From: an uncultured Planctomycetota bacterium
GTDB lineage: Bacteria > Planctomycetota > PLA2 > JAEUHO01
Reading direction: 5' to 3'
DNA: 64,000 bases
Assembly (NCBI GenBank): GCA_963802335.1
Contig: CAWDIE010000004.1
Span: 407,446 to 471,445 of the forward strand
The notes below the pieces were generated by a model. The model did not search any database and was not told the origin of the DNA. It saw only the letters and a list, made by a program, of their open reading frames with translations. Each line of letters opens with the position of its first letter. Position 1 is the first letter of the stretch. Of this stretch, positions 1 to 64,000 are shown piece after piece. The position numbers and the translations under genes were made by a program.

Positions 1-129
1 TTCAGCGGTCGCATGCAGGCTTCGGGGGGGTCGTGGGTGCGGGAAGCCTAAGGGCCGTGGCGCGAATCCGGAAGCACGTGCCCCGTGCGACGGTACGCTG
101 GGCGGCTTGTCGGTTCGATTGGACGCGAA

Positions 130-1164
130 ATGGACCAGGTAACCCAAGTGGCGCTCGGCGCCGCGGCGGCGCAGGCCGTCGGCACCCACGCCCTCGGTCG
201 CAAGGCGTGGGTGGTGGGCGGCGTCGCGGCCCTGCTGCCCGATCTGGACATGGCCTTCGCGCCGCTGGCGGATCCGCTCTTCCCCATCGCGTTGCATCGG
301 ACGTTCACACACGGACTGGTCATGGTGCCCGTCCTGGCGGCATTGACGACGCTCCTCCTGCTGCCCTTCGGCTTCTTTCGGACGCGCCGCCTCGCGGTGT
401 TCCTGGTGGCGAGCGTGGCTGCGCTCACCCACGCCCCCCTCGATGTGCTGACGAGCTACGGGACGATGGCGCTCTGGCCGTTCAGCCACGACTGGCTGGC
501 GTGGGACATCGTCTCGATCATCGACCCGGTCTACACGCTGATCCTCGTGATCGGCGTCGTCTGGGCCGCCCGGCGGATCTCCGCGCGCCCGGCGCGGATC
601 GCTCTCCTCGTGTCTTGCCTCTACCTGGTACTGGGCATCGTGCAGCGCGATCGGGCACTCGACGCACAGGCGCGACTGGCGGCCGCACGCGGCCACCAGC
701 CGGACCACGTCCGGGTGATCCCCTCGCTGGGCGGCCCGTTGGTCTGGCGTTCCCTGTACGTCGCGGACGGCCGTATCCATGCGGACGCCATCCGGCTGCT
801 GCCCTTCACGGATGCGGACGTCCAAGCGGCCGGCAGCGTGGCCGCCTTCACGCCCGCCGACCTCCCGGCCGGCGTACCCGACCGGGCGCACGTGGTAGAG
901 GTCTTCCGGCGCTACCACACGTTCGCCGACGGCCTCGTCGCCCGCACGCCCGGGGATGAAAGCATCGTCGGCGACATGCGCTACACCCTCGCGTACGGTT
1001 TCGACCCCGTCTGGGGCATGCGTCTGGTCGCCGAGGACGAGGCGACCTGGGTCGAGCGCGTGCGGGACCACATCGAGGGCATCCTGCAACTGGCGGCCAT
1101 GGCGTTCGGGACCACGGGCGAGTTCCGTCCCCTTCCCACCAGCCCGTCGGCCGCGGCGCACTGA
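130..1164 (+). CDS. membrane-bound metal-dependent hydrolase, YdjM/DUF457-like
   Basis: ORF 85..1164, with the likely start at ATG 130 (MDQVTQV). It has several hydrophobic helices and an HRTFTHG motif typical of this family, plus a soluble C-terminal extension. Confidence 0.6.
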   Translation: MDQVTQVALGAAAAQAVGTHALGRKAWVVGGVAALLPDLDMAFAPLADPLFPIALHRTFTHGLVMVPVLAALTTLLLLPFGFFRTRRLAVFLVASVAALTHAPLDVLTSYGTMALWPFSHDWLAWDIVSIIDPVYTLILVIGVVWAARRISARPARIALLVSCLYLVLGIVQRDRALDAQARLAAARGHQPDHVRVIPSLGGPLVWRSLYVADGRIHADAIRLLPFTDADVQAAGSVAAFTPADLPAGVPDRAHVVEVFRRYHTFADGLVARTPGDESIVGDMRYTLAYGFDPVWGMRLVAEDEATWVERVRDHIEGILQLAAMAFGTTGEFRPLPTSPSAAAH

Positions 1165-1214
1165 AAGCGCCGCCCATTTCTGGCAGAATCTCGCCAACGG
1201 GTCGGAGACAAGCG

Positions 1215-2681
1215 ATGAAGAGGATGTTCGTCCGGGTCGAGCTCTTCGACCCCGTGACCGAAGAGACGTTCCCCACGCACGAGGGGATCGCCGTCTCGGT
1301 AGCGAAGCTCGACCACGAGACCCGACGCGTCGACCGCGACCGCTACTCGTTCCTGTGGGACGAGGAGCTCCGTTGCTTCACCGCCGATGCCCCGGACTAC
1401 AAGACGACCCGACGACACTTCCTCTGCGTCACGTTCCACAAGCGGAACTTCTCGAAGAAGCAGAAGGAGCTCCTGTCCTACGAGGAGGCGCAGGAAACCG
1501 ACGAGAGGCTCTGGTACCCGACGCGACTCCCCCACTGGGACTCCGGGTGGGACAACAACTACCGCAACAACGAGTTCTTCGGGCTACAAGGTCGGCAGAC
1601 GACATCCAGCCCCGATGCACCGATCAAGCTTCGCGTCCCCATCCGCCGGTTCTACGTGGTCGGCCATCGCGGCGCACCGCACTTCTACCCCGAGAACACG
1701 CTGGCCTCCTTTGCGGAGGCCCTGGACCGCGGCGCAAACGGCCTCGAGTTCGACCTCTGCCTGAACGCCGACAACAACATCGCCGTCTTCCACGACTCCC
1801 AGCCGACCAAGCAACCTCCGCGCGTCGACCGAACCAAGTTCGAGAAGCTGCCGTACGAGTTGATCTCTCCCGAGTTCAACATCACCGGGCGCAAGGCCAC
1901 GTTCTACGGCGTGAAGGATGGCGCGGTCGTCGAGGAGGGGGAGAAAGAGCTGGAGCACCGGCACGATCTCGACTTGATCCACCTCACGTTTCCCGAGGCG
2001 CGCGAGGCCTACCGTTATCCGCCCGTGGATGGCCGGGAACACCGCGTCGTGGACTTCGAGGCCTTCCTCGCGTTTTGCGCCGAGAACACCGAGCGGCTTC
2101 GCTTCCTGTTCTTCGACGTGAAGCCTCCCTACAAGCTTTCGGACCCCAAGCCGGCCTTCGCCTACGCGACCCGCATGGCCGAGACGATGAAGAGGTTTCC
2201 ACAACTGCCCGAGCGCATGGTGATCGGCTACGCGGACACCAAGGTTCTCCAGATCCTGAAGCGGGCCTTTGCGGACGCCGGCGAAGAGAGGCCTTGGTTC
2301 GCCTTCGACTCAGCCGGCAGCGCGGCCGCCCTCATGCAGGGCATCGCCCGGGGCTGGCATTGGCTCCCGGGGTTCGCGCGGCGGTTTCTGGCGAAGGTCC
2401 TTCCCGGGGTGCCGAACCCCCTGATGACGGCGCGCAACCTGAAGAACCGGGTCGTCTCCGTGGGGAGCCTTGCAAGGCCGGCCAGCCTCGACGAGATCCG
2501 GCAAGCCGTCCGGGACCGCGACTACCGCCCCCGCAGCTCGGTCGACCTGGTCATTCACTGGACCTTGAACGACCGTGAGGAGTTTCACAATTCCGTGGAG
2601 GCGGGCGTCAACGCCATCCTCACGGACAAACCCGACGATCTCGTGGAGTTCATGAAGGAACACGGCATCCGCGTCACCTGA
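1215..2681 (+). CDS. glycerophosphodiester phosphodiesterase (GDPD) domain protein
   Basis: The block VVGHRGAPHFYPENTLASF..GANGLEFDL..AVFHD matches the GDPD catalytic signature. There is a ~130-aa N-terminal extension. Confidence 0.7.
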   Translation: MKRMFVRVELFDPVTEETFPTHEGIAVSVAKLDHETRRVDRDRYSFLWDEELRCFTADAPDYKTTRRHFLCVTFHKRNFSKKQKELLSYEEAQETDERLWYPTRLPHWDSGWDNNYRNNEFFGLQGRQTTSSPDAPIKLRVPIRRFYVVGHRGAPHFYPENTLASFAEALDRGANGLEFDLCLNADNNIAVFHDSQPTKQPPRVDRTKFEKLPYELISPEFNITGRKATFYGVKDGAVVEEGEKELEHRHDLDLIHLTFPEAREAYRYPPVDGREHRVVDFEAFLAFCAENTERLRFLFFDVKPPYKLSDPKPAFAYATRMAETMKRFPQLPERMVIGYADTKVLQILKRAFADAGEERPWFAFDSAGSAAALMQGIARGWHWLPGFARRFLAKVLPGVPNPLMTARNLKNRVVSVGSLARPASLDEIRQAVRDRDYRPRSSVDLVIHWTLNDREEFHNSVEAGVNAILTDKPDDLVEFMKEHGIRVT

Positions 2682-2752
2682 GCTTGGGAACGGGCGTAGG
2701 CTGAATAGGGCCGACCGCCGCGGCGAGTGCCGAGGGCCAGGGAGGAGAGACC

Positions 2753-3484
2753 TTGCCCCGCAAATGGACCTACGAAACCGCCCTGCCGAGTGGCATGCGG
2801 CACACGATTCAGGTGCAGCCCGATCGGGTCGACGTCGACTTCAACGTGGTCGTGCGAGACCACGAGGGCCGCGAGTTGGCCCGCGATGATCGGCAGGCGG
2901 CGGGGGCCGAGGTGACCGTCGAGACCCACGAGGACGACGCCACCGTCTTCGTCACCGTCGATCTCGTGCGCGGCTCGGCGAGCTTCAGCCTCCGCATCGC
3001 CTCGAAACCGAGCGAGGCCTCCGCGGCGTTCAAGGAGTCGACGGGGACGGCCACCGAGAGCGCCCTCACCACCGGCGAGCGGGAGGCGGTCGTCGAGGCC
3101 CACAACGCGTGGCGGCTCCGCTACGCGACGGACCCGGTGACGTGGTCGGACGAGCTGGGCGCGCACGCGCAGGCGTGGGCCGATCACCTGGCGGCGACCG
3201 GCATGGAACTTCGGCATCGCTCCCCGAACGAGTTCGGTGAGAACCTCTACTGGTCGAAGGGGAGCGCGGCGACTCCGAAGGACGTGGTGGATTCGTGGGG
3301 CGGCGAAGAGAAGCTCTACGACCACGCGCTCAAGAACTGGTGGCCGAAGGCGGCCCACTTCAGCCAGCTGGTGTGGAAGAGCACGCGCCGGATCGGATGC
3401 GGCGTGTCGCGGGTCGGCGACCAGGAGATCTGGGTCTGCAACTACGATCCGCGCGGCAACTGGAGCGGAGAGGCGCCTTACTAG
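2753..3484 (+). CDS. CAP/SCP/PR-1-like domain protein
   Basis: The C-terminal ~130 aa carry CAP motifs (GENLYW, HFSQLVWKSTRRIGCG, VCNYDPRGN). The TTG start is preceded by GGGAGGAG. Confidence 0.75.
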   Translation: MPRKWTYETALPSGMRHTIQVQPDRVDVDFNVVVRDHEGRELARDDRQAAGAEVTVETHEDDATVFVTVDLVRGSASFSLRIASKPSEASAAFKESTGTATESALTTGEREAVVEAHNAWRLRYATDPVTWSDELGAHAQAWADHLAATGMELRHRSPNEFGENLYWSKGSAATPKDVVDSWGGEEKLYDHALKNWWPKAAHFSQLVWKSTRRIGCGVSRVGDQEIWVCNYDPRGNWSGEAPY

Positions 3485-3611
3485 CTCGCCTGGATGATTC
3501 ATGAAGCGCGGCGGCGCGGGGCACAGGCCAACCGCCGCGCTGCGGGGGCGGCGCGAGGTCGAAAAAGTTCGATTGCGAGGCTGCCTCCGTACCGAACGTT
3601 AGTATGGTTCG

Positions 3612-5168
3612 ATGTCGCTTCGCGTGGCCCTGACCCTGCTCATCCTGCTCTCGATGACCCTCGGGGCCCGGGCCGGTCTGTTGAAGGAAGTGGACGCCGC
3701 GCGCAAGCTCGCCCACTCGGACCGGCGCGATGCCCTGCCCCGGCTCCTCAAGCTCTATCGCTCTCCCCCCGCGCCGCGCGAGCAGATCCGGGAACAGATC
3801 GCTCCGCTCATCGCCTTCACCTTCGGCCGCGGGGAGCAGACGCGGACCTTCCTCGAGGCCTTCCAAGGCGACCTGGACGCCCCGGAGCATGCCTGGCTGG
3901 CTTACGAGGTCTTCCGGGAGTGGATGGAGCAGCGCCGCGGTGACCGGGTGCGCCTCGCCACGACCGTCCTCTGCGAACAGCCGTTCCATCGCGCGGCCGG
4001 TCTTCGCGCCCTCGCCGCCCGCCCGACGCCGGAGGACCACGCCCTGGCGCGCCAGGTCCTCGCCGGTCTCCCGGACGATCCCGTGGCGCGCGCCGTCCTG
4101 ACCGAGGCCGCCGGGGAGCTCCTGCTCGCCGGGTGGCGACCGGCGGAGGACCTCGAGCACGACGCCACTTTCGTGCTGCTCGTCACCCGCTTCGACGACC
4201 CTGCGATGCTGAGGCGAACGAGACTCGTCCTGGGACGCATGCTCGCCCGCGCTCTCGACGCAGAGAACGTGTACCTCACGGCCGACGCGTGGCGCGGCTA
4301 TGCCGAGCGCAAGCGCGCCCGGGAGCAGCTCGCGCGTGAGGGGTACCACGCGGGCAGCTCCAGCGTCCCGACCTTCATGGGCATCGCGGCGGCGGGGCGC
4401 GACATCTGCTACGTGCTCGACGTCTCCGGCTCGATGGCCACGCCGATTCGGGGCAAACCGTCGACCCGCCGCGGCGGCGGCCAGTTCCCACGACGGGGGC
4501 CGGCGACGGGTCGACGGCCGCCCGCGGGCTCCGACCCGCGGGAGGGCGCCGCGGACGACAAGGACGCCTTCCGCGGTCTCGAGGCCCTTCCGTGGCCCAA
4601 GATCCACACCCGCCTCGATCTCGTGCGCGAGGCGCTCAAGGCCTCACTCCGCGCGCTCGACGAGGACCAGCGCTTCGCCGTCATCCTCTTCAGCGACGCG
4701 GCCGGGCCGCTGGCCTTCACCCGGAAGCCGCGACGCGCGACCCGGGAGAACGTGAAGCGAGCCTGCAAGGCGGTCGATGCGCTGGCGGCCGGAGGCGGCA
4801 CCAACCTCCACCGAGGCCTCGAGATCGGCTTTGGGATGACGGAAGGCGGCGTTTCGCTCGAGCACGCCTTCGTCGAAGAGGCGCACCTGCTGACCGGGCT
4901 CGACACGATCTTCGTGTTGACCGACGGCGAGCCCAACCAGGACAGCTACACCACGCCCGCAGCGCCCGTGCCCGGTAGGCTCCCCCCCGCGGGACGGATC
5001 GGCGGGGCGTTTTACGCCCAGTCGCCCAACATCCTGCGCGCGGTCGAGCGCATGAATCTCTTCCGCCGGGCGGAGATCCACTGCATCGGCATGGGATCGA
5101 GCGCGCGGCGCCTGCTTCGCGCGTTGGCGAAGCAGGGACACGGGGAGGCCCGGTTCCTGGGGTACTGA
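3612..5168 (+). CDS. secreted von Willebrand factor A (VWA) domain protein
   Basis: The N-terminus is signal-like. VWA motifs are present: MIDAS DVSGSM, GGTNLHRGL and FVLTDGEPN. A ~45-aa R/P/G-rich insertion follows the MIDAS motif. Confidence 0.7.
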   Translation: MSLRVALTLLILLSMTLGARAGLLKEVDAARKLAHSDRRDALPRLLKLYRSPPAPREQIREQIAPLIAFTFGRGEQTRTFLEAFQGDLDAPEHAWLAYEVFREWMEQRRGDRVRLATTVLCEQPFHRAAGLRALAARPTPEDHALARQVLAGLPDDPVARAVLTEAAGELLLAGWRPAEDLEHDATFVLLVTRFDDPAMLRRTRLVLGRMLARALDAENVYLTADAWRGYAERKRAREQLAREGYHAGSSSVPTFMGIAAAGRDICYVLDVSGSMATPIRGKPSTRRGGGQFPRRGPATGRRPPAGSDPREGAADDKDAFRGLEALPWPKIHTRLDLVREALKASLRALDEDQRFAVILFSDAAGPLAFTRKPRRATRENVKRACKAVDALAAGGGTNLHRGLEIGFGMTEGGVSLEHAFVEEAHLLTGLDTIFVLTDGEPNQDSYTTPAAPVPGRLPPAGRIGGAFYAQSPNILRAVERMNLFRRAEIHCIGMGSSARRLLRALAKQGHGEARFLGY

Positions 5169-5186
5169 CCTCGGCGCCGCGCGCGA

Positions 5187-7370
5187 TCAGCGCACGGTGT
5201 ACCGGCCGCCGTTGTCTTCCGCGAGAGCCCGCAGGAACGCGATGTCCTGGTCCTTGCCCACGCCGATCGTGTTCACCGTGATGCGGCCGGTTCGGTTCCA
5301 GCCCTGGACGTGTTCCTGGATGACTTCGACGTCCGTGAACTTGCCGGACGTCGGCGCACCGTCGGAGACGAGGAAGATGGTGTCGGGCGCCAGCTTTCCG
5401 CACTCCTTGATGACGTCGGGATCACGGCCGTACTTGAACGCCAACTCCAGCGGGTCGTAGATGTTGGTGGACGCACCGGTGCGCACGGAGTCGATCCACT
5501 CGAGCGCGCGTTCCTTGTTCTTCTTGTTCACTTCGACGAGGCCGGGGCCGAAGTCGATCTTCAGGTCCTTGCCCTCTTCCGCGAGTTGTCGGTCCGGCTG
5601 CTGGTAGGTCTTGTGCGAGAAGAAGATGATGCCGAACGTACCTCCGTTGGGCAGGCCCTGGATGGCACGCTTCAGTTCCTTCTTCGCCACGTCGATCTTC
5701 TTCAGATTCGGATCCTCGTTCGCGGGTTCGTCCATCGAGAACGAGACGTCGACGATGAAGAGGACGCGATTCGAGCGGATCTGCAGGCCGTAGAAGTCCC
5801 GCCCCTGCCAGGGGCTCCCTTCCTGATCCGAGGTCGGGCGACCGGCGATCGCATTGCCTCCAGCCAGGCGGATGAGCTGATCGGCCACCCGTCCCTTGTT
5901 GGTGTCCCACCACTGGAGGAGTCTCTCCTTGTCCGGCGAGGAGACGGTGAAGTCGTCTTCGCTCCAGAGCTTCTTCAAGGCGGTGAAGAGTTCCTGGAGT
6001 TCCTCACGCCCTTCCTCGGTGTCGGGGTCGACCGCCTGGACGCGCTCCATCAGCGCGGCCGGTACGGCGAGGTGCCGGTACCGGCCCAGGGCGCGGATCG
6101 CGGCGATCCGCAGTTCGCGGTCATCACCCCGCAGCGCGTCCAGCAGGGTCATGCGCGCGTAGTACGAGCGCTGCAGCGATAGGGATTCGAGAATCTCGAG
6201 GCGCAGCGCTCGGGTCGGTTCGTTGCGATAGAGCGCGGCCAGCTCCGCCGCGACGTCGTACTGCCTGGGATCCAGGAACGTGATGCGCTCGATCTCGGCT
6301 TGGCGCTCCGCTTCGATGGAACTCCAGCGCTTGAGGAAGGCCTCGCCCTTCTCTCGCCACCACGACTGCCAGGCCATGGCCGCTTCCGCGCGGCGGATCC
6401 CCGTCATGTCGAAGAGGGTGTCGTAGATCTCCCCCAAGAGCCGGCCATCGGCCGTATCGAGCGCCTTGGCGAGCGAGGGGATCGCATCCGGGTGGCGGTA
6501 GAGCTTCAGCGCCCGCACGGCGGCCATGCGTACGACGAAGGGCGACTTCTCGTCGGCGAGTCGCTCGACGATGCGTTCGAGGCCGGCCTCGCTGCGCATG
6601 TCGGCGAGCCCGCGCATGACGAACACCGTGTCCACTTCGCCCTTCGCGTTCTTCTCCATGTCGAGGAGCGCCTTCTCGGCGTCGTCACCACCGAAGCGCC
6701 CGAGCGCGAGCGCGAACGCGGCCCGATCCTCGGCGTTCTTCGCCTTCACCGCCGTCTTGACTACGTCCTTCCACAGCTTCGGGCCGGCGTCGCCCATCAG
6801 GGCCAGGTTGGTTCGCATGCCCTGCTCGAGCGCCTTGCGGGTCCTCAGATAGCCGTTCCAGATGATCCCGAGTCGCTCCGCCTTCGGGCCGAGGGCGCCG
6901 AGTGCCGCCTTCAGATCGCTGCGGATGCTCTGAGGGAAGCGCCCTTCCTGACGATAGAACTCCTCGGTGTGGATGAACCGTGCATTCCACGCCGCCTGCA
7001 GCTGCGTCTGGATCTTCTCGTACTCCTCTTGCGCGGACAGCGTCGTCTTCTCGAGGCGCTTGAGCGACTTGAAGAGCTCCTTGAAAACGCGTTCGTCCTT
7101 CAGCGCAACGAAGTCGTTCACGATGGTGGGCCAGACCGCGACGGACTCGCGCACCTGGGCCATGGCGCGGTTGAGCTCCTCGGCGTTCTCGTCCGTCCGC
7201 GAGGGAACCTCGGGCACCTCCAGCCGGCCGTCGAGCACCTTCTTCATGGCCTTCAGCCGGTCGGAGTACTCGGGGTGCTTCTCGCCCGCGACGGCGGACA
7301 CGGCGAGGGCACACACGACGACCGCACTGACGGCGATCCAGAGACGACTCAATCGAACGGGACGACACAT
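5187..7370 (-). CDS. HEAT-repeat protein with C-terminal VWA domain
   Basis: It has a signal peptide and HEAT/PBS-lyase-like repeats. VWA motifs are VDVSFSM, GASTNIYDPL and FLVSDGAPTSG. Confidence 0.75.
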   Translation of the reverse strand: MCRPVRLSRLWIAVSAVVVCALAVSAVAGEKHPEYSDRLKAMKKVLDGRLEVPEVPSRTDENAEELNRAMAQVRESVAVWPTIVNDFVALKDERVFKELFKSLKRLEKTTLSAQEEYEKIQTQLQAAWNARFIHTEEFYRQEGRFPQSIRSDLKAALGALGPKAERLGIIWNGYLRTRKALEQGMRTNLALMGDAGPKLWKDVVKTAVKAKNAEDRAAFALALGRFGGDDAEKALLDMEKNAKGEVDTVFVMRGLADMRSEAGLERIVERLADEKSPFVVRMAAVRALKLYRHPDAIPSLAKALDTADGRLLGEIYDTLFDMTGIRRAEAAMAWQSWWREKGEAFLKRWSSIEAERQAEIERITFLDPRQYDVAAELAALYRNEPTRALRLEILESLSLQRSYYARMTLLDALRGDDRELRIAAIRALGRYRHLAVPAALMERVQAVDPDTEEGREELQELFTALKKLWSEDDFTVSSPDKERLLQWWDTNKGRVADQLIRLAGGNAIAGRPTSDQEGSPWQGRDFYGLQIRSNRVLFIVDVSFSMDEPANEDPNLKKIDVAKKELKRAIQGLPNGGTFGIIFFSHKTYQQPDRQLAEEGKDLKIDFGPGLVEVNKKNKERALEWIDSVRTGASTNIYDPLELAFKYGRDPDVIKECGKLAPDTIFLVSDGAPTSGKFTDVEVIQEHVQGWNRTGRITVNTIGVGKDQDIAFLRALAEDNGGRYTVR

Positions 7371-7441
7371 GGTCCTTGATCTCTCGTGGGGTGGAAAAGG
7401 CGGTGGGACGGATTAGGACGGGTGGTGTGCGGGCATCGAGG

Positions 7442-9619
7442 CTAGGAAGAGAGGGACTCCACCTTGCGCTTGAGCTGCGTGGAGTCCGGGAAGGCCTCGA
7501 CGGCCTGCTTGGCCGCTTCGAGGGCACCAGCCTTGTCGCCGGCGTCTTCCAGGACGCGGATGTAGCGGATCCAGGCCGCCGTCGTCGTCGGCGGCCGCCG
7601 GAACCAGGCCTTCATCACTTCGGCCGCCTGCGGCATGCGGTCCCACGCCTTCGCGGCGGAGTGGACGCCGGAGAGGATCCGCGCGAGGAACTTGCCGGTC
7701 TTCTCCCGGTCGCCCTCGTTCTTCTGGTGCAGGAGGAGCTCGGCACGGCGCATGGTCTTGGCGAACAGCGCCGCGTCCCCGTCGAGCGCGGCGAAGACGG
7801 CCAACCAGTCCCGATAGCCGAGCGACTCGGGCTCGGACTGGACGACCTTCTCCTGCAGATCCTTCGCGTCCTTGAACTTCCCCTGCTGCATGCGCAAGAC
7901 GGCGAGGATGTTCCGGCTCCGGTGGTCCGGGGCCAACGCCACGGCCCGCTCGGCGAATCCGACGGCTTCCTGGATGGCACTCGACTCGTCCGTGCTCGAA
8001 GGCTTGTACGTGCTCATCACCTTCTGGTTGTAGATGAGTACCGCGAGATCGGTCAGGACGTCCACGTCCTCGGGTTCGATCATGTAGCAGATACGGAGCT
8101 GCTCGAGCGTGTGGTCGGGGTTCGTCAGCGTCTGGGCGAACTCGTAGCGTTTGCGGACGTCGAGCGGGTCGAGGTCGACGGAATCGCGCAGGTACTGCTT
8201 CGCCTGCGCCATCTTGTCGGGCGCGAAGCGGCTGTAGCAGCGGTAGAGCGCGAACAGGGCGTCGGCGTCGTCACCGGCCGTTTCCTCGGCCTTGGCCCAC
8301 TCCGCGCGTGCCCCCTCGCGATCCCCACCGAAGAGGAGCATCTCGCCGCGCCGCACGTACCCGCGCGCCTGCCGTAGGGGAAGGGTTCTGGCGTACTTCA
8401 GCAGGTCCTTCTGAAAGTCCTTGGGATCCTTGATCTTCAGCGTGTTGGTGAAGAGGGCGAAGTCCTCTTCCCACGGCACGAACTTGTTCGCAGACGCCTC
8501 GATGGCCTCGGTCTTCACCTTCCGCTCGAGGATCTTCTCGAGGTAGGTCTTCCAGCGCCGCTGGTGTTTCTTCGTGTTCATGCAGTAGTGGGCGATCAGC
8601 CAGCTCTGATCGTAGAACTGCGGCGGAAAGCTCTGTAGGCCGGCGGACGCACCGGGGTTGCCCGCCTCGATCAGGTTCTCCAGGGACTCCAGCTTGCCGC
8701 GCTCCGAGGAGTGGATGAAGCCGAGCACGCGTGCGTCGTGGACCTGTCCGGGGCTGAACTCACCGTCCTCGAACTCCGCGCCGCCGTAGTACTCGGCGCA
8801 GGCTTCGTTCATCCAACGGGGCTTTCGCAGATTCGGGTCCGTCAGGTAGATCAGAAAGTGCGTCGCCTCGTGGAACATCACCTCGAGGGTGCCCTTGGTG
8901 TTGCCCTTCTGGTCGAACATGACGAGCTCTTCTTTGTCCGTCACCGGCACGAAGTGCCCCAGGGCATGCTCCCCCTTGTCCTGGCCGGAGTCGCGCCGGC
9001 GCTTCAGGTACTCCTCGCGATGCTTGAAGAAGTAGACGGGCAGCTTGAAGCGCTTCCACTTCCCCTTGAGCCTGATGCCCAACTGCTTCTCGAGGTGCTT
9101 GTAGTAGGCCTCGAGCATCTCCGCATAGAGGTCGAGCTTGGCCTTGGGGATGTTCGCTTCGATGCGGAAGTGCTTGGTCTCGAGGATCCACCGGTTGTCC
9201 CACTCCGCGTGCTTCGCATCCTCGTCCAGCAACGCTTGGAGGCGCTTCTCCTCGGCCTCGCGCAGGGACGTCGCCCTCTTCTCGGAGAGCCACTTCCCCT
9301 CCCACTTGACCATGCCCTTGGCGACCTTCGCTTCTTCGGCTTCGTTGGTCGGCGTGGAGTCGAAGTCCCGGTAGTAGCGGATGGCCAGGACGTCGTCGCG
9401 GGGGATCTGGAAGGTGTGCCCCTCCATTTCGATCGCCAGGCGACCCTCCGTCTCCTCCCCCACCTTGCAGCGGATGACCCGGCGGTCCTTCAGGAGGATG
9501 TTGTCGAGCCCACCTCGGGGGATGGGCAGGTTGGCCAGGGCAGGGGGGGCGAGCAGGGCGACCGAGAGGAGCCCCGCCAGAAGGAACAAAGCCCCGCGGA
9601 TGAACCGGATGGTGGGCAT
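7442..9619 (-). CDS. DUF1570-like HExxH metallopeptidase domain + TPR-repeat protein
   Basis: Start at ATG 9619 behind GGAGG, followed by a signal peptide. FHEATHFLIY is a zinc-binding HExxH motif. The C-terminal half consists of TPR-like helical repeats. Confidence 0.65.
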   Translation of the reverse strand: MPTIRFIRGALFLLAGLLSVALLAPPALANLPIPRGGLDNILLKDRRVIRCKVGEETEGRLAIEMEGHTFQIPRDDVLAIRYYRDFDSTPTNEAEEAKVAKGMVKWEGKWLSEKRATSLREAEEKRLQALLDEDAKHAEWDNRWILETKHFRIEANIPKAKLDLYAEMLEAYYKHLEKQLGIRLKGKWKRFKLPVYFFKHREEYLKRRRDSGQDKGEHALGHFVPVTDKEELVMFDQKGNTKGTLEVMFHEATHFLIYLTDPNLRKPRWMNEACAEYYGGAEFEDGEFSPGQVHDARVLGFIHSSERGKLESLENLIEAGNPGASAGLQSFPPQFYDQSWLIAHYCMNTKKHQRRWKTYLEKILERKVKTEAIEASANKFVPWEEDFALFTNTLKIKDPKDFQKDLLKYARTLPLRQARGYVRRGEMLLFGGDREGARAEWAKAEETAGDDADALFALYRCYSRFAPDKMAQAKQYLRDSVDLDPLDVRKRYEFAQTLTNPDHTLEQLRICYMIEPEDVDVLTDLAVLIYNQKVMSTYKPSSTDESSAIQEAVGFAERAVALAPDHRSRNILAVLRMQQGKFKDAKDLQEKVVQSEPESLGYRDWLAVFAALDGDAALFAKTMRRAELLLHQKNEGDREKTGKFLARILSGVHSAAKAWDRMPQAAEVMKAWFRRPPTTTAAWIRYIRVLEDAGDKAGALEAAKQAVEAFPDSTQLKRKVESLSS

Positions 9620-9750
9620 ACGCCTCCTCGGGAGAACGGGCGAACGCGCAATGATAGCAACGCGCGCCCGAACCACGGGGAGGCCTCAATTCGAGGCCAG
9701 GCCGCCCCGTCCATCCCCCCGGCGTCCGGCCACCCACGAAATGATCGGTC

Positions 9751-9775
9751 TCGATAACTATCGACAACGTATATT
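9751..9775 (+). promoter_or_regulatory. putative padR operator/promoter
   Basis: A near-perfect palindrome TCGATAACTATCGA lies at 9751-9764. A TATATT hexamer at 9770-9775 sits only 6 nt before ATG 9782, which suggests a leaderless transcript. Confidence 0.3.
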
Positions 9776-9781
9776 TCAGCC

Positions 9782-10204
9782 ATGTCTCCGCCTCCCCTCG
9801 CCCACGGCCTGCTCCGCGGGCTGCTCCCCCTGCACGTGTTCAGCCTGCTCCAAGCCGCCCCGCGCCACGGCCTGGAGATCGCGAGAGCGATCGAGGATCG
9901 AACCGGTGGCCACTGGAAGCCGAGCCCCGGCACCCTCTATCCGACCCTCCAGCGCCTGGAGCGCGAGGGGCTCATCCAGGGGAGCTGGAAACGCTCCCAG
10001 GCGGCGCCGCGCCGGGTGTACCGGTTGACCGACGCCGGTCGGCTGGCTCGACTGTCGCTGCGCCGGCGCCTCCTGGAGGAGCTCGCGCTCACGCGCGCGC
10101 TGATCGACGACGAGATGGGGCGGCTGGAGGCGGAGAGCGGGCCGGGCCAGCGCCGGCTGTTCGGCGCGAAGGACGAGCCGGCGCCCCCGCCCGACGCGCC
10201 GTGA
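9782..10204 (+). CDS. PadR family transcriptional regulator
   Basis: The winged-helix signature HGLEIARAIEDRTGGHWKPSPGTLYPTLQRLEREGLI..RRVYRLTDAG is present. Confidence 0.85.
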   Translation: MSPPPLAHGLLRGLLPLHVFSLLQAAPRHGLEIARAIEDRTGGHWKPSPGTLYPTLQRLEREGLIQGSWKRSQAAPRRVYRLTDAGRLARLSLRRRLLEELALTRALIDDEMGRLEAESGPGQRRLFGAKDEPAPPPDAP

Positions 10205-10277
10205 CGAGGAGGAAGGCGGCACGCGCCTGAACCCGTGGCGAAGCGGGGCTGCGCGGCGGGCCCCCTCGAGCCCTACG

Positions 10278-12173
10278 ATGCGCTACATGGCCTCCGAATC
10301 CCAAGACGGCGCCCCTAGCGGCCATGGCGCGGCGCCGTTGGGCCGCGGCCGCGCCCTGCTCATCCAAGCGACGGTCTTCGCCTCGGGCGCCGCCGTGATG
10401 ATCGTCGAGATGACCGCCGTCCGCACGATGCAGCCCTTCTTCGGCTCCACGACGTACGTGTGGACGAACGTCATTGCCGTCGTCCTCGCCGCGTTGGCTG
10501 TCGGCTACGCGGTGGGCGGCCGACTCGCCGACCGCTTCCCGTCGCCACGGCTGCTCTACCTGCTGCTCGCCTCGGGGGGCGTGTTCGTCGCGCTGGCCGC
10601 CCTGCTCGCCACACCCGTGTCGCTGATCTTCCTGGAAGAGGGCGTCGACCTCGAAGGCGTGGTGTCCATCCTCCTCTGGGGGTCGCTCGGGGCGACGCTC
10701 CTTCTCTTCGCCCCCCCCATTCTGTTGCTCGGCACGATCACCCCGCTCGCGATCCGCCTGCTGGCGCGCCGCGGCGTGGGGCGTGCGGCCGGGTCGGTCT
10801 TCGCGCTATCCACGTTCGGGTCGATCCTGGGCACGTACCTTCCGACGCTCTGGCTGGTGCCGCGACTCGGCTCGCGGGGGTCCATCCTCGTTGCGGCGGG
10901 CATCCTGCTGAGCGCGGCCGCGGTGGGCCTCTTCGCGTTCGGGCGCAGGTCTTCCCGGGCGCTCGCCTGGCTGGTCTTCCTCGCAGCGGGCACGGCGAGC
11001 ATGGCCGCCGCGCGACACCTGGTGACGCCCGACCGCCCCGCGCCGCTTCTCGCGGACGGGAGCGCCACCCTGCTCGCGGAGGTGGAGTCCCCCTACCAGT
11101 ACCTGACCGTGCGCGACGATGAGGGCCCCCACGCCGCGGCCCGCGTGCTCACGATCAACGAGGGCGTCTACTCCTTCCATGCGCTCCGCGTGCGAGGCCG
11201 TGTCTTGACCGGCTCTCGCTTCTACGACGCCTATTCGGTCCTTCCCTTCCTCCTCGACCTCGAACCCGGCGACCCGCTTCGGGCATGCGTCGTGGGGCTC
11301 GCCTGTGGCGTGGGCGCTTCCCAGTGGCATCACTTCCTGACGCCTCTCTTCGATCTCCACGTGGTCGGCGCGGAGTTGGATCCGGAGGTCCTCCGCTTGG
11401 GCCGGCACTACTTCGACCTCCCGCCCGAGGGTTCCGACTGGCTGCGTAGCCTCGCGGTCGACGGCCGCTCCCACCTGGAGTGGACGATCCCCACGGACCC
11501 GTACCAGATCATCGTGGTCGATGCGTTCGCCAACGAGCTCTACGTTCCGTTTCACCTGGCGACGAGGGAGTTCTTCGACGTCTGCCGGCGCCGACTGACC
11601 GACGACGGCCTCCTGGCCATGAACGTGCACGCCTACGACCACACGGCGCCCAACCTCGAGGCGATCGAGAACACGATGGCGTCCGTCTTCACCCACGTCG
11701 TGCGCATCCCGCACTACGAGACCGGCGGTTTCCTGCTCCTGGCTCGCAAGGGCAGCGTGGGCGTGGATCCCGGGCGCCTCCGACGCGGCCCGCTCCTCCG
11801 TCGCTATCAAGGGTGGGATGGCTTCGACGCGTGGTGTGCCGAGGCGGAGTCTGGGGGCCTGATGGCCTTGGCGGACGACGTGGCCACGAGCGCTGCGGCG
11901 GGAGGACACGACGTGGTCTTTCGCCGCGATGCGCCCCTGCTCACGGATGACCACGCCCCCTTGGCGTGGATGACCGACCGTTTCCTCTGGGAGGCGGAAG
12001 AGGGCATGCTGCGCGCAGGCAACACGAGGGCCGGGGCCCTGCACGCGCTGCGAAGCCGGCAGACGGGGCTGCTGATGGTCATCCTCGCGGGCTGGGCCTT
12101 GCTTCTCGCGGGCCTCGTGCGCCTCGGCCGCACGCGACATCGGGCATCGCTCAGGGCGTGCGCGCGCGAATAG
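10278..12173 (+). CDS. fused polytopic membrane domain + spermidine synthase-like (aminopropyltransferase fold) protein
   Basis: The N-terminal half has ~7 TM helices. The C-terminal half carries YQYLTV, VVGLACGVGAS and IIVVDAFANELYVPFHLATREFF motifs. Confidence 0.7.
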   Translation: MRYMASESQDGAPSGHGAAPLGRGRALLIQATVFASGAAVMIVEMTAVRTMQPFFGSTTYVWTNVIAVVLAALAVGYAVGGRLADRFPSPRLLYLLLASGGVFVALAALLATPVSLIFLEEGVDLEGVVSILLWGSLGATLLLFAPPILLLGTITPLAIRLLARRGVGRAAGSVFALSTFGSILGTYLPTLWLVPRLGSRGSILVAAGILLSAAAVGLFAFGRRSSRALAWLVFLAAGTASMAAARHLVTPDRPAPLLADGSATLLAEVESPYQYLTVRDDEGPHAAARVLTINEGVYSFHALRVRGRVLTGSRFYDAYSVLPFLLDLEPGDPLRACVVGLACGVGASQWHHFLTPLFDLHVVGAELDPEVLRLGRHYFDLPPEGSDWLRSLAVDGRSHLEWTIPTDPYQIIVVDAFANELYVPFHLATREFFDVCRRRLTDDGLLAMNVHAYDHTAPNLEAIENTMASVFTHVVRIPHYETGGFLLLARKGSVGVDPGRLRRGPLLRRYQGWDGFDAWCAEAESGGLMALADDVATSAAAGGHDVVFRRDAPLLTDDHAPLAWMTDRFLWEAEEGMLRAGNTRAGALHALRSRQTGLLMVILAGWALLLAGLVRLGRTRHRASLRACARE

Positions 12174-13279
12174 CCGCTTGGAGGGAAGGGTCCTGCGCCT
12201 CGAGCGATCGGAGCAAGGCGAACTGGACGCGGGCGCGATCCAGGTTCTGCCGCGGTCGCGTGATCCGGAAGTAGCGGTCGCCTGCGAGGAAGTCCGTCAG
12301 GAACCGGAGGCCGACGACATAGGTCATCAGGCGCCCTGCGAACGGCAGGAGCTTCACACTCGCCTGGCGTGAGGAGGGCTCCCATCGACTCGAGGTAGCC
12401 GTCCGCCAGCGCCTCGAGGAAAACGGGATCGGCGTGAACGCGTCCGAGATCGCGCTCGTCCTCGGCCGTCCGGGCCGTGCACGTGCGCACCATGTCGCCG
12501 AAATCGTAGAGGCCGAGCCCGGGCATCACGGTGTCGAGGTCGATCACGCAGATCGCCTCGCCCGACGCCGTGTCGAACAGCACGTTGTTGATCTTCGTGT
12601 CGTTGTGGGTCACGCGCTCGGGGAGCTCGCCGGCGGCGTGGGCCTCGCGCAGGACGGTCGTCATCGACGCCCGCGAGATCGCGAACTCGATTTCGGGTTG
12701 CGCCGCCGCCGCGCGCCCCGCCGCGTCCGCCTCGACGGCCCCACGGAGGTCCCGCAGCCGCCGCGCGGCGTCGTGAAACGCCGGGAGGATCTCCGGCAGT
12801 CGCGGGGGGGGCAGATCGGCAAGGTCGCGCTGAAAGGCGCCGAAGGCCACCGCCGCGGCGCGAGCCATCGCTGCGGTCGTCGCCTGATCGACCGTACGCG
12901 TCTCCTCGATGAACGGGAAGGCCCGCCACCAGGTGCCGTCGGTCGGGCCTTGCCAGCACGCCTCCCCCTCCACCGTACGGAGCACCGTCAGGACGCGCCG
13001 CACCGGGTCGGGCTCGCCCCGCGCCGTGACCTTGGCGCGCAGGTGGGCCGTGACCCTCTCCATCGAGGCCATCAGCCGGGGCGGGTCCGGGAAGATCTCG
13101 TGGTTGAGACGCTGGACGAGCGTCCGCTGCAGCCCGGCGCGGCTCCTCGACGTCACGCGGTAGGAGTCGTGGATGAGGCCCGAGCCCCAGGGCTCCACCC
13201 GCCTCACGCCTCCGAGGTCGAACGCCTGGGCGACCGGGTCGATGGCGGCATGAGGCCCCGGGGGAAGCGAGTCGGTCAT
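12151..13279 (-). pseudogene. APH-fold kinase (NahK / aminoglycoside phosphotransferase-like), frame disrupted near 12360
   Basis: The ATG 13279 frame carries HNDTKINNVLFD and IDLDT kinase motifs up to ..LLTPGE. The family C-terminus (KLLPFAGRLMTYVVGLRFLTDFL) continues in the frame of ORF 12151..12357. Confidence 0.6.
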
Positions 13280-13383
13280 GGGCGGCGATTCTAGGTGGCC
13301 TCGCATCGAGCGGACCACGCCCCGACGACGGGATTTGCTTTCCCGCAGAACCTGCCGGTGACAAGCACGCCGGAGAGTGCCAC

Positions 13384-14457
13384 ATGGAGGCAAGAACCAT
13401 GATCCCCCGCTGTCCGTGCTGGACCCCGTTCGTAGGCGCCCTCGCCCTCGTCCTCCTTCTCTCGGGATGTCGATCGGCGCCCGTGGCTTCCCCGGGGGAC
13501 GCCCCGCCGACCCCCGCGCTCACGGCGCCGGCCGAGCTCACCCGCAACACGATCCCGGCGGAGCTGGCGAGGCCGGGGGCCTCCCACTGGGTGCGCACGA
13601 AGACCACCTACGATCGACCGGGCCTCTCGCGGCACGCGTGGACCGCCACCCAGGCGGCTGGCGGCGCGGCGCCGGCGGGGGGAGCCGGTGCCGGGGCCGG
13701 TGGTGGCAGCGGCGACCTCGCGGCGCAGTCCCAGAACCCGATCTCCAGCCTGATCTCCTTGCCGTTTCAGAACAACACGAGCTTCGGCATCGGCCCCTAC
13801 GACCGAACACTGAACGTCCTCAACATCCAACCGGTGATCCCCATCAGCATCGGGAAGTGGTCCCTGGTCAACCGGACCATCATCCCCATCATCACGCAAC
13901 CGGAGCTCAAGTCGGCCACGCAGAGTTGGACCGGTCTCGGCGACCTGAACCACACCACGTTCATCGTGCCGCCCGCCTTCGGGGACATCATGATCGGTGC
14001 CGGCCCGGTCATACTCTTTCCGACCGCCACCGACGAGAATCTCGGGCGCAGGCAGTGGGGCCTCGGCCCCTCCGCCGTGGTCGTTGCCACGAAGGGCAAG
14101 TTCGTCATGGGAGCCCTGGTCAACAACATCTGGTCGCTCGGCCGGGTGGGCACGCTCAACCCGGACATCGAAGGCCAGGTCCAGGAGGTCAACCAGTTCC
14201 TCGCTCAGTACTTCGTGAACTACAACCTGCCCCAAGGCTGGTACCTGGTCAGCGCGCCGATCATCACGGCCGACTGGAACCGCCCGGCGGACGACCGCTG
14301 GGTCGTGCCGTTCGGCGGGGGCCTCGGCAAGGTCTTCAAGATCGGGAAGCAACCCGTGAACGCGGGTATCCAGGGCTACTACAACGCGATCCGACCCGAC
14401 GGCAGCGCTCCGTGGACCCTGCGCGTGCAGCTCACGTTCCTGTTCCCCAAGGGCTAG
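13384..14457 (+). CDS. outer-membrane beta-barrel protein (MetA-pathway/transporter-like family), lipoprotein signal
   Basis: It has an LLLSGC lipobox. Alternating beta-strand patterns, a GLGDLN motif and a C-terminal TFLFPKG aromatic end are present. Confidence 0.55.
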   Translation: MEARTMIPRCPCWTPFVGALALVLLLSGCRSAPVASPGDAPPTPALTAPAELTRNTIPAELARPGASHWVRTKTTYDRPGLSRHAWTATQAAGGAAPAGGAGAGAGGGSGDLAAQSQNPISSLISLPFQNNTSFGIGPYDRTLNVLNIQPVIPISIGKWSLVNRTIIPIITQPELKSATQSWTGLGDLNHTTFIVPPAFGDIMIGAGPVILFPTATDENLGRRQWGLGPSAVVVATKGKFVMGALVNNIWSLGRVGTLNPDIEGQVQEVNQFLAQYFVNYNLPQGWYLVSAPIITADWNRPADDRWVVPFGGGLGKVFKIGKQPVNAGIQGYYNAIRPDGSAPWTLRVQLTFLFPKG

Positions 14458-14460
14458 ACG

Positions 14461-15726
14461 CTACCTCGGCGGCTTCGATTCGGACCCAGGCCGATCGACG
14501 GTCTCGTCGCCGAGACCCTCCAGGTCGGCGCCCAGTCGCTCCATGCGCTCATGCCACTTGCGGCGGGCGAGCGTTCGCATGTCGTCGATCTTGTCGACCT
14601 CGTCCACGATCTCGATACCGATCAGCGTCTCGACGACGTCCTCGAGCGTGACCACGCCGGCGAGGCTGCCGTAGTCGTCGAACACGACGAGCAGGTGCAC
14701 ACGCTCGTCGAGGAGCATGTCCGTGGTGGACACGAGCGACGCGCTCTCGCTCACCGCCCGCACGGCGCGACGCACCTCCTTCACGGGGGCCTCGCCGCGT
14801 CCCTGTAGCTCCGCCAACAGCAGGTCCACCTTGAGCACGAAGCCTGTGATGTCGTCCCGGGCCTTCGCGTAGATCGGGATACGGGAGAACGGCAGATCGG
14901 GATGCCGCTCGACGACCTCGCGGATCCGAAGATCCTCCTGGAGGGTGAACACGACCGTGCGCGGGGTCATGATGTCCTTGACCCGTAGCTTGTCGAATCG
15001 GAAGAGGTTGCGGAGGATCCGGCTCTCGCGCGCATCGAGCTGGCCGTGGTCCTCGCCGATCTGGGCCATCGCCGCGATTTCCGCCCGGCTGAGTGCGTGG
15101 ACCTCCTGGCCGCCCGTAATGAGACGCGTGAGCTTCTCGGAAACCCAGATCAGCGGGTAGAGGACCCAGGTGAGGAGCTGCGTGAACCACGCCGTGGGGA
15201 ATGCGAGTTGGCGCCAGTAGACGGCGCCGATCGTCTTCGGGACGATCTCGGAGAGGAACAGGATCAGCAGCGTCAACACCGCCATGGCCGCGCCGACGTA
15301 CTGATCGCCGAAGTAGAGGGCAGCCTCGGCTCCCGCCCCGCCGGCACCGACGGTGTGCGCGATCGTGTTGAGCGTGAGGATGCCGGCCAGCGAGCGATCG
15401 ATGTTCTTCTTCACCTTCTGGAGCATGCGCGCGGAGCGGTTCCCCTCCCGAGCCCGCGTGGCGAGGTAGGCCGGCGAGATGCTGAGCAGGACGGCTTCGG
15501 CGACGGAACAGAGGAACGAGAAGACAAGCGCCACGCCGGCGAAGAAGAGCATCCGGCTGAAGTTCTCGGACTGCCCTGTCGTGGCGGCCGGCAGGATCGG
15601 CGAGGCCACGCCCAGGACGACGAGCACGAAGGCGCCGAGGATACAAAGGGACACGAGCGATCGCCGAGCGTGCGGGTTCACGAGCCTCCGCGCGAATCCT
15701 ACCAGTTCGAGCGCCGGCGGCATCAC
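14461..15726 (-). CDS. CNNM/HlyC-CorC family transporter (DUF21 + CBS pair)
   Basis: The N-terminal DUF21 region has 4 TM helices, followed by a CBS pair (IMTPRTVVFTL...VVTLEDVVETLIGIEIVDE). Confidence 0.85.
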   Translation of the reverse strand: MMPPALELVGFARRLVNPHARRSLVSLCILGAFVLVVLGVASPILPAATTGQSENFSRMLFFAGVALVFSFLCSVAEAVLLSISPAYLATRAREGNRSARMLQKVKKNIDRSLAGILTLNTIAHTVGAGGAGAEAALYFGDQYVGAAMAVLTLLILFLSEIVPKTIGAVYWRQLAFPTAWFTQLLTWVLYPLIWVSEKLTRLITGGQEVHALSRAEIAAMAQIGEDHGQLDARESRILRNLFRFDKLRVKDIMTPRTVVFTLQEDLRIREVVERHPDLPFSRIPIYAKARDDITGFVLKVDLLLAELQGRGEAPVKEVRRAVRAVSESASLVSTTDMLLDERVHLLVVFDDYGSLAGVVTLEDVVETLIGIEIVDEVDKIDDMRTLARRKWHERMERLGADLEGLGDETVDRPGSESKPPR

Positions 15727-15753
15727 CTACCGGAGGCCTCGGCTGCGAACCGA

Positions 15754-16542
15754 TCAGACCGCAAAGTCGTCGAGCAGCTGCAGCATCTCGTCCTGGAGAC
15801 GACCGTTGGTGGACAGACACTGCGACGCATCGTGGCGGGGCATGCCCTTCCAGTCCGTGAACGTCCCTCCGGCCTCGGTCAGAAGCGGCAGCAGGGGAGC
15901 CGAATCCCAGATCGAGAGGGAGGGCTCGACGCAGACGTCTACCCGGCCCGTCGCCACGAGGGCGTGGGCGTACGCGTCGCCCCATCCTCGTTGGAGCCGC
16001 GAGGCCTTGCGGAGACGCTCGAAGGCCTCCGGGCAACCGGCGCGGTGAAAGCCCGAGACGCCGGTGTAGGTGAGACGGGCCTCGGCGAGACGGTCCACGG
16101 CCGACACCCGGCAGCGCCGACCGTTCCAGGTCGCCCCGTGTCCATGGGCGGCCCCGAGCATGTCCGACAGACCCGGGAAGTGGACGACGCCGACGCGCGA
16201 GACGCCCTCGACCTCGATGCCGATGAGCACGGCGTACAGCGGCACGCCGCAGATGAACGACTTGGTGCCGTCGATGGGGTCGAGGATCCAGCGCACCGAG
16301 GCCCCCTCAGGCCCCGTCACGCCGTACTCCTCCCCGAGAATCGCATGCCCCGGGAACCTCGACTCGATCCGGTCGCGCAGCAGTGCCTCCGTCTCGCGAT
16401 CGGCACGCGTGACGGGTGTGTCATCGCCCTTCCTCTCCACGTCGAAGGACGACTGGAAGTAGCGCAGCGTGAGGCGGCCGGCATCGAAGGCCGCGTCCAT
16501 GGCGAAGTCGAGGAGCTCGAGAAGGGGATCGCGCGTACTCAT
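15754..16542 (-). CDS. inositol monophosphatase family protein (HisN-like)
   Basis: IMPase motifs are present: ILGEEYG, WILDPIDGTKSF and WDSAPLLPLLTEAGG. Confidence 0.85.
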   Translation of the reverse strand: MSTRDPLLELLDFAMDAAFDAGRLTLRYFQSSFDVERKGDDTPVTRADRETEALLRDRIESRFPGHAILGEEYGVTGPEGASVRWILDPIDGTKSFICGVPLYAVLIGIEVEGVSRVGVVHFPGLSDMLGAAHGHGATWNGRRCRVSAVDRLAEARLTYTGVSGFHRAGCPEAFERLRKASRLQRGWGDAYAHALVATGRVDVCVEPSLSIWDSAPLLPLLTEAGGTFTDWKGMPRHDASQCLSTNGRLQDEMLQLLDDFAV

Positions 16543-16714
16543 GATCCGAGTCTACGCCTTGAGGAGCGGGGGGAGCGCGGCCGAGTTCCCGGACCGCAAC
16601 CTGGGGCTCGGCGGCGCCGGCCCGGCGGCTCGCGGCGCCGCGGGGAGACGTGTCGTACGATTCCTCGGCCGGCGGAGGGGCGCGACCGAGCGTCCAACGG
16701 GAAGGACGTACAGG

Positions 16715-17896
16715 GTGGACGCCATCAGATTCGCTCGCCCGCGACCCGACGTGCGGCGCGAAGAGTCCCGAATCGAAGCGACGACGGCGACGCCTGCCGG
16801 CACCATCGACATCTACGTCCGCGGCACGGGGGGGCCGTTTGCGACAAGCGCCGACGCGTGGATCGTCGCCGGCCTGATGCCAAGCCTGCGACGCGGCTGG
16901 GACGTCCACGTGTCCGGAGGACTCTCCAGGCGTCTCGCCGAGAACGTCGCGCGGATCCAGGAGTACTGCCACGCTCGCGACGAGCGGTTCGGCTCGGGAG
17001 CGGCGACGTTCGACGTGGCGCCTGCCGCGCCGTTGGCCACGGGGCGCGGTGTAGGCTGCTTCTTCTCAGGAGGCGTCGACTCCTTCTACAGCCTGCTCAA
17101 GCACGAGCTCGAAATCACGCATCTAATCTTCGTCCACGGCTTCGACATCCGCCTCGAGGATCGCGCCTTGTACGCACGGAGCCTCGATGGCGTGCGCCGT
17201 GTCTGCGCGGCGTTCGGGAAGTCCCTGATCGAGATCGAGACGAATCTCCGTTCCTTCTCCGACCCCCTCATCGATTGGGACGACTACCACGGGGCCGCCG
17301 GCGCGTTCGTCGCGCACCTGTTGTCGACCCACCTGCGGAAGGTCTTCTTCGCTTGCGGCATGACGTATGACGAGTGGAAGCCGTTCGGAACGAATCCATT
17401 TCTGTTGAGTCTGTGGAGCTCGGAGGCCATGGAGTTCGTCGGCGACGGCTACGAAGCGAGGCGCCTTCAGAAGATCGCGCGGGTGGCGGAGTCGACGGTG
17501 GCCATGGACGTCCTTCGCGTCTGCTGGGAGAACCCCGAGGGAGCGTACAACTGTGGGCGCTGCGAGAAGTGCCTCCGCACGATGGTCGGACTGCGTATGG
17601 CGGGCATGCTCGAACGATGCTCCGCCTTCGACCGCACGCTGAATCTCGACGCGCTCGCCCGCCGACCCTACGTGTTCGCCAATCCCGTTGTGCGCCGATG
17701 CTGGACCGAGATCCAGGCGGAACTCAATCGACGCGGGAACGACCCGGAGTTGGGGCATGCCGTGGCGGCGTTCCTGGCCCAGGACGGTGGGGACGAGCCA
17801 GGAAGCAGTAGGGGGTCCGCTACCGCCCCCGGGAAGCCTGTTTGGCAGCGAGTGCGCTGGCGAGGACGCACGCGCCGGGGCCCGGGCGCACTCTGA
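16715..17896 (+). CDS. PP-loop ATP pyrophosphatase superfamily protein (QueC-like Cys cluster)
   Basis: FFSGGVDSFY is a PP-loop (SGGxDS) and NCGRCEKCLRT is a CxxCxxC cluster. The start is uncertain; GTG 16715 follows GGAAGGA. The ORF runs from 16469. Confidence 0.55.
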   Translation: MDAIRFARPRPDVRREESRIEATTATPAGTIDIYVRGTGGPFATSADAWIVAGLMPSLRRGWDVHVSGGLSRRLAENVARIQEYCHARDERFGSGAATFDVAPAAPLATGRGVGCFFSGGVDSFYSLLKHELEITHLIFVHGFDIRLEDRALYARSLDGVRRVCAAFGKSLIEIETNLRSFSDPLIDWDDYHGAAGAFVAHLLSTHLRKVFFACGMTYDEWKPFGTNPFLLSLWSSEAMEFVGDGYEARRLQKIARVAESTVAMDVLRVCWENPEGAYNCGRCEKCLRTMVGLRMAGMLERCSAFDRTLNLDALARRPYVFANPVVRRCWTEIQAELNRRGNDPELGHAVAAFLAQDGGDEPGSSRGSATAPGKPVWQRVRWRGRTRRGPGAL

Positions 17897-17959
17897 CGGC
17901 GAGGGTCGCGGTGGCGCGGGCGTGACCGTTCCCCGTCGTCGTGCGTGACCGCGTTGCAC

Positions 17960-17995
17960 CGTGGAAGCGTGAATATTTGCACTGACTCGGTACGG
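17960..17995 (-). repeat. 36-nt repeat, copy 1 (partner at 23241-23276)
   Basis: The reverse complement, CCGTACCGAGTCAGTGCAAATATTCACGCTTCCACG, matches 32/36 with the copy at 23241. It ends 3 nt after the yeiH-like stop codon. Confidence 0.6.
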
Positions 17996-17998
17996 ACA

Positions 17999-19042
17999 TC
18001 AGAGGAAGCGGATCAGGGTGTAGCTCGCGATCGCCAGGGCGCATGCGGTGGCGAGTCCCACGAGGAAGGGTCGCCAGCCGGTGCGGGACAGATCCGTCAG
18101 GCGCGTTCCCAGGCCGACCCCCGCGAGGGCGACGAGGATCAGGACCCGCGAACACGCCCCGAACAGGGCCACGACGTCATGCCCCGCCCACGCAGACAGC
18201 CGGTCGAACACGCCGGCCGTGTTGAGCAGTGCCATCGCGAGAAACCCCAGCACGAAGAGGGGTATCGAACGCGCGACGCGTTTGCGCAGGGGAACGTCCG
18301 ATCGCCCCAACGCCCCACCGTACGCCAGGCCCATGCCGACGATCACCACCCCCATCAGGGCGTTGCGCGTGAGCTTGACGGTCGTCGCGATGTCCCCGGC
18401 GGCCTCGCTGTAGGCAAACCCCGTGGCGACGACTTGGGACGTGTCGTTGACGGCCGTGCCCGCCCAGGTGCCGAAGAACACATCGTCCAGTCCGAGCGCA
18501 TGGCCCATCAGGGGATAGGCGAACACGGCGATGGTGCCGAACACGGTGTTCGTCGCGATCGCGTAGCTCATGTCCTCGTCCCGCGCACCGATGACCGGCG
18601 CCACCGCCGTGATGGCGCTGTTGCCGCATACGGCCGCCCCCACACCGATCAGGCTCGCCAGCCGCCGCGAGACCCCGGCCCAGCGCCCGAGGCCGTGGGC
18701 CACCAGGAGCGCGAGCGCCATGAGCAAGACGATGATGACGAGGGCCCGTCCACCGATGGCCAGGACCTGATCGAAGGCGAAGCGGGCGCCGAGGAGCACG
18801 ATGGCGATGCGAAGCACCGCCTGGTAGGCGAAGCGTACCCCCGGCTGGAACCAGGCGCCCAAGCGCACGCTGTTGCCGATCAACAGCCCGAAACCGACGG
18901 CGAGGATCACCTCGCCCACGAGGCCGGCCGCACGCGGCGGGAGAAGGCCATGCGCGACCCGGGCCGCGGCGGCCACGCCAATGGCCAGGAGCAGGCCGGG
19001 GAGGATCCGGGGCGTGCGGGATGCCTTGCCTCGCTCGGTCAC
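17999..19042 (-). CDS. yeiH: YeiH/UPF0324 family putative sulfate exporter-type membrane protein
   Basis: This ~347-aa polytopic membrane protein has the typical family N-terminus (LPGLLLAIGVAAAA..) and glycine-rich helices. Confidence 0.7.
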   Translation of the reverse strand: MTERGKASRTPRILPGLLLAIGVAAAARVAHGLLPPRAAGLVGEVILAVGFGLLIGNSVRLGAWFQPGVRFAYQAVLRIAIVLLGARFAFDQVLAIGGRALVIIVLLMALALLVAHGLGRWAGVSRRLASLIGVGAAVCGNSAITAVAPVIGARDEDMSYAIATNTVFGTIAVFAYPLMGHALGLDDVFFGTWAGTAVNDTSQVVATGFAYSEAAGDIATTVKLTRNALMGVVIVGMGLAYGGALGRSDVPLRKRVARSIPLFVLGFLAMALLNTAGVFDRLSAWAGHDVVALFGACSRVLILVALAGVGLGTRLTDLSRTGWRPFLVGLATACALAIASYTLIRFL

Positions 19043-19066
19043 GCGGTCTCCTTGCCTCGCGCGGGC

Positions 19067-19828
19067 TCACGATAGCCGGCGTCGCCGCGACCGGGCGCTT
19101 CGCAGGAAGCGCGCCCCGAGCAGGACGAACGCCAGCAGCCCCGCGGGCAGGAGGAGAAGTACCAGCGTGTGCTCGCTCCACGCCATCGGTCGGCCGCGCA
19201 CCCAGCCGTTGAGCAGCGGAACACCGAGGGTGATTCCGAGGTAGAAGGCCAGGGGGATCAGCCAACCGACCGGACGCGGCCTGCGGTCTCGTGCCGACGC
19301 GCCGGGTCGCAGCACGAACACGGCGTAGAGCAGGCAGAGGCCGAGGAAGTACACGACGACGCCGACGATGCGATGCGCGCCGTCGCCCGACAGGACGGGA
19401 GACACTCCCTCCAGATGCGCCAACGCCATCGCGATGGCGATACGGAGGGCGTTGGCCACCACGGTCGCCACGTAGGCGATGGCCCCGGCACCGAGCATGG
19501 CGCGCACGGGCGCCCACGGAGACGTCGCCTTCCACACGCCCGCCAGGGCCAGCATAGAAAAGGCGACGATCAGGAAGTTCACGCCGGCGCAGCTCTTCGT
19601 CACGGCGAAGGGCTCGTTGTGGGCGATGTACCCGACGCCCTCGGCGGCTTCGAAACCGACCCCCGTCAAGGCCGAGACGACGCGCACGGTCGGCGCGAGG
19701 ATCCACCGGAGCGCCTCGGGAGCGGCCTCGCTGAAATGGAGCTTGAGCACGAACGCTACAGCGAGGGTCGCCCCGACGGCGCCGAGGCGGATCCAGGCAG
19801 GTGTACGGTGGCTCTCTTCCCGCGTCAT
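19067..19828 (-). CDS. exosortase/archaeosortase family protein
   Basis: Start at ATG 19828. It is a polytopic membrane protein with the conserved Cys (TKSCAGVNF), Arg (NALRIAI) and His (GAHRIVG) triad pattern. Confidence 0.6.
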   Translation of the reverse strand: MTREESHRTPAWIRLGAVGATLAVAFVLKLHFSEAAPEALRWILAPTVRVVSALTGVGFEAAEGVGYIAHNEPFAVTKSCAGVNFLIVAFSMLALAGVWKATSPWAPVRAMLGAGAIAYVATVVANALRIAIAMALAHLEGVSPVLSGDGAHRIVGVVVYFLGLCLLYAVFVLRPGASARDRRPRPVGWLIPLAFYLGITLGVPLLNGWVRGRPMAWSEHTLVLLLLPAGLLAFVLLGARFLRSARSRRRRLS

Positions 19829-20081
19829 CGGCCCACACACGTCGCCATGCCGCTGCCACCCCGTCGTCGGAGGACCGTCGGCGCGCACGAGACGAACGCG
19901 GAACTACGAGCGGCCCGGATCACGTACTCACCTCCCGGCGCGGGAAGGCCCCATTCTCGCACGCTGGTGCGGCGCCGCGACCGTGCCCCGGACCACCCCC
20001 TGGCGTTGCCGCGCCACCGGCACGGCAGTGGCCGCGTGGTACCTTCGATTCGTCGGTTCGGACACGGACGGGAGGTGGCGC

Positions 20082-21965
20082 ATGCGGTCGGGGCTCTTCC
20101 TCGTCCTGCTACTCCTCGCGGCGGCGACGCTCGTCTACCTGTTCCTGGGCGGGGGCCCAGGCACCCTGGGGCCCGACGAAGAGCGGGTAGGGGACCGGGC
20201 ACCGCGCGACGGCCACGTCGCGGCAACCCTGGCGGGGCGGGGCGTCGACATGGCGTCGATCCCCCTCGATCGGCTCCTCGACGCGCTCGTCGACACCGAG
20301 GGAAACCCCGTGCCCGCAGCGGAGGCGGCCCTCCGCGTGCGCGGCACGCGGGAGGCGGGGTTGGCAGACGAGCTCGCCCGTCGCCTGGCGCTGCTGCTGA
20401 CCTCGCGGCAGCGATACGACGCGGCGGGCATCAACCGCCTCGCGAGCGCGCTCGTGGCGCTCCGGGAGGACGGCGCGCGGGCCCTGGTGTCGTATCTGCG
20501 GCGCCCCGAGGACCAGCTCTTCCGCTTCGCCGCGTTCCAAGCCCAGAGCTTCGGCGACCACGCCGCCCCCTTGGTCGCCGAGCTCGTGGCCTTGCTCGGC
20601 GAGGTCGGCGCGCTCTCCCCTCACCGCACCGCCGTCTTGTTCTCGGCACTGGAAGCGCTGGGTCCGCGCGCGGCGGCGGCCGCTCCCGCGCTGATCGCGC
20701 GGCTCCAGCCGCCCTACGAAGATCGCTTCGCCGCGGGCGCGGCGCAGGCGCTCGCCGCCATCACGGGGCCCACCGAGGAGACGATGGCCGCGCTCCGCGG
20801 CGTGATCGAGGACCCCGAGACCGAGATCCGCTCGAGCGCGATTCATGCGGTGCGGACCTTCGGGCCGGAGGCAGCCTCCTTCGTCCCGCTGTTCGTCTCT
20901 CTGCTCGAAGACCCGGAAGCGGCAACCCGCATGGAGGCGGCCAACGCGCTGGGCGCGATCGGCGTGGCGACGCCGGATGTGCTTCGCGAGCTGTCGCACA
21001 TGTTGATTGACGACCACCTGAAGTACTCGGCCGGGCTCGCGCTCGCCAAGTTGGGCGCGGACGGGACCACCGTGCTGCTGGACACGGCGCGGCACGCCGA
21101 GAGCGTACGGGCACGAATACGTGCCCTCCAAGCGCTCAAGACCATGCAAACCGATCACACGGAGATCGTCGACATCTTGATCGGCATCCTCGACGAGGAC
21201 ATCGAGCGAGGGTGGAAGTCCCAGGCCATCTACCTCCTGCATGGCATCAAGCCGCTACCGAACAGCGACCGCGTACTGAAGGCCCTCGCGCGCGCCGCGG
21301 AGGATCCGATCCTCCAACCGGCTCTGGTGCAGGTGCTGGTGGGTCTGGGTGACGACGCGAGCCTGCAGGTCGTCGCCGACCAAGCGCTGACCGCGCACAC
21401 CCCCGAGCAGCGATTCGCCGCGACGTCGGCGCTCGTCTACCTGCGGCGCCCCGTGGCCGACGCCGGCCGAGCCTTGCTCGGTCTCGTCGACGCCGACCTG
21501 CGGCGAAGCGATGCCTTGAGAGTGCTCGGGCTCTTCGTGATCATCCAGCCGCCGGTCCCGGTCCGTGAAGGGTTGCCGGTGCTGCGCCCCTTGCTCCAGG
21601 ACGAGGACCGCGCGATGCGCACGGGCGCCATGCGCGCGATCACGACCCTCGCAGGCGATCCCCTGCCGCTGGTCGACGTCTACCTGCCCGCGCTCGACGA
21701 TCCCCATCTCCGCGCGGCGGCCGTTCAGGGATTGGGTGGCGTGCCGGCGCGGGCCTCGGTCACCATCCCCGCGCTGCTTCGCCGCGCGGAGAAGGACGCC
21801 GTCGAGCACGGCTTCGTCGGCGGCGACGTGGTCGCGGCGCTGAAGACCCTGGCCCCCCATTGGGCCGGGGCCGCGGAGGCGCTCCGCGCGGCGGCCGACG
21901 GTCTGGAGGGACGCGCGAAGGCGGGCCTCGAGCAGGTCCTGGCGGGGACAGCGCCCGAAAAATAG
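20082..21965 (+). CDS. HEAT-repeat protein with N-terminal membrane anchor
   Basis: ATG 20082 follows GGAGGTGG, and the N-terminus MRSGLFLVLLLLAAA forms an anchor. There are more than 10 HEAT-like repeats (e.g. IRSSAIHAVRTFG, ATRMEAANALGAIG). Confidence 0.75.
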   Translation: MRSGLFLVLLLLAAATLVYLFLGGGPGTLGPDEERVGDRAPRDGHVAATLAGRGVDMASIPLDRLLDALVDTEGNPVPAAEAALRVRGTREAGLADELARRLALLLTSRQRYDAAGINRLASALVALREDGARALVSYLRRPEDQLFRFAAFQAQSFGDHAAPLVAELVALLGEVGALSPHRTAVLFSALEALGPRAAAAAPALIARLQPPYEDRFAAGAAQALAAITGPTEETMAALRGVIEDPETEIRSSAIHAVRTFGPEAASFVPLFVSLLEDPEAATRMEAANALGAIGVATPDVLRELSHMLIDDHLKYSAGLALAKLGADGTTVLLDTARHAESVRARIRALQALKTMQTDHTEIVDILIGILDEDIERGWKSQAIYLLHGIKPLPNSDRVLKALARAAEDPILQPALVQVLVGLGDDASLQVVADQALTAHTPEQRFAATSALVYLRRPVADAGRALLGLVDADLRRSDALRVLGLFVIIQPPVPVREGLPVLRPLLQDEDRAMRTGAMRAITTLAGDPLPLVDVYLPALDDPHLRAAAVQGLGGVPARASVTIPALLRRAEKDAVEHGFVGGDVVAALKTLAPHWAGAAEALRAAADGLEGRAKAGLEQVLAGTAPEK

Positions 21966-22051
21966 GGGTCTGGGGCCCGCCTGCACCATTCGCCCGCACC
22001 GCTCGGCTGGCGGCTTGGCTCGCTTTTCCTGCCATGAATCCGCCCGGCCCC

Positions 22052-22085
22052 TGGACATTCGATACCAATGTGATATCACTTTAAT
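22052..22085 (+). promoter_or_regulatory. AT-rich patch with perfect palindrome GTGATATCAC upstream of SPFH gene
   Basis: The sequence is TGGACA/TTCGAT ... GTGATATCAC (22070-22079) ... TTTAAT (22080-22085). This is the only AT-rich stretch for kilobases and lies 16 nt before ATG 22101. Confidence 0.3.
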
Positions 22086-22100
22086 AGCTTACCGATCGTC

Positions 22101-23042
22101 ATGGAGACCTCGATGGACACCTCGACCCTGATCGCGGAGAAGCCCTACCGCCCGATGTCGGGCTGGGGGCCCTTGCTCGTTCTGTTGGCGCTGGTCGCCT
22201 GCGGGGTCTTCTTCTTCACCCAGAGGTCGCCATGGGGCATCGCGTGGATCCTGGGGGCGTTCCTCATGCTCTTCGGGTTCATGGCCATCGCGCCGAACCA
22301 GGCGCGGGTGCTCCTGCTGTTTGGCAACTACCGCGGAACGGCCCGGGAGTCGGGCTTCTACTGGGTCAACCCCTTCTTCACGAAGAAGAAGATCTCCCTG
22401 CGGGTCCGCAACTTCGAAACCGGATCCACCACGACGCCGGAGCAGCGTGACTCTGCCGGCAAGGTCACCCACCAGGCGAGCCGGTCGCCCGGGCGCCCGT
22501 CGAAGGTCAACGACAAGGACGGCAACCCGATCGACATCTCGGCCGTGGTCGTCTGGCGGGTGGTCAACACCGCCGAGGCCGTGTTCGAGGTCGACGACTT
22601 CGAGCACTTCGTCGCCGTCCAGAGCGAGGCCGCGCTGCGCAGTCTCGCCAGCCGACACCCCTACGACAGCGAAGACCACGAGCTCTCGCTTCGCGGCAGC
22701 ACGGCGGAGATCAGCGACCAGCTTCGAGTCGACATCCAGGAGCGGCTCGACCAGGCGGGCGTCGAGGTCATCGAAGCACGGATCAGCCACCTCGCCTACT
22801 CGCCCGAGATCGCCGCCGCGATGCTGCAGCGGCAACAGGCCCAAGCCGTGGTGGCCGCTCGCACGCGCATCGTCGACGGTGCCGTCGGCATGGTGCAGAT
22901 GGCCCTGGATCACCTGGCCCGCGAGAACATCGTCGTGCTCGACGACGAGCGACGCGCGGCCATGGTCTCGAACCTGCTCGTGGTTCTCTGCAGCGACCGC
23001 CACACCCAGCCCGTCGTGAACACCGGCTCCCTCTACACGTAG
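22101..23042 (+). CDS. SPFH/band-7 (stomatin-prohibitin-like) domain protein
   Basis: There are two N-terminal TM helices and an SPFH core, then a C-terminal coiled region with [17 protein letters not shown]. Confidence 0.85.
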
Positions 23043-23069
23043 GGGGAGCCTCCAGCCTGGAGCCTCGTC

Positions 23070-23243
23070 TTGGCCGAGCGCGACGCGTTCCTGATTCGCA
23101 CGGACCCCAAGGTGTTGGACGCGCTGCGCCGCTGGGCGCGGGACGACTTACGCAGCGTGAACGCCCAGATCGAGTACCTGCTCCGTCGCGCCCTCCGAGA
23201 CGCCGGTCGTCTCCCCCTCCCAAGGACGACGACTAACCATCCG
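23070..23243 (+). CDS. Arc/ribbon-helix-helix-like small DNA-binding protein (3' end unresolved)
   Basis: FLIRTDPKVLDALRRWARDDLRSVNAQIEYLLRRALRDAGR is typical of RHH proteins that follow SPFH genes. There is no in-frame stop until 23777, and the tail is R/P/G-rich and overlaps the next gene. Confidence 0.5.
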
Positions 23244-23276
23244 TACGGAGTCAGTGCAAATGTTCACGGTTCGACG
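23241..23276 (+). repeat. 36-nt repeat, copy 2 (partner at 17960-17995)
   Basis: The sequence is CCGTACGGAGTCAGTGCAAATGTTCACGGTTCGACG. It is in inverted orientation relative to copy 1 and sits where the RHH gene should terminate. Confidence 0.6.
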
Positions 23277-23373
23277 CGCGCCGTCGCCGCGTCCCAACCA
23301 ACGTCGAAGGCACGCACCCGGCGTAGCATGGGCCCGTACGGCTCGCGTACCCGAGAGGACCCACGGAGGCAGC

Positions 23374-23655
23374 ATGGGGCGTGCGATCGATGGACTGGAG
23401 GCACTCCAAGCGCGGGTCGCCCGGCGGGCGGCCGAGCCCAGCCACGACCGGGTCGCCGGTCAGCTCGCAGCGACGATGGAGGCATTGCTCGACACCGCGC
23501 GGATGGCTGCCGGGTCCGAGCTCGCGGCCGAACACTCGGACTCGCACGGCCGCATCCGCGCCATGAATCAGGTCGGCGCGGAGTTGGAGGTCGCCGCCCA
23601 GGCCCTGGACCGGGCTGGCGAGGCCCTTCTCGCGTTCTACTTCGAGACACGTTGA
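23374..23655 (+). CDS. hypothetical small helical protein
   Basis: ATG 23374 follows GGAGG. The 93 aa are predicted helical, with non-shadow composition. Confidence 0.4.
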   Translation: MGRAIDGLEALQARVARRAAEPSHDRVAGQLAATMEALLDTARMAAGSELAAEHSDSHGRIRAMNQVGAELEVAAQALDRAGEALLAFYFETR

Positions 23656-23773
23656 CCCGCCTCCGCCGCCAACGCCACCCGACATGGCAGGTCGGTGCGA
23701 CCCGCGAGCAACGGTGGGTGGCGTCGCGGGACGAGCAACCGGGCCTGCTGCGATCGGTGACGGAGCCTCGCCG

Positions 23774-25030
23774 ATGACCCCCGACCCCGAGCACGCAGGC
23801 CGCGTCGATCGCACGATCACCCTGGCAAGGGACTTGAGTCGGCTGACGGGGCCAACCGAGCTCGTTCGCCACTGCTTGCACCGCATGCAACGGATGGCAC
23901 CGGCGTGCCGTCTGTTTCAGGTGACCGCTGACGAAGGGCGCAGTACGCACGTTCGTGTCGTGGAGTTGGCATCGACGGCGGAGGCCGAGATGGCTCAGGT
24001 CGAAGCATCGGCCGCTGCGCTGAAGAGCCCACTCCTATCCGCTTGCCTTCGGGCCGGCGACGCAGCGATCCTCGAAGGACTGGCACCCGAGGGAGATGCG
24101 GGGTGGGACGCACTCTCGCAACCGCACACCCTGGCCGCAGTCCCGGTGTTTCATGCCGGCGCGCTGGCCCACCTCCTGATCCTGACGACCGCCGAGAAGG
24201 GTGTCCTCGCCCCCGAACTCCTCGACGAGCTGACGTGGCAGGCCAACCTCCACGCGCAGGCCGCAGCCGTCGCGCACGAGACGACCGAGCTTCGGCGAGC
24301 CCACGCCAAGCTGGACCGAGACCTCGAGTACATCTCCCGACTCCAACGACGCATCCTTCCCGAGGTCGTCCCTTCGCTCGAAGGCGTCCACATCGACGTG
24401 TGCGCGCGACCATCGGAGCGTTCCGGGGGTGACTTCTACGACTTCTTCTCCCTGCCCGACGGCCGATGGGCCGTACTCCTGGCGGATGTGTGTGGTCACG
24501 GGACGGCGACGGCGGTCCTCATGGCGATCACGCACGCCATCACACGCCTCGCCCGCCCCTTCGTGCGCCCCCATGCCTTCCTGGCCTTCTTGAACACGCA
24601 ACTGGTCCGGCGGTACACCGCGGGGACCGGCGCGTTCGTCGCGGCGTGCGTCGTCGTCTACGATCCCGCGACCCGTGAGCTCACGTTCTCGTTGGCCGGT
24701 CTTCCATCGCCACGTCTGGTGCGGGCCGGCCGTGTCGAGGAACTGGACCGGGCGCGGGGAGCCGGCCTGGGCCTCTTCCCGACGTCGCGCTATGCGTCGT
24801 CGCGGACCACCGTAGCTTCCGGCGATCTCCTGGTCCTGTTCACGGACGGCGTGACCGAAGCGGTCACCCCCACGGGTGCGTTCTACGGCGACGAGCGACT
24901 GGACACGCAGCTCCTCACCGCGAGTGGCAGCACGAGTCCCGCCGCGGCGCTCGAGGCCGATGTGCTGGCGTTCACGAACGATCATGGGGACCAAGATGAC
25001 CGCACCGTCCTGACACTCCGCTTCGAGTGA
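23774..25030 (+). CDS. PP2C-family (SpoIIE/RsbU-like) serine phosphatase with N-terminal GAF-like sensor
   Basis: Motifs GGDFYDFF, LLADVCGHGTATAVLMA, LVLFTDGVTE and DDRTVLTLRF are present. Confidence 0.85.
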   Translation: MTPDPEHAGRVDRTITLARDLSRLTGPTELVRHCLHRMQRMAPACRLFQVTADEGRSTHVRVVELASTAEAEMAQVEASAAALKSPLLSACLRAGDAAILEGLAPEGDAGWDALSQPHTLAAVPVFHAGALAHLLILTTAEKGVLAPELLDELTWQANLHAQAAAVAHETTELRRAHAKLDRDLEYISRLQRRILPEVVPSLEGVHIDVCARPSERSGGDFYDFFSLPDGRWAVLLADVCGHGTATAVLMAITHAITRLARPFVRPHAFLAFLNTQLVRRYTAGTGAFVAACVVVYDPATRELTFSLAGLPSPRLVRAGRVEELDRARGAGLGLFPTSRYASSRTTVASGDLLVLFTDGVTEAVTPTGAFYGDERLDTQLLTASGSTSPAAALEADVLAFTNDHGDQDDRTVLTLRFE

Positions 25031-25086
25031 GTGTGGCGTGGCCGCACCGACCGGTCCCGTGGCATCGGGTCGGCCCGCACGGACGG

Positions 25087-26356
25087 CTACGGCGCCTCCA
25101 ACACGCCACGCGCGGCCGAGCGTTGCGGCTCGGATAGCACGTCCAACACCTCCTCGATCGGCACCTGCCAGAGCGTCCACACGGTGACCGTGCCCGCCGC
25201 CGCGTCCTCGCGGACGGCCTGGCGCACCAGCTGGCGCCGGCGCGCGCCGGCGTGGGCCGCGCGCGCGGCGGCGTCGGCACCGAGCGCGGGCACGAGGCGT
25301 GCCGTCAGTGACTCCGTAACGTCCTGCATGCCCATGCGGGCCGAGGTCTTGTGCACGGCGGCGGCGGCGCGGCCCTCGCGGCGCTGAACGACGCAGACGT
25401 GTCCGGGCCAGGCGAGCGGCGCGGCCAACCAGGTGGGCGTCGTCTGGACGGACTCCTCCCAACTCGAGGCGCGGGGCGGGCGGGGCCCCGCCAACGCGAC
25501 GCGTGCGGCGTCGCGATGCGTCACCGGTACGATGCGAAGCACGTCGTCGACACCGAGGTCCCAGAGCTGCCATCCTTCGTCGCGGCCCGTGAGACGGACG
25601 CGCTCGACGAGACGCGCCATCCCGCCGGCGCGCACGCCGACCTCGAAGGCGATGTCGTTGCCGAGGACGGGCACCAGCCGCCCCTGCACTTCGGAGCGGA
25701 CAGCGGTCCCTCCGCGGATGGCCGCCAAGGCCGTCGCGACGGCCCAGGGCGAAGAGACATGCTTGGACGCGAACTCGAGCCGCCCCTCCGTGACCGGCAT
25801 GACCGGCACACCCTTGGCCCAGGACGGCTCGGCCGCGACGGGCGTCCACGGCGTGGCCCACCCCTCGAGGCGGCGTCGCCAGGAGCGGCAGGACGGCCGG
25901 ACGCCGCTCGGCCGGCACGGCGGCCAGCAGGGGCTCGAGGGGCATCTCCCACAGGACGAAGGCGGTGTAGACCTGACCTCCGACGACCGGCCGCCGACGT
26001 GCGGGGGCGGGACGGAAGAGGTAGGCGCGCTCCACAGCGACCGCGGCATCGGCTCCGGCCTCGGCCACCGCACGAGCTTCCGGGCCGGGGAGGCTCGCCA
26101 GGCGGGCGAGCAGCCGCAAGCGGACGTTGCGCCGAGCCACCGGCGTGTCGGTATCCGGGTACGCGAGGGAGAGGAGATTCGACTGGGCGCCGTCCACGAG
26201 CCGCAGGTGACCGGGGCGCGTCGGCGGAGCGATGACCCACGCCGGCACCGCCTCCACCCGCTGCCAACCGGGGCGCTCCTTCCCGATGGCCTCTTCGCCC
26301 ACGCCGGCGACGAGGCCCAGGAGCAAGAGCGCGGTCAAAGCGGCAAATCGGTGCAT
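25087..26356 (-). CDS. hypothetical secreted protein with internal repeat; frame disrupted near 25870
   Basis: ATG 26356 follows GGAGGT and is followed by the signal peptide MHRFAALTALLLLGLVAG. Sensible sequence switches frame around 25860-25880 into ORF 25087..26073. The motif VxxWxLWxxPxExxL occurs twice. Confidence 0.45.
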
Positions 26357-26535
26357 GGAACCTCCAGGCCCGTTGGACGTGCCGTCGCTGAGCGGGTTCC
26401 GTACCCCCACGCGCCCGAGCTCCGGCGACGCCCTCCCCGCCTCGGCCCCATCCGCCGGCCCGGGCGCCTCGCCAAGCCACCACCATGCTCGCTGCGGTAG
26501 GGTGGCCGCTCCTCTTCGGCACGCGGAGACATTCC

Positions 26536-27858
26536 ATGAAGCCGGCCCTTGCGATCGTCGTCCTCGCCCTCTTCGCGCTGACGGGCCTCGCGCCGCGGGC
26601 ATTCGCCGGTGGCGACGACGCTCCCTCTCCGGTCGGCCGGTGGTCCCTGGATCGCGAGGGGATCGAGTCCGAGCTGAAGGACGATCGTATGGGCTTGCTG
26701 GCCTCGGTCCTCGTCCTGGACATCGACCTCGAGGTCTTCGAGGACGGTCGCTTCGAGACGCGGACGAAGCGCGAGGGGGAGACGGGCGAGGGGCACCGCT
26801 CGGGAGGCACCTGGACGCAGAGCGGGGACGTCGTGAGCCTGGCGGCGATGCGCGACGACGGCCACCCCGGCAGCGTGGTCGGGCGACTCGTCGGCGATCG
26901 CCTGGTGCTGGACTTCGCGGGGGTGAAGGCGCCGCTCGTCCGCGTCGGCGAGGACGAGCCGACGCTTCCGACGGCCCCCGAAGAGACCAAGCCGCCGAAG
27001 CCCTCGATCGGCCTCGGCTCGAGCACCGGCCCCGACTCCTCCATCCGCCTCCCCCACATCGAGCGCGACGACGGCACATGGCCGCCGGCGACGATCACAT
27101 CCGCCAATCACCGGCGTGTGGCGCGGCGCACCGGCGAGGAAGTGGTGCGGGCCCTGGCGAAGGAGCTCGGGGTCCCGCCGGCGGCTCTCTGGAAGGACGT
27201 GGACGCCTCACGCGTGATCCACGTCGAAAGCGCTCGAGATCGCATCGAGCCGATCCTGAACGCTTGGAAACTCCCGCACATCACCGTCACGCCGCTCGAC
27301 TTCATGGAGCGCGGCCCGACGCTGCTGGAGAGCGCGAGGGTCGTCCTCGTGCCGAGCCTCCCGGCCCTCCCGCGCGCGCTCGAGTCCGGCCTGGCGGCCA
27401 TGCTCCGCGCGTTCGTCGAACGCGGTGGCTACGTGGCCACGACCGGATGCAGTGTCGAGACGGTGCTCGTGCCGGCGTTTCCCACCCTGGTTCGCAGCAA
27501 GGGGAGCGCGGCGCCGATGGACGAGATGAGCTGCACCGCCTGGGTGACCCCGGCGTCGGTGAACGAGAAGGCTCTCGTACGCGGCCTCCCGCAGACGAGC
27601 AACATCACGCTGTGGTGCGACGCGGGTTCCTACGAGGTCGAGGGGCTCGGTGGCGCGGCCACCCCGTCCCTCGTCGCCTCGAACCAACCCCACCTACGCC
27701 ACCAGCAATCGGGCGTCCTGCTTCTGGCGGCCTCGACCGGCGACGGCAAGGTCCTGCACGCCGTGCCCAAGGTGGACCAACGGCGAGGGACGCCCTCGGG
27801 AGCGCACACGCTGCAGAGGATCCTCCTGAACTTCGTGCACGAGGCGCTTACCCCGTAG
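26536..27858 (+). CDS. hypothetical secreted protein
   Basis: ATG 26536 opens the signal peptide MKPALAIVVLALFALTGLAPRAFA. I recognise no domain. Confidence 0.5.
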   Translation: MKPALAIVVLALFALTGLAPRAFAGGDDAPSPVGRWSLDREGIESELKDDRMGLLASVLVLDIDLEVFEDGRFETRTKREGETGEGHRSGGTWTQSGDVVSLAAMRDDGHPGSVVGRLVGDRLVLDFAGVKAPLVRVGEDEPTLPTAPEETKPPKPSIGLGSSTGPDSSIRLPHIERDDGTWPPATITSANHRRVARRTGEEVVRALAKELGVPPAALWKDVDASRVIHVESARDRIEPILNAWKLPHITVTPLDFMERGPTLLESARVVLVPSLPALPRALESGLAAMLRAFVERGGYVATTGCSVETVLVPAFPTLVRSKGSAAPMDEMSCTAWVTPASVNEKALVRGLPQTSNITLWCDAGSYEVEGLGGAATPSLVASNQPHLRHQQSGVLLLAASTGDGKVLHAVPKVDQRRGTPSGAHTLQRILLNFVHEALTP

Positions 27859-27923
27859 GCGCGCAGGAACGAGAGCGCTCGTCCTCGGGCAGGGCTTGAT
27901 ACAACCGTCTCGTCCCGAGCGAG

Positions 27924-29915
27924 GTGAGCATGACGAAGTCCGACGGTCAGCGTGGGCAGCCCGACGATCCGCTGCAGGGCAGCGTGAAGCCCGCCCACGA
28001 GCCCAGCCTCTTCCCGCGCCTGGGGTTCGGCGAGTGGCTCGTGTTCGCGATCCTGGCCGGCGTCATCGCCGCCACGAACATCTACACGACCCTGCTGATC
28101 GGCTGGGGCGATACCGGATCGATCATCGCCGTGCTGGCGGCCGTGCTGTTGCTGGGTCTGATCAGCAAGCACAAGCCGGACATCCACACGCTGAACCTCG
28201 GGCAGACCATGGTTTCGGCCGGCGGCAGCGTGGGGTTCGCCGTAGCGAGCTACGCGGCGGTGATGATCATCCGGCCCGACTTCCGCCCCCCGCCGCACCT
28301 GCTGATCCCGCTCTTTGCGACCTTGGGTCTGCTGGGCGCCATCATCGGGAGCACGGTGCGCAAGCGCATGGTGGGCTACTTCTTCCCGTCGGGTACGGCC
28401 TGCGCGGTCATCCAGAAGTCGGTCACCGAGCCGGTGCCGGCCGGGCGCGTGAGTCCGGTGCTGATGCTCGCGATCTGGGGCGGCATCGCGGCGATCCTGA
28501 CGATTCCAACCAAGATCGCCCTGGCCTTGAAGGACGCCGCGGGCAACAAGGTCGTCGTGGACGGCCAGACGGTGTTCGAGAGCCATGCCATTTGGCAGAA
28601 CCAGTCCATCGGCAACTGGATCCACGGCGTTCGCGAGTCCGCCGAAGCGTTCGTCTACACGTCGACCTCGGCCGTGGGGCGGATGGCGGAGCGCATCTTC
28701 AGCCGTGAGGCCACCTACGACCTGGGCATCGGGGTCGACCCGCTCTACTACGGCATCGGCATCGTGGTCGGGCCCAAGGTCGGACTGGGGATGCTCCTCG
28801 GCGCCCTGTCCGTCCCGTGGCTCATCGTTCCCGGCCTGTCCGGCAACAGCCAGGTCACCGATTCGCCCGGCGATTGGGTCAAGTGGCTGGCCATCGCGGT
28901 CATGACGCTGCCCACGTTCGCGACCATCGCGTTCGCCTACTTCTTCCGCACACCGCCGGTGATCCCGCCCGGCTTCACCCCGGGCCGCACGGCGTACGAA
29001 GCCCCGGCGTCGCGCAGCTTCGTGTACGGCATGGTGGCCGTCGTCTCGGCCGGCCTCATCTGCTATCTGGCGATGGCGATCTTCAACTGCCCGTGGTGGG
29101 TCGCCGCGCCGACGATCGTGATCGCCTGGCCACTGTGCGTGGTGAACGGTCGCGTCACCGGGGACACGGACATCAACCCCGTGCGGCTGGTCGCGATCGT
29201 GCTGCTGTCGGGCTTCTTCTGGCTGATCACCCGCGAGGCCGGCCTGGCCGGCGACGAGGCCGCCATCGCGATGCTGGGCATGGCCGTGATCGGCGGGACG
29301 CTGGCGGCGTGCGCCGTCGACATGATGCAGGACTACCGCACCGGCTACCTGGTCGATGCCGACCCGGTGCACCAGACCTCGGTGCAGTTCATCGGCACGA
29401 TCATTGGCGCGATCGTGGCGATCCCCGTGCTGAACCTGCTCGTGGGCGAGTTGGGCATCGGCGAAGGCTCGGGCCTGGCCGCGCCCGGCGCCCAGGTCTG
29501 GGCCGAGATGGCGGAGGCCATGTCCGGCGGCTTCGATCCGTCCAACCCGCTGTTGTGGGCCATCGGCATCGTCAGCGTGCTGGGCAGTGTCTACGCCTTC
29601 TTGACCGTGTGGCCCAAGACGGCACCGTGGATGCCGTCGCTGTTCGGCATCGGCATCGGCATGCTCGTCGGCGTCGAGACGTCGATGGGCATCTTCCTGG
29701 GCGGCGTCCTCAAGTGGCTCGTCACGCTCTGGTACAAGCGCGGCAAGTCGGGCCCCGCGGCCACCGAGGCCAAGCACCACGCCGGCAACGACACCATGCT
29801 CGCGGGCGCATCGGTCTTCGCGGCGGGCGCCGTGCTGTCGATCCTGCTGATCGTCGTCGTGCAGATCATGAAGCTCTCGGGCATCGATTGGTTCCGCATC
29901 GCCGGCGGGCACTAG
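27924..29915 (+). CDS. OPT family oligopeptide transporter
   Basis: This ~660-aa polytopic protein has the N-terminal NIYTTLLIGWGDTGSI motif and a glycine-rich helix pattern typical of OPT. Confidence 0.8.
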   Translation: MSMTKSDGQRGQPDDPLQGSVKPAHEPSLFPRLGFGEWLVFAILAGVIAATNIYTTLLIGWGDTGSIIAVLAAVLLLGLISKHKPDIHTLNLGQTMVSAGGSVGFAVASYAAVMIIRPDFRPPPHLLIPLFATLGLLGAIIGSTVRKRMVGYFFPSGTACAVIQKSVTEPVPAGRVSPVLMLAIWGGIAAILTIPTKIALALKDAAGNKVVVDGQTVFESHAIWQNQSIGNWIHGVRESAEAFVYTSTSAVGRMAERIFSREATYDLGIGVDPLYYGIGIVVGPKVGLGMLLGALSVPWLIVPGLSGNSQVTDSPGDWVKWLAIAVMTLPTFATIAFAYFFRTPPVIPPGFTPGRTAYEAPASRSFVYGMVAVVSAGLICYLAMAIFNCPWWVAAPTIVIAWPLCVVNGRVTGDTDINPVRLVAIVLLSGFFWLITREAGLAGDEAAIAMLGMAVIGGTLAACAVDMMQDYRTGYLVDADPVHQTSVQFIGTIIGAIVAIPVLNLLVGELGIGEGSGLAAPGAQVWAEMAEAMSGGFDPSNPLLWAIGIVSVLGSVYAFLTVWPKTAPWMPSLFGIGIGMLVGVETSMGIFLGGVLKWLVTLWYKRGKSGPAATEAKHHAGNDTMLAGASVFAAGAVLSILLIVVVQIMKLSGIDWFRIAGGH

Positions 29916-30016
29916 GCGACGGGCCCAGCTCACCGCGCTGCTCGAGGTCCGACGGGACGCCGCGGCCGAGGCTGGGCGGTTCGGTCCGGAGTGACCTCGC
30001 TCTGCAATCCGTAGGA

Positions 30017-30060
30017 GCTCCGCGTCACGACCTTCTGCACACTCGGTTCGAGTTGTCGAC
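30017..30060 (+). repeat. island-specific ~44-nt intergenic repeat (copy)
   Basis: gctccgcgtcacgaccttctgcacactcggttcgagttgtcgac aligns by eye with 37147-37190 (+) and 49485-49527 (-). Confidence 0.6.
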
Positions 30061-30348
30061 GCCCGCATTCTGCGCCTGACTGCGCCCCACCGTCTTCCCT
30101 TCCTGTCGTGGCGGCTGAACGATCACTTCGATTCAGGCACCTCGGCGGATCTCCTGGTCGAAGCAGGTCGAAGTCTGATCGCCGGCGCCTCGCCTCCAAC
30201 GCTCCCCGCCGATGGCGGCGTCGAGAACTACAACGGCTCCGTCGACGATGCGCTCGCGTCCGGTCTGCTTCGTCGCGTGCTGGCGCAGACCGAAGTCTCC
30301 TTCTCGAATTAGTTGCAGCGCGAGCCCACGCTTCCGACAACTGGAGTG

Positions 30349-33300
30349 ATGGGACACCCCAAGACGCGACACGAGACTCCCGAAGCGCTGCTCCAGCGCT
30401 GGCGCCGGCGTCGCGACCCGGAGGCGCTCGGCGCGCTCTTCGACGCGACCGCCCCGGCCCTGTTCCGCGTCGCCCTCGGGATTCTCGGCGATCCGAACCA
30501 GGCGGAAGACGCTCTCCAGGAGACGTTCCTCACGCTCCTCGAGAACGCCGAGGGGCACGACGCGAAGCGGCTCGTGACGCCGTGGCTCGTGGGGATCCTC
30601 CGCAACCACGCACGCGCGCTGCGCCGACGATCAACTCGTGCACCAGATCCACGACGGCTGCGAGGGGCGTCGAGCGGCGCCCTGCCTGCGAGCGCCACGG
30701 AGCGAGGGCTCGACGATCGGGTACGTCGGGCCTTGGACGACTTCGACGAGCCTTATCGCAGCGTCGGTTTGCTGCACTGGTGCTATGGGCTCTCCCCCGC
30801 CGAGATCGCCCACATCCGAGGGGAGCCGCCCGGAACGACGCGATCCACGTTGACTCGAATCAGGCAGCGCCTTCGCGAGAGGCACCCCGAGCACGCCGCG
30901 CTCCTCGGCGTGGGCCCGACCGGGCAGGGGTTGGCTGCGCTTCGAGCGGAGTTGTTGCAGCACGCGGGTCGTAAGGCGGCGAGCTCCGCCACCCTCGTGC
31001 TGGGAGGTCTGGTGATGAAGAAGATCCTGATCGCCGTCTTTGCCGTGCTGGTCGTCGGGCTGCTGGCGTGGCTCCGTCCGTGGGCGAGCACCGACGCGCC
31101 GCCCCTGGATGGCGCTTCGAAGCCTCCCACGGCAGTCGCCGCCCCTCTCCCCCCGGACGGAGCCGCGCCCCACCTCGCCGGTCGACCCACGCCGACGGTC
31201 GAGACACCTGCCCCAACGCCACGCGGCCCCGTCGTGCGGGGTGTCGTGGTGGACGCTGCCGGGGTGCCCCTTGCAGACGCGCGCGTGTTCGTTGTGCCGG
31301 CGGATCACGCCGAGCGAACGCCGGACCCCCTGCCCATGCTGGACCCAGCGTCGGGGGGCGCGCGGAGTGATGCCCAGGGTCTCTTCCTCGTCGACGTGCC
31401 CGAGGGCGTGACCCGGCTCGACCTCTTGGCGGCCGCGGAGGGCTTCGCACCGGAGCTGCTGCGCGACGTGCTGGTCCACGACGACGTGCGCGTGGTGCTC
31501 GCCCGCCATCCCAAGCTCGAAGGCCGCATCCTCGACGTCGAGGAGCGTCCGGTGCCGGGAGCCGTGGTCAGGATCCGGGGGCTGCTCGGCACGCTCTCCT
31601 TCGAGCGTGAGACCGTGACCAGCGACGAGGGAACGTACGACCTCGACCTCCCGCTCGGTCCGGGCGAGCTGCTCGACTTGCGCGGCGTGCCGCTGGGCTG
31701 GCACCTGGCGGTGGAAGCGGACGGCTTCGCGCCCCTCCTCCACGGCAGCGTGCGCCTCGGCGTCCTGAGCCGCGCGGTGTCGGGTCGCACCTACACCCGC
31801 GACTTCGTCCTCCTGCGCGGCGGCACGCTGGCCGGCCAGGTGACGGATGCGGCGACGGGAGGACCGGTTGCCGAGGCGCGCGTCGTGGTGTTCAACCGCG
31901 GCGGCGACCTCAGCGTCTCCTTCGGCGACGGACGGCGCGCGATCCTCGACGCTGAGCCACGGACGCTCGGGATCGCGACCACCGACGACAACGGCCGCTT
32001 CGAGATCCGTGGACTCCCGGCGCGGGACCCGCGCGCAGGGAACTCGGGTGGTGCGCTGGGCTGGGCGGCGGCGTGGAAGCAGGGGCACGCCGCGTCGATC
32101 GTGTCGGTCGCCACGCCGGATGACGGCGGGCGCTCGACGCGGGACTTCACCCTGCGACGGACGGGCCGCATCGAGGGCCGCGTGGTCGGTAGGGACGGAG
32201 CTCCCGCGCCGACCTGCCGCGTGACCGCATACGCAGACGCCCCGGCGAACCTCTCCCTCGGCTTCCTGGAACCGCCCGGAACGCTGGGCGCGCCGACGGT
32301 GGTGACGCGCACGTCGACCGACGGCACCTTCGTTCTCCCGCATGCCCCGGCCGGCTCTCCTATCACCGTTCTCGTCAATCCCCTCGGCCCGCTGGGCGGC
32401 TTCACGTTCGAACAGCGCGGGGTCTCGTTGGACGCGGGGGGGATCGCCCGAACGCCCGACGTCGCGATCGGCCGTCCGGCCGGATCCTGGGTACACGCGG
32501 GCATTCGCGTGCTGGACGCCGAGGGGCGCCCCATTGCCGGTGCGGACGTGGGAACGAGCCCGACGGTGACCTCGGCCTGGTCCGACGCGGAGGGCCTCGT
32601 GCGTCTCCGATGGGCGCGAGGCGGCCCTGCGAAGCCGCCGGAGGCCTATCTGGTACGAGCCCCGGGTCATGCACCAGCGCTGGTCGCCATCGAGTACACG
32701 GAAGGCGAGGCCGATCCCGTCGAGGTCCGGCTGGCTCGAGGCCACGTGCTGACGGGAAAGGTGGTCGAGGCGGACGGGTCGCCCGCCGCCGGCGTACGCA
32801 TCACCGTGGCCGACGGGCGCGTTGAGGCGAAGCGCGCACTGCCCGCGGAGCGTTTCGACCTGGGTGGACTCCAGCCGGGCCAGAACGCGAACCTGGATCT
32901 CCTGGGCAAGACCCTCACACAGGAGGACGGTAGCTTCCGCGTTGGCGACCTCCCCGAGGGGCCCTACCACGTCGAGGCGTCCGCCAAGCGCGAGCTCTGG
33001 GGTGTGAAGCCCGCGCCCGAACGCGCACGCGTCCTGAAGGTGGGCGTTCCAGATGCCGAGGCCCTCGTCGAGCTCGTGCTGCCCGAGGGTGGCACGCCTC
33101 CGGTTGGTCGCGTCCGCGGCCGCGCGATAGACGAAAGCGGGCGAAGTGTCTCCGGGGTGGAGGCCTGGCTCGAGCGCGAAGGGCAGATGGCGAGCACCGA
33201 CCGCGTCGGCCCAGGGCGCTTCGCCATCGCCGCGGCGCCGGTGGGCGTCTGGACGCTTCGGGTGGAAGCCAAGGGCCGGGTCCCCCACTACGAGAAGGGC

Positions 33301-33948
33301 CTCCAGGTGAAGGAGGGGAACACGACCGATGTGGAGGTCGTGCTCGCTCGTGGCGTAGCCGTGGAGGGCAAGGCGCTGGACCCGGAGGGGAGGCCGCTTG
33401 GCGACTACGAGATCGGCTTCTCGCCGGTCGGAAGCGAAGGATGGCGAAACCGGACGGTGCTGACCCCGGTCGGGCCCGACGGGTCGTTCCGGACCGCGGG
33501 ACTCGTCCCGGGCGTCTGGCGCGTCGCCGCCGCGCCGCGAGGCCAGTTCAGCTCACGCTCGGCGTCCGCCGTACCGAAGGGGAGCCCGTTCTTGCGCATC
33601 GCGAAGGGCGAGACGGAGGTCCGCTTCGACGGGGTGTTCGTCGCGGGCGGTCGGCTCTCGATCAGCGTCGGAGGCGAGCAGTGGCCCCGACCGCTCCTGT
33701 TCGCGGCGTCGACCACCGAGCAGATGGCGTTCGGCGAAGCGTCGAGGATCGTCGTCCTGGACGGCGCAGAGCGCACCCTCGTCGACCACCGCGACCTCTA
33801 TGGTTCCGGGTACCTGGGGGAGGCGTCGCAGATCATCGTGGCGACGGGTACTTACCTCGTACGTCTCGAGAGCCCGGCGGGCACGAACGAGCAGCAGGTC
33901 GACGTAGAGAGCGGCGGCCGGGCCCGCGTGTACTTCGAGAACCCCTGA
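30349..33948 (+). CDS. ECF sigma-70 factor in frame with TM segment and ~9 CarboxypepD_reg-like repeats (fusion, or two genes with lost stop)
   Basis: Residues 1-190 carry sigma region 2/4 motifs (DALQETFLTLL, YRSVGLLHWCYGLSPAEIA). A TM segment, MKKILIAVFAVLVVGLLAWL, follows. Repeated modules such as VRGVVVDAAGVPLADARVFVVP and LAGQVTDAATGGPVAEARVVVFN come next. There is no stop codon between the parts. Confidence 0.65.
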   Translation: MGHPKTRHETPEALLQRWRRRRDPEALGALFDATAPALFRVALGILGDPNQAEDALQETFLTLLENAEGHDAKRLVTPWLVGILRNHARALRRRSTRAPDPRRLRGASSGALPASATERGLDDRVRRALDDFDEPYRSVGLLHWCYGLSPAEIAHIRGEPPGTTRSTLTRIRQRLRERHPEHAALLGVGPTGQGLAALRAELLQHAGRKAASSATLVLGGLVMKKILIAVFAVLVVGLLAWLRPWASTDAPPLDGASKPPTAVAAPLPPDGAAPHLAGRPTPTVETPAPTPRGPVVRGVVVDAAGVPLADARVFVVPADHAERTPDPLPMLDPASGGARSDAQGLFLVDVPEGVTRLDLLAAAEGFAPELLRDVLVHDDVRVVLARHPKLEGRILDVEERPVPGAVVRIRGLLGTLSFERETVTSDEGTYDLDLPLGPGELLDLRGVPLGWHLAVEADGFAPLLHGSVRLGVLSRAVSGRTYTRDFVLLRGGTLAGQVTDAATGGPVAEARVVVFNRGGDLSVSFGDGRRAILDAEPRTLGIATTDDNGRFEIRGLPARDPRAGNSGGALGWAAAWKQGHAASIVSVATPDDGGRSTRDFTLRRTGRIEGRVVGRDGAPAPTCRVTAYADAPANLSLGFLEPPGTLGAPTVVTRTSTDGTFVLPHAPAGSPITVLVNPLGPLGGFTFEQRGVSLDAGGIARTPDVAIGRPAGSWVHAGIRVLDAEGRPIAGADVGTSPTVTSAWSDAEGLVRLRWARGGPAKPPEAYLVRAPGHAPALVAIEYTEGEADPVEVRLARGHVLTGKVVEADGSPAAGVRITVADGRVEAKRALPAERFDLGGLQPGQNANLDLLGKTLTQEDGSFRVGDLPEGPYHVEASAKRELWGVKPAPERARVLKVGVPDAEALVELVLPEGGTPPVGRVRGRAIDESGRSVSGVEAWLEREGQMASTDRVGPGRFAIAAAPVGVWTLRVEAKGRVPHYEKGLQVKEGNTTDVEVVLARGVAVEGKALDPEGRPLGDYEIGFSPVGSEGWRNRTVLTPVGPDGSFRTAGLVPGVWRVAAAPRGQFSSRSASAVPKGSPFLRIAKGETEVRFDGVFVAGGRLSISVGGEQWPRPLLFAASTTEQMAFGEASRIVVLDGAERTLVDHRDLYGSGYLGEASQIIVATGTYLVRLESPAGTNEQQVDVESGGRARVYFENP
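31002..31017 (+). promoter_or_regulatory. internal RBS + ATG inside the sigma/repeat ORF
   Basis: GGGAGGT (31002-31008) lies 6 nt before ATG 31015, which opens a signal-anchor-like MKKILIAVFAV. Confidence 0.45.
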
Positions 33949-34015
33949 CCGCACCGACGGCCTACCTTCGCCCCACCGTCTTCACCTTTGCCCTCGGCGG
34001 CGACAACATGCAGGC

Positions 34016-34138
34016 ATGAGCACCGGGCGCCTCCTGCGGATCTACGACCACCGCCTCGTCCGGCTCGTCCGGGAAACGAGCGAAACCACCATCGCAACCG
34101 GCATCGGCATTCCGCGCTCGACCGTGGCCAGCGGTTGA
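34016..34138 (+). pseudogene. 40-codon fragment resembling a transposase/integrase N-terminal HTH
   Basis: MSTGRLLRIYDHRLVRLVRETSETTIATGIGIPRSTVASG resembles the HTH start of IS481/IS3-type transposases. It is followed directly by a stop. Confidence 0.3.
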
Positions 34139-34158
34139 AGCCTTTCTCTGCGCCGCAA

Positions 34159-34506
34159 TCACGTAGTCTGCGCCAGCCATGCCCGGCCCTCCGCGAGATC
34201 GAGGGTCGGGGCGCTTCGGTTCAGCACGGACAGCCCGAGTATGCCGTCATGAATGACGTCGGCCACCACCCAGGGCGTGGGTATCGGTGCCGTGCCACGT
34301 AGGGGCAGATCTACCGCGCCCCCGGTCCCGGGCTCGACGGCGCCGAGCCCAAGTACCTCGGCGGCGTGGCTCGCCAGGATGGTGGGCCCCATGCAACCGG
34401 AGCCGACATCGAAAAAAAGCGGGCCGCGGGCGCACTCGACCTCGACGAACAGATCGAGGGAGAGACCGCCCACCGAGCGCGCACACCGCCCGCGAAGCTC
34501 GTCCAT
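34159..34506 (-). CDS. retropepsin-like aspartic protease domain fragment
   Basis: FFDVGSG (D-S/T-G-like active-site loop) and DGILGLSVL (flap/dimer motif) are present. It is only 115 aa and possibly truncated. Confidence 0.45.
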   Translation of the reverse strand: MDELRGRCARSVGGLSLDLFVEVECARGPLFFDVGSGCMGPTILASHAAEVLGLGAVEPGTGGAVDLPLRGTAPIPTPWVVADVIHDGILGLSVLNRSAPTLDLAEGRAWLAQTT

Positions 34507-34587
34507 CGCCGGCGTACGCGTTGCGAGGGAGTCGGGTGTCTCGAGAACGAGACGGCTGTCCGGCAGATTCAGCGTGAACGGGCGAGG

Positions 34588-34593
34588 TATAAT
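34588..34593 (+). promoter_or_regulatory. perfect TATAAT hexamer upstream of cassette 1
   Basis: This TATAAT, in a 70% GC background, lies 27 nt before GTG 34621. Confidence 0.3.
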
Positions 34594-34620
34594 GAGTTAA
34601 ACCCCCAGAAAGGACGCTCC

Positions 34621-34803
34621 GTGGCTCTAGAGGAACGATCCAAGTCCCGCCGACAGCGCATGGTCGTACACCGGGCCGGGAGTCATGAGGACGCCGAGCG
34701 CTGGGATCTCGAGTACTGGCAGTCCAAGACGCCTGCGGAACGTCTGGCTGCGCTTGCGGCCATCCACCGCGACATCGCCAAGGTTGGGGGCACCGGAGAC
34801 TAG
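34621..34803 (+). CDS. small partner protein of NTase-fold cassette 1
   Basis: 60 aa, with a stop 3 nt before the NTase start. The motif HRAGSHEDAERWDLEYW resembles RRFESHQAAREALW and RRYESIEAANADREAW in ORF 36851..37090. Confidence 0.45.
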   Translation: MALEERSKSRRQRMVVHRAGSHEDAERWDLEYWQSKTPAERLAALAAIHRDIAKVGGTGD

Positions 34804-34806
34804 GCC

Positions 34807-35265
34807 ATGTCTGTGGACGCGCCCCGTGACTTCGAGGACCTCCTCACCTTGCTGGGGCGACACGAGGTCCGATACCTCATCGTGGGTGGACTCGCGTTCG
34901 TGTACCACGCGAAGCCGCGATACACGAAGGACATGGATCTGTGGATTGAGCCTTCACTTCCAAACCTGGAACGCGCCAACCTTGCCCTCGCGGAGTTCGG
35001 TAGCCCTGCGCTGCTTTCGCGCGACGACACGGATGAGATCGTTCAGATCGGCGTGGCCCCCAACCGGATCGATCTGCTCCAGACGGTCGAGGGCATCTCC
35101 TTTGATGAGGCATGGGATGCTCGCGTCGTGGATCGGTACGGCGACGTTCAGGCGAACTGGATCGGCCTCGACGGCCTACTGGCCGTAAAGGAGAGGATCG
35201 ACACGCCGCGCCACCAGGAGGATGCACGCGTCCTGCGAGAGGTCAAGCGACTACGGGAAGCGTGA
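34807..35265 (+). CDS. nucleotidyltransferase-fold protein (DUF6036/AbiEii-like), cassette 1
   Basis: VRYLIVGGLAFVYHAKPRYTKDMDLWI shows the GG..D.D NTase pattern. It is a paralogue of 36384..36851 and 50562..51044. Confidence 0.65.
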   Translation: MSVDAPRDFEDLLTLLGRHEVRYLIVGGLAFVYHAKPRYTKDMDLWIEPSLPNLERANLALAEFGSPALLSRDDTDEIVQIGVAPNRIDLLQTVEGISFDEAWDARVVDRYGDVQANWIGLDGLLAVKERIDTPRHQEDARVLREVKRLREA

Positions 35266-35473
35266 GTTGCGCGCGGTTTCGATAGGTGCTGCGGCGAGCG
35301 GGAACTCACCGCGGATGCTCCGTAGCAGGCAGGGAACTCGCCCGCCAAGGGTGGGATGCACGCGGAATCGGCCGGCTGGTCCCTCCGCACAGTTCATCGT
35401 CGCACTGGCGCGTGTGGTGGATCCCGGCACGGCTGCGTCCCCGGCGACACTCGGCGCGACATGAGGCAAGACC

Positions 35474-35715
35474 ATGCCGTATCCGCGTATCACAGCCGAC
35501 CTGAGCGCATGGGAGGCGTGCCCTGCATCCGCGACACGCGCATCCCCGTGTCCACCATCATCTCGATGGTGGCTGACGGAATGGTTGCTAGTGCGATCTT
35601 GGTGGCTCACTCCGACCTCGTTGCGGACGACATCGCCGAGGCGCTCCGATTCGCGGCGCAAGCCGTCCGCGAGGGCGAGATCCCCCTCTCGAATGCGTCG
35701 AGAGACTCCTCGTAG
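35474..35715 (+). pseudogene. DUF433 antitoxin-like protein with 1-nt frame disruption
   Basis: MPYPRITAD (frame of ATG 35474) continues as PERMGGVPCIRDTRIPVSTII..DIAEALRFAA in the frame of ORF 35356..35715. One extra C in GACC(C)TGAG would restore a canonical DUF433. Confidence 0.6.
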
Positions 35716-35880
35716 ACAACGCTCTCTCGCCGGAGCCGGCCGTCGTTCTCACCGGCATGGAGCACGCTGAGGTTCATGTACGCGCCATCGACATGGCGCG
35801 CGCGAGGGACGCGTAGACCTTCGACTTCGCGGTGACGCATGATCGTGTCGGCGCTTCGGGAATCCATGTGGGTGATTGAG
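35693..35880 (+). pseudogene. DUF5615 (PIN-like, Mut7-C) toxin remnant
   Basis: The frame from 35700 reads RLLVDNALSPEPAVVLTGMEHAEVHVRAIDMARARDA then a stop, after which TFDFAVTHD follows. The start is out of frame with ATG 35693. Confidence 0.4.
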
Positions 35881-35911
35881 ATCGGTCGGGGAGACCGCGT
35901 AGCCTCGCGGG

Positions 35912-36215
35912 ATGAGAGATCGAGACCTCTACGCCCAGATCCTCGGCATGCGCGCTCCCTGGAAGGTGACGGAAGTCGACCTCGACACGGCCGGGCTAGA
36001 GGGGCAGGAGATACCCGTACTGGGCAAGACCGCTCTTCTCCGCAACAAGAAGGCGACCGGGCGCAAGGAGGATCTTCTCGACGCCAACTGGCTCGAAGAA
36101 CCTCAAGGCGGTGCTCGCGGACTTCGCCCCCATTGGCGAAGCCACCACGCACCTCCCGGAGGAGGTCACGAACCTCTGCCGTGCCGTGGCACGCGATGCG
36201 CGCCATGCGCATTCG
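35912..36215 (+). pseudogene. mosaic of three gene fragments (ISL3-like transposase N-terminus / NTase C-terminus / HepT middle)
   Basis: MRDRDLYAQILGMRAPWKVTEVDLD is ISL3-like. Positions 35999-36103 match 50925-51030. Positions 36101-36215 match 49186-49300 in hepT. Confidence 0.55.
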
Positions 36216-36217
36216 CC

Positions 36218-36249
36218 CAATCGCGCAATCGCGCAATCGCGCAATCGTG
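36218..36249 (+). repeat. tandem octamer CAATCG(C/T)G x4
   Basis: Read directly from the sequence: caatcgcg caatcgcg caatcgcg caatcgtg. Confidence 0.8.
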
Positions 36250-36325
36250 ATCAAGACCTCACGCATTCTGGGGTTGCAGAACGGCTGCAGTGGCCAGGCG
36301 GAAACCCCAGGAATCGGACGTTCCG
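36242..36325 (-). repeat. ~85-100-nt intergenic repeat R3, copy A (inverted relative to 37279-37383 and 51081-51176)
   Basis: The reverse complement aligns at ~75% by eye with 37299-37383, including atgcRtgaggYcttgatcacgattg. Confidence 0.55.
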
Positions 36326-36383
36326 AACGTGCCGAAGGTCGTAGGCCTACACAGGATGGCGCAGCCAGAGGTACACTCGCCGC

Positions 36384-36851
36384 ATGGCCCTTGGCGATCT
36401 TCTACGGCTGCTCCGTGCCCTCTACGAACATGATGTGGAGTACGTGCTCGTAGGCGGAGCGGCTATCAACTTGCACGGCATCATCCGCGCCACGGAGGAC
36501 GTAGATCTGTTCGTGCGGCCCTCCGAAGAGAACGTAGCCCGATTGCGCCGAGCCCTGGAGTCGCTGTGGGAGGATGCGGAGATCCAAGGCATCACTGCAG
36601 CGGATCTATCCGGTCGCTATCCCACGATCCGATATGGCCCGCCCCAGGGAGACCTGGTGATCGATCTGCTGTCCCGTCTCGGGACGGCGTTCGACTTCGA
36701 TGCGATCGCCTGGGAGACCGTGGACGTCGAGGGCATTCCTGTTCGCCTCGCCACCCCGGAGACACTCTATCGGATGAAGCGTGGCACGCTGCGCGACGTG
36801 GATCGGGCCGATGCCGAGGCACTCCGACGTCTCTTCGGGCTGGAGGACTGA
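36384..36851 (+). CDS. nucleotidyltransferase-fold protein (DUF6036/AbiEii-like), cassette 2
   Basis: VEYVLVGGAAINLHGIIRATEDVDLFV shows the NTase pattern. Confidence 0.65.
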   Translation: MALGDLLRLLRALYEHDVEYVLVGGAAINLHGIIRATEDVDLFVRPSEENVARLRRALESLWEDAEIQGITAADLSGRYPTIRYGPPQGDLVIDLLSRLGTAFDFDAIAWETVDVEGIPVRLATPETLYRMKRGTLRDVDRADAEALRRLFGLED

Positions 36852-37090
36852 TGCCGATTCGTCGCTTCGAGAGCCACCAAGCCGCACGCGAAGCCCTGTG
36901 GACGACGCGCGACGATCCGAGACTGGTGGAGCGCATCCGCGCCCTGTGGGAGCGGTCGCATGCTCTCGTTCCCGGCGGCGTGTCGGCTCCCCGCGGCGTC
37001 CGACGCTACGAGTCGATCGAGGCGGCCAACGCGGATCGCGAGGCGTGGATTCGCGAGCGAGTCCGTGCCATCCGCGCCGCCCGCCCGTAG
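36851..37090 (+). CDS. small partner protein of cassette 2
   Basis: There is an ATGA stop/start overlap with the NTase gene. The 79 aa carry two copies of the RR(F/Y)ES..AA....W motif. Confidence 0.5.
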   Translation: MPIRRFESHQAAREALWTTRDDPRLVERIRALWERSHALVPGGVSAPRGVRRYESIEAANADREAWIRERVRAIRAARP

Positions 37091-37144
37091 TTGCGCACGG
37101 GTACGACCTCAGGATCGGCGAGTGAGGATCCGTGCCTAGCGGTG

Positions 37145-37275
37145 CTCCGCGTCACGACCTACTGCACATTCTGTTCGACTTCTCGGCCCGGATCCTGGGC
37201 GATCTCCTCCGAATCTGGGCGGGGCCAGATCCGGCCGAGTGTCGAGAACTCGTCGGAATTGTGCAGAGTGTAGCG
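37145..37275. repeat. ~130-nt imperfect palindrome built from two inverted copies of the island 44-nt repeat
   Basis: The arms are ccgcgtcacgacctactgcacattctgttcgacttctcggc and gccgagtgtcgagaactcgtcggaattgtgcagagtgtagcgg. An inner inverted pair, ccggatcctgg/ccagatccgg, lies between them. Confidence 0.55.
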
Positions 37276-37278
37276 GCC

Positions 37279-37383
37279 CACGATCTCTGACACCGGCTCG
37301 AAACACCCGATTCATGCGGGTTTTCGCCTGGCTAGCGCCGTCGCTTTGCAATCCGCCGATGCATGAGGCCTTGATCACGATTG
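37279..37383 (+). repeat. intergenic repeat R3, copy B
   Basis: Aligns with 51081-51176 in the same orientation and with the reverse complement of 36242-36325. Confidence 0.55.
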
Positions 37384-37502
37384 CCGGCTTGCTCGCGCTC
37401 GCGCACGACCACTGGCGAGCCAGGGTCGGTCGCGGCGCTGGTACTTGAATCCTACCGGCCCGCCCCACGCCCGTCGATAGCCTCGGACGCCCGAGGTAGA
37501 AT

Positions 37503-37718
37503 GTGATGGTGAAGACGACGATCACAGCCGAGGTCGCCCGAAAGCTCCGGGAAGCACTGGATCTGCACGACGCAGGAGTGTCTCTCATGCGTGCGCGCCT
37601 GCGTCGGCAGCACCCTGGCGCCGACGCCGGGACCATCGATCGGCACTTGCTGACTTGGCTTCGCTCGCGCCCGGGTGCCGTTTGGGGGGACACCGCCGGC
37701 TCTCGGCGTTGCGGATAG
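37503..37718 (+). CDS. small helical partner protein of cassette 3
   Basis: 71 aa, ending 6 nt before the AbiEii-like gene. Confidence 0.4.
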   Translation: MMVKTTITAEVARKLREALDLHDAGVSLMRARLRRQHPGADAGTIDRHLLTWLRSRPGAVWGDTAGSRRCG

Positions 37719-37724
37719 GAAGGC

Positions 37725-38327
37725 ATGAGCGACCTTGAGGCCGTGCTTCGAAGGATCATCCTGAGTCTGCAGGAGCAGGGGGCGCGATTCGCTATCGTTG
37801 GGGGACTTGCCGTCTCAGCGCGCACCGAACCTCGGTTCACGCGTGACGCTGATCTGTGCGTGGCGGTCAGGGACGACGCAGAGGCGGAAGCGCTCGTCCA
37901 TGCGCTGCGAGCTGACGGATATGCGTTGGTCGCGCTCGTCGAGCAGGAGGCAGCGGGACGCCTCGCAACGGCTCGCCTCTCGGACCCTCGAACATCCGAA
38001 GGCGGGGCGGTCGTAGATCTGCTCTTCGCATCCTCGGGCATCGAACCTGAACTTGTGGGACAGGCCGAGGACATCGAACTCTTCGACGGAATCGATGCCC
38101 CGGTCGCCACCGTACCCGGGCTGATCGCTCTCAAGGTGCTCTCACGCGATGATCGTACGCGCCCTCAAGATCGAGTCGACGCGCATGCGCTCCTCGCGGT
38201 TGCCACGCCGAGTGACATCACCGCAGCTCGCGATCTCCTGGCGACGATCGAACACCGGGGCTACGCACGAGGTCGAGATCTCGATGCATCTCTCTCTGCG
38301 TTGCTGGCGGAGTCCGGCTCAGCGTAG
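37725..38327 (+). CDS. nucleotidyltransferase AbiEii/AbiGii-like toxin family protein, cassette 3
   Basis: FAIVGGLAVSARTEPRFTRDADLCV shows the NTase motif. The C-terminal region matches the family (LIALKVLSRDDRTRPQDRVDAHALL). Confidence 0.65.
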   Translation: MSDLEAVLRRIILSLQEQGARFAIVGGLAVSARTEPRFTRDADLCVAVRDDAEAEALVHALRADGYALVALVEQEAAGRLATARLSDPRTSEGGAVVDLLFASSGIEPELVGQAEDIELFDGIDAPVATVPGLIALKVLSRDDRTRPQDRVDAHALLAVATPSDITAARDLLATIEHRGYARGRDLDASLSALLAESGSA

Positions 38328-38366
38328 CGCTGCTCGACGGGCTCGACGGCTCCCTCTCCCAGCCTG

Positions 38367-38454
38367 CGGCCGGTCCAAGGGAGAGAGCCTGATCGAAGCC
38401 CATTTCCAGTCTTCAGGCGGACACAATTACGTCGAGGGAGACACGGCGACGGTC
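38367..38454 (+). repeat. block B (~85 nt), copy 1; second copy 46022-46099
   Basis: cggccggtccaagggagagagcctgatcgaagcccatttccagtcttcaggcggacacaattacgtcgagggagacac is nearly identical at 46022. Confidence 0.7.
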
Positions 38455-38516
38455 TCGGCGCATCGTGCGTAACGCGGCAACGACGCGCAGCTTGGGGCGA
38501 GGTGCTGCAAGGAGAA

Positions 38517-38942
38517 TGGAGTGCCCGATCGGAGTCGAACCGACGCGAGGTCCCCTACGCTGCGCTCCGGGGACTCACGTCGGAACCGACCTGTGCTTTC
38601 CAAGGGGGTCTTCTCAAGACCCCCTTGCGGTCTCGCCTGCGCTGCGCTGCGGCGAGGCCTATCCCCCAATGAATGTCGTCGTGGCCTTGCCGGCGGGACG
38701 CGGCCCGAGGATGGGGACGCGCGGTGGAGTGGAGTGCCCGATCGGATTCGAACCGACGCGAGTTCCCCTTCGCTACGCTGCGGGGACTCACGTCGGAACC
38801 GACCTGTGCTTTCCAAGGGGGTCTTCTCAAGACCCCCTTGCGGTCTCGCCTGCGCTGCGCTGCGGCGAGACCTATCCCCCAATGAATGTCGTCGGAGCCT
38901 TGCTGACGATTGGCAGCCCGAGGATGGGGACGCGCGGTGGAG
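38517..38942 (-). repeat. two tandem ~213-nt units, each ending (minus strand) in a tRNA-like T-arm/acceptor/CCA
   Basis: The units are 38517-38729 and 38730-38942. Each contains the perfect hairpin GGGGGTCTT-GAG-AAGACCCCC and two stem-loops with 13-nt GCAGCG-rich loops. Confidence 0.75.
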
Positions 38943-39033
38943 TGGAGTGCCCGATCGGATTCGAACCGACGACATTCAGCTTGGGAAGCTGTGGGGTGGA
39001 CTCGGTTCCCCGGAGGTTCTCCGTGGGTTCCCC
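38943..39033 (-). other. att-like junction: 49-nt copy of tRNA-Gly positions 28-76 plus three GGTTCCCC arm repeats
   Basis: Positions 38943-38991 are identical to 52405-52453. The direct repeats start at 39004, 39015 and 39026. Confidence 0.7.
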
Positions 39034-39281
39034 GATTTCGGGATCCTGGGATTCGGGCTGATCGCGCGCTGGGATCGGAAGTTGCTGGTACTTCGTGGGT
39101 TGTGTCGACTCCCCTCTCGCGCTCATGAGCGCCCCCTGAGTAGCGGGGAACCTGGCCGCCTGTTCCGCCCCTGCCCCCGGATGGTGTCAGCCCGACGCGT
39201 CGAGAACTCGACGGCTGCCGCCCCATGTCGCGGCCCCCCGACCGCCATCTGCCCGCACACGCGCCGCGTACAATCGTGTTC

Positions 39282-39521
39282 ATGAGTCCGACGGTCTTCC
39301 GAGACGGCCCCTACCGTTTCTTCTTCTTCTCGCGAGAGGAGACGCGGCTCCACGTACATGTGGAGTCGTCAGACGGTGAAGCCAAGTTCTGGTTGGACCC
39401 GAGTATTGAAGCGGCTCGATCGCACGGCCTGAAGGAGAAGGATCTGCGTCACATTCGCGATCTTGTCGTGGAACATGAACAGGAGATCAGAGATGCCTGG
39501 ACCCGTCACTTCGGACGTTGA
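39282..39521 (+). CDS. DUF4160 domain protein
   Basis: FRDGPYRFFFFSREETRLHVHVESSDGEAKFWLDP is the hallmark of this family. Confidence 0.75.
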   Translation: MSPTVFRDGPYRFFFFSREETRLHVHVESSDGEAKFWLDPSIEAARSHGLKEKDLRHIRDLVVEHEQEIRDAWTRHFGR

Positions 39522-39870
39522 GGTCACCAACATCTCGCGGCACGGCATCTGGCTGCTTCTTGACGACCGTGAACTATTCCTTCCGTTTGAACAGTTCCCT
39601 TGGTTCGAGCAGGCGACCGTGGGAGCGATTCACAAGGTCGAGAGGCCTCAACCCGACCATCTCTACTGGCCGCAGCTGGATGTCGACCTCTCCGTGGACA
39701 CCATCGAGCACCCGGAGAAGTACCCCTTGAAGTCGAGGGGCGGGCAAGCCGTAGAGGGGGGTCGGACCTCAGTGCAAAGGCCCACGATCTTTGACACAGG
39801 CTGTCGCGGCCCCGGAGCTTTGACCCGGTGTTTAGGCCCACGACAATTGACACGCGGCCCAGACGCCTGA
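39493..39870 (+). CDS. DUF2442 domain protein (extended C-terminal tail, stop possibly displaced)
   Basis: It overlaps the DUF4160 gene. VTNISRHGIWLLLDDRELFLPFEQFPWF is typical of the family. The tail after ..YPLKSR looks non-coding. Confidence 0.6.
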   Translation: MPGPVTSDVEVTNISRHGIWLLLDDRELFLPFEQFPWFEQATVGAIHKVERPQPDHLYWPQLDVDLSVDTIEHPEKYPLKSRGGQAVEGGRTSVQRPTIFDTGCRGPGALTRCLGPRQLTRGPDA

Positions 39871-40102
39871 TTGCTGCGGGTGTTACTGGCACAACGTAGT
39901 GCCAGCGCGACGCAGCCGTGTGCCCCTCATCCGGGCCTGGCGGAATCTGACGGAATCGAGTGGGAAGGCTCGCGGACCGGCCGCCGCAACCATCGAGAGC
40001 CTCAGAACTCCGTACTGCGCCGGCCGCAGAAAATAGCTCCCTCGAGCCGATGCCAAATCTCCTGGGCCTATACAAGAGCACCGCTACACCTGGCCGTGGC
40101 AC

Positions 40103-41495
40103 TTATCTGGTCGCACGGAAGACCGTGCCGGGCTCGCCCGCGTGTAAGACCCCTTCAGGAAAGTCCACGGCGGGAGCGAGGTCCTGACCGAAGTACAACC
40201 GCGTGTAGAAATCCAACCAAGTGATGGCTCGCACGCGATACTGGCCCGGCGGCATGGATGGCAGGTGGAGGCCCCGGGGGGGGCGCACCCACAAGGACGC
40301 GCGGTAGCCTGCCCGACTGATGGCGACGGATACCAAGCCGGAGAATCCCACGAGTTCGGCGCGAAGGTCCATTGAAGGGCTCAGCTCCAGCAGTACTGCC
40401 TGAGCACCTGGGCGCACCTCGGAGACCATGGCCGCTGAGGAGCCACTCCGCGCGATCAGCGTACACGCCGTCCCGTACGGCACCCGCAGCGCGAAGTTGC
40501 CTGCTAGCGTGGCAGTGGGCGAGCCAAGGAAGACCCCTGAGTCACGTGCCCACACCTCCACCTCCGACTCAGCGGCTGGGCCCTGCCCCACGACTCGGCC
40601 CTGAAGGAGAGTTAGTGGGCCACAGGCAATCTCCACGCCATCGGCTCCAGCCGCCACCGGCCCGTGCACGGCGAGGATCCTGTCCCCCGTTGACCGGACA
40701 ACCAGGTAGTAGTCTCCTGGCGCCAGCCCCCCGATCGCGAATGAACCGCCGCCGCCGAGTTCCGTCAGGGTCTCGTGCCGGCGTACAGCCAGCTTGGCTT
40801 CGGCCGATACCGCCTGTACGCGAGCACCCGCGGGGGCACCCCGGGAGGGGACGATCAACGTGCCCGCAATCCGCAGGCCCGGCTGGGCGTCCAACTTGAT
40901 GCCGGTGTCGCCTGTTCTGACGACGACCGGGCTGCCCAGGAGCCCCCGTTCACTAAGGCCAGCAATACCAACCCGCAGCTGTCGCCCTTTGGGAACGCCC
41001 TTCAGGCGAAACTCACCGGAAGCGTGGATTCGGTCCCCATCGATCGCTACGAGACCAGCCTCGAAGATGGACACCGGCTCCCACAGTGCGACGATTTGAG
41101 CGCTCTCGAATTCATCGACAGCGAAGCAATCACGAGGCCATGAATGCTCCGAGCCGGCGTGAGCGGTACTCGTATGTCCTCGGCTGGTCGCAGGCTCGGT
41201 AGGGTTCCCGCCAGTTCATTAGCTGCCTGTGATTCCGGTTCCGTCTGGAGTGATAAGACCTGCGGCGCAACGTGGCTGTCTGGGACAGTGACTTCCAGCC
41301 GAACCTCCTCGATCTCGTTGGGGATCCGGTCGAGCCAGAAGCTTCCGTCCGAGCCCAACGACGCAGCCCTCGATGACGAGCTGCCCGTCAGCTCTCCAGC
41401 TCGCAGTACGCAAGTCACCGAAGTAACAGCAACCCCCCGGCCTGTGACTGCATCCACGAAGCGCCCTGCGATTCGTGGCCTGGTCGCGGCAAGAA
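40103..41495 (-). pseudogene. CarboxypepD_reg-repeat protein, C-terminal part (gene split by IS21-like insertion; extra frame disruption near 41150)
   Basis: Repeat modules are IAGRFVDAVTGRGVAVTSV, IAGTLIVPSRGAPAGARVQAV and LQGRVVGQGPAAESEVEVWA. The gene continues in frame with 45484-45644 once the IS is removed. Confidence 0.6.
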
Positions 41496-41574
41496 CAAAA
41501 GGGACCCTTGCGGCACGTTGAAAAGGGACCCCCGACGAATCAGAGGAGGGGGAGTTCAGAGGGGGCGCAGCCCC

Positions 41575-42934
41575 ATGTGCGTTAACCAAGATCCATGCCA
41601 CCAGGAGTTCAGCGAGCGTCGAATGCTGCTCGGTGCGCCTTCGAGGCGGCTCGTTGAGGGTGACATTGCCGCGCTCTATCGCCACAACCAGGCGACTCAG
41701 GCGTGGGATCGGGCATAGCGCTTGGCGAAGTGCGGGGAGGAGCACCGCCGTCCAACGCCAACGATTGGGCGTGTCGCCATCCCCCTCAACTCGCTGGGAG
41801 TTCGAGGCGGTACCCCCAGGGGGAAAAACGGCCGGCGTTGCGGTGCAGCTTCCGAGCAGTAGGGCCACCACGAGCTTTGCCAGGATCCAGGAGCGTCCGG
41901 TCTCCGGGTTCGTGTGTGGAAGCCGCCCCAGGCGCAGGAGTTGCTTGTGGCGCTTAAAGGCGATCTCGATCTGCCAGCGGAACCGGTAGAGGTCGAGGAT
42001 CCCCTCGTCGGACAAGAGGCTCTCCGGAAGCGTAGTGAACACCATCACGAAGTGCGCCGCTTCCAGCGTACGCGGGTCCGTGTTCCGTCCCTTCCTGCTC
42101 GCCCTGCGTCGAATTCGCTGTTTCGTACGCTCCGCCACGGGGGCTGGGAGCCGAATCGCCACAACGCGCCCGGATACGGGTTGGGTTCCCTTTGGCGTCA
42201 CCCAGTGAACCGGCCACGACTTGACTTGGCCGACACGAAGCCGACGCGCCTTCTTGAGAACTTCGAAGTTCCTCTTCTTCGCGGTCTGCATGCGAGCGTG
42301 CCGCCAGCGAATGCGCACCAGAATGTGGGCCGGACGGGACGCCGCGAACTGCAGGTCCTTGAGGCGGCTGAAGTGTCGATCCCCGAGAATCACGTCACCT
42401 CGGCCGATGGGAGCGCGAGCTAAGGTCTCGCCCTTAGAGCCGTCCGTGAGCTCCAGCCAATCACACGAGAGGGTGCGCAGGTCCAGCATGTAGTGCAAAC
42501 GCCAGTCGGTGCCCTTGCTTCCCGGCTTGCAGAGGGTCGAGCCGTCGATCGCACGCAGGCGCAGGCCATCGGGGAGCCGCGGAGCTTCCCGAAACTCCCG
42601 GCAAAGCTCTGCGGCGATCCAGCCCAGCCACGCTGCCGAGGTGCGCAGGCGCTTGTAGAGGGCCACAGAGCTCATGGAGGCGATCCCGGCTGCTTCCGCC
42701 TGAGCGGCCGTAGACCGCAAGGAACCGTCGTTTACGGCGTGATAGAGGAGGAGCCGCAAGAGGTCAGCTGGCCCTTTGTGAACCTAGCGCGCTTAAAAGC
42801 CCCGCAATCCCAAGCGGCCTCCTCCCACCCGGAAGGCAGAAGCTTCATGATTAAATGCCACTCATCGCTGGTTTGCGCCATACACGCACGATACCGACGA
42901 AGGGCGTCGGGGCAACCCTTAGGTTAACGTATAT
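41575..42934 (-). mobile_element. IS4-superfamily (DDE_Tnp_1) element, 1360 bp
   Basis: The terminal inverted repeats are ATGTGCGTTAACC and GGTTAACGTATAT. A 13-bp direct repeat ggggcgcagcccc sits at 41562-41574 and 42935-42947. The transposase (YRFRWQIEIAFKRHK) has an N-terminus (ATG 42848, MKLLPSGWEEAAWDCGAFKRAR) that is out of frame with the body. Confidence 0.7.
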
Positions 42935-43848
42935 GGGGCGCAGCCCCCTTTGATGCCTTGGCCCGAAGGGCCGCAGGCCCGAGGGCGCCCCCCATGGGGG
43001 GCGAGGATCGGCGCGCAGTTTGCTGCGCGATCCGCTCGCGTCCTGGGCGTCGGCCAGGCGGTGCCGTGCGCTTGACGGCGCTCGACGCCTGCTCTTCTTC
43101 GCCGTCCTCGAGCCGGTAGCTCTCGCCCTCGGTCTTGAAGACGCTCGCGTGGTGCACGATGCGGTCGATCACGGCCGCGGCCGCCGTCGCGTCTCCGAAC
43201 ACCTCCGTCCAGCGGGAGAACGGCAGGTTCGTCGTCACGACGAGGCTGCGGCGCTCGTACACCTTCGTGATGAAGCCGAAGAGCAGGTCGGCCTCTCCTT
43301 GTCAAAGGGCACGTAGCCGAGCTCGTCGAGGACGACGAGGTCGAAGCGCGCCAGCTGGTCGAGCTTGCGCGACTCAGCCGCCCCTCGCGCTTGGCCTCCA
43401 CGCAGCATGTTGGTGAGCTCGGCCGCCGTGGTGAATCGCACGCGCTTCTCGTGCTGGCAGCAGGCGATGCCCAGCGCAATCGCCAAGTGCGTCTTGCCGG
43501 TGCCGACGGGGCCCATAAGCACGACGTTGTGCGCATCGTCCACGAAGTCGCACGTCGAAGAGCTCGAGCACCTCGTCGCGGTCGAGCTTCGGCTGCTGCT
43601 TGAAGTCGAAGCCGTCCAGCGTCTTGAGCAAGGGGAAGCTGCGCTTCGCTTCGTGCGGCGTTGTATGCGACGCTCCGCCGCTTGCTCACCTCCAGGCTCA
43701 TCAAGTCGGCCAGGTACTCGACGTGGCCTTGTCGGCGTCGGCGCGCCTCCTCGGCATGCGCTGCCAGTTGGCATTCACCGTGGACAGGAACAGCGTCTTC
43801 AGGTCCGTCGCGAGGATGCGGCGGCTCCTCGATCTTCGGTATCGCCAT
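42924..43848 (-). pseudogene. istB: IstB-like ATPase of IS21 element, multiple frame disruptions
   Basis: LKTLDGFDFKQQPKLDRD, NVVLMGPVGTGKTHLAIALG, FDLVVLDELGYVPF and YERRSLVVTTNLPFSRWTEVFGD are spread over three frames. Confidence 0.7.
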
Positions 43849-45338
43849 GCTCTCGTCTCCGCAGAGTCGTCGTATCCGCCAGCTCAGGCTCGTCGATCGT
43901 GATCGCCAGCAGAGCCTCGGCCGTTGGCACGGCGTGGCTGCTCGGCGTCGTCGAGCGCAGGCTCGCCGGCAGACGGAGGATCTGCTGGATGGTCTCCAAC
44001 CGACGCGAGCCGCGCTCGAGCGCCTCGTCTACGGCGGCTTCCACGAGCATCCTCGCCGTGCTCCTGGGCCAGCAGGAGAACGCGCACCCACTCGCTGGTC
44101 CGACTTGCGCGTGTCCTTGGCCGATGCGTCTCCGCAGCTCGCAGGAAGACCGCGGGGAGCACCCCGTCGCGAAGGGCCGTGGCCTCGCCACTGCTCGGTG
44201 CTTCCTCGCCAGCAGCGGCAGCACGTGCCGAGGGTCCAGCTGGTAGGGCCCCTGTCTTGAAGGTCCGCTCGTGGCTCGCCACGACCTCGCTCGTTGAGGC
44301 AGATGTCCAGGCGATCGAAGTAGGCCTTCACCCACGACCGGCCGGTAGGCGTACCGGATCGGTACCGAGTACGTCTCGCGCATCGACCACCACGTGGCCG
44401 AACTTGTTCGCCACGTAGCTCGTCTGGCGGCAGGTCTCGGGGCGGTGGCCGGAAGCGGACGCAGGTGCTCGCGCTCGGCCTGCCACGCCTGACGCACCGT
44501 GCGCCCATCGGGCACCGTGCGCAGATCCATGTCGTGCACGAGCTCCTGCGAGCATGAGGGCGTTGAGCTCCTCGAAGCTCGCCACGTACGGCATCGGCCG
44601 GAAGCACGTTGTTGCGCACGTACTTCACGCCCGTCTCCGCCGAGCCCTTCTCGTTCCCCTTGCCGGGCGCACAGAAGCTCGGCCGCAAACGGGTACTGGC
44701 CCTCGGAACGCGTCAAAGGCCTCGCGTCACCTCACGGTCGCGGCCGCGCAGCACCTTCTTCACCACCAGCGACGGTGTTGTCGAAAACGACGCGCTCGCG
44801 TGACCCCGCCGAAGAAGGCGAACGACTCCGCCAGGCCGTCGAGCAGGCACTCCAGGCGCTCCACCGGATAGGCCCGGGCGAAGTAGACGTTGCTGCACGG
44901 AAGCGTGGTCACGAAGAACTTCACCTTGCGCAGCTCGCCGGCGATGATCGCCCAGGACTCGCCGAAGTCGGCCTCCATGGTGTCGCCCGGGCCGATGGGT
45001 GCGGTGGACGAAGGCCTCCTTGGCGAAGAGCTCCGGCGCGAAGCCGGGCCACGTACTTGCGTAGCGGTCCGGGGCTTGACCTGCCCTGCCGTGGGCTCGA
45101 GGAGGCGCCCGATGCGCTTGGCCGTGATCTTCGGATCCTCACGGAGCAGGGCCTTGATCTCCTCGTAGTGCGGATCCAGCAGCGCGGGCGCGACCACCGG
45201 GAAGCCCGCTGCGGCGGCTGCTCGCACTCGAGGGCCCGACGGACGGTCTTGATGTCGAGCCCAAAGCGCCTGGCCAGCGCCTTCTTCGGACACCTCCTCC
45301 ACGAAATGCTGGTGGCGAAGCTCGGCCCACTGCGACAT
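43799..45338 (-). pseudogene. istA: IstA-like transposase of IS21 element, multiple frame disruptions
   Basis: MSQWAELRHQHFVEEVS is followed by KKALARRFGLDIKTVRRAL in another frame, consistent with one extra C in GTGTC(C)GAAG. The catalytic region is spread over ORFs 44760..45347, 44029..44688 and 43799..44716. Confidence 0.7.
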
Positions 45339-45483
45339 TCTGATCACCTCCGCGGTCCTCCTCCGGTGGCCTCGAAACGGCTGTTGAGAACCGCTTCGAT
45401 ACCTGCCGGGGGGGACCCGGATCTCCTCCGCCCGCTCAGCGCGCCAGGGGGTCCCTTTTCAGCGTGCCGCGGGGTCCCTTTTC

Positions 45484-45644
45484 AGAATGCCGTCCCATGG
45501 CCCTACCCACTTCGGTCGATCCGGCCTACGAGGTCCACAGAAGTGCATACGAGACACGCCCGCTGCCACGGCAACACCGATCAACGCTACCCCAACAACA
45601 AGCGCCAGCACCCGCAAGCCTTGCCTCTTGGCGTGGAGCATCAC
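45484..45644 (-). pseudogene. N-terminal 54 codons (signal anchor) of the CarboxypepD_reg gene split by IS21
   Basis: The sequence is MMLHAKRQGLRVLALVVGVALIGVAVAAG...PKWVGPWDGI. Joining it to 41495 across one copy of the 4-bp duplication gives in-frame ..WDGILAATRPRIAGRFVD. Confidence 0.6.
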
Positions 45645-45662
45645 GACCTCCCATGCGGAGCC

Positions 45663-45926
45663 CTATCCACCTCTATGATTGCCGCAAAAGCCTCTGGGGT
45701 GTGGACGATTCAGCGGCTTGAAGCGCTCGTCGACTCCGCCCGGATGCACTTCGAGTCCATCCACCTCTCGCGCTTGGATCCAGTCCCAAGACCGCATGGC
45801 AGTCGGAAGCTCATATCGTCCCTTCTTGCAGCACCCGAGACAAGTTCTGTGAAGGTCTGCGAGGTCGGCCCGCATGCCAGTGTAGCGAGCCTCAACATCC
45901 CTAAGAGCCGCCGTGACCTCGGGCAT
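45663..45926 (-). CDS. hypothetical protein
   Basis: The composition is not shadow-like (MPEVTAALRDVEARYTGMRADLADLHRTCLGCCKKGRYE..). The start is uncertain because the upstream part of ORF 45663..46058 runs into repeat block B. Confidence 0.25.
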   Translation of the reverse strand: MPEVTAALRDVEARYTGMRADLADLHRTCLGCCKKGRYELPTAMRSWDWIQAREVDGLEVHPGGVDERFKPLNRPHPRGFCGNHRGG

Positions 45927-46021
45927 TCCTGCTAACGCACCCACTATGCCAATCCGAGGATCGAGAGTGGACACAATCCCGTCCTTCTCTCTCGTCCATC
46001 GCTCGTCCCTTCTCCGGCCTC

Positions 46022-46238
46022 CGGCCGGTCCAAGGGAGAGAGCCTTATCGAAACCCATTTCCAGTCTTCAGGCGGACACAATTACGTCGAGGGAGACACC
46101 CAATGAATGTCGTCGGAGCCTTTCTGACGATTGCCAGCCCGAGGATGGGGACGGGCGGTGGAGTGGAGTGCCCGATCGGATTCGAACCGACGACGAGGTC
46201 CCCTACGCTGCGCTCCGGGGACTTACGTCGGAACCGAC
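46022..46238 (-). repeat. block B copy 2 + unit spacer + 5' part (plus-strand sense) of a unit truncated by an IS
   Basis: Block B is 46022-46099, and the tRNA-like 3' end string starts at 46164. The unit sequence stops at ..cgtcggaaccgac (46238) and resumes at 48100. Confidence 0.65.
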
Positions 46239-48099
46239 TGCTCGGCGACAACTACACCCGTGCATCCCGTTGCCTCATTCGGAAATGCTACCGTCTGCCT
46301 CATCGAGAATCGCACCAAGAGAGAAGTGCTTCTGGGGGGTGTACAGAGGGGGCGCAGCCCCCTTTGATGCCTTTGCCCGAAGGGCCGCAGGCCCGAGGGC
46401 GCCCCCCATGGGGGGGCACGTGTTGGCGCGCTTCTTGCTGCACGCCTCTCCGGCGTGAACTCACAGCCACGGGTAAGGAGATCCTAACCGCCGGATTCCG
46501 CAACTTCCCCGTACTCGAGACGCGTTTCCCCTGAGAACACCAGGCGGCGTGCGGCGGCCATTCGCCACTCCTTGACGCGTCGCTGGAGCGTTCGCAACTG
46601 GCCATCGCCGAACGCGTCCGGATGCTGCATTCGCAGTCGAGCGAAGAGTTCCTTGGCCGTTTGATCCGGTTCGCTCTCCAACCACACGAGCACCTTGGGC
46701 CAGACCTCTGCGAATGGATCCACACGCGTTCGCCAGTAGCGCTTGACCTTGGGCTTCGGTCGATGCGTCGGCCGAGCCTCACCCTCCTTCCAGATCGTAG
46801 ACAAGCTGGCCAGAAACTGGTCGAGGTCCCTGTCTCGCTGTGGTGGTGTGCGCACGGAATCTCCGCCAGCAAGGCCGGCGATGTGGCCCTGCATGGTTCG
46901 AATCTCGTCCAGCAGTCGCAACGGATCCAGCGATGCGAGAACCGCCCGCATCTTCTCCTTCGGCTCCTCGGCTACATGAGGGGATGCAAGCAGACGCGCG
47001 CAGGGAGTCTGCGGGGTGTCGTAGTGCTTGCGCACGCGCGCACCGACGCGCTCCTTCCTGAGAAGCTTGAAGGACGGCTGGAAGAAGTTCACGAAGAGCC
47101 GAGTACTGCTGTAGATCCGAGCCAGGGCCTCAGCTGCAGCGATACCCTCCAATCGTCCGTAGCCGACCATGCGCCGAACCACGCTGCCGTTCTTCTGCTC
47201 GACCCACGCCTGGTCGTTCTTCCGATAGGGACGAGAGCGCGTGAACTCGATGCCATGCTCCTTGCTGAAACCCAGTAGGGTTTCATTCACGAATTCGCCG
47301 CCGTTGTCTGTATCGATGCCACGCAGGGGGAACGGCATCGTGGTGCGCAGCCTCTCCAGCGCATCGACGACGAGAGCCGAGTCGCGGACCGCCAGCGCGG
47401 CGCACTCCGTCCAGCCCGAACAGATGTCCGTGAGGGTCAGCGTATGATTGTAGCGCCCGGAGATGATGCCGCCGCAGTGCGCGACGAGGTCCGCTTCCAT
47501 GAACCCCGGCAGTGGATCGCCCCAGTCGGCGAAGGTGCGCACGGGGACCTGACTCCTGACGGCCGAAGGCTTCCGGCGCGGCTTCTTGGAGGCAGCACGC
47601 GCCGGAGTGAGGAGCCGATCAATGGTCGACGCGCTGACGTGAAGGAGCTTCTCGCGAACCCCCTCGTCCAGGTCGAGGTGACCGTGACGCTCCAGGGAAC
47701 TGATGAGGATCGGCAGGAGGGGGCGAAGGCGCTTGCCGCAGATGCGATCCGATGCCTCCCAGAGCACGACCAGCGCTTGGCGAACGGACTCCCCGTACAG
47801 AGAGGGACGCGAGGTCCTTCGCGGTTTGCCGGCCTCGCCTTGCCCTGCAGCACGCGCACGGCGTGCTTCCTGTGATACCCCGTTACCCGGACGAACTCAT
47901 CCAGGATCTTCGTCTTGTCGCCCTTGCTCGAGTCCCGGTAGCGGGATGCCACCGCGCTTACGAGTTCCGACCGGGCCTCTCGACTGATGTTCGCCATCGT
48001 GCCTCCTCGTTCTGCTCCTTTCGGTAGCAAAACTCGTGAGGCAACAGCCCCCCTTCGGTAGCAGAAGAGGTGACGCAATGCGATGCACAAAGGTAATTG
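46239..48099 (-). mobile_element. rve-type (IS481/ISNCY-like) IS element inserted into a 213-nt unit
   Basis: Imperfect 20-nt inverted repeats are caactacacccgtgcatccc (46249) and gcgatgcacaaaggtaattg (48080-48099, 16/21 match when reverse-complemented). About 14 nt of unit sequence is present on both sides. Confidence 0.6.
46484..47997 (-). pseudogene. DDE integrase-type (rve) transposase with one frame disruption near 47790
   Basis: ATG 47997 follows GGAGG, and the HTH part is MANISREARSELVSAVASRYRD..GYHRKHAVRVLQGKA. The catalytic part (DTDNGGEF, RPYRKNDQAWVEQKNG) is in another frame. One extra A in GGCAAA(A)CCG restores continuity. Confidence 0.7.
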
Positions 48100-48471
48100 A
48101 CGTCGGGCAACCGACCTGTGCCCTTCAAGAGGGTCTTCTCAAGACCCCCTTGCGGCCTCGCCTGCGCTGCGCTGCGGCGAGGCCTATCCCCCAATGAATG
48201 TCGTCGTGGCCTTGCCGGCGGAACGCGGCCCGAGGATGGGGACGCTCGGTGGAGTGGAGTGCCCGATCGGATTCGAACCGACGCGAGGTCCCCTTCGCTT
48301 CGCTACGGGGCTCACGCGCCGGAACCGACCCGTGCTTGCCAAGGGGGTCTTGTCAAGACCCCCTACGCGCCTCGTCTCGCGCTGCGGCTGCGACGAGGTG
48401 CTACCCCCAATGAATGTCGTCGCGGCCTTGCCAACGATGCGGGGCCCGAGAATGGAGACCGCGCGGTGGAG
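48100..48471 (-). repeat. remainder of the split unit (48100-48254) plus one complete unit (48255-48471)
   Basis: The architecture matches 38517-38942. The hairpin variants are gagggtcttctcaagaccccc and gggggtcttgtcaagaccccc. Confidence 0.7.
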
Positions 48472-48561
48472 TGGAGTGCCCGATCGGATTCGAACCGACG
48501 ACATTCAGCTTGGGAAGCTGTGGGCAAACTTGGTTCCCCGGAGGTTCCCCGTGGGTTCCCC
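48472..48561 (-). other. att-like junction: 49-nt tRNA-Gly 3' core plus three GGTTCCCC arm repeats
   Basis: Positions 48472-48520 are identical to 52405-52453. The repeats start at 48532, 48543 and 48554. Confidence 0.7.
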
Positions 48562-48781
48562 GATTCTGGATCGCGCCAGGCCGCGCTGATGAGCTCGGGC
48601 GGTACGGAACCTGCTACGGCTGCGTGGGTTACGCTCCCACCCACACGACCCCTCCATCCAGGGCCCTGGAGTAGCGGTGAACCAAGCCTTCGTGGAGCCT
48701 TGATGACAGCTGGCGGCGTCGTAGGTGCGGCATCGTGACCCGCGCCGAGGGCGCGGGCGGCCCTGCGGTAGACTGGCATCC

Positions 48782-49081
48782 ATGGCCACACAACGAGACC
48801 ACACGGCGCGGATCCTGCGCATGGCGATGCCTGAGCTGCAGCAGCGCTTCGGTGTGGTCTCCCTCCGCATCTTCGGCTCGGTGGCCCGCGATGAGGCGGG
48901 CCCGGACAGTGACGTGGACATCCTGGTGGAGTTTTCCGGCCCGGTCAGTCTCTTCGTCCTCGCCGACCTCCGAGACTTCCTGACGGAGGCCTTGGGCCGC
49001 CCCGTGGACGTCGGCACGGAGGCGTCTCTGCGCCCGCGGATCCGCGAGGCCGTCGTCGCCGAGGCAGTCCGTGTCGCCTAG
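48782..49081 (+). CDS. mntA: MNT-type nucleotidyltransferase antitoxin (type VII TA)
   Basis: LRIFGSVARDEAGPDSDVDILVEF shows the GSxxR..DxD minimal NTase motif. Confidence 0.85.
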   Translation: MATQRDHTARILRMAMPELQQRFGVVSLRIFGSVARDEAGPDSDVDILVEFSGPVSLFVLADLRDFLTEALGRPVDVGTEASLRPRIREAVVAEAVRVA

Positions 49082-49415
49082 GTTCTTGAAGGACCGACTC
49101 CGCGACATGCTCGAGGCCATTGAGGAGATCTTCGAGTTCACCTCAGGCATGGACGCAACCGCGCTCGCCGCCGACGCGAAGACCCTCAAGGCGGTGCTCG
49201 CGGATTTCGCCATCATTGGCGAAGCTGCCACGCACCTCCCGGAGGAGGTCACGAACCTCTACCCTGACGTGCCGTGGCGCGCGATGCGCGCCATGCGCAA
49301 CTTCGTCATCCACGCGTACTTCAGCGTCGAACCCGCCATCGTCTCGGAGACCATCCGAAACGACCTGCCGGACCTCGCCGCACGCCTCCGCACGATCCTC
49401 GATGAAGACGCCTGA
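49071..49415 (+). CDS. hepT: HepT/DUF86 HEPN-domain toxin
   Basis: It overlaps the MNT gene by 11 nt. RNFVIHAY is the Rx4HxY HEPN motif. Confidence 0.85.
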   Translation: MSPRFLKDRLRDMLEAIEEIFEFTSGMDATALAADAKTLKAVLADFAIIGEAATHLPEEVTNLYPDVPWRAMRAMRNFVIHAYFSVEPAIVSETIRNDLPDLAARLRTILDEDA

Positions 49416-49484
49416 ACGGCCCACGAACTTTGAGTGAGGCCCGAGCCGCACCGCCAAGGCATCGACATCGCACGCGGACGCCGT

Positions 49485-49527
49485 GTCGAGTAGTCGAACA
49501 CAATGTGCGGAAGGTCGTGACACGGAG
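49485..49527 (-). repeat. island-specific ~44-nt intergenic repeat (copy)
   Basis: gtcgagtagtcgaacacaatgtgcggaaggtcgtgacacggagc is the reverse orientation of the 30017 and 37147 copies. Confidence 0.6.
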
Positions 49528-49585
49528 CAGCGCGACAGGGAAGACCGGCCTTCTCATCCCATCCATACACGTACTCAGCTGACGC

Positions 49586-50014
49586 CTACCCCTGCTCGAT
49601 GGGCCTCGATGACGTGAGGTCGATGTGGTGATTCTGGCGATGAAGGACGCGCTTGGGTCGCCAGAACGGAACTAGTAGCAGACAGGTCCTACTGTCGGCC
49701 ACCCACCCCTCATCTGAACGTGACTCCAGTGTCCATGCGACCTCCGTCTTGCCACGCAGCGTGACAGCCAGGCGGCTATCCCCACTGAGGCCAAATGCGA
49801 AGTACTTCATCGCATCTTCAGCGGACTCGAACCGCTGGTGCCACCCATCGAACCTCACGACGTACTCTGCGGCAGCCTCCGACAACTCGACCGTGAATCC
49901 GTCTTGTGATGCAGGCTCAACCGTGATTCGGTGCACGTCGCTGCGCACGCGGACACTCGGAAAGCTCATCAGCCAGTCGCGGAGCCTGCTGATAGGTGAT
50001 GCACTCATTCCCAT
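49586..50014 (-). CDS. hypothetical protein
   Basis: The 142 aa have balanced composition (FESAEDAMKYFAFGLSGDSRLAVTLRGKTEVAWTLE). I recognise no domain. Confidence 0.45.
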   Translation of the reverse strand: MGMSASPISRLRDWLMSFPSVRVRSDVHRITVEPASQDGFTVELSEAAAEYVVRFDGWHQRFESAEDAMKYFAFGLSGDSRLAVTLRGKTEVAWTLESRSDEGWVADSRTCLLLVPFWRPKRVLHRQNHHIDLTSSRPIEQG

Positions 50015-50098
50015 TCCCCATCCGGGAGATCAAGGTGCCATGGGCGGTGGGCTCTCGAGGGCCGGCCACGCGTTGAGGTGTGCAGGCGCGTAGTGAGA

Positions 50099-50188
50099 TG
50101 GAGTGCCCGATCGGATTCGAACCGACGACATTCAGCTTGGGAAGCTGTGCGGCGATGTCGGTTCCCCGCTGGTTCCCGTGGGTTCCCC
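50099..50188 (-). other. att-like junction: 49-nt tRNA-Gly 3' core plus three GGTTCCC(C) arm repeats
   Basis: Positions 50099-50147 are identical to 52405-52453. The repeats start at 50160, 50171 and 50181. No 213-nt unit adjoins this copy. Confidence 0.7.
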
Positions 50189-50561
50189 GATATCAGGGCT
50201 CCAGGACTCGAGACCATCGCGCGCAGGGAGCGGAAGTCGCTGACGATTCATGAGTTGGGAGGCGCCCCCTGGGAGCGCTTAACCTGCTCGCGCAAGAGCG
50301 GGGAACCTGGGGGGACTGCCTGCCTGTGACCCCGGCCGACGCCTGCCCGTCGTGTCGAGAACTCCACGGAAACATGCCGAATGGCGTGGTTCACAGCATG
50401 GCCCGCATCCCGCGTGATCGTCGTCGTCGGGTAGAATGCCCCTGTGGATCGATCTCGCTACCCCACAGCCGTCATACGCCCCGGCCAACGTCGTCCGGAC
50501 GACCGTGTGAGAGGGCGCACGATCGCGGAGCTCTGGGAGATCGCCTGGAAGATCACCGAGG

Positions 50562-51044
50562 ATGCCTGGGCATTTCGAGGGGAGCCGGTCCGTGAACAGA
50601 GACTTCGCCGAGATGTTGTCCGCATTGTCCGAGGCTGGAACTGAGTACCTCGTCGTGGGCGGTTACGCCGTGATTGCACATGGGTACCCGCGAGCAACCG
50701 GTGACATCGACATCTGGGTTCGCCCAACGCCCGAGAATGCCGAGAGGGTCATGCTTGCCCTGAAGCGCTTCGGGGCCCCCCTGGCCGACCTGACCGAGCA
50801 GGACCTCGTCACGCCGGGGCTGATCTTCCAGATCGGCGTCGTGCCCAATCGCATCGACATTCTCACCGAGATCGACGGCGTGACCTTCGACGAGGCCTGG
50901 ACCTCCCGCATCACGGCCAACGTGGAGGGGCAGGAGATACCCGTACTGGGCAAGACCGCTCTTCTCCGCAACAAGAGGGCGACTGGACGCAAGAAGGACC
51001 TTCTCGACGCCAACTGGCTCGAGGAGCCTGACGAACCCGCCTGA
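50562..51044 (+). CDS. nucleotidyltransferase-fold protein (DUF6036/AbiEii-like), cassette 4
   Basis: TEYLVVGGYAVIAHGYPRATGDIDIWV shows the NTase pattern. It is the closest paralogue of 34807..35265. Confidence 0.65.
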   Translation: MPGHFEGSRSVNRDFAEMLSALSEAGTEYLVVGGYAVIAHGYPRATGDIDIWVRPTPENAERVMLALKRFGAPLADLTEQDLVTPGLIFQIGVVPNRIDILTEIDGVTFDEAWTSRITANVEGQEIPVLGKTALLRNKRATGRKKDLLDANWLEEPDEPA

Positions 51045-51080
51045 CGAGCGCCCCGGCTACTCTGCGATCCACGTATGGCC

Positions 51081-51176
51081 CCACGATCCTCGACCCAGCC
51101 TGGAAACGCCTGATTCACGAGGGCTCCCGCTTGGCACCGCTGTACCTCTACTATCCCCGGATGCATGAGGCCTTGA
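51081..51176 (+). repeat. intergenic repeat R3, copy C
   Basis: ccacgatcctcgaccc..ggaaacgcctgattca..ggatgcatgaggccttga aligns with 37279-37383. Confidence 0.5.
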
Positions 51177-51205
51177 GCTCGCGGCCACGGATGTGATGCC
51201 CAGTG

Positions 51206-52141
51206 CTACTCGCTTGAGGGCCCCGCCTCCATCTCTGGGAACATGCGCATGAAGTACTGCGCGAACGATGCGCAGCTTTCGTCTGCGTAATCTCGGTACT
51301 TGGCCGAGAACTCGGCGATTGAGCTAAGCAACTCCGCCTGCGCGGGGGCGGAGCGCTCAAGCTCCAACCGGTCATTCAGGACAAGAAACTCGTGCAGGCA
51401 CCTCGCGACCGGCAGCTTCTTGGCGCCGGAGGGGTCCGCAAGGTAGGCCTGCACGAACCGACTCTCAACACGTCCAGCGAGTCGCCTCCCCACCTCCGTT
51501 GGCCTCAAGCGTTCGATTTCCAATCGCCCGTACGCGCTCTTGAAGAAGGGCCTCAGGGTTCGGGTCCCCGGAGCACCCATGCTCAGTCTCGTTGTGCTGA
51601 GAAACAGGCTGCGTCGAAACGGGTCCTTCTTGAGATCGGGGTCGTCTGCCTGCTGTGAATAGCCGCGGATCATGTTCACCATGGCTTCGAAGGCAACATC
51701 CCTCTCCCCGAACTCCAGAAGCAGAACAGTCAGCCAGGTGGATAGATCATCCCTGTAGCTGATGTCGGAGATGGGTTCGGAGAGCGCAATCCGCAACGCG
51801 CGAATCGCCCTGCTCCACTCCCCGCCCTGACAGTAATCGTGAAGGTCCTCTAACCGTGGCTTCGGCGGAGATGCAATGGCAGTCTCAGGCGAGGGTGGGG
51901 CGCCCTTGGCTCCATTCTCGCTCACATGATTGAGGGGAGCCGGCCCAAGCCGGGCTGCCGGCGCTTGCTCCTGTTCGCCGCGCCCGGCGGCTTCAGAATC
52001 TGGGGCTGCAGCCAGCGGCCCCCGACCGGAGTCGCTCACGACCCACACGGACCAGCCACCAATCATCAGAATCACCACCAGCAGAACTAGCCGCGCCAGA
52101 GACTTCGATTGCCCCACCAAACGCACGATCAGTACTCCCAA
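51206..52141 (-). CDS. hypothetical membrane-anchored protein
   Basis: An N-terminal TM segment (LARLVLLVVILMIGGWSVWVV) is followed by a low-complexity linker and a helical C-terminal domain. Confidence 0.5.
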   Translation of the reverse strand: MGVLIVRLVGQSKSLARLVLLVVILMIGGWSVWVVSDSGRGPLAAAPDSEAAGRGEQEQAPAARLGPAPLNHVSENGAKGAPPSPETAIASPPKPRLEDLHDYCQGGEWSRAIRALRIALSEPISDISYRDDLSTWLTVLLLEFGERDVAFEAMVNMIRGYSQQADDPDLKKDPFRRSLFLSTTRLSMGAPGTRTLRPFFKSAYGRLEIERLRPTEVGRRLAGRVESRFVQAYLADPSGAKKLPVARCLHEFLVLNDRLELERSAPAQAELLSSIAEFSAKYRDYADESCASFAQYFMRMFPEMEAGPSSE

Positions 52142-52161
52142 CTCCTAGGCGCCATTGTCGC

Positions 52162-52404
52162 GCAGGTTGGGGCGAGACGCTGCAAGAGGAGTGGAGTGCC
52201 CGATCGGATTCGAACCGACGCGAGGTCCCCTTCGCTACGCTGCGGGGACTCACGTCGGAACCGACCTGTGCTCTCCAAGGGGGTCTTCTCAAGACCCCCT
52301 TGCGGCCTCGCCTGCGCTGCGCTACGGCGAAGCCTATCCCCCAATGAATGCCGTCGCGGCCTTGCCGGCGGTACGGGGCCCGAGGATGGGGACGCGCGGT
52401 GTAG
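52162..52404 (-). repeat. single 213-nt unit (plus 30-nt leader shared with 38486-38516) directly 3' of the tRNA gene
   Basis: The tRNA-like end string starts at 52192. The hairpin is gggggtcttctcaagaccccc. Confidence 0.75.
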
Positions 52405-52480
<76 letters not shown>

Positions 52481-52499
52481 ACGGGTCGGCAGGGGGAGG

Positions 52500-52528
52500 A
52501 AGGTAGACCTCGGCCGCTGCGGTGTCAA
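52500..52528 (-). promoter_or_regulatory. sigma-70-like promoter of tRNA-Gly
   Basis: On the minus strand: TTGACA (52523-52528), 17 nt, then TACCTT (52500-52505), 19 nt before the tRNA 5' end. Confidence 0.45.
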
Positions 52529-52845
52529 GGCGGGCCGGCGGGGGCGACACTCAGGAGGCTAGCCACTGCGTATCAGCCACTGCCCACGGTGCCGAGCAGT
52601 AACCCAGCGGGATGAGACTTGCGTGCAGAGGCACTGCAAGCCCGAAGGCCGAGGAACCCGCTCTCCCGATGTGGGCAGGTGGCAGCGGAGCATGGCCCGG
52701 CGGCACACCCGGCACGCTGCGCGCCAGGACGGCCACGCCCGGGAGCCGAAGGCCTTCGGGACGGCCACGCCGCCGGCCACCAAGCCCCCACCTCCGGGAT
52801 GGCGTACACTCCCTCGCTGCGCACAGAGATCTCGAAGGGAGCGAC

Positions 52846-53133
52846 ATGGCCAACGAGGGTTACCACGAGCCGATCGAGGAGCTGCGGGAAGAGACGCGAG
52901 ACATGCATCGCGCGATCGTCTCCCTCATGGAGGAGTTGGAGGCCGTCGATTGGTACAATCAGCGTGTCGACGCGTGCAAAGACCCCGAGCTGAAAGCGAT
53001 CCTCGCCCACAACCGGGACGAGGAGAAGGAGCACGCCGCGATGGTCCTCGAGTGGATCCGTCGGCGTGACTCTCGCTTCGACAAGGAACTGCGAGACTAC
53101 GTCTTTACGGACAAGCCGATCGCCCACGAGTAG
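52846..53133 (+). CDS. encapsulated-ferritin-like (EncFtn family) ferritin-like protein, no obvious targeting peptide
   Basis: ATG 52846 follows AAGGGAG. HEPIEELREETRDMHRAIVSLMEELEAVDWYNQRVDACKDPELKAILAHNRDEEKEHAAMVLEWIRR closely matches my recollection of the Rhodospirillum rubrum EncFtn core. Confidence 0.75.
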   Translation: MANEGYHEPIEELREETRDMHRAIVSLMEELEAVDWYNQRVDACKDPELKAILAHNRDEEKEHAAMVLEWIRRRDSRFDKELRDYVFTDKPIAHE

Positions 53134-53150
53134 GGCGAGAGCCCCCGCCG

Positions 53151-54083
53151 CTACTGGAAGCGCGTGCGGGGGTCCCCCATCTCGAATGCTCGCTTGTCCC
53201 AGCCTGCGAGCTCGGCGGCCGCGTCATAGGTGGTCTGCAGGAACTCGAGGAGCCGGGCGTCGGGATCGGGGGCGGTACGCACAGCTTCGTAGGGCAGGAT
53301 GAACTCGCCCATCGTGTCGAGGAACCGGGCCTCGCTAGGACCGACACTCGCTCGAGCAAAGCCGCCGGGGCTGGGGTAGGCATACGAGTAGAAGATCGCT
53401 TCCTCGTGCATGGGCCCGCCAGGCCAGAAGCCGGCGCTGCTCACCTCATGCGAGTAGGCCTCGCGGGCAACCCAGTCGGGCATGTTCGGGATGCCGGCCG
53501 GATGGCGCGGGGCTTCGCGCCCGGAGAACCGGGTCACCGCTAGATCGAAACTCCCCCAGAAGAAGTGCACGGGGCTGCACTTGCCGGTGAATCGCGCGCG
53601 GAAGGACTTGAAGACGCGGTCGGCCTGGAGGGTGGCCAGCCAGAAGTCGTGGGCAGCCGCTCCGTCGTAGGACGCATGCGTCGTGTCTTCGTCGAACGGG
53701 ATGGCGTCCGGGATCTCGTTCGGTGTCGTGTGGATGGCAACCGGCAGATCGAGGGCGCGAAGACTCGCCATGACTGCCTCGTAGAAGGCAGCCACCGTCA
53801 TGGGGACCAACGGGATCTTGCGAGTCTCCCCCTCTGCCGTCGTGATCCGCAGCACCTGGCTCGTGAAGTCGAAGGCCATCTCGAAGATGCGATCGTGGTG
53901 CGCAATCGGTGAGGTCGTGAGGCCGCGAGCAGTCGTGTAGAGCGGCACGTGCCACGCGTGATTCGTCCACGGGGTGTGGGTGAGGCGCACCTTGCCGACG
54001 ATCTGCGTCCAGAGGTGAAGCGTGGCGAGGGTGTCCTTCCACGCGTCGTAGCGGAGGGCGGGCCAAGCGGGGTGATTCGTCAT
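53151..54083 (-). CDS. DUF5996 family protein
   Basis: Start at ATG 54083 (MTNHPAWPALRYDAWKDTLATLHLWTQIVGKVRL), a family-typical N-terminus. The upstream part of ORF 53151..54518 is R/P-rich shadow sequence. Confidence 0.65.
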   Translation of the reverse strand: MTNHPAWPALRYDAWKDTLATLHLWTQIVGKVRLTHTPWTNHAWHVPLYTTARGLTTSPIAHHDRIFEMAFDFTSQVLRITTAEGETRKIPLVPMTVAAFYEAVMASLRALDLPVAIHTTPNEIPDAIPFDEDTTHASYDGAAAHDFWLATLQADRVFKSFRARFTGKCSPVHFFWGSFDLAVTRFSGREAPRHPAGIPNMPDWVAREAYSHEVSSAGFWPGGPMHEEAIFYSYAYPSPGGFARASVGPSEARFLDTMGEFILPYEAVRTAPDPDARLLEFLQTTYDAAAELAGWDKRAFEMGDPRTRFQ

Positions 54084-54205
54084 GGAGGGTCTCCTCGAAG
54101 AGGCGAGCGACCCTAGGCGGGCAGGGAGGGCAGGGGACCTCGGGTGCGCGGCCAGGGGCCCGCAGAATGGGGCTTTGGAGGGTGTCGGCCCCATAATGTA
54201 GTATT

Positions 54206-55450
54206 TTGTTCGTGCCCCAGCATCCCCACGACATCCGGCGAGCTCGCGGTGAGCGCGACGACGAGGCGATCGCTCGCCTCGCTTCGGGTCGGGATACGTG
54301 GTTGGACCGGGAGCTCGAGCTGGCTCGTCTCCTCGAGCGCATCGACCGGAAGGTGGCGTTCGTCCACGAAGGCGCGGCGTCCCTGCGCGAGCTCGCCGAG
54401 CGACGGGGATACGACCCCGACCGGAGCCAAGACTTGATGCTCGTGGGCTACGCCCTCGCTGGTGAGCCGGAGCTCGAGGCCAGGTTGCGGGACGGAACCG
54501 TCCGCTGGGCGGCGGCACGCGCCATCGGCCGGATACACCAGAACCCAGACTTCCTTTGGCCGGGCGACGACTGGCTCGAGAAGGCCTCCACGCTGAACCT
54601 GAAGGACCTGAGGCGTCACGTCCGTGAGCGCATCGAGTCCGTTCGACAAGAGGCCGACGCGCGGGTGTCCTTCACAGCATCCATCACGGAACAGGCGCGC
54701 GAGGAACTCGAACGTTGCCGCGCGGTCGCGCTCAAGAAGGCAAAGCAGCGCCTCACCAACGGTCAGTTGATACGCGCGCTCGCCACCACCTACCTGGACC
54801 TCTTCGATCCGCTCGCAAGAGAGCCTCGCAAGCGCCGCATGCCGGACACGGCAACGCGCCCCACATCGCGAGGCGTGCCGGCCGAGGTCGTGCGAGCCAT
54901 CCTCGCGCGGTCGGGCGGACTGTGCGAGGTCGGGACGTGCGAGCGCGTCGGCGAGGAGCTCTGCCACCTGACGCCGCACCGCGAGGGAAGCGGGCGCGAG
55001 GTGAGGGACCTCGTAAACAGCTGCCACCAGCATCACGCCCACTTGGACGCGGATCGTCTGCGCTTCGTCGGCTGGACCGACGACGGCGGTCCGACGTTCC
55101 TGGTCCCGAAAACGGGTGAGTTCCTTCCCCCGAAGCCTCCGGCCGAGACGCGCGAGGCGCCTCCCCGGCCTCGATGGCTGATCGAGGCGACGCGACGGCC
55201 CTCGCGTCAGGCTGCGCGTCAGGCGCCTCAGCCGCGTCAGCCGCCGCCTCCCGACGTGAGCGGCGGCTCCGGCGGCGCAGGGCGCGTGGGCGAGGCGCTG
55301 CTCCCCTACGGCATATCAGGCGCCCCGCCGCCCGGATGCGGGGCGGGGATCAGCCAGTCGGTTCGACGCCGTCCTGATGCACGAGCACCACGGGCAGGCG
55401 CTCCTTCTTCACGACCTCGGTCGCGACGGAACCCATCACCAACCGGCTGA
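54206..55450 (+). CDS. HNH endonuclease domain protein (DUF222-like architecture)
   Basis: A helical N-terminal region precedes a Cys/His cluster, GLCEVGTCERVGEELCHLTPHREGSGREVRDLVNSCHQHHAHLD. The last ~100 aa are low-complexity and overlap the USP gene, so the true end is uncertain. Confidence 0.5.
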   Translation: MFVPQHPHDIRRARGERDDEAIARLASGRDTWLDRELELARLLERIDRKVAFVHEGAASLRELAERRGYDPDRSQDLMLVGYALAGEPELEARLRDGTVRWAAARAIGRIHQNPDFLWPGDDWLEKASTLNLKDLRRHVRERIESVRQEADARVSFTASITEQAREELERCRAVALKKAKQRLTNGQLIRALATTYLDLFDPLAREPRKRRMPDTATRPTSRGVPAEVVRAILARSGGLCEVGTCERVGEELCHLTPHREGSGREVRDLVNSCHQHHAHLDADRLRFVGWTDDGGPTFLVPKTGEFLPPKPPAETREAPPRPRWLIEATRRPSRQAARQAPQPRQPPPPDVSGGSGGAGRVGEALLPYGISGAPPPGCGAGISQSVRRRPDARAPRAGAPSSRPRSRRNPSPTG

Positions 55451-55829
55451 GTCCGGTTCGGCCGTGGGTTCCGAGTACCACCACGTCGACCTTCAGCTCG
55501 CGCGCCAGGTCCTCGATCACGTTGGCAACACTGGTCCCGTGCTTCAGATGCACCTGGGTCCGGATGCCCTGGTCGAGAGCGTCGGTGGGCGGCAGCTTGT
55601 GCAAGCCGGCCATCGCCCGCTCCTCGCCCGACTCGATCTCCTGCGGCGTAGGCACGTAACCCTGGACGAACTGGTTGTAGAGCGGGTTCCCGAGGTACGG
55701 CGGCTCACATACGTGCAGCAGGTGCACGGTCGCACCGGGGCCGGCCAGGCGGTAAGCAACGGGGATCGCGAGGTTGCCGGTCGGGGACAGATCCGTCGGG
55801 CAGAGCACGGTGTGTAGCGGCACTTGCAT
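55350..55829 (-). CDS. universal stress protein (UspA family)
   Basis: VVLGTHGRTGLSRLVMGSVATEVV shows the ATP-binding G-2x-G-9x-GS motif. Confidence 0.85.
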   Translation of the reverse strand: MQVPLHTVLCPTDLSPTGNLAIPVAYRLAGPGATVHLLHVCEPPYLGNPLYNQFVQGYVPTPQEIESGEERAMAGLHKLPPTDALDQGIRTQVHLKHGTSVANVIEDLARELKVDVVVLGTHGRTGLSRLVMGSVATEVVKKERLPVVLVHQDGVEPTG

Positions 55830-55862
55830 GGCGGCCTCCTCTCGATGGAGGCGCGAGCGAGG

Positions 55863-56399
55863 TCAGGCGCCCAGCGCGTTCAGGATCTCCATCGTGCTGA
55901 TCAAGCCAACGTGGCGTCCGCCGTCCTGGACGAGCACCCGATGGATGCGGTGTTTGGCCATGGTGGCGGCGATGTCCTTGAGCCCGGCGTTGATCGGGAC
56001 GCTGTAGATCTCGCCGGTCATGACGTCTTCGGCGGTCTCCTCGGACTCCTCAGGCACTTCGAAGCTGTCGAAGTCCTCGTCCTGTGTCTCCTCGGAGGAC
56101 AGATGGTAGAAGCCGTGGCCGCGCCGGGGCCTGGCGTCCGGATCCTCGGCGTAGCGCTCGACCAGATCGCGAATCGACACGATGCCGACGATGTGCCCGG
56201 ACTCGTCGGTAACCGGTGCACCGCTGATGCGGTTGTCGCTCAGGATGCGCTCGACCTCGCTGAGCGGCGCAGCGTACGGCACCGTGATCACCTCGGCCCG
56301 CATGATGTCGCGCGCCGTGACCAGCCCCCACCGCTCGGCTGTGGCTTTGGGTGTCGGCCAGGGGGCGGCGGAAGGAGTGTCAGCAGACGGCTGGCTCAT
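55863..56399 (-). CDS. CBS-pair domain protein
   Basis: ATG 56399 follows GGAGA. There are two CBS motifs (ARDIMRAEVITV..HIVGIVSIRDLV and AEDVMTGEIYSV..HVGLISTMEIL) separated by an acidic linker. Confidence 0.7.
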   Translation of the reverse strand: MSQPSADTPSAAPWPTPKATAERWGLVTARDIMRAEVITVPYAAPLSEVERILSDNRISGAPVTDESGHIVGIVSIRDLVERYAEDPDARPRRGHGFYHLSSEETQDEDFDSFEVPEESEETAEDVMTGEIYSVPINAGLKDIAATMAKHRIHRVLVQDGGRHVGLISTMEILNALGA

Positions 56400-56493
56400 C
56401 GGGGCGGTCTCCAATCGAACTGAGCACATTATCCCCGGATCGAAGCCGGGCGCCAATGGAACCGGTCGCTCCGGGCGGCTCACCGGGCGTGTT

Positions 56494-57762
56494 CTAGCGT
56501 GCCAATCGGAATCCCGAGAACTGCCAGCGCGCGTCCGCCGGAAAGAAGTTGCGGTAGGTCACGCGCATGTGATCTCGACTCGTCGCGCAGGAGCCTCCGC
56601 GCAGGACGAATTGGTCGCACATGAACTTGCCGTTGTACTCCCCGAGTGCACCGGCAGCCGCACGGTAGCCGGGGTATGCCGTGTAGGGGCTCGCCGTCCA
56701 CTCCCACACGTCGCCGAAGAGCTGGATCGCGCCGTCCGTCGGTCCGTTCGCGGCGCGGGGGTGAAGCAGGCCCGCGTCGACGAAGTTGCCCTCGATGGGG
56801 ACGCGCCGGGCGGCGACCTCCCACTCCGCCTCGGTGGGTAGTCGCGCGCCACACCACGCGGCGTACGCATCGGCCTCGTAGTAGCTCACGTGGCAGACGG
56901 GATCGTTCGGGTCCAGAGGCTGCAGGCCGCGCAGGGTGAAGACCTGCCAGCCGTCGTCGCCGCGGACCCAATAGTCCGGGTGACCGCGCGGCGCCTCCTT
57001 CATCTCCGCCCACGCGTTGGACAACCAGAACTCCGGGCGGCGATAGCCTCCGTCCTCCACGAACGCGAGGAACTCGCGATTGGTCACGAGACGGCTTGCG
57101 AGTTCGTAGGGCCTCAGCAGCACCTCGTGGCGCGGCCCTTCGTTGTCGTACGCGAAGCCGGCCGCAGGGTCGGCGTCGTCATGGCCGATCTCGTAGACGC
57201 CGCCTTCCCGTGCCACCCACTCGAGCGAGGGCGCATCCGGCGACGGCTCGTAGCGCGCAGCCCGAAGCGCCGGATAGAGGGGGTTTTGCGCCAGCACGTG
57301 CTTGATGTCCGTGAGCATGAGTTCCTGGTGCTGCTGCTCGTGATGGAGCCCGAGCTCGACGATGGAGGCCATGCGCTCATCGGACGCTGGCGCGTCGCCA
57401 TCCAGGTAGGCGCTCATGCGCCGATCGATCTCCTGCCGGTAGGCCAGGACGTCTCCCACCGTCGGGCGCGAGAGAAGCCCGCGACGCGGACGCGGAAACT
57501 GCTCGCCGACCGCGTTGTAGTACGAGTTGAAGAGCACCTCGTATGCGGGATGAAACGGCGTGTAGTCGGGGAGCACCCCCTTCAGCACGAACGTCTCGAA
57601 AAACCACGTCGTGTGCGCGAGATGCCACTTCGTCGGACTCACATCGGGCATGGACTGGATGACCATGTCCTCGGGCTCGAGTGAGTCGGCGAGGCTCTCG
57701 GACAGACCGCGCACGCGGGCGTAGCGGTCGAGCAGCGTCTCCGTGGCGACGTTCATGGCCAC
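56494..57762 (-). CDS. egtB: EgtB-like sulfoxide synthase (DinB_2 + FGE-sulfatase domains)
   Basis: The N-terminal DinB-like region (PDVSPTKWHLAHTTWFFE, HEQQHQELMLTDIKH) is followed by a C-terminal FGE-type region (GDVWEWTASPYTAYPGY, RGGSCATS). Confidence 0.75.
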   Translation of the reverse strand: MAMNVATETLLDRYARVRGLSESLADSLEPEDMVIQSMPDVSPTKWHLAHTTWFFETFVLKGVLPDYTPFHPAYEVLFNSYYNAVGEQFPRPRRGLLSRPTVGDVLAYRQEIDRRMSAYLDGDAPASDERMASIVELGLHHEQQHQELMLTDIKHVLAQNPLYPALRAARYEPSPDAPSLEWVAREGGVYEIGHDDADPAAGFAYDNEGPRHEVLLRPYELASRLVTNREFLAFVEDGGYRRPEFWLSNAWAEMKEAPRGHPDYWVRGDDGWQVFTLRGLQPLDPNDPVCHVSYYEADAYAAWCGARLPTEAEWEVAARRVPIEGNFVDAGLLHPRAANGPTDGAIQLFGDVWEWTASPYTAYPGYRAAAGALGEYNGKFMCDQFVLRGGSCATSRDHMRVTYRNFFPADARWQFSGFRLAR

Positions 57763-57874
57763 TCCTTGCAGCAGACAGGGCGATACGATCCCTTATGGCG
57801 TCCCGGAGGACCCGCCGATACTACCGGCGACGCAGGCGAACGCCGTTTGCACCGCGTACGTGACGTGTGCGAGC

Positions 57875-58372
57875 ATGGGACCCATGGATGGCCTGCGAAG
57901 CGAGCGGCGACTCTTTGCTCTCCTGCTCTGGATCGGCATCTGCTTCTTGCCGGCGGCGTTTGGCGCCTGGCTGGGGAAGAGCGGTCTGGACACGTGGTAC
58001 CCGTCGCTGACGAAGCCCACCTGGACGCCGCCGGGCTGGCTCTTCGGCCCGGTGTGGACGCTCCTCTACTTCCTGATGGGGGTGGCTGTCTGGCGGATCT
58101 GGGTCCGGTTCGGCTGGGCCGGTGCGAGGGTGCCGCTCACGCTGTTCCTCGTGCAGTTGGTACTGAACGCACTCTGGACGCCTGCGTTCTTCGGGCTCCA
58201 GCGCCCGGGTCTGGGCCTGGTCGTCATCCTGCAGCTCTGGATCGTGCTGGTCGCGACGGTCATCGCGTTCGGCCGGTGCGACCGGCCGGCTGGCTTGCTC
58301 CTGCTCCCCTACCTGGCCTGGGTCAGCTTCGCCGCCCTACTCAACTTCGAGCTCTGGCGCCTGAATAGCTAG
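57875..58372 (+). CDS. tspO: TspO/MBR tryptophan-rich sensory protein
   Basis: It has five TM helices and the motifs WYPSLTKPTWTPPGWLFGPVWTLLY and LNALWTPAFFG. Confidence 0.85.
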   Translation: MGPMDGLRSERRLFALLLWIGICFLPAAFGAWLGKSGLDTWYPSLTKPTWTPPGWLFGPVWTLLYFLMGVAVWRIWVRFGWAGARVPLTLFLVQLVLNALWTPAFFGLQRPGLGLVVILQLWIVLVATVIAFGRCDRPAGLLLLPYLAWVSFAALLNFELWRLNS

Positions 58373-58591
58373 ATGGGCTTCGGCCGCGGCTGCCCCACGC
58401 CGCGCATCCAGCGCCAGGACGCTGCTCTTGGGCCCAGTTCTTGGGCCCAGCTCGTCTCCTCGGTCCCGCCCATGGCACCAGGGCACTAGGCCCCTCCGCT
58501 TGTTCACTTTTTTTCCTGGACGCCACCCGCGTCCAAGTCTATAGTTCGACGCGTTGACATTGATTGCCTACGGATTCGGAGGAATGGAACC

Positions 58592-59533
58592 GTGAAGCTC
58601 AAGACCATCGCATTTTCGCTGCTGACTGCCGGCGCCCTCACATTGGGCTCGGCCCCCCTCTACGCCGGCGACGGCTGCTGCGGTGGTTGCCAGGGCGACG
58701 CGCCCATGGCGACCGCGCAGGCTGACATCGTCGAGACCGCCATCGGCGCCGGCAAGTTCGACACCCTCGTCAAGGCCGTCCAGGCCGCGGGGCTCGTGGA
58801 CACGCTGAAGGGCAAGGGCCCGTTCACCGTCTTCGCACCGACGGACGCCGCTTTCGCCAAGGTCCCCGCCGAGACGCTCAACGCGCTGCTCGCCGACAAG
58901 GACGCCCTGGCCAAGGTCCTCACCTACCACGTCGTCGCTGGCGAGGTTCCGGCCTCCGCGGCCATGAAGCTCGACTGGGCCCCGATGGTCCAGGGCCAGA
59001 GCGCCCGGGTCGCCGTTCGTGACGGCTCGGTCTTCATCGACAACGCCAAGGTGGTCAAGGCCGACATCAAGACCAAGAACGGCATCATCCACGTGATCGA
59101 TACCGTGATCTTGCCCCGCAAGGACATCGTGGACACGGCGGTCGAAGCCGGATCGTTCAAGACGCTCGTCACGGCCGTCAAGGCGGCCGATCTGGTTGAC
59201 ACGCTCAAGGGCAAGGGCCCGTTCACCGTCTTCGCACCCGCCGACAGTGCGTTCGCGAAGCTGCCCGAGGGCACGATTCCCAGTCTCCTCAAGGACAAGG
59301 CGGCCCTTCAGAATGTGTTGACCTACCACGTGATCCCCGGTCGCGTCCTCGCGCAGGACATCGCTCAGGGACAGACGGCGGCCAAGACTGCCAATGGTGA
59401 GGAGTTCATCATCACCCGCAAGGCCGATGGGACGGTTACCGTCAACGGCGCGAAGGTCATCAAGACCGACATCATCGCCGGCAACGGGATCATCCACGTC
59501 GTCGACAGTGTGATCCTTCCCCCGAGCCCGTAA
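58592..59533 (+). CDS. secreted protein with two fasciclin (FAS1) domains
   Basis: A GTG start follows GGAGGA, then a signal peptide. The modules [29 protein letters not shown] occur twice. Confidence 0.85.
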
Positions 59534-59547
59534 GCGTCGGGTTCTCC

Positions 59548-59587
59548 GGAGGCCCCGAGGGTCTGTGATCTCCCCATCGGGGCCTCC
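59548..59587 (+). terminator. hairpin after fasciclin gene (no U-tract)
   Basis: An 11-bp stem, GGAGGCCCCGA / TCGGGGCCTCC, flanks an 18-nt loop. Confidence 0.3.
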
Positions 59588-59831
59588 ACCTTCTCCTCGC
59601 CGTCACGACGTGTGGGTCGCAGGCGGCGACGCTCGAACTAGCGACTGCTACTGCTACTGCTGCTACTGACAACTGACAACTGAAACTGCTGCTACCAACT
59701 GCTTCTTCTGTTTTCTGTGCTTGCTCGCTCGCTCACCTCTCTCTCTCTGTCTCCCCCCTAATGCCCACGAGCGCGCGCGCAACACAGTGTTTGGTGGATG
59801 TGTCGCAAGCGAACATCGGGTGGATGTTCGC

Positions 59832-59870
59832 GGGGCCTCGACGCTTCGGCGTCGGGGCCCCATTTTCGTT
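59832..59870 (+). terminator. intrinsic terminator (13-bp stem, TTCG loop, U-tract)
   Basis: The sequence is GGGGCCTCGACGC TTCG GCGTCGGGGCCCC ATTTTCGTT. The U-tract is present only on the plus strand. Confidence 0.5.
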
Positions 59871-59926
59871 GGACAGACGCCGGGCCGGAGGGCGGCGGGG
59901 AGTAGGGAGACGGGAGCGAGGGCGAG

Positions 59927-60274
59927 CTAGAGAGTGATGACCTTCTCGGCCTTCCACTGCGCCGCGATGATGTCCGTCATCCCGCCCACGATGCCGACGC
60001 GGACCTTGTCCTTCAGGTCGTAGAAGTCGAGGCACGTGCTGCAAACGATCAGACGCACGCCCGCCGCTTCGAACGCCTCCAGCAGATCCAGGACGGGCGA
60101 GCCCTCGGCGACCAGATGCACGCCGTTCGTGTAGAAGCAGATCGCACCCGGCATCATCCCGTTCTCCTGCACCAAGGTCAGCCAGGTGCGCAGCAGCTTG
60201 CGGGCGAGCTCGGGCTCGGACTGCCCCATGCCGTCCCGGGTGACCATGATGAGGGTGTTGGATGCGTCGATCAT
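59927..60274 (-). CDS. DsrE/DsrF-like sulfur-relay family protein
   Basis: ATG 60274 follows GGAG. The 115 aa show a conserved pattern (ICFYTNGVHL, LIVCSTCLDFY, GGMTDI). Confidence 0.6.
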   Translation of the reverse strand: MIDASNTLIMVTRDGMGQSEPELARKLLRTWLTLVQENGMMPGAICFYTNGVHLVAEGSPVLDLLEAFEAAGVRLIVCSTCLDFYDLKDKVRVGIVGGMTDIIAAQWKAEKVITL

Positions 60275-60564
60275 CGGGCTCTCCTCACGCGCGCCCCACT
60301 CGCGGCGTGGGCGCGGCGTCGCCGGAGAGCCTACGAACCGCGGCCCGGGCCCCCGGGGGAAAAGCACGCGGCTTTCGGCGTGAATCGTGCGGGCCGATCC
60401 GATGAGCCTCTCCAGCGACTCCGCCCATGGCGGCCGTCCCGCGTGGGCCATGAGGGCGACGTCCCCTCGAAACCCGAGTCACGGGCCACGGCTGGAGGCC
60501 GCGGACACGCCAGTCGGTATGCCCCCTGCTTGCCGAATGCCCCTTCTTCCTCGACGGTGACCCC

Positions 60565-62388
60565 GTGGCACGCAACCGACTCGTAAGCATCCAAGACCTG
60601 ACCGTCGCCTTCGGCGGTGCCCCGATCCTGGACGAGGTCTCCCTACAGATCCACGAGGGCGAACGGCTCTGCCTGCTGGGCCGCAACGGCTCGGGCAAGT
60701 CGACGCTGCTACGCGCCCTGCAAGGCACCCTGGAACCCGACGGGGGCGAGATCATCCGGGCGACGGGTCTGAGAACGGCCATGCTGGAGCAGTCGATCCC
60801 CGACTTCGCCGACGGCGTGCACCGCGGTGTGGCCGACGTCGTGGCGTCGGGCCATGGCGGTGGCGCCAGGCACGAGGTGGAAGCGGCGATCTCCCGCGTG
60901 GGTCTCGAGCCCGACGACGACGTAGCCACCCTGTCCGCCGGCCAGAAGCGCCGGGTCCTGCTGGCGCGAGCGCTCGTCACCGACCCGCAGCTTCTCCTGC
61001 TCGACGAGCCGACCAACCACCTCGATCTCGACTCCATCCAGTGGCTGGAGGAATTCCTCCTCCGCCAGGGGCGCACGCTCTTCTTCGTCACGCACGACCG
61101 TGCCTTCCTACGTCGTCTGGCGACGCGCATCATCGAGATCGACCGCGGAAACCTCACGAGCTGGGAAGCCGACTACGACCGCTACCGCGAGCGCAAGGAA
61201 GACGCGCTCCGCGTCGAAGCGGGACAGCGCGCCCTCTTCGACAAGAAGCTGGCCGAAGAAGAGGTGTGGATCCGCCGAGGCGTACGAGAGCGCCGCAAGC
61301 GCAACATGGGTCGCGTCCGCGAGCTCATGGACATGCGCGAGGACCGGGCGGTGCGCCGCGACCGCACCGGCACGGTGAAGATGGAGGTGCACAAGGCCGA
61401 CGCCTCCGGACGCATCGTCGCGCGGGCGAAGGACGTGTCCTTCGCGTTCGGCGACAAGAAGATCGTCGAGGACCTCTCCATCGAGATCGACCGCGGCGAT
61501 CGCATCGGTCTGATCGGCCCCAACGGCTCGGGCAAGACCACGTTGATCCGTCTCCTTCTCGGCGAGTTGGAGCCCGACAGCGGCACCGTGCGTCTGGGCA
61601 GCAATCTCCAGATCGCCTACTTCGATCAACTCCATGCCCAACTCGACGAGCGCGCCACCGCCGCCGAGAACATCTGCGACCGGGGCGAGTTCGTCACCGT
61701 CAACGGCAAGCAGCAGCACGTCATCGGCTACCTGAGGAACTTCCTGTTCACCCCGGAGCAGACACGCTTTCCCGTGAAGGACTTCTCGGGCGGGGAACGC
61801 AACCGCCTGCTGCTCGCCCGCCTGCTCGCCCGCCCCTCGAACGTGCTGGTGCTCGATGAACCGACGAACGACCTGGACGTCGAGACGCTGGAGTTGCTCG
61901 AAGCGCTGCTCGACGACTACGAGGGCACGATCCTCATCGTGAGCCACGACCGTGAGTTCCTGGACGACCTCGTGACCACCACCCTCGTGCTCGAAGGCGA
62001 CGGTCGCGTAGGGCAGTACGCCGGTGGCTACACCGACTGGCAGCGCCAGGCCCAAGCGCAGCGAAAGGCCGCGCGGCGCGCGAAGCGAGGCGCCTCGAGC
62101 GACAAGGCAAGCGGGACCCCGGGCGGATCCAAGGCGACGCCCGCCAAGAGCCCGAAGCCCAAGCCCTCCCTCACGAAGGACGAGCGGAAGGCGTTGAAGG
62201 CTCTCCCCGCGAAGATCGAATCCCTCGAGGGGGACGTCGCCAAGCTCCACGACGCCATGGCCGCTCCGGACTTCTACAAGCAGGACGGCGCGGCGATCGC
62301 GAAGGCGCAGGCCCGGCTCGCCACGCTCGAGGCCGAGCTCGAAAAGACCTACGAGCGCTGGGAGGCGCTCGAAGCCAAGGCCACGTAG
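60565..62388 (+). CDS. ABC-F family ATPase (Uup-like, two ABC domains + C-terminal coiled coil)
   Basis: It has two Walker A motifs (GRNGSGKST, GPNGSGKTT), two signature motifs (LSAGQKRR, FSGGERNR) and a lysine-rich linker before the coiled-coil tail. Confidence 0.85.
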   Translation: MARNRLVSIQDLTVAFGGAPILDEVSLQIHEGERLCLLGRNGSGKSTLLRALQGTLEPDGGEIIRATGLRTAMLEQSIPDFADGVHRGVADVVASGHGGGARHEVEAAISRVGLEPDDDVATLSAGQKRRVLLARALVTDPQLLLLDEPTNHLDLDSIQWLEEFLLRQGRTLFFVTHDRAFLRRLATRIIEIDRGNLTSWEADYDRYRERKEDALRVEAGQRALFDKKLAEEEVWIRRGVRERRKRNMGRVRELMDMREDRAVRRDRTGTVKMEVHKADASGRIVARAKDVSFAFGDKKIVEDLSIEIDRGDRIGLIGPNGSGKTTLIRLLLGELEPDSGTVRLGSNLQIAYFDQLHAQLDERATAAENICDRGEFVTVNGKQQHVIGYLRNFLFTPEQTRFPVKDFSGGERNRLLLARLLARPSNVLVLDEPTNDLDVETLELLEALLDDYEGTILIVSHDREFLDDLVTTTLVLEGDGRVGQYAGGYTDWQRQAQAQRKAARRAKRGASSDKASGTPGGSKATPAKSPKPKPSLTKDERKALKALPAKIESLEGDVAKLHDAMAAPDFYKQDGAAIAKAQARLATLEAELEKTYERWEALEAKAT

Positions 62389-62404
62389 AGCCCACGTGAG
62401 GTCG

Positions 62405-63967
62405 TCAGCGAAGCTCGGCCTCGCGCAACGCGTCGCCTCCGTCGCCGGGGTAGCCCACGTTGCCGTAGCCGACCTCGCGGACGTGGATCAGCGTGCCCCC
62501 GCCCGCCTGGGCCAGCAGGGCGAGTTGCTCGGCGTCCACGTTCAAGTCCCCGAGCGCAATCACGTGTAGATCGACCCGGGCGAATCGGTTTACCCGCTGG
62601 AGCCACGACACCAGCTCGGGCATCGCCGTGATCTCGCCCTTCGTGGGCCGTCCGTCCGTCAGGAAGAACACGGTGTCCGGCGCGTCCTCGAGCTTCGCCT
62701 CATCGAGCGTCTTCTCGTGGAGCCCGAGGGCCGCGCGGATGGCACCGTGGAAGTTGGTCTCTCCACGCGGCTGGAGCCGCTCGACGGCACTCTGGGCGGC
62801 CGCCTGGTTGGGGGCGTTGGCCGCCACCATGCGGTCGTTCCACACCTTCACGGTGGATTGGAAGAACACCAGCCGAAAGCGCGTACGGGGATCGAGTCGA
62901 CGGAGCGACCCGAGAAGCGCCTGCTGCGCGATGTCCATGCGCCGCCCTTGGATCGGGATGTTGCCGAGCCGCTTGGCCTGCTCAGGAACGATCTCCATGT
63001 TGATCTTCATGGAGTCGCTGACGTCCAGGACGAAACCGACGCTGCGCGAGAAGAACTCCTTGCCGTAGTAGTCGTTCTTCGACGGCCGGTCGACCGTCTT
63101 GCCGTCCCCCTGGTTCGCGTAGCGTCCCGCCGAGGTCTGGGTGGCGTCTTTCTCGGGACGCGGCCCAAGACCGCCGTACGTCTCCTTCTGGTCCTTCCAC
63201 CAGCGCCGCCACGACTCGGGGTTCTCCCCTAAGTCGTCGTGGGTCAACGCCGCGAGCGCCGCATGCACGTCCTTGTAGAGACGCCCGTGCTCCATGCCGT
63301 AGCGCTCGATGAGTGGGGCGATCGCCTCCTCGGTCCCGATGCGACTCAGAGCCTGGTAGGCGACGAGCCGCACCTGCCAGCGCTTGTCCTCGACCCGCTC
63401 GAGGATCTTCTCCGTGGCCTCCTTGGACGGCACACCCGTGGAGGCCAAGGCGTCCGCGATGAGCAGCCACGCCTTGTGGTCCTTCTCGCCCAGCGCGCGG
63501 AGGAGCTCGTCGCGCGAGGGTCCGGCGCCCATCCGGTGCAAGGCTTCGGCGGCGTTGGCGCGCACGAGCCAGTAGGAATCGTCGAGCAGCGTCTCGAGGA
63601 TGGGACGGCTGCGCTCGTCCCGTAGCGCACCGAGCGCGCGCACCACGGCGGCACGCACCGCCCCCTCCGGGTGGTAGAGCCCGTCCCGCCGGAGATAGGC
63701 GAGGATCTCCGGCGACGTCGTCTTGCGCAGCAGGAGATGGACCGTCTCGCGCACCAGGTCCCCGGCGCCGATCAGTCGCTCGAGCACGACCGCGGCCACC
63801 TTGACGTCGCGAATCTCATCGAGGCCCCGCAAGCGCCCAGCCAGGACCTCGGGGTCCAGGGTCGAGCGGATCGCCTCTCGCTCCCGACGCGTGGGGTCGT
63901 CCGGATCCCCGCCGTCTTCCTTGGGCTCGGGCCCCAATCGCCGCCGCTTCCCCGTGACGCGTTCCAC
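62405..63967 (-). CDS. HEAT-repeat + VWA domain protein (paralogue of 5187..7370)
   Basis: N-terminal HEAT repeats (AVRAAVVRALGALRDERS) are followed by VWA motifs LDVSDSM, GETNFHGAI and FFLTDGRPTKG. The N-terminus lies close to the window edge. Confidence 0.7.
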   Translation of the reverse strand: MERVTGKRRRLGPEPKEDGGDPDDPTRREREAIRSTLDPEVLAGRLRGLDEIRDVKVAAVVLERLIGAGDLVRETVHLLLRKTTSPEILAYLRRDGLYHPEGAVRAAVVRALGALRDERSRPILETLLDDSYWLVRANAAEALHRMGAGPSRDELLRALGEKDHKAWLLIADALASTGVPSKEATEKILERVEDKRWQVRLVAYQALSRIGTEEAIAPLIERYGMEHGRLYKDVHAALAALTHDDLGENPESWRRWWKDQKETYGGLGPRPEKDATQTSAGRYANQGDGKTVDRPSKNDYYGKEFFSRSVGFVLDVSDSMKINMEIVPEQAKRLGNIPIQGRRMDIAQQALLGSLRRLDPRTRFRLVFFQSTVKVWNDRMVAANAPNQAAAQSAVERLQPRGETNFHGAIRAALGLHEKTLDEAKLEDAPDTVFFLTDGRPTKGEITAMPELVSWLQRVNRFARVDLHVIALGDLNVDAEQLALLAQAGGGTLIHVREVGYGNVGYPGDGGDALREAELR

Positions 63968-64000
63968 CCAGCGCTCGTGATACTGCTCGGGCGTGATGCC

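Follow-up and report, generated by a model that had tools for sequence, protein, structure and literature searches.

Integrative elements classically insert at the 3′ ends of tRNA genes, and the short repeats that remain at such places are normally regarded as scars. What, then, is to be made of a gene-less piece of 184 nt that lies between repeats of this kind, behind a tRNA-Gly(CCC) gene, and that has been kept by compensatory evolution in several genomes? The question is raised by a window of 64,000 nucleotides (the whole stretch of DNA analysed here) with a G+C content of ~66%, whose protein homologues carry Planctomycetota labels. An earlier note, made from the letters alone, had put forward two readings: remnant junctions of an integrative-element family that crosses over in the T-loop, or a non-coding RNA mimicking the tRNA 3′ end and co-transcribed with tRNA-Gly. 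Here we argue, with a probability of about 45%, that the piece would be a miniature, non-autonomous, att-flanked insert without genes, installed at the tRNA-Gly(CCC) 3′ end, endowed with a selected structure and probably transcribed as a trailer.

The window contains a single tRNA gene, tRNA-Gly(CCC) on the minus strand (ARAGORN; Rfam tRNA model), and its final 29 nt, from the T-stem to CCA, are the sequence that recurs at each unit's end. A 28-nt T-arm-to-CCA core (T-stem, T-loop, 3′ acceptor strand, U and CCA) is present nine times on the minus strand, against none expected from shuffled sequences; its copies end at 52405 (the tRNA), 52192, 50099, 48472, 48255, 46164, 38943, 38730 and 38517. 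Five units of 213-217 nt and one stub of 65 nt lie on the same strand, each directly 3′ of such a core. A unit consists of a hairpin-rich, non-coding segment of 184 nt (X) and a 29-nt copy of the tRNA 3′ end. The features are the following, read along the minus strand, with L numbers for loci in other genomes or contigs.

52405-52480, minus strand: tRNA-Gly(CCC), intact, CCA encoded (ARAGORN; Rfam tRNA model, 72.7 bits)
52192-52404, minus strand: unit U5, 243.9 bits with the covariance model, no broken pairs, every helix intact
52149-52191, minus strand: conserved "post" flank after unit U5, whose homologue directly follows the tRNA CCA in L022, L024 and L027
50511-51044: nucleotidyltransferase-like gene
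50099-50340, minus strand: 49-nt tRNA 3′ fragment and arm, right end of the cassette with the nucleotidyltransferase-like gene; no unit behind it
48725-49415, plus strand: MNT/HepT genes
48472-48720, minus strand: 49-nt fragment and GGGGAACC arm, right end of the MNT/HepT toxin-antitoxin cassette
48255-48471, minus strand: unit U4, divergent subtype of 217 nt, 202.7 bits, directly behind the 49-nt core at 48472-48520
48100-48254, minus strand: 5′ part of unit U3, in which the IS insertion cuts the small hairpin; uninterrupted homologue at 7399-7611 of L009
46484-47767: IS transposase (rve domain) within the split U3
46164-46238, minus strand: 3′ part of unit U3, overlapping the 5′ part by ~14 nt
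46099-46163, minus strand: unit stub, the first 65 nt of the U2 subtype (97% to U2), then unrelated DNA
39463-39870: DUF2442 gene
38943-39190, minus strand: 49-nt tRNA 3′ fragment (38943-38991) and arm of ~200 nt, right end of the DUF2442 cassette
38730-38942, minus strand: unit U2, 249.7 bits, helices all intact, directly behind the 49-nt core at 38943-38991
38517-38729, minus strand: unit U1, last of the array, with a C.A mismatch in stem P1 and a T-loop change from GAAT to GACT
38468-38516, minus strand: "post" flank after U1, homologous to the DNA directly after the tRNA CCA in L022 and L024

The unit coordinates and parts listed in the earlier note are all present in the sequence, and the head-to-tail arrangement of U1 and U2 was confirmed by Tandem Repeats Finder (TRF), which reports 2.1 copies of a 213-nt period at 38517-38971 with 93% matches and a score of 805. 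The perfect hairpin that is part of each unit occurs five times in the window, with none expected. As had also been proposed, one unit is split by an IS, with the rve transposase between its two halves; their 75+155 nt exceed 213 because ~14 nt (GTCGGTT..CCGACGT) are present in both. The identity to the tRNA, put at ~29 nt, measures 29-31 nt from T-stem to CCA in all units. Units had been said to lie always 3′ of the tRNA or of a 49-nt core. Every unit does follow a core, provided by the tRNA, by a 49-nt fragment or by a preceding unit, but the rule does not work in the opposite direction: behind the 49-nt core at 50099-50147 there is unrelated DNA and no unit.

U5 is the sole copy located directly behind the intact, promoter-driven tRNA. 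A promoter-like sequence, TTGACA-N17-TACCTT, stands at the tRNA-Gly gene and is conserved in L005, L027 and L028; a promoter and terminator scan scored no canonical promoter or U-tract terminator. The tRNA-adjacent copies (n=3) are full-length, and among the displaced copies there are some that carry mismatches, lack 1 nt in P2, are interrupted by an IS or are truncated. The 3′ half of U4 resembles units of the L005 type.

Outside the window, the unit is restricted to a small uncultured clade. A scan for the perfect hairpin over 185,579 species genomes returned one true homologue, L001, a Planctomycetota MAG in which tRNA-Gly(CCC) is followed by a single unit of ~200 nt with the same T-arm and CCA at its end. 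A gapped-pattern search of metagenomes added L005, which has the tRNA and one unit of 213 nt, and L007, whose unit is cut by the contig end and whose CCA has decayed. Furthermore, the unit is G+C-rich with several frames open, so that gene callers sometimes predict ORFs across it, and a search with one such translation led to four further contigs (L009-L012). Besides the window, seven Planctomycetota contigs carry the unit, always 3′ of tRNA-Gly(CCC) or of a fragment of its 3′ end, the contig end precluding a judgement for L007. L002, L003, L004 and L006 turned out to be chance matches, terminator-like hairpins among them.

A covariance model built from 11 units (R1) detected no further copies in the window and the collected locus contigs. 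All its matches above 30 bits lie directly 3′ of a tRNA-Gly(CCC) core or are fused to one (L011), with the exception of L007 and its contig end, and 30 of the 30 tabulated cores derive from tRNA-Gly(CCC).

Against Rfam 15 at gathering score only the tRNA itself matches. An E-value scan of 38300-39200 gave nothing convincing: the best matches reached 15-22 bits to unrelated families, and the tRNA models were silent. Pattern scans of IMG/VR with the hairpin, the gapped unit pattern and the 43-nt core had no real match, INPHARED (50,697 phage records) and PLSDB (72,556 plasmids) gave matches to ordinary tRNA-Gly genes only, and none of the three yielded a free or phage-borne copy of the unit. The earlier statement that no described RNA family has this layout therefore holds for Rfam 15, IMG/VR, INPHARED and PLSDB, and our literature searches found no description of the 213-nt unit. 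That the unit could be a known attP arm of a phage or plasmid was rejected, as it has no match in the last three collections. The GGGGAACC iterons were also tried as a marker of an element family and discarded; the motif is generic, because its eight IMG/VR matches are unrelated contigs with 42-72% GC and no tRNA core.

The most direct evidence on the nature of the unit comes from loci that lack it. In L005 the order is tRNA, unit and a flank starting CTCTTTCCGTCGCTCG, and in L012 this flank stands directly after a 49-nt tRNA 3′ fragment, with no unit between them. With the universal-stress gene upstream of the tRNA as synteny anchor, four further intact tRNA-Gly(CCC) loci were obtained. Empty sites, in which the CCA is followed at once by a homologue of the post flank of the window, exist in L022, L024 (three times) and L027; L028 has kept ~23 nt of the unit start, after which comes a Hachiman defence island. 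In the window the post flank comes only after U1 and U5, and the one behind U1 shares 77-83% identity with L022/L024 over the core and 49 nt (blastn). Altogether, the seven intact tRNA loci comprise three with a full unit, three empty ones and one with a truncated unit, and the filled sites (window, L005, L010) differ from the empty ones (L012, L022, L024, L027) by exactly 184+29 nt. Since the CCA meets the post flank directly in the empty sites, the unit is a discrete DNA segment that a genome has or lacks exactly at the junction of CCA and post flank, an insert of 184 nt with a 29-nt duplicate of the tRNA end. The earlier suggestion to look beside tRNA-Gly(CCC) in related genomes thus gives a divided picture, with the unit present in L001 and L005 and missing in L022, L024 and L027; because the latter are close relatives, it is no core partner of the tRNA.

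The terminal 29-nt copy tracks the local tRNA sequence: the tRNA of L001 has the acceptor pair C2-G71 instead of U2-A71, and the terminal copy in its unit has the same G71. Moreover, unit turnover is fast. Copy number differs among close relatives, the unit occurring singly or in tandem, and L009, 97.7% identical to the window over 3.1 kb, carries a core-proximal unit of the window type (L009a) that diverges from U4 more than the surrounding DNA does, followed by a unit without the IS. The extent of the repeat, the filled and empty sites, the patchiness and the hotspot all indicate that the unit originated, and comes and goes, in the manner of att-flanked elements. The reading as junction remnants covers half of the picture, namely the repeat from T-stem to CCA, the filled and empty sites and the variable copy number; what it does not account for, if the remnant is taken to be dead, is the hairpins.

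In an alignment of 12 sequences from ~4 independent lineages, which was made with the covariance model and is thus fitted to the structure, paired cells amount to 91.2% against 39-55% in slid-partner controls, and double-sided pair changes number 15 against 2-7; none of 500 shuffles reached any of the observed pairing measures. Stem P1, 9 bp long and topped by a GCG/CGC or GCC/GGC mini-hairpin, has double changes in seven of its nine pairs, and its sequence differs in each of the four lineages with geometry and apical mini-hairpin unchanged. P2 is the 11-bp perfect hairpin, a perfect palindrome whose arms are constant and whose centre varies; its sequence is almost invariant, except that in the two outer pairs A-U is replaced by C-G or G-C. 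P4/P5, the long 3′ hairpin, adds five double-changed pairs in the part that borders the 29-nt copy on the outside. Compensatory substitutions maintain P1, P4/P5 and the outer pairs of P2. Partly compensatory stem changes had been suggested beforehand; the example given for them really consists of two single changes, a C.A in U1 and a U.G in U5, and true double changes are those of U2, where P1 carries a compensated U-A pair, of U4 and of other genomes.

Single-sequence folding finds the same architecture in four of four lineages. Sequence blocks are conserved between the diverged stems, and so are the loop and single-stranded motifs, in a setting where mobile DNA common to these genomes is 88-90% identical and similarity alone is no proof of constraint. 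The strong conservation of P2, the ACATTCATTGGGGG block and the AGCG-rich loops exceeds what a terminator needs, and could equally mark protein-binding DNA. Regarding the strand, G.U outnumber A.C combinations by 9:0 in P4/P5 and 14:2 in P0, and the fold of U5 has a z-score of -4.27 on the sense strand versus -2.42 on the antisense strand. This bias, together with the fold z-scores, points to the tRNA-sense strand.

A product of the tRNA-sense strand that begins behind a tRNA and ends like one could be a host non-coding RNA cut from the tRNA-Gly transcript, whose T-arm, acceptor strand and CCA would be recognised by tRNA enzymes (3′ maturation, the CCA-adding enzyme or tRNA-targeting toxins) and would provide a protected 3′ end or a decoy. 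This explanation, which we hold to be unlikely, draws on several of the features described: the unit begins immediately after the CCA and itself terminates in ...UCCA, the last 29 nt match the local tRNA exactly, also in L001, whose tRNA has changed, the covarying hairpins with their sense-strand G.U bias and the conserved loop and single-stranded motifs fit an RNA, and the neighbouring cassettes encode nucleotidyltransferase/HEPN-type toxin-antitoxin pairs. Nevertheless, three relatives with an intact tRNA-Gly(CCC) do without the unit and a fourth has it truncated. The mimicry itself also finds little in the structure. The T-arm and the small GTCG/CGAC hairpin are invariant, and because they never vary, covariation speaks neither for nor against them. 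In the minimum-energy fold of most copies the 5′ strand of the T-stem pairs with an upstream CCGAC instead of forming a T-arm, and in single-sequence folds CCGACGYG pairs with CGCGUCGG, the T-loop becoming one side of an internal loop; the long hairpin that competes in this way with the T-arm is favoured by folding and extended by covarying pairs. Furthermore, the CCA is decayed in L007 and the T-loop is altered in U1, L010a and L010b.

As the earlier note had it, the unit has no 5′ acceptor strand; it has no acceptor helix either and does not qualify as a tRNA-like structure; the Rfam tRNA models miss it. A hidden acceptor stem, or pseudo-tRNA, was considered, since GTCCCCG, which forms the 5′ side of the fourth stem, is similar to GTGCCCG, the 5′ acceptor strand of the tRNA. 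The helix GTCCCCG:CGGGCAC was rejected: one column never pairs, it is absent in L001 and it has no covariation. What stands of the co-transcribed RNA is the covariation, obtained with a model built from the copies as had been proposed, the G.U bias and the place behind a promoter-driven tRNA; the tRNA 3′ mimicry is unsupported. From the strand bias and that place, a transcribed trailer RNA would be the most economical reading.

The surroundings of the array introduce a further level of complexity. The 49-nt fragments at 38943, 48472 and 50099 correspond to the tRNA from anticodon stem to CCA, and each is preceded by an arm of ~200 nt in which GGGGAACC stands three times in direct orientation, at a spacing of 11 nt, and once inverted. 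The stretches between cores measure 1.6 and 2.3 kb, and a third, with two IS elements, 9.5 kb, and their genes (MNT/HepT, DUF2442 and the nucleotidyltransferase-like gene) are of toxin-antitoxin type; the cassettes are small (1.6-2.4 kb) and bounded by tRNA-derived sites. Elements are known from elsewhere to accrete at att repeats and to retain attL/attR when they decay (PMC5704250; PMC3146451). Here, serial cassette insertion at tRNA-Gly would push the older tRNA 3′ end, with whatever followed it, downstream. On the simplest account, most of the unit copy number stems from the toxin-antitoxin cassettes, whose insertion displaced older units; units stand behind 49-nt fragments because cassette accretion displaced them. 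Accretion fails to explain the head-to-tail pairs U2-U1 and U4-U3, which need recombination between the 29-nt repeats.

It could also be proposed that the unit works in this cassette system as DNA, its hairpins forming in single-stranded or cruciform DNA, or its palindrome and motifs being bound by protein, in the service of a cassette recombinase, in a manner comparable to integron attC sites or attP arms, with the terminal 29-nt cores as extra landing sites. The cassettes, bounded by tRNA-derived sites and devoid of a recombinase, invite this idea. Apart from L001 and L005, all genomes or contigs with units have GGGGAACC-type arms; L024, which has no unit, shows accretion with another type of arm, the 49-nt core and ~950 nt of post flank being found three times around toxin-antitoxin cassettes. 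The constant arms and variable centre of the P2 palindrome, a P1 that keeps its structure and not its sequence, as folded attC sites do, and a G.T bias that fits a folded DNA strand too, would agree with it. Despite these points we consider it a rather doubtful alternative. Some cassette boundaries lack the unit, as shown by the cores at 50099 in the window and at 5898 in L012, and L001 and L005 have the unit but no cassette signature in the available DNA. The cassettes, that of DUF2442 with its arm among them, are 88-90% identical in L010 and L012 and are followed there by the other unit subtype, so that the subtype is tied to the host lineage rather than to the cassette. X is unlike the cassette arm and the post flank: its comparisons with post flank and GGGGAACC arms scored at or below shuffle means, and the unit as a shrunken cassette was rejected. 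Finally, no integrase (PF00589) or other recombinase was identified among the 30 window ORFs scanned and in the gene tables of L008-L012 and L021-L030.

Quite improbable, in our judgement, is an inert scar, a residue of a single ancient element or a stretch of tRNA trailer that was duplicated, inherited and copied passively by the cassette array, with hairpins that are a chance effect of GC-rich sequence or a generic terminator. Remnants are common at tRNA and tmRNA hotspots (PMC5704250; PMC3146451), many copies are visibly decaying with a patchy distribution, and at the 88-90% identity of the shared mobile DNA similarity alone proves no constraint. But the seven P1 pairs and five P4/P5 pairs that changed on both sides with pairing kept are far above the slid and shuffled controls, and to them are added the architecture recovered by single-sequence folding in four lineages and the blocks conserved between diverged stems. 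A dead remnant is inadequate because the hairpins were kept by compensatory change in four lineages; given this, the conserved loops and the ACATTCATTGGGGG block, we would say that the unit is no dead scar. As to a protein-coding repeat, suggested by 213 being 3 x 71, by several frames open through the tandem units (four of six across U2-U1) and by the ORFs that a gene caller predicted in other assemblies, its probability is negligible: unit lengths of 200, 207, 212, 213 and 217 nt and 1-nt indels break all frames and refute it, substitutions follow stems and not codons, none of four ORF hits has a Pfam domain, and a sense-frame query had no match among 5.8 billion proteins.

The att-flanked insert, the reading to which we gave about 45%, would bring these observations together as follows. 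The 29-nt repeat would be the footprint of a site-specific recombination that crossed over in the T-arm, comparable to attL/attR, and the insert an extremely reduced element of the cis-mobilizable (CIME) kind, units being later gained or lost as the 29-nt repeats recombine. A circle of 213 bp would be a very small substrate for recombination, which speaks against an att insert, and units could also come and go with no integrase at all, through simple homologous recombination of the 29-nt repeats or slippage between them during replication. X would be transcribed from the tRNA promoter as a 3′ trailer and act as RNA, its most likely role being that of a stable processing, termination or insulation structure between a strongly expressed tRNA and opposed toxin-antitoxin cassettes; a trans-acting small RNA role appears less likely. 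The copies behind 49-nt fragments would not be independently functional, having been displaced by upstream cassette insertion, with several of them decaying.

As a long shot, one could imagine a gene-less mobile structured RNA, installed behind tRNA-Gly(CCC) by duplication of the T-arm-to-CCA segment and expressed and 3′-matured through the host tRNA machinery, which might serve the toxin-antitoxin cassettes either as decoy or antidote for toxins hitting tRNA 3′ ends or as an RNA or folded-DNA cofactor of a recombinase that would shuffle the cassettes.

That the unit is gained, lost and multiplied as a whole suggests either the smallest att-flanked element yet described or a new structured RNA expressed via tRNA-Gly. 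It also marks a little-known Planctomycetota hotspot, where small toxin-antitoxin cassettes ending in a tRNA-Gly fragment pile up with no visible recombinase. The R1 model and the pairs of filled and empty sites make these proposals directly testable.

Among the closest known systems are the CIMEs of the ICESt1/St3 type and the Dehalococcoides ssrA islands, which are likewise non-autonomous DNA between direct repeats of the 3′ end of an RNA gene (PMC5704250; PMC3146451); the repeat of the unit described here begins within the T-arm, and so does that at ssrA of Dehalococcoides (PMC3146451; PMC5704250). As in CIMEs and accretion arrays, the repeat ends exactly at the 3′ end of the gene, and a single intact gene is followed by repeats in series, separated by decayed pieces. 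The unit is flanked by identical repeats and contains no genes, and its X has no similarity to the cassette ends. Unlike CIMEs, it has just 184 nt between its repeats, it forms true head-to-tail tandem copies, its interior is under compensatory evolution and no cognate integrase was found for it. The same division appears when it is set against att sites of the T-loop class, which it resembles in the extent of the repeat and in the empty sites but not in a neighbouring tyrosine or serine recombinase, none having been identified among the window ORFs scanned or in the gene tables of the loci.

The array in turn recalls those of integrons, with small, promoterless cassettes, often toxin-antitoxin ones, that lack a recombinase of their own, and the unit recalls attC in being a structured non-coding module with a strand-specific fold, whose stems covary while the sequence drifts. 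There is, in contrast to integrons, no IntI and no R/L box motif, and, in contrast to attC, units are missing at some cassette boundaries, which are here tRNA-derived; to our knowledge, the unit is also longer than known attC sites.

At the RNA level, the comparators are tRNA-trailer RNAs, such as 3′ETS-leuZ of E. coli, and the tRNA-like modules in tmRNA, YrlA and the phage P4 CI RNA. With them the unit shares its non-coding nature, its place right behind a tRNA that is transcribed in the same direction, and an end resembling T-arm and CCA; unlike them, it has no Rfam match and no acceptor helix, its T-arm is probably not formed, it is dispensable in close relatives and it is flanked by an exact DNA repeat of the tRNA end. 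From each of the three, CIMEs and accretion arrays, attC and tRNA-trailer RNAs, the unit differs in a defining feature.

The island array in the window probably extends leftward to ~34 kb, past the last recognisable tRNA fragment, because two stretches lying left of the array's final unit (33960-34156 and 35293-35796) match cassette DNA from the loci L012 (80%) and L011 (84%, with a DUF433 gene) and because G+C stays low (0.64-0.66) throughout the ~34-52 kb region. Near the tRNA-Gly locus, both the window and L001, another locus with a full unit, encode large fusion proteins, differently positioned relative to that locus:

Window 30313-33948, plus strand: ECF-type sigma-70 domain at the N terminus, plus CarboxypepD_reg domains in several repeats
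L001 3353-5968, minus strand: the same domain arrangement

Two IS elements lie within the cassette array of the window, and a G+C-rich repeat occurs near both of them:

Window 41047-42759: IS with a DDE_Tnp_1 transposase
Window 46239-48099: IS with an rve transposase (46484-47767), interrupting unit copy U3
Window 42935-43001 and 46349-46415: 67-nt repeat, 99% identical

In L028, only ~23 nt of the unit start remain between tRNA-Gly(CCC) and a Hachiman defence system (HamA and a DEAD-box helicase, 1461-4692) placed directly behind that gene, and the L012 unit breaks off (at 4284) at almost the same unit position, which hints at a recurrent breakpoint ~20-23 nt past CCA.

The tRNA-Gly(CCC) genes accompanied by a unit or its remnant (window, L005, L028, L001) carry the T-loop TTCGAAT, whereas the three without a unit (L022, L024, L027) all carry TTCGAAC. 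The variable T-loop position, 60, falls within the presumed crossover region, although across these n=7 loci the correlation may reflect phylogeny only.

L024 comes from a related genome that lacks units; here the 49-nt core (the 3' part of tRNA-Gly(CCC), ending in CCA) is repeated together with ~950 nt of downstream flank that spans the start of a 397-aa ORF, in three copies 93-96% identical (10682-11628, 14778-15750 and 19527-20471). This block far exceeds an att identity block in length. The repetition suggests either that cassettes bring along chromosomal flank DNA in copy or that they involve homologous recombination.

At least three direct GGGGAACC repeats with 11-nt spacing occur in the window at 39005-39033 and again at 48533-48561. 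Sets of this kind, equally spaced, were also found in eight unrelated IMG/VR viral contigs (L013-L020; 42-72% GC), and an inverted GGTTCCCC is often nearby. They look like a widespread iteron or arm-site motif for some DNA-binding protein.

Small-cassette arrays without a recombinase are present in the window (38943-52404, cores at 38943, 48472 and 50099) and in L009, L010, L012 and L024; no integrase was found for the array among the window ORFs tested and the gene tables of the loci. Cargo consists mostly of toxin-antitoxin genes, with DUF4160/DUF2442, DUF5615/DUF433 and HicAB at loci outside the window and the following within it:

Window 39463-39870: DUF2442 gene
Window 48725-49415: MNT/HepT gene pair
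Window 50511-51044: nucleotidyltransferase-like gene

The same cassettes recur in different metagenomes, at 88-90% identity. Every cassette terminates in a conserved arm, in the window a ~200-nt repeat-bearing stretch, followed by the 49-nt tRNA-Gly(CCC) fragment, and the layout of the array looks integron-like.
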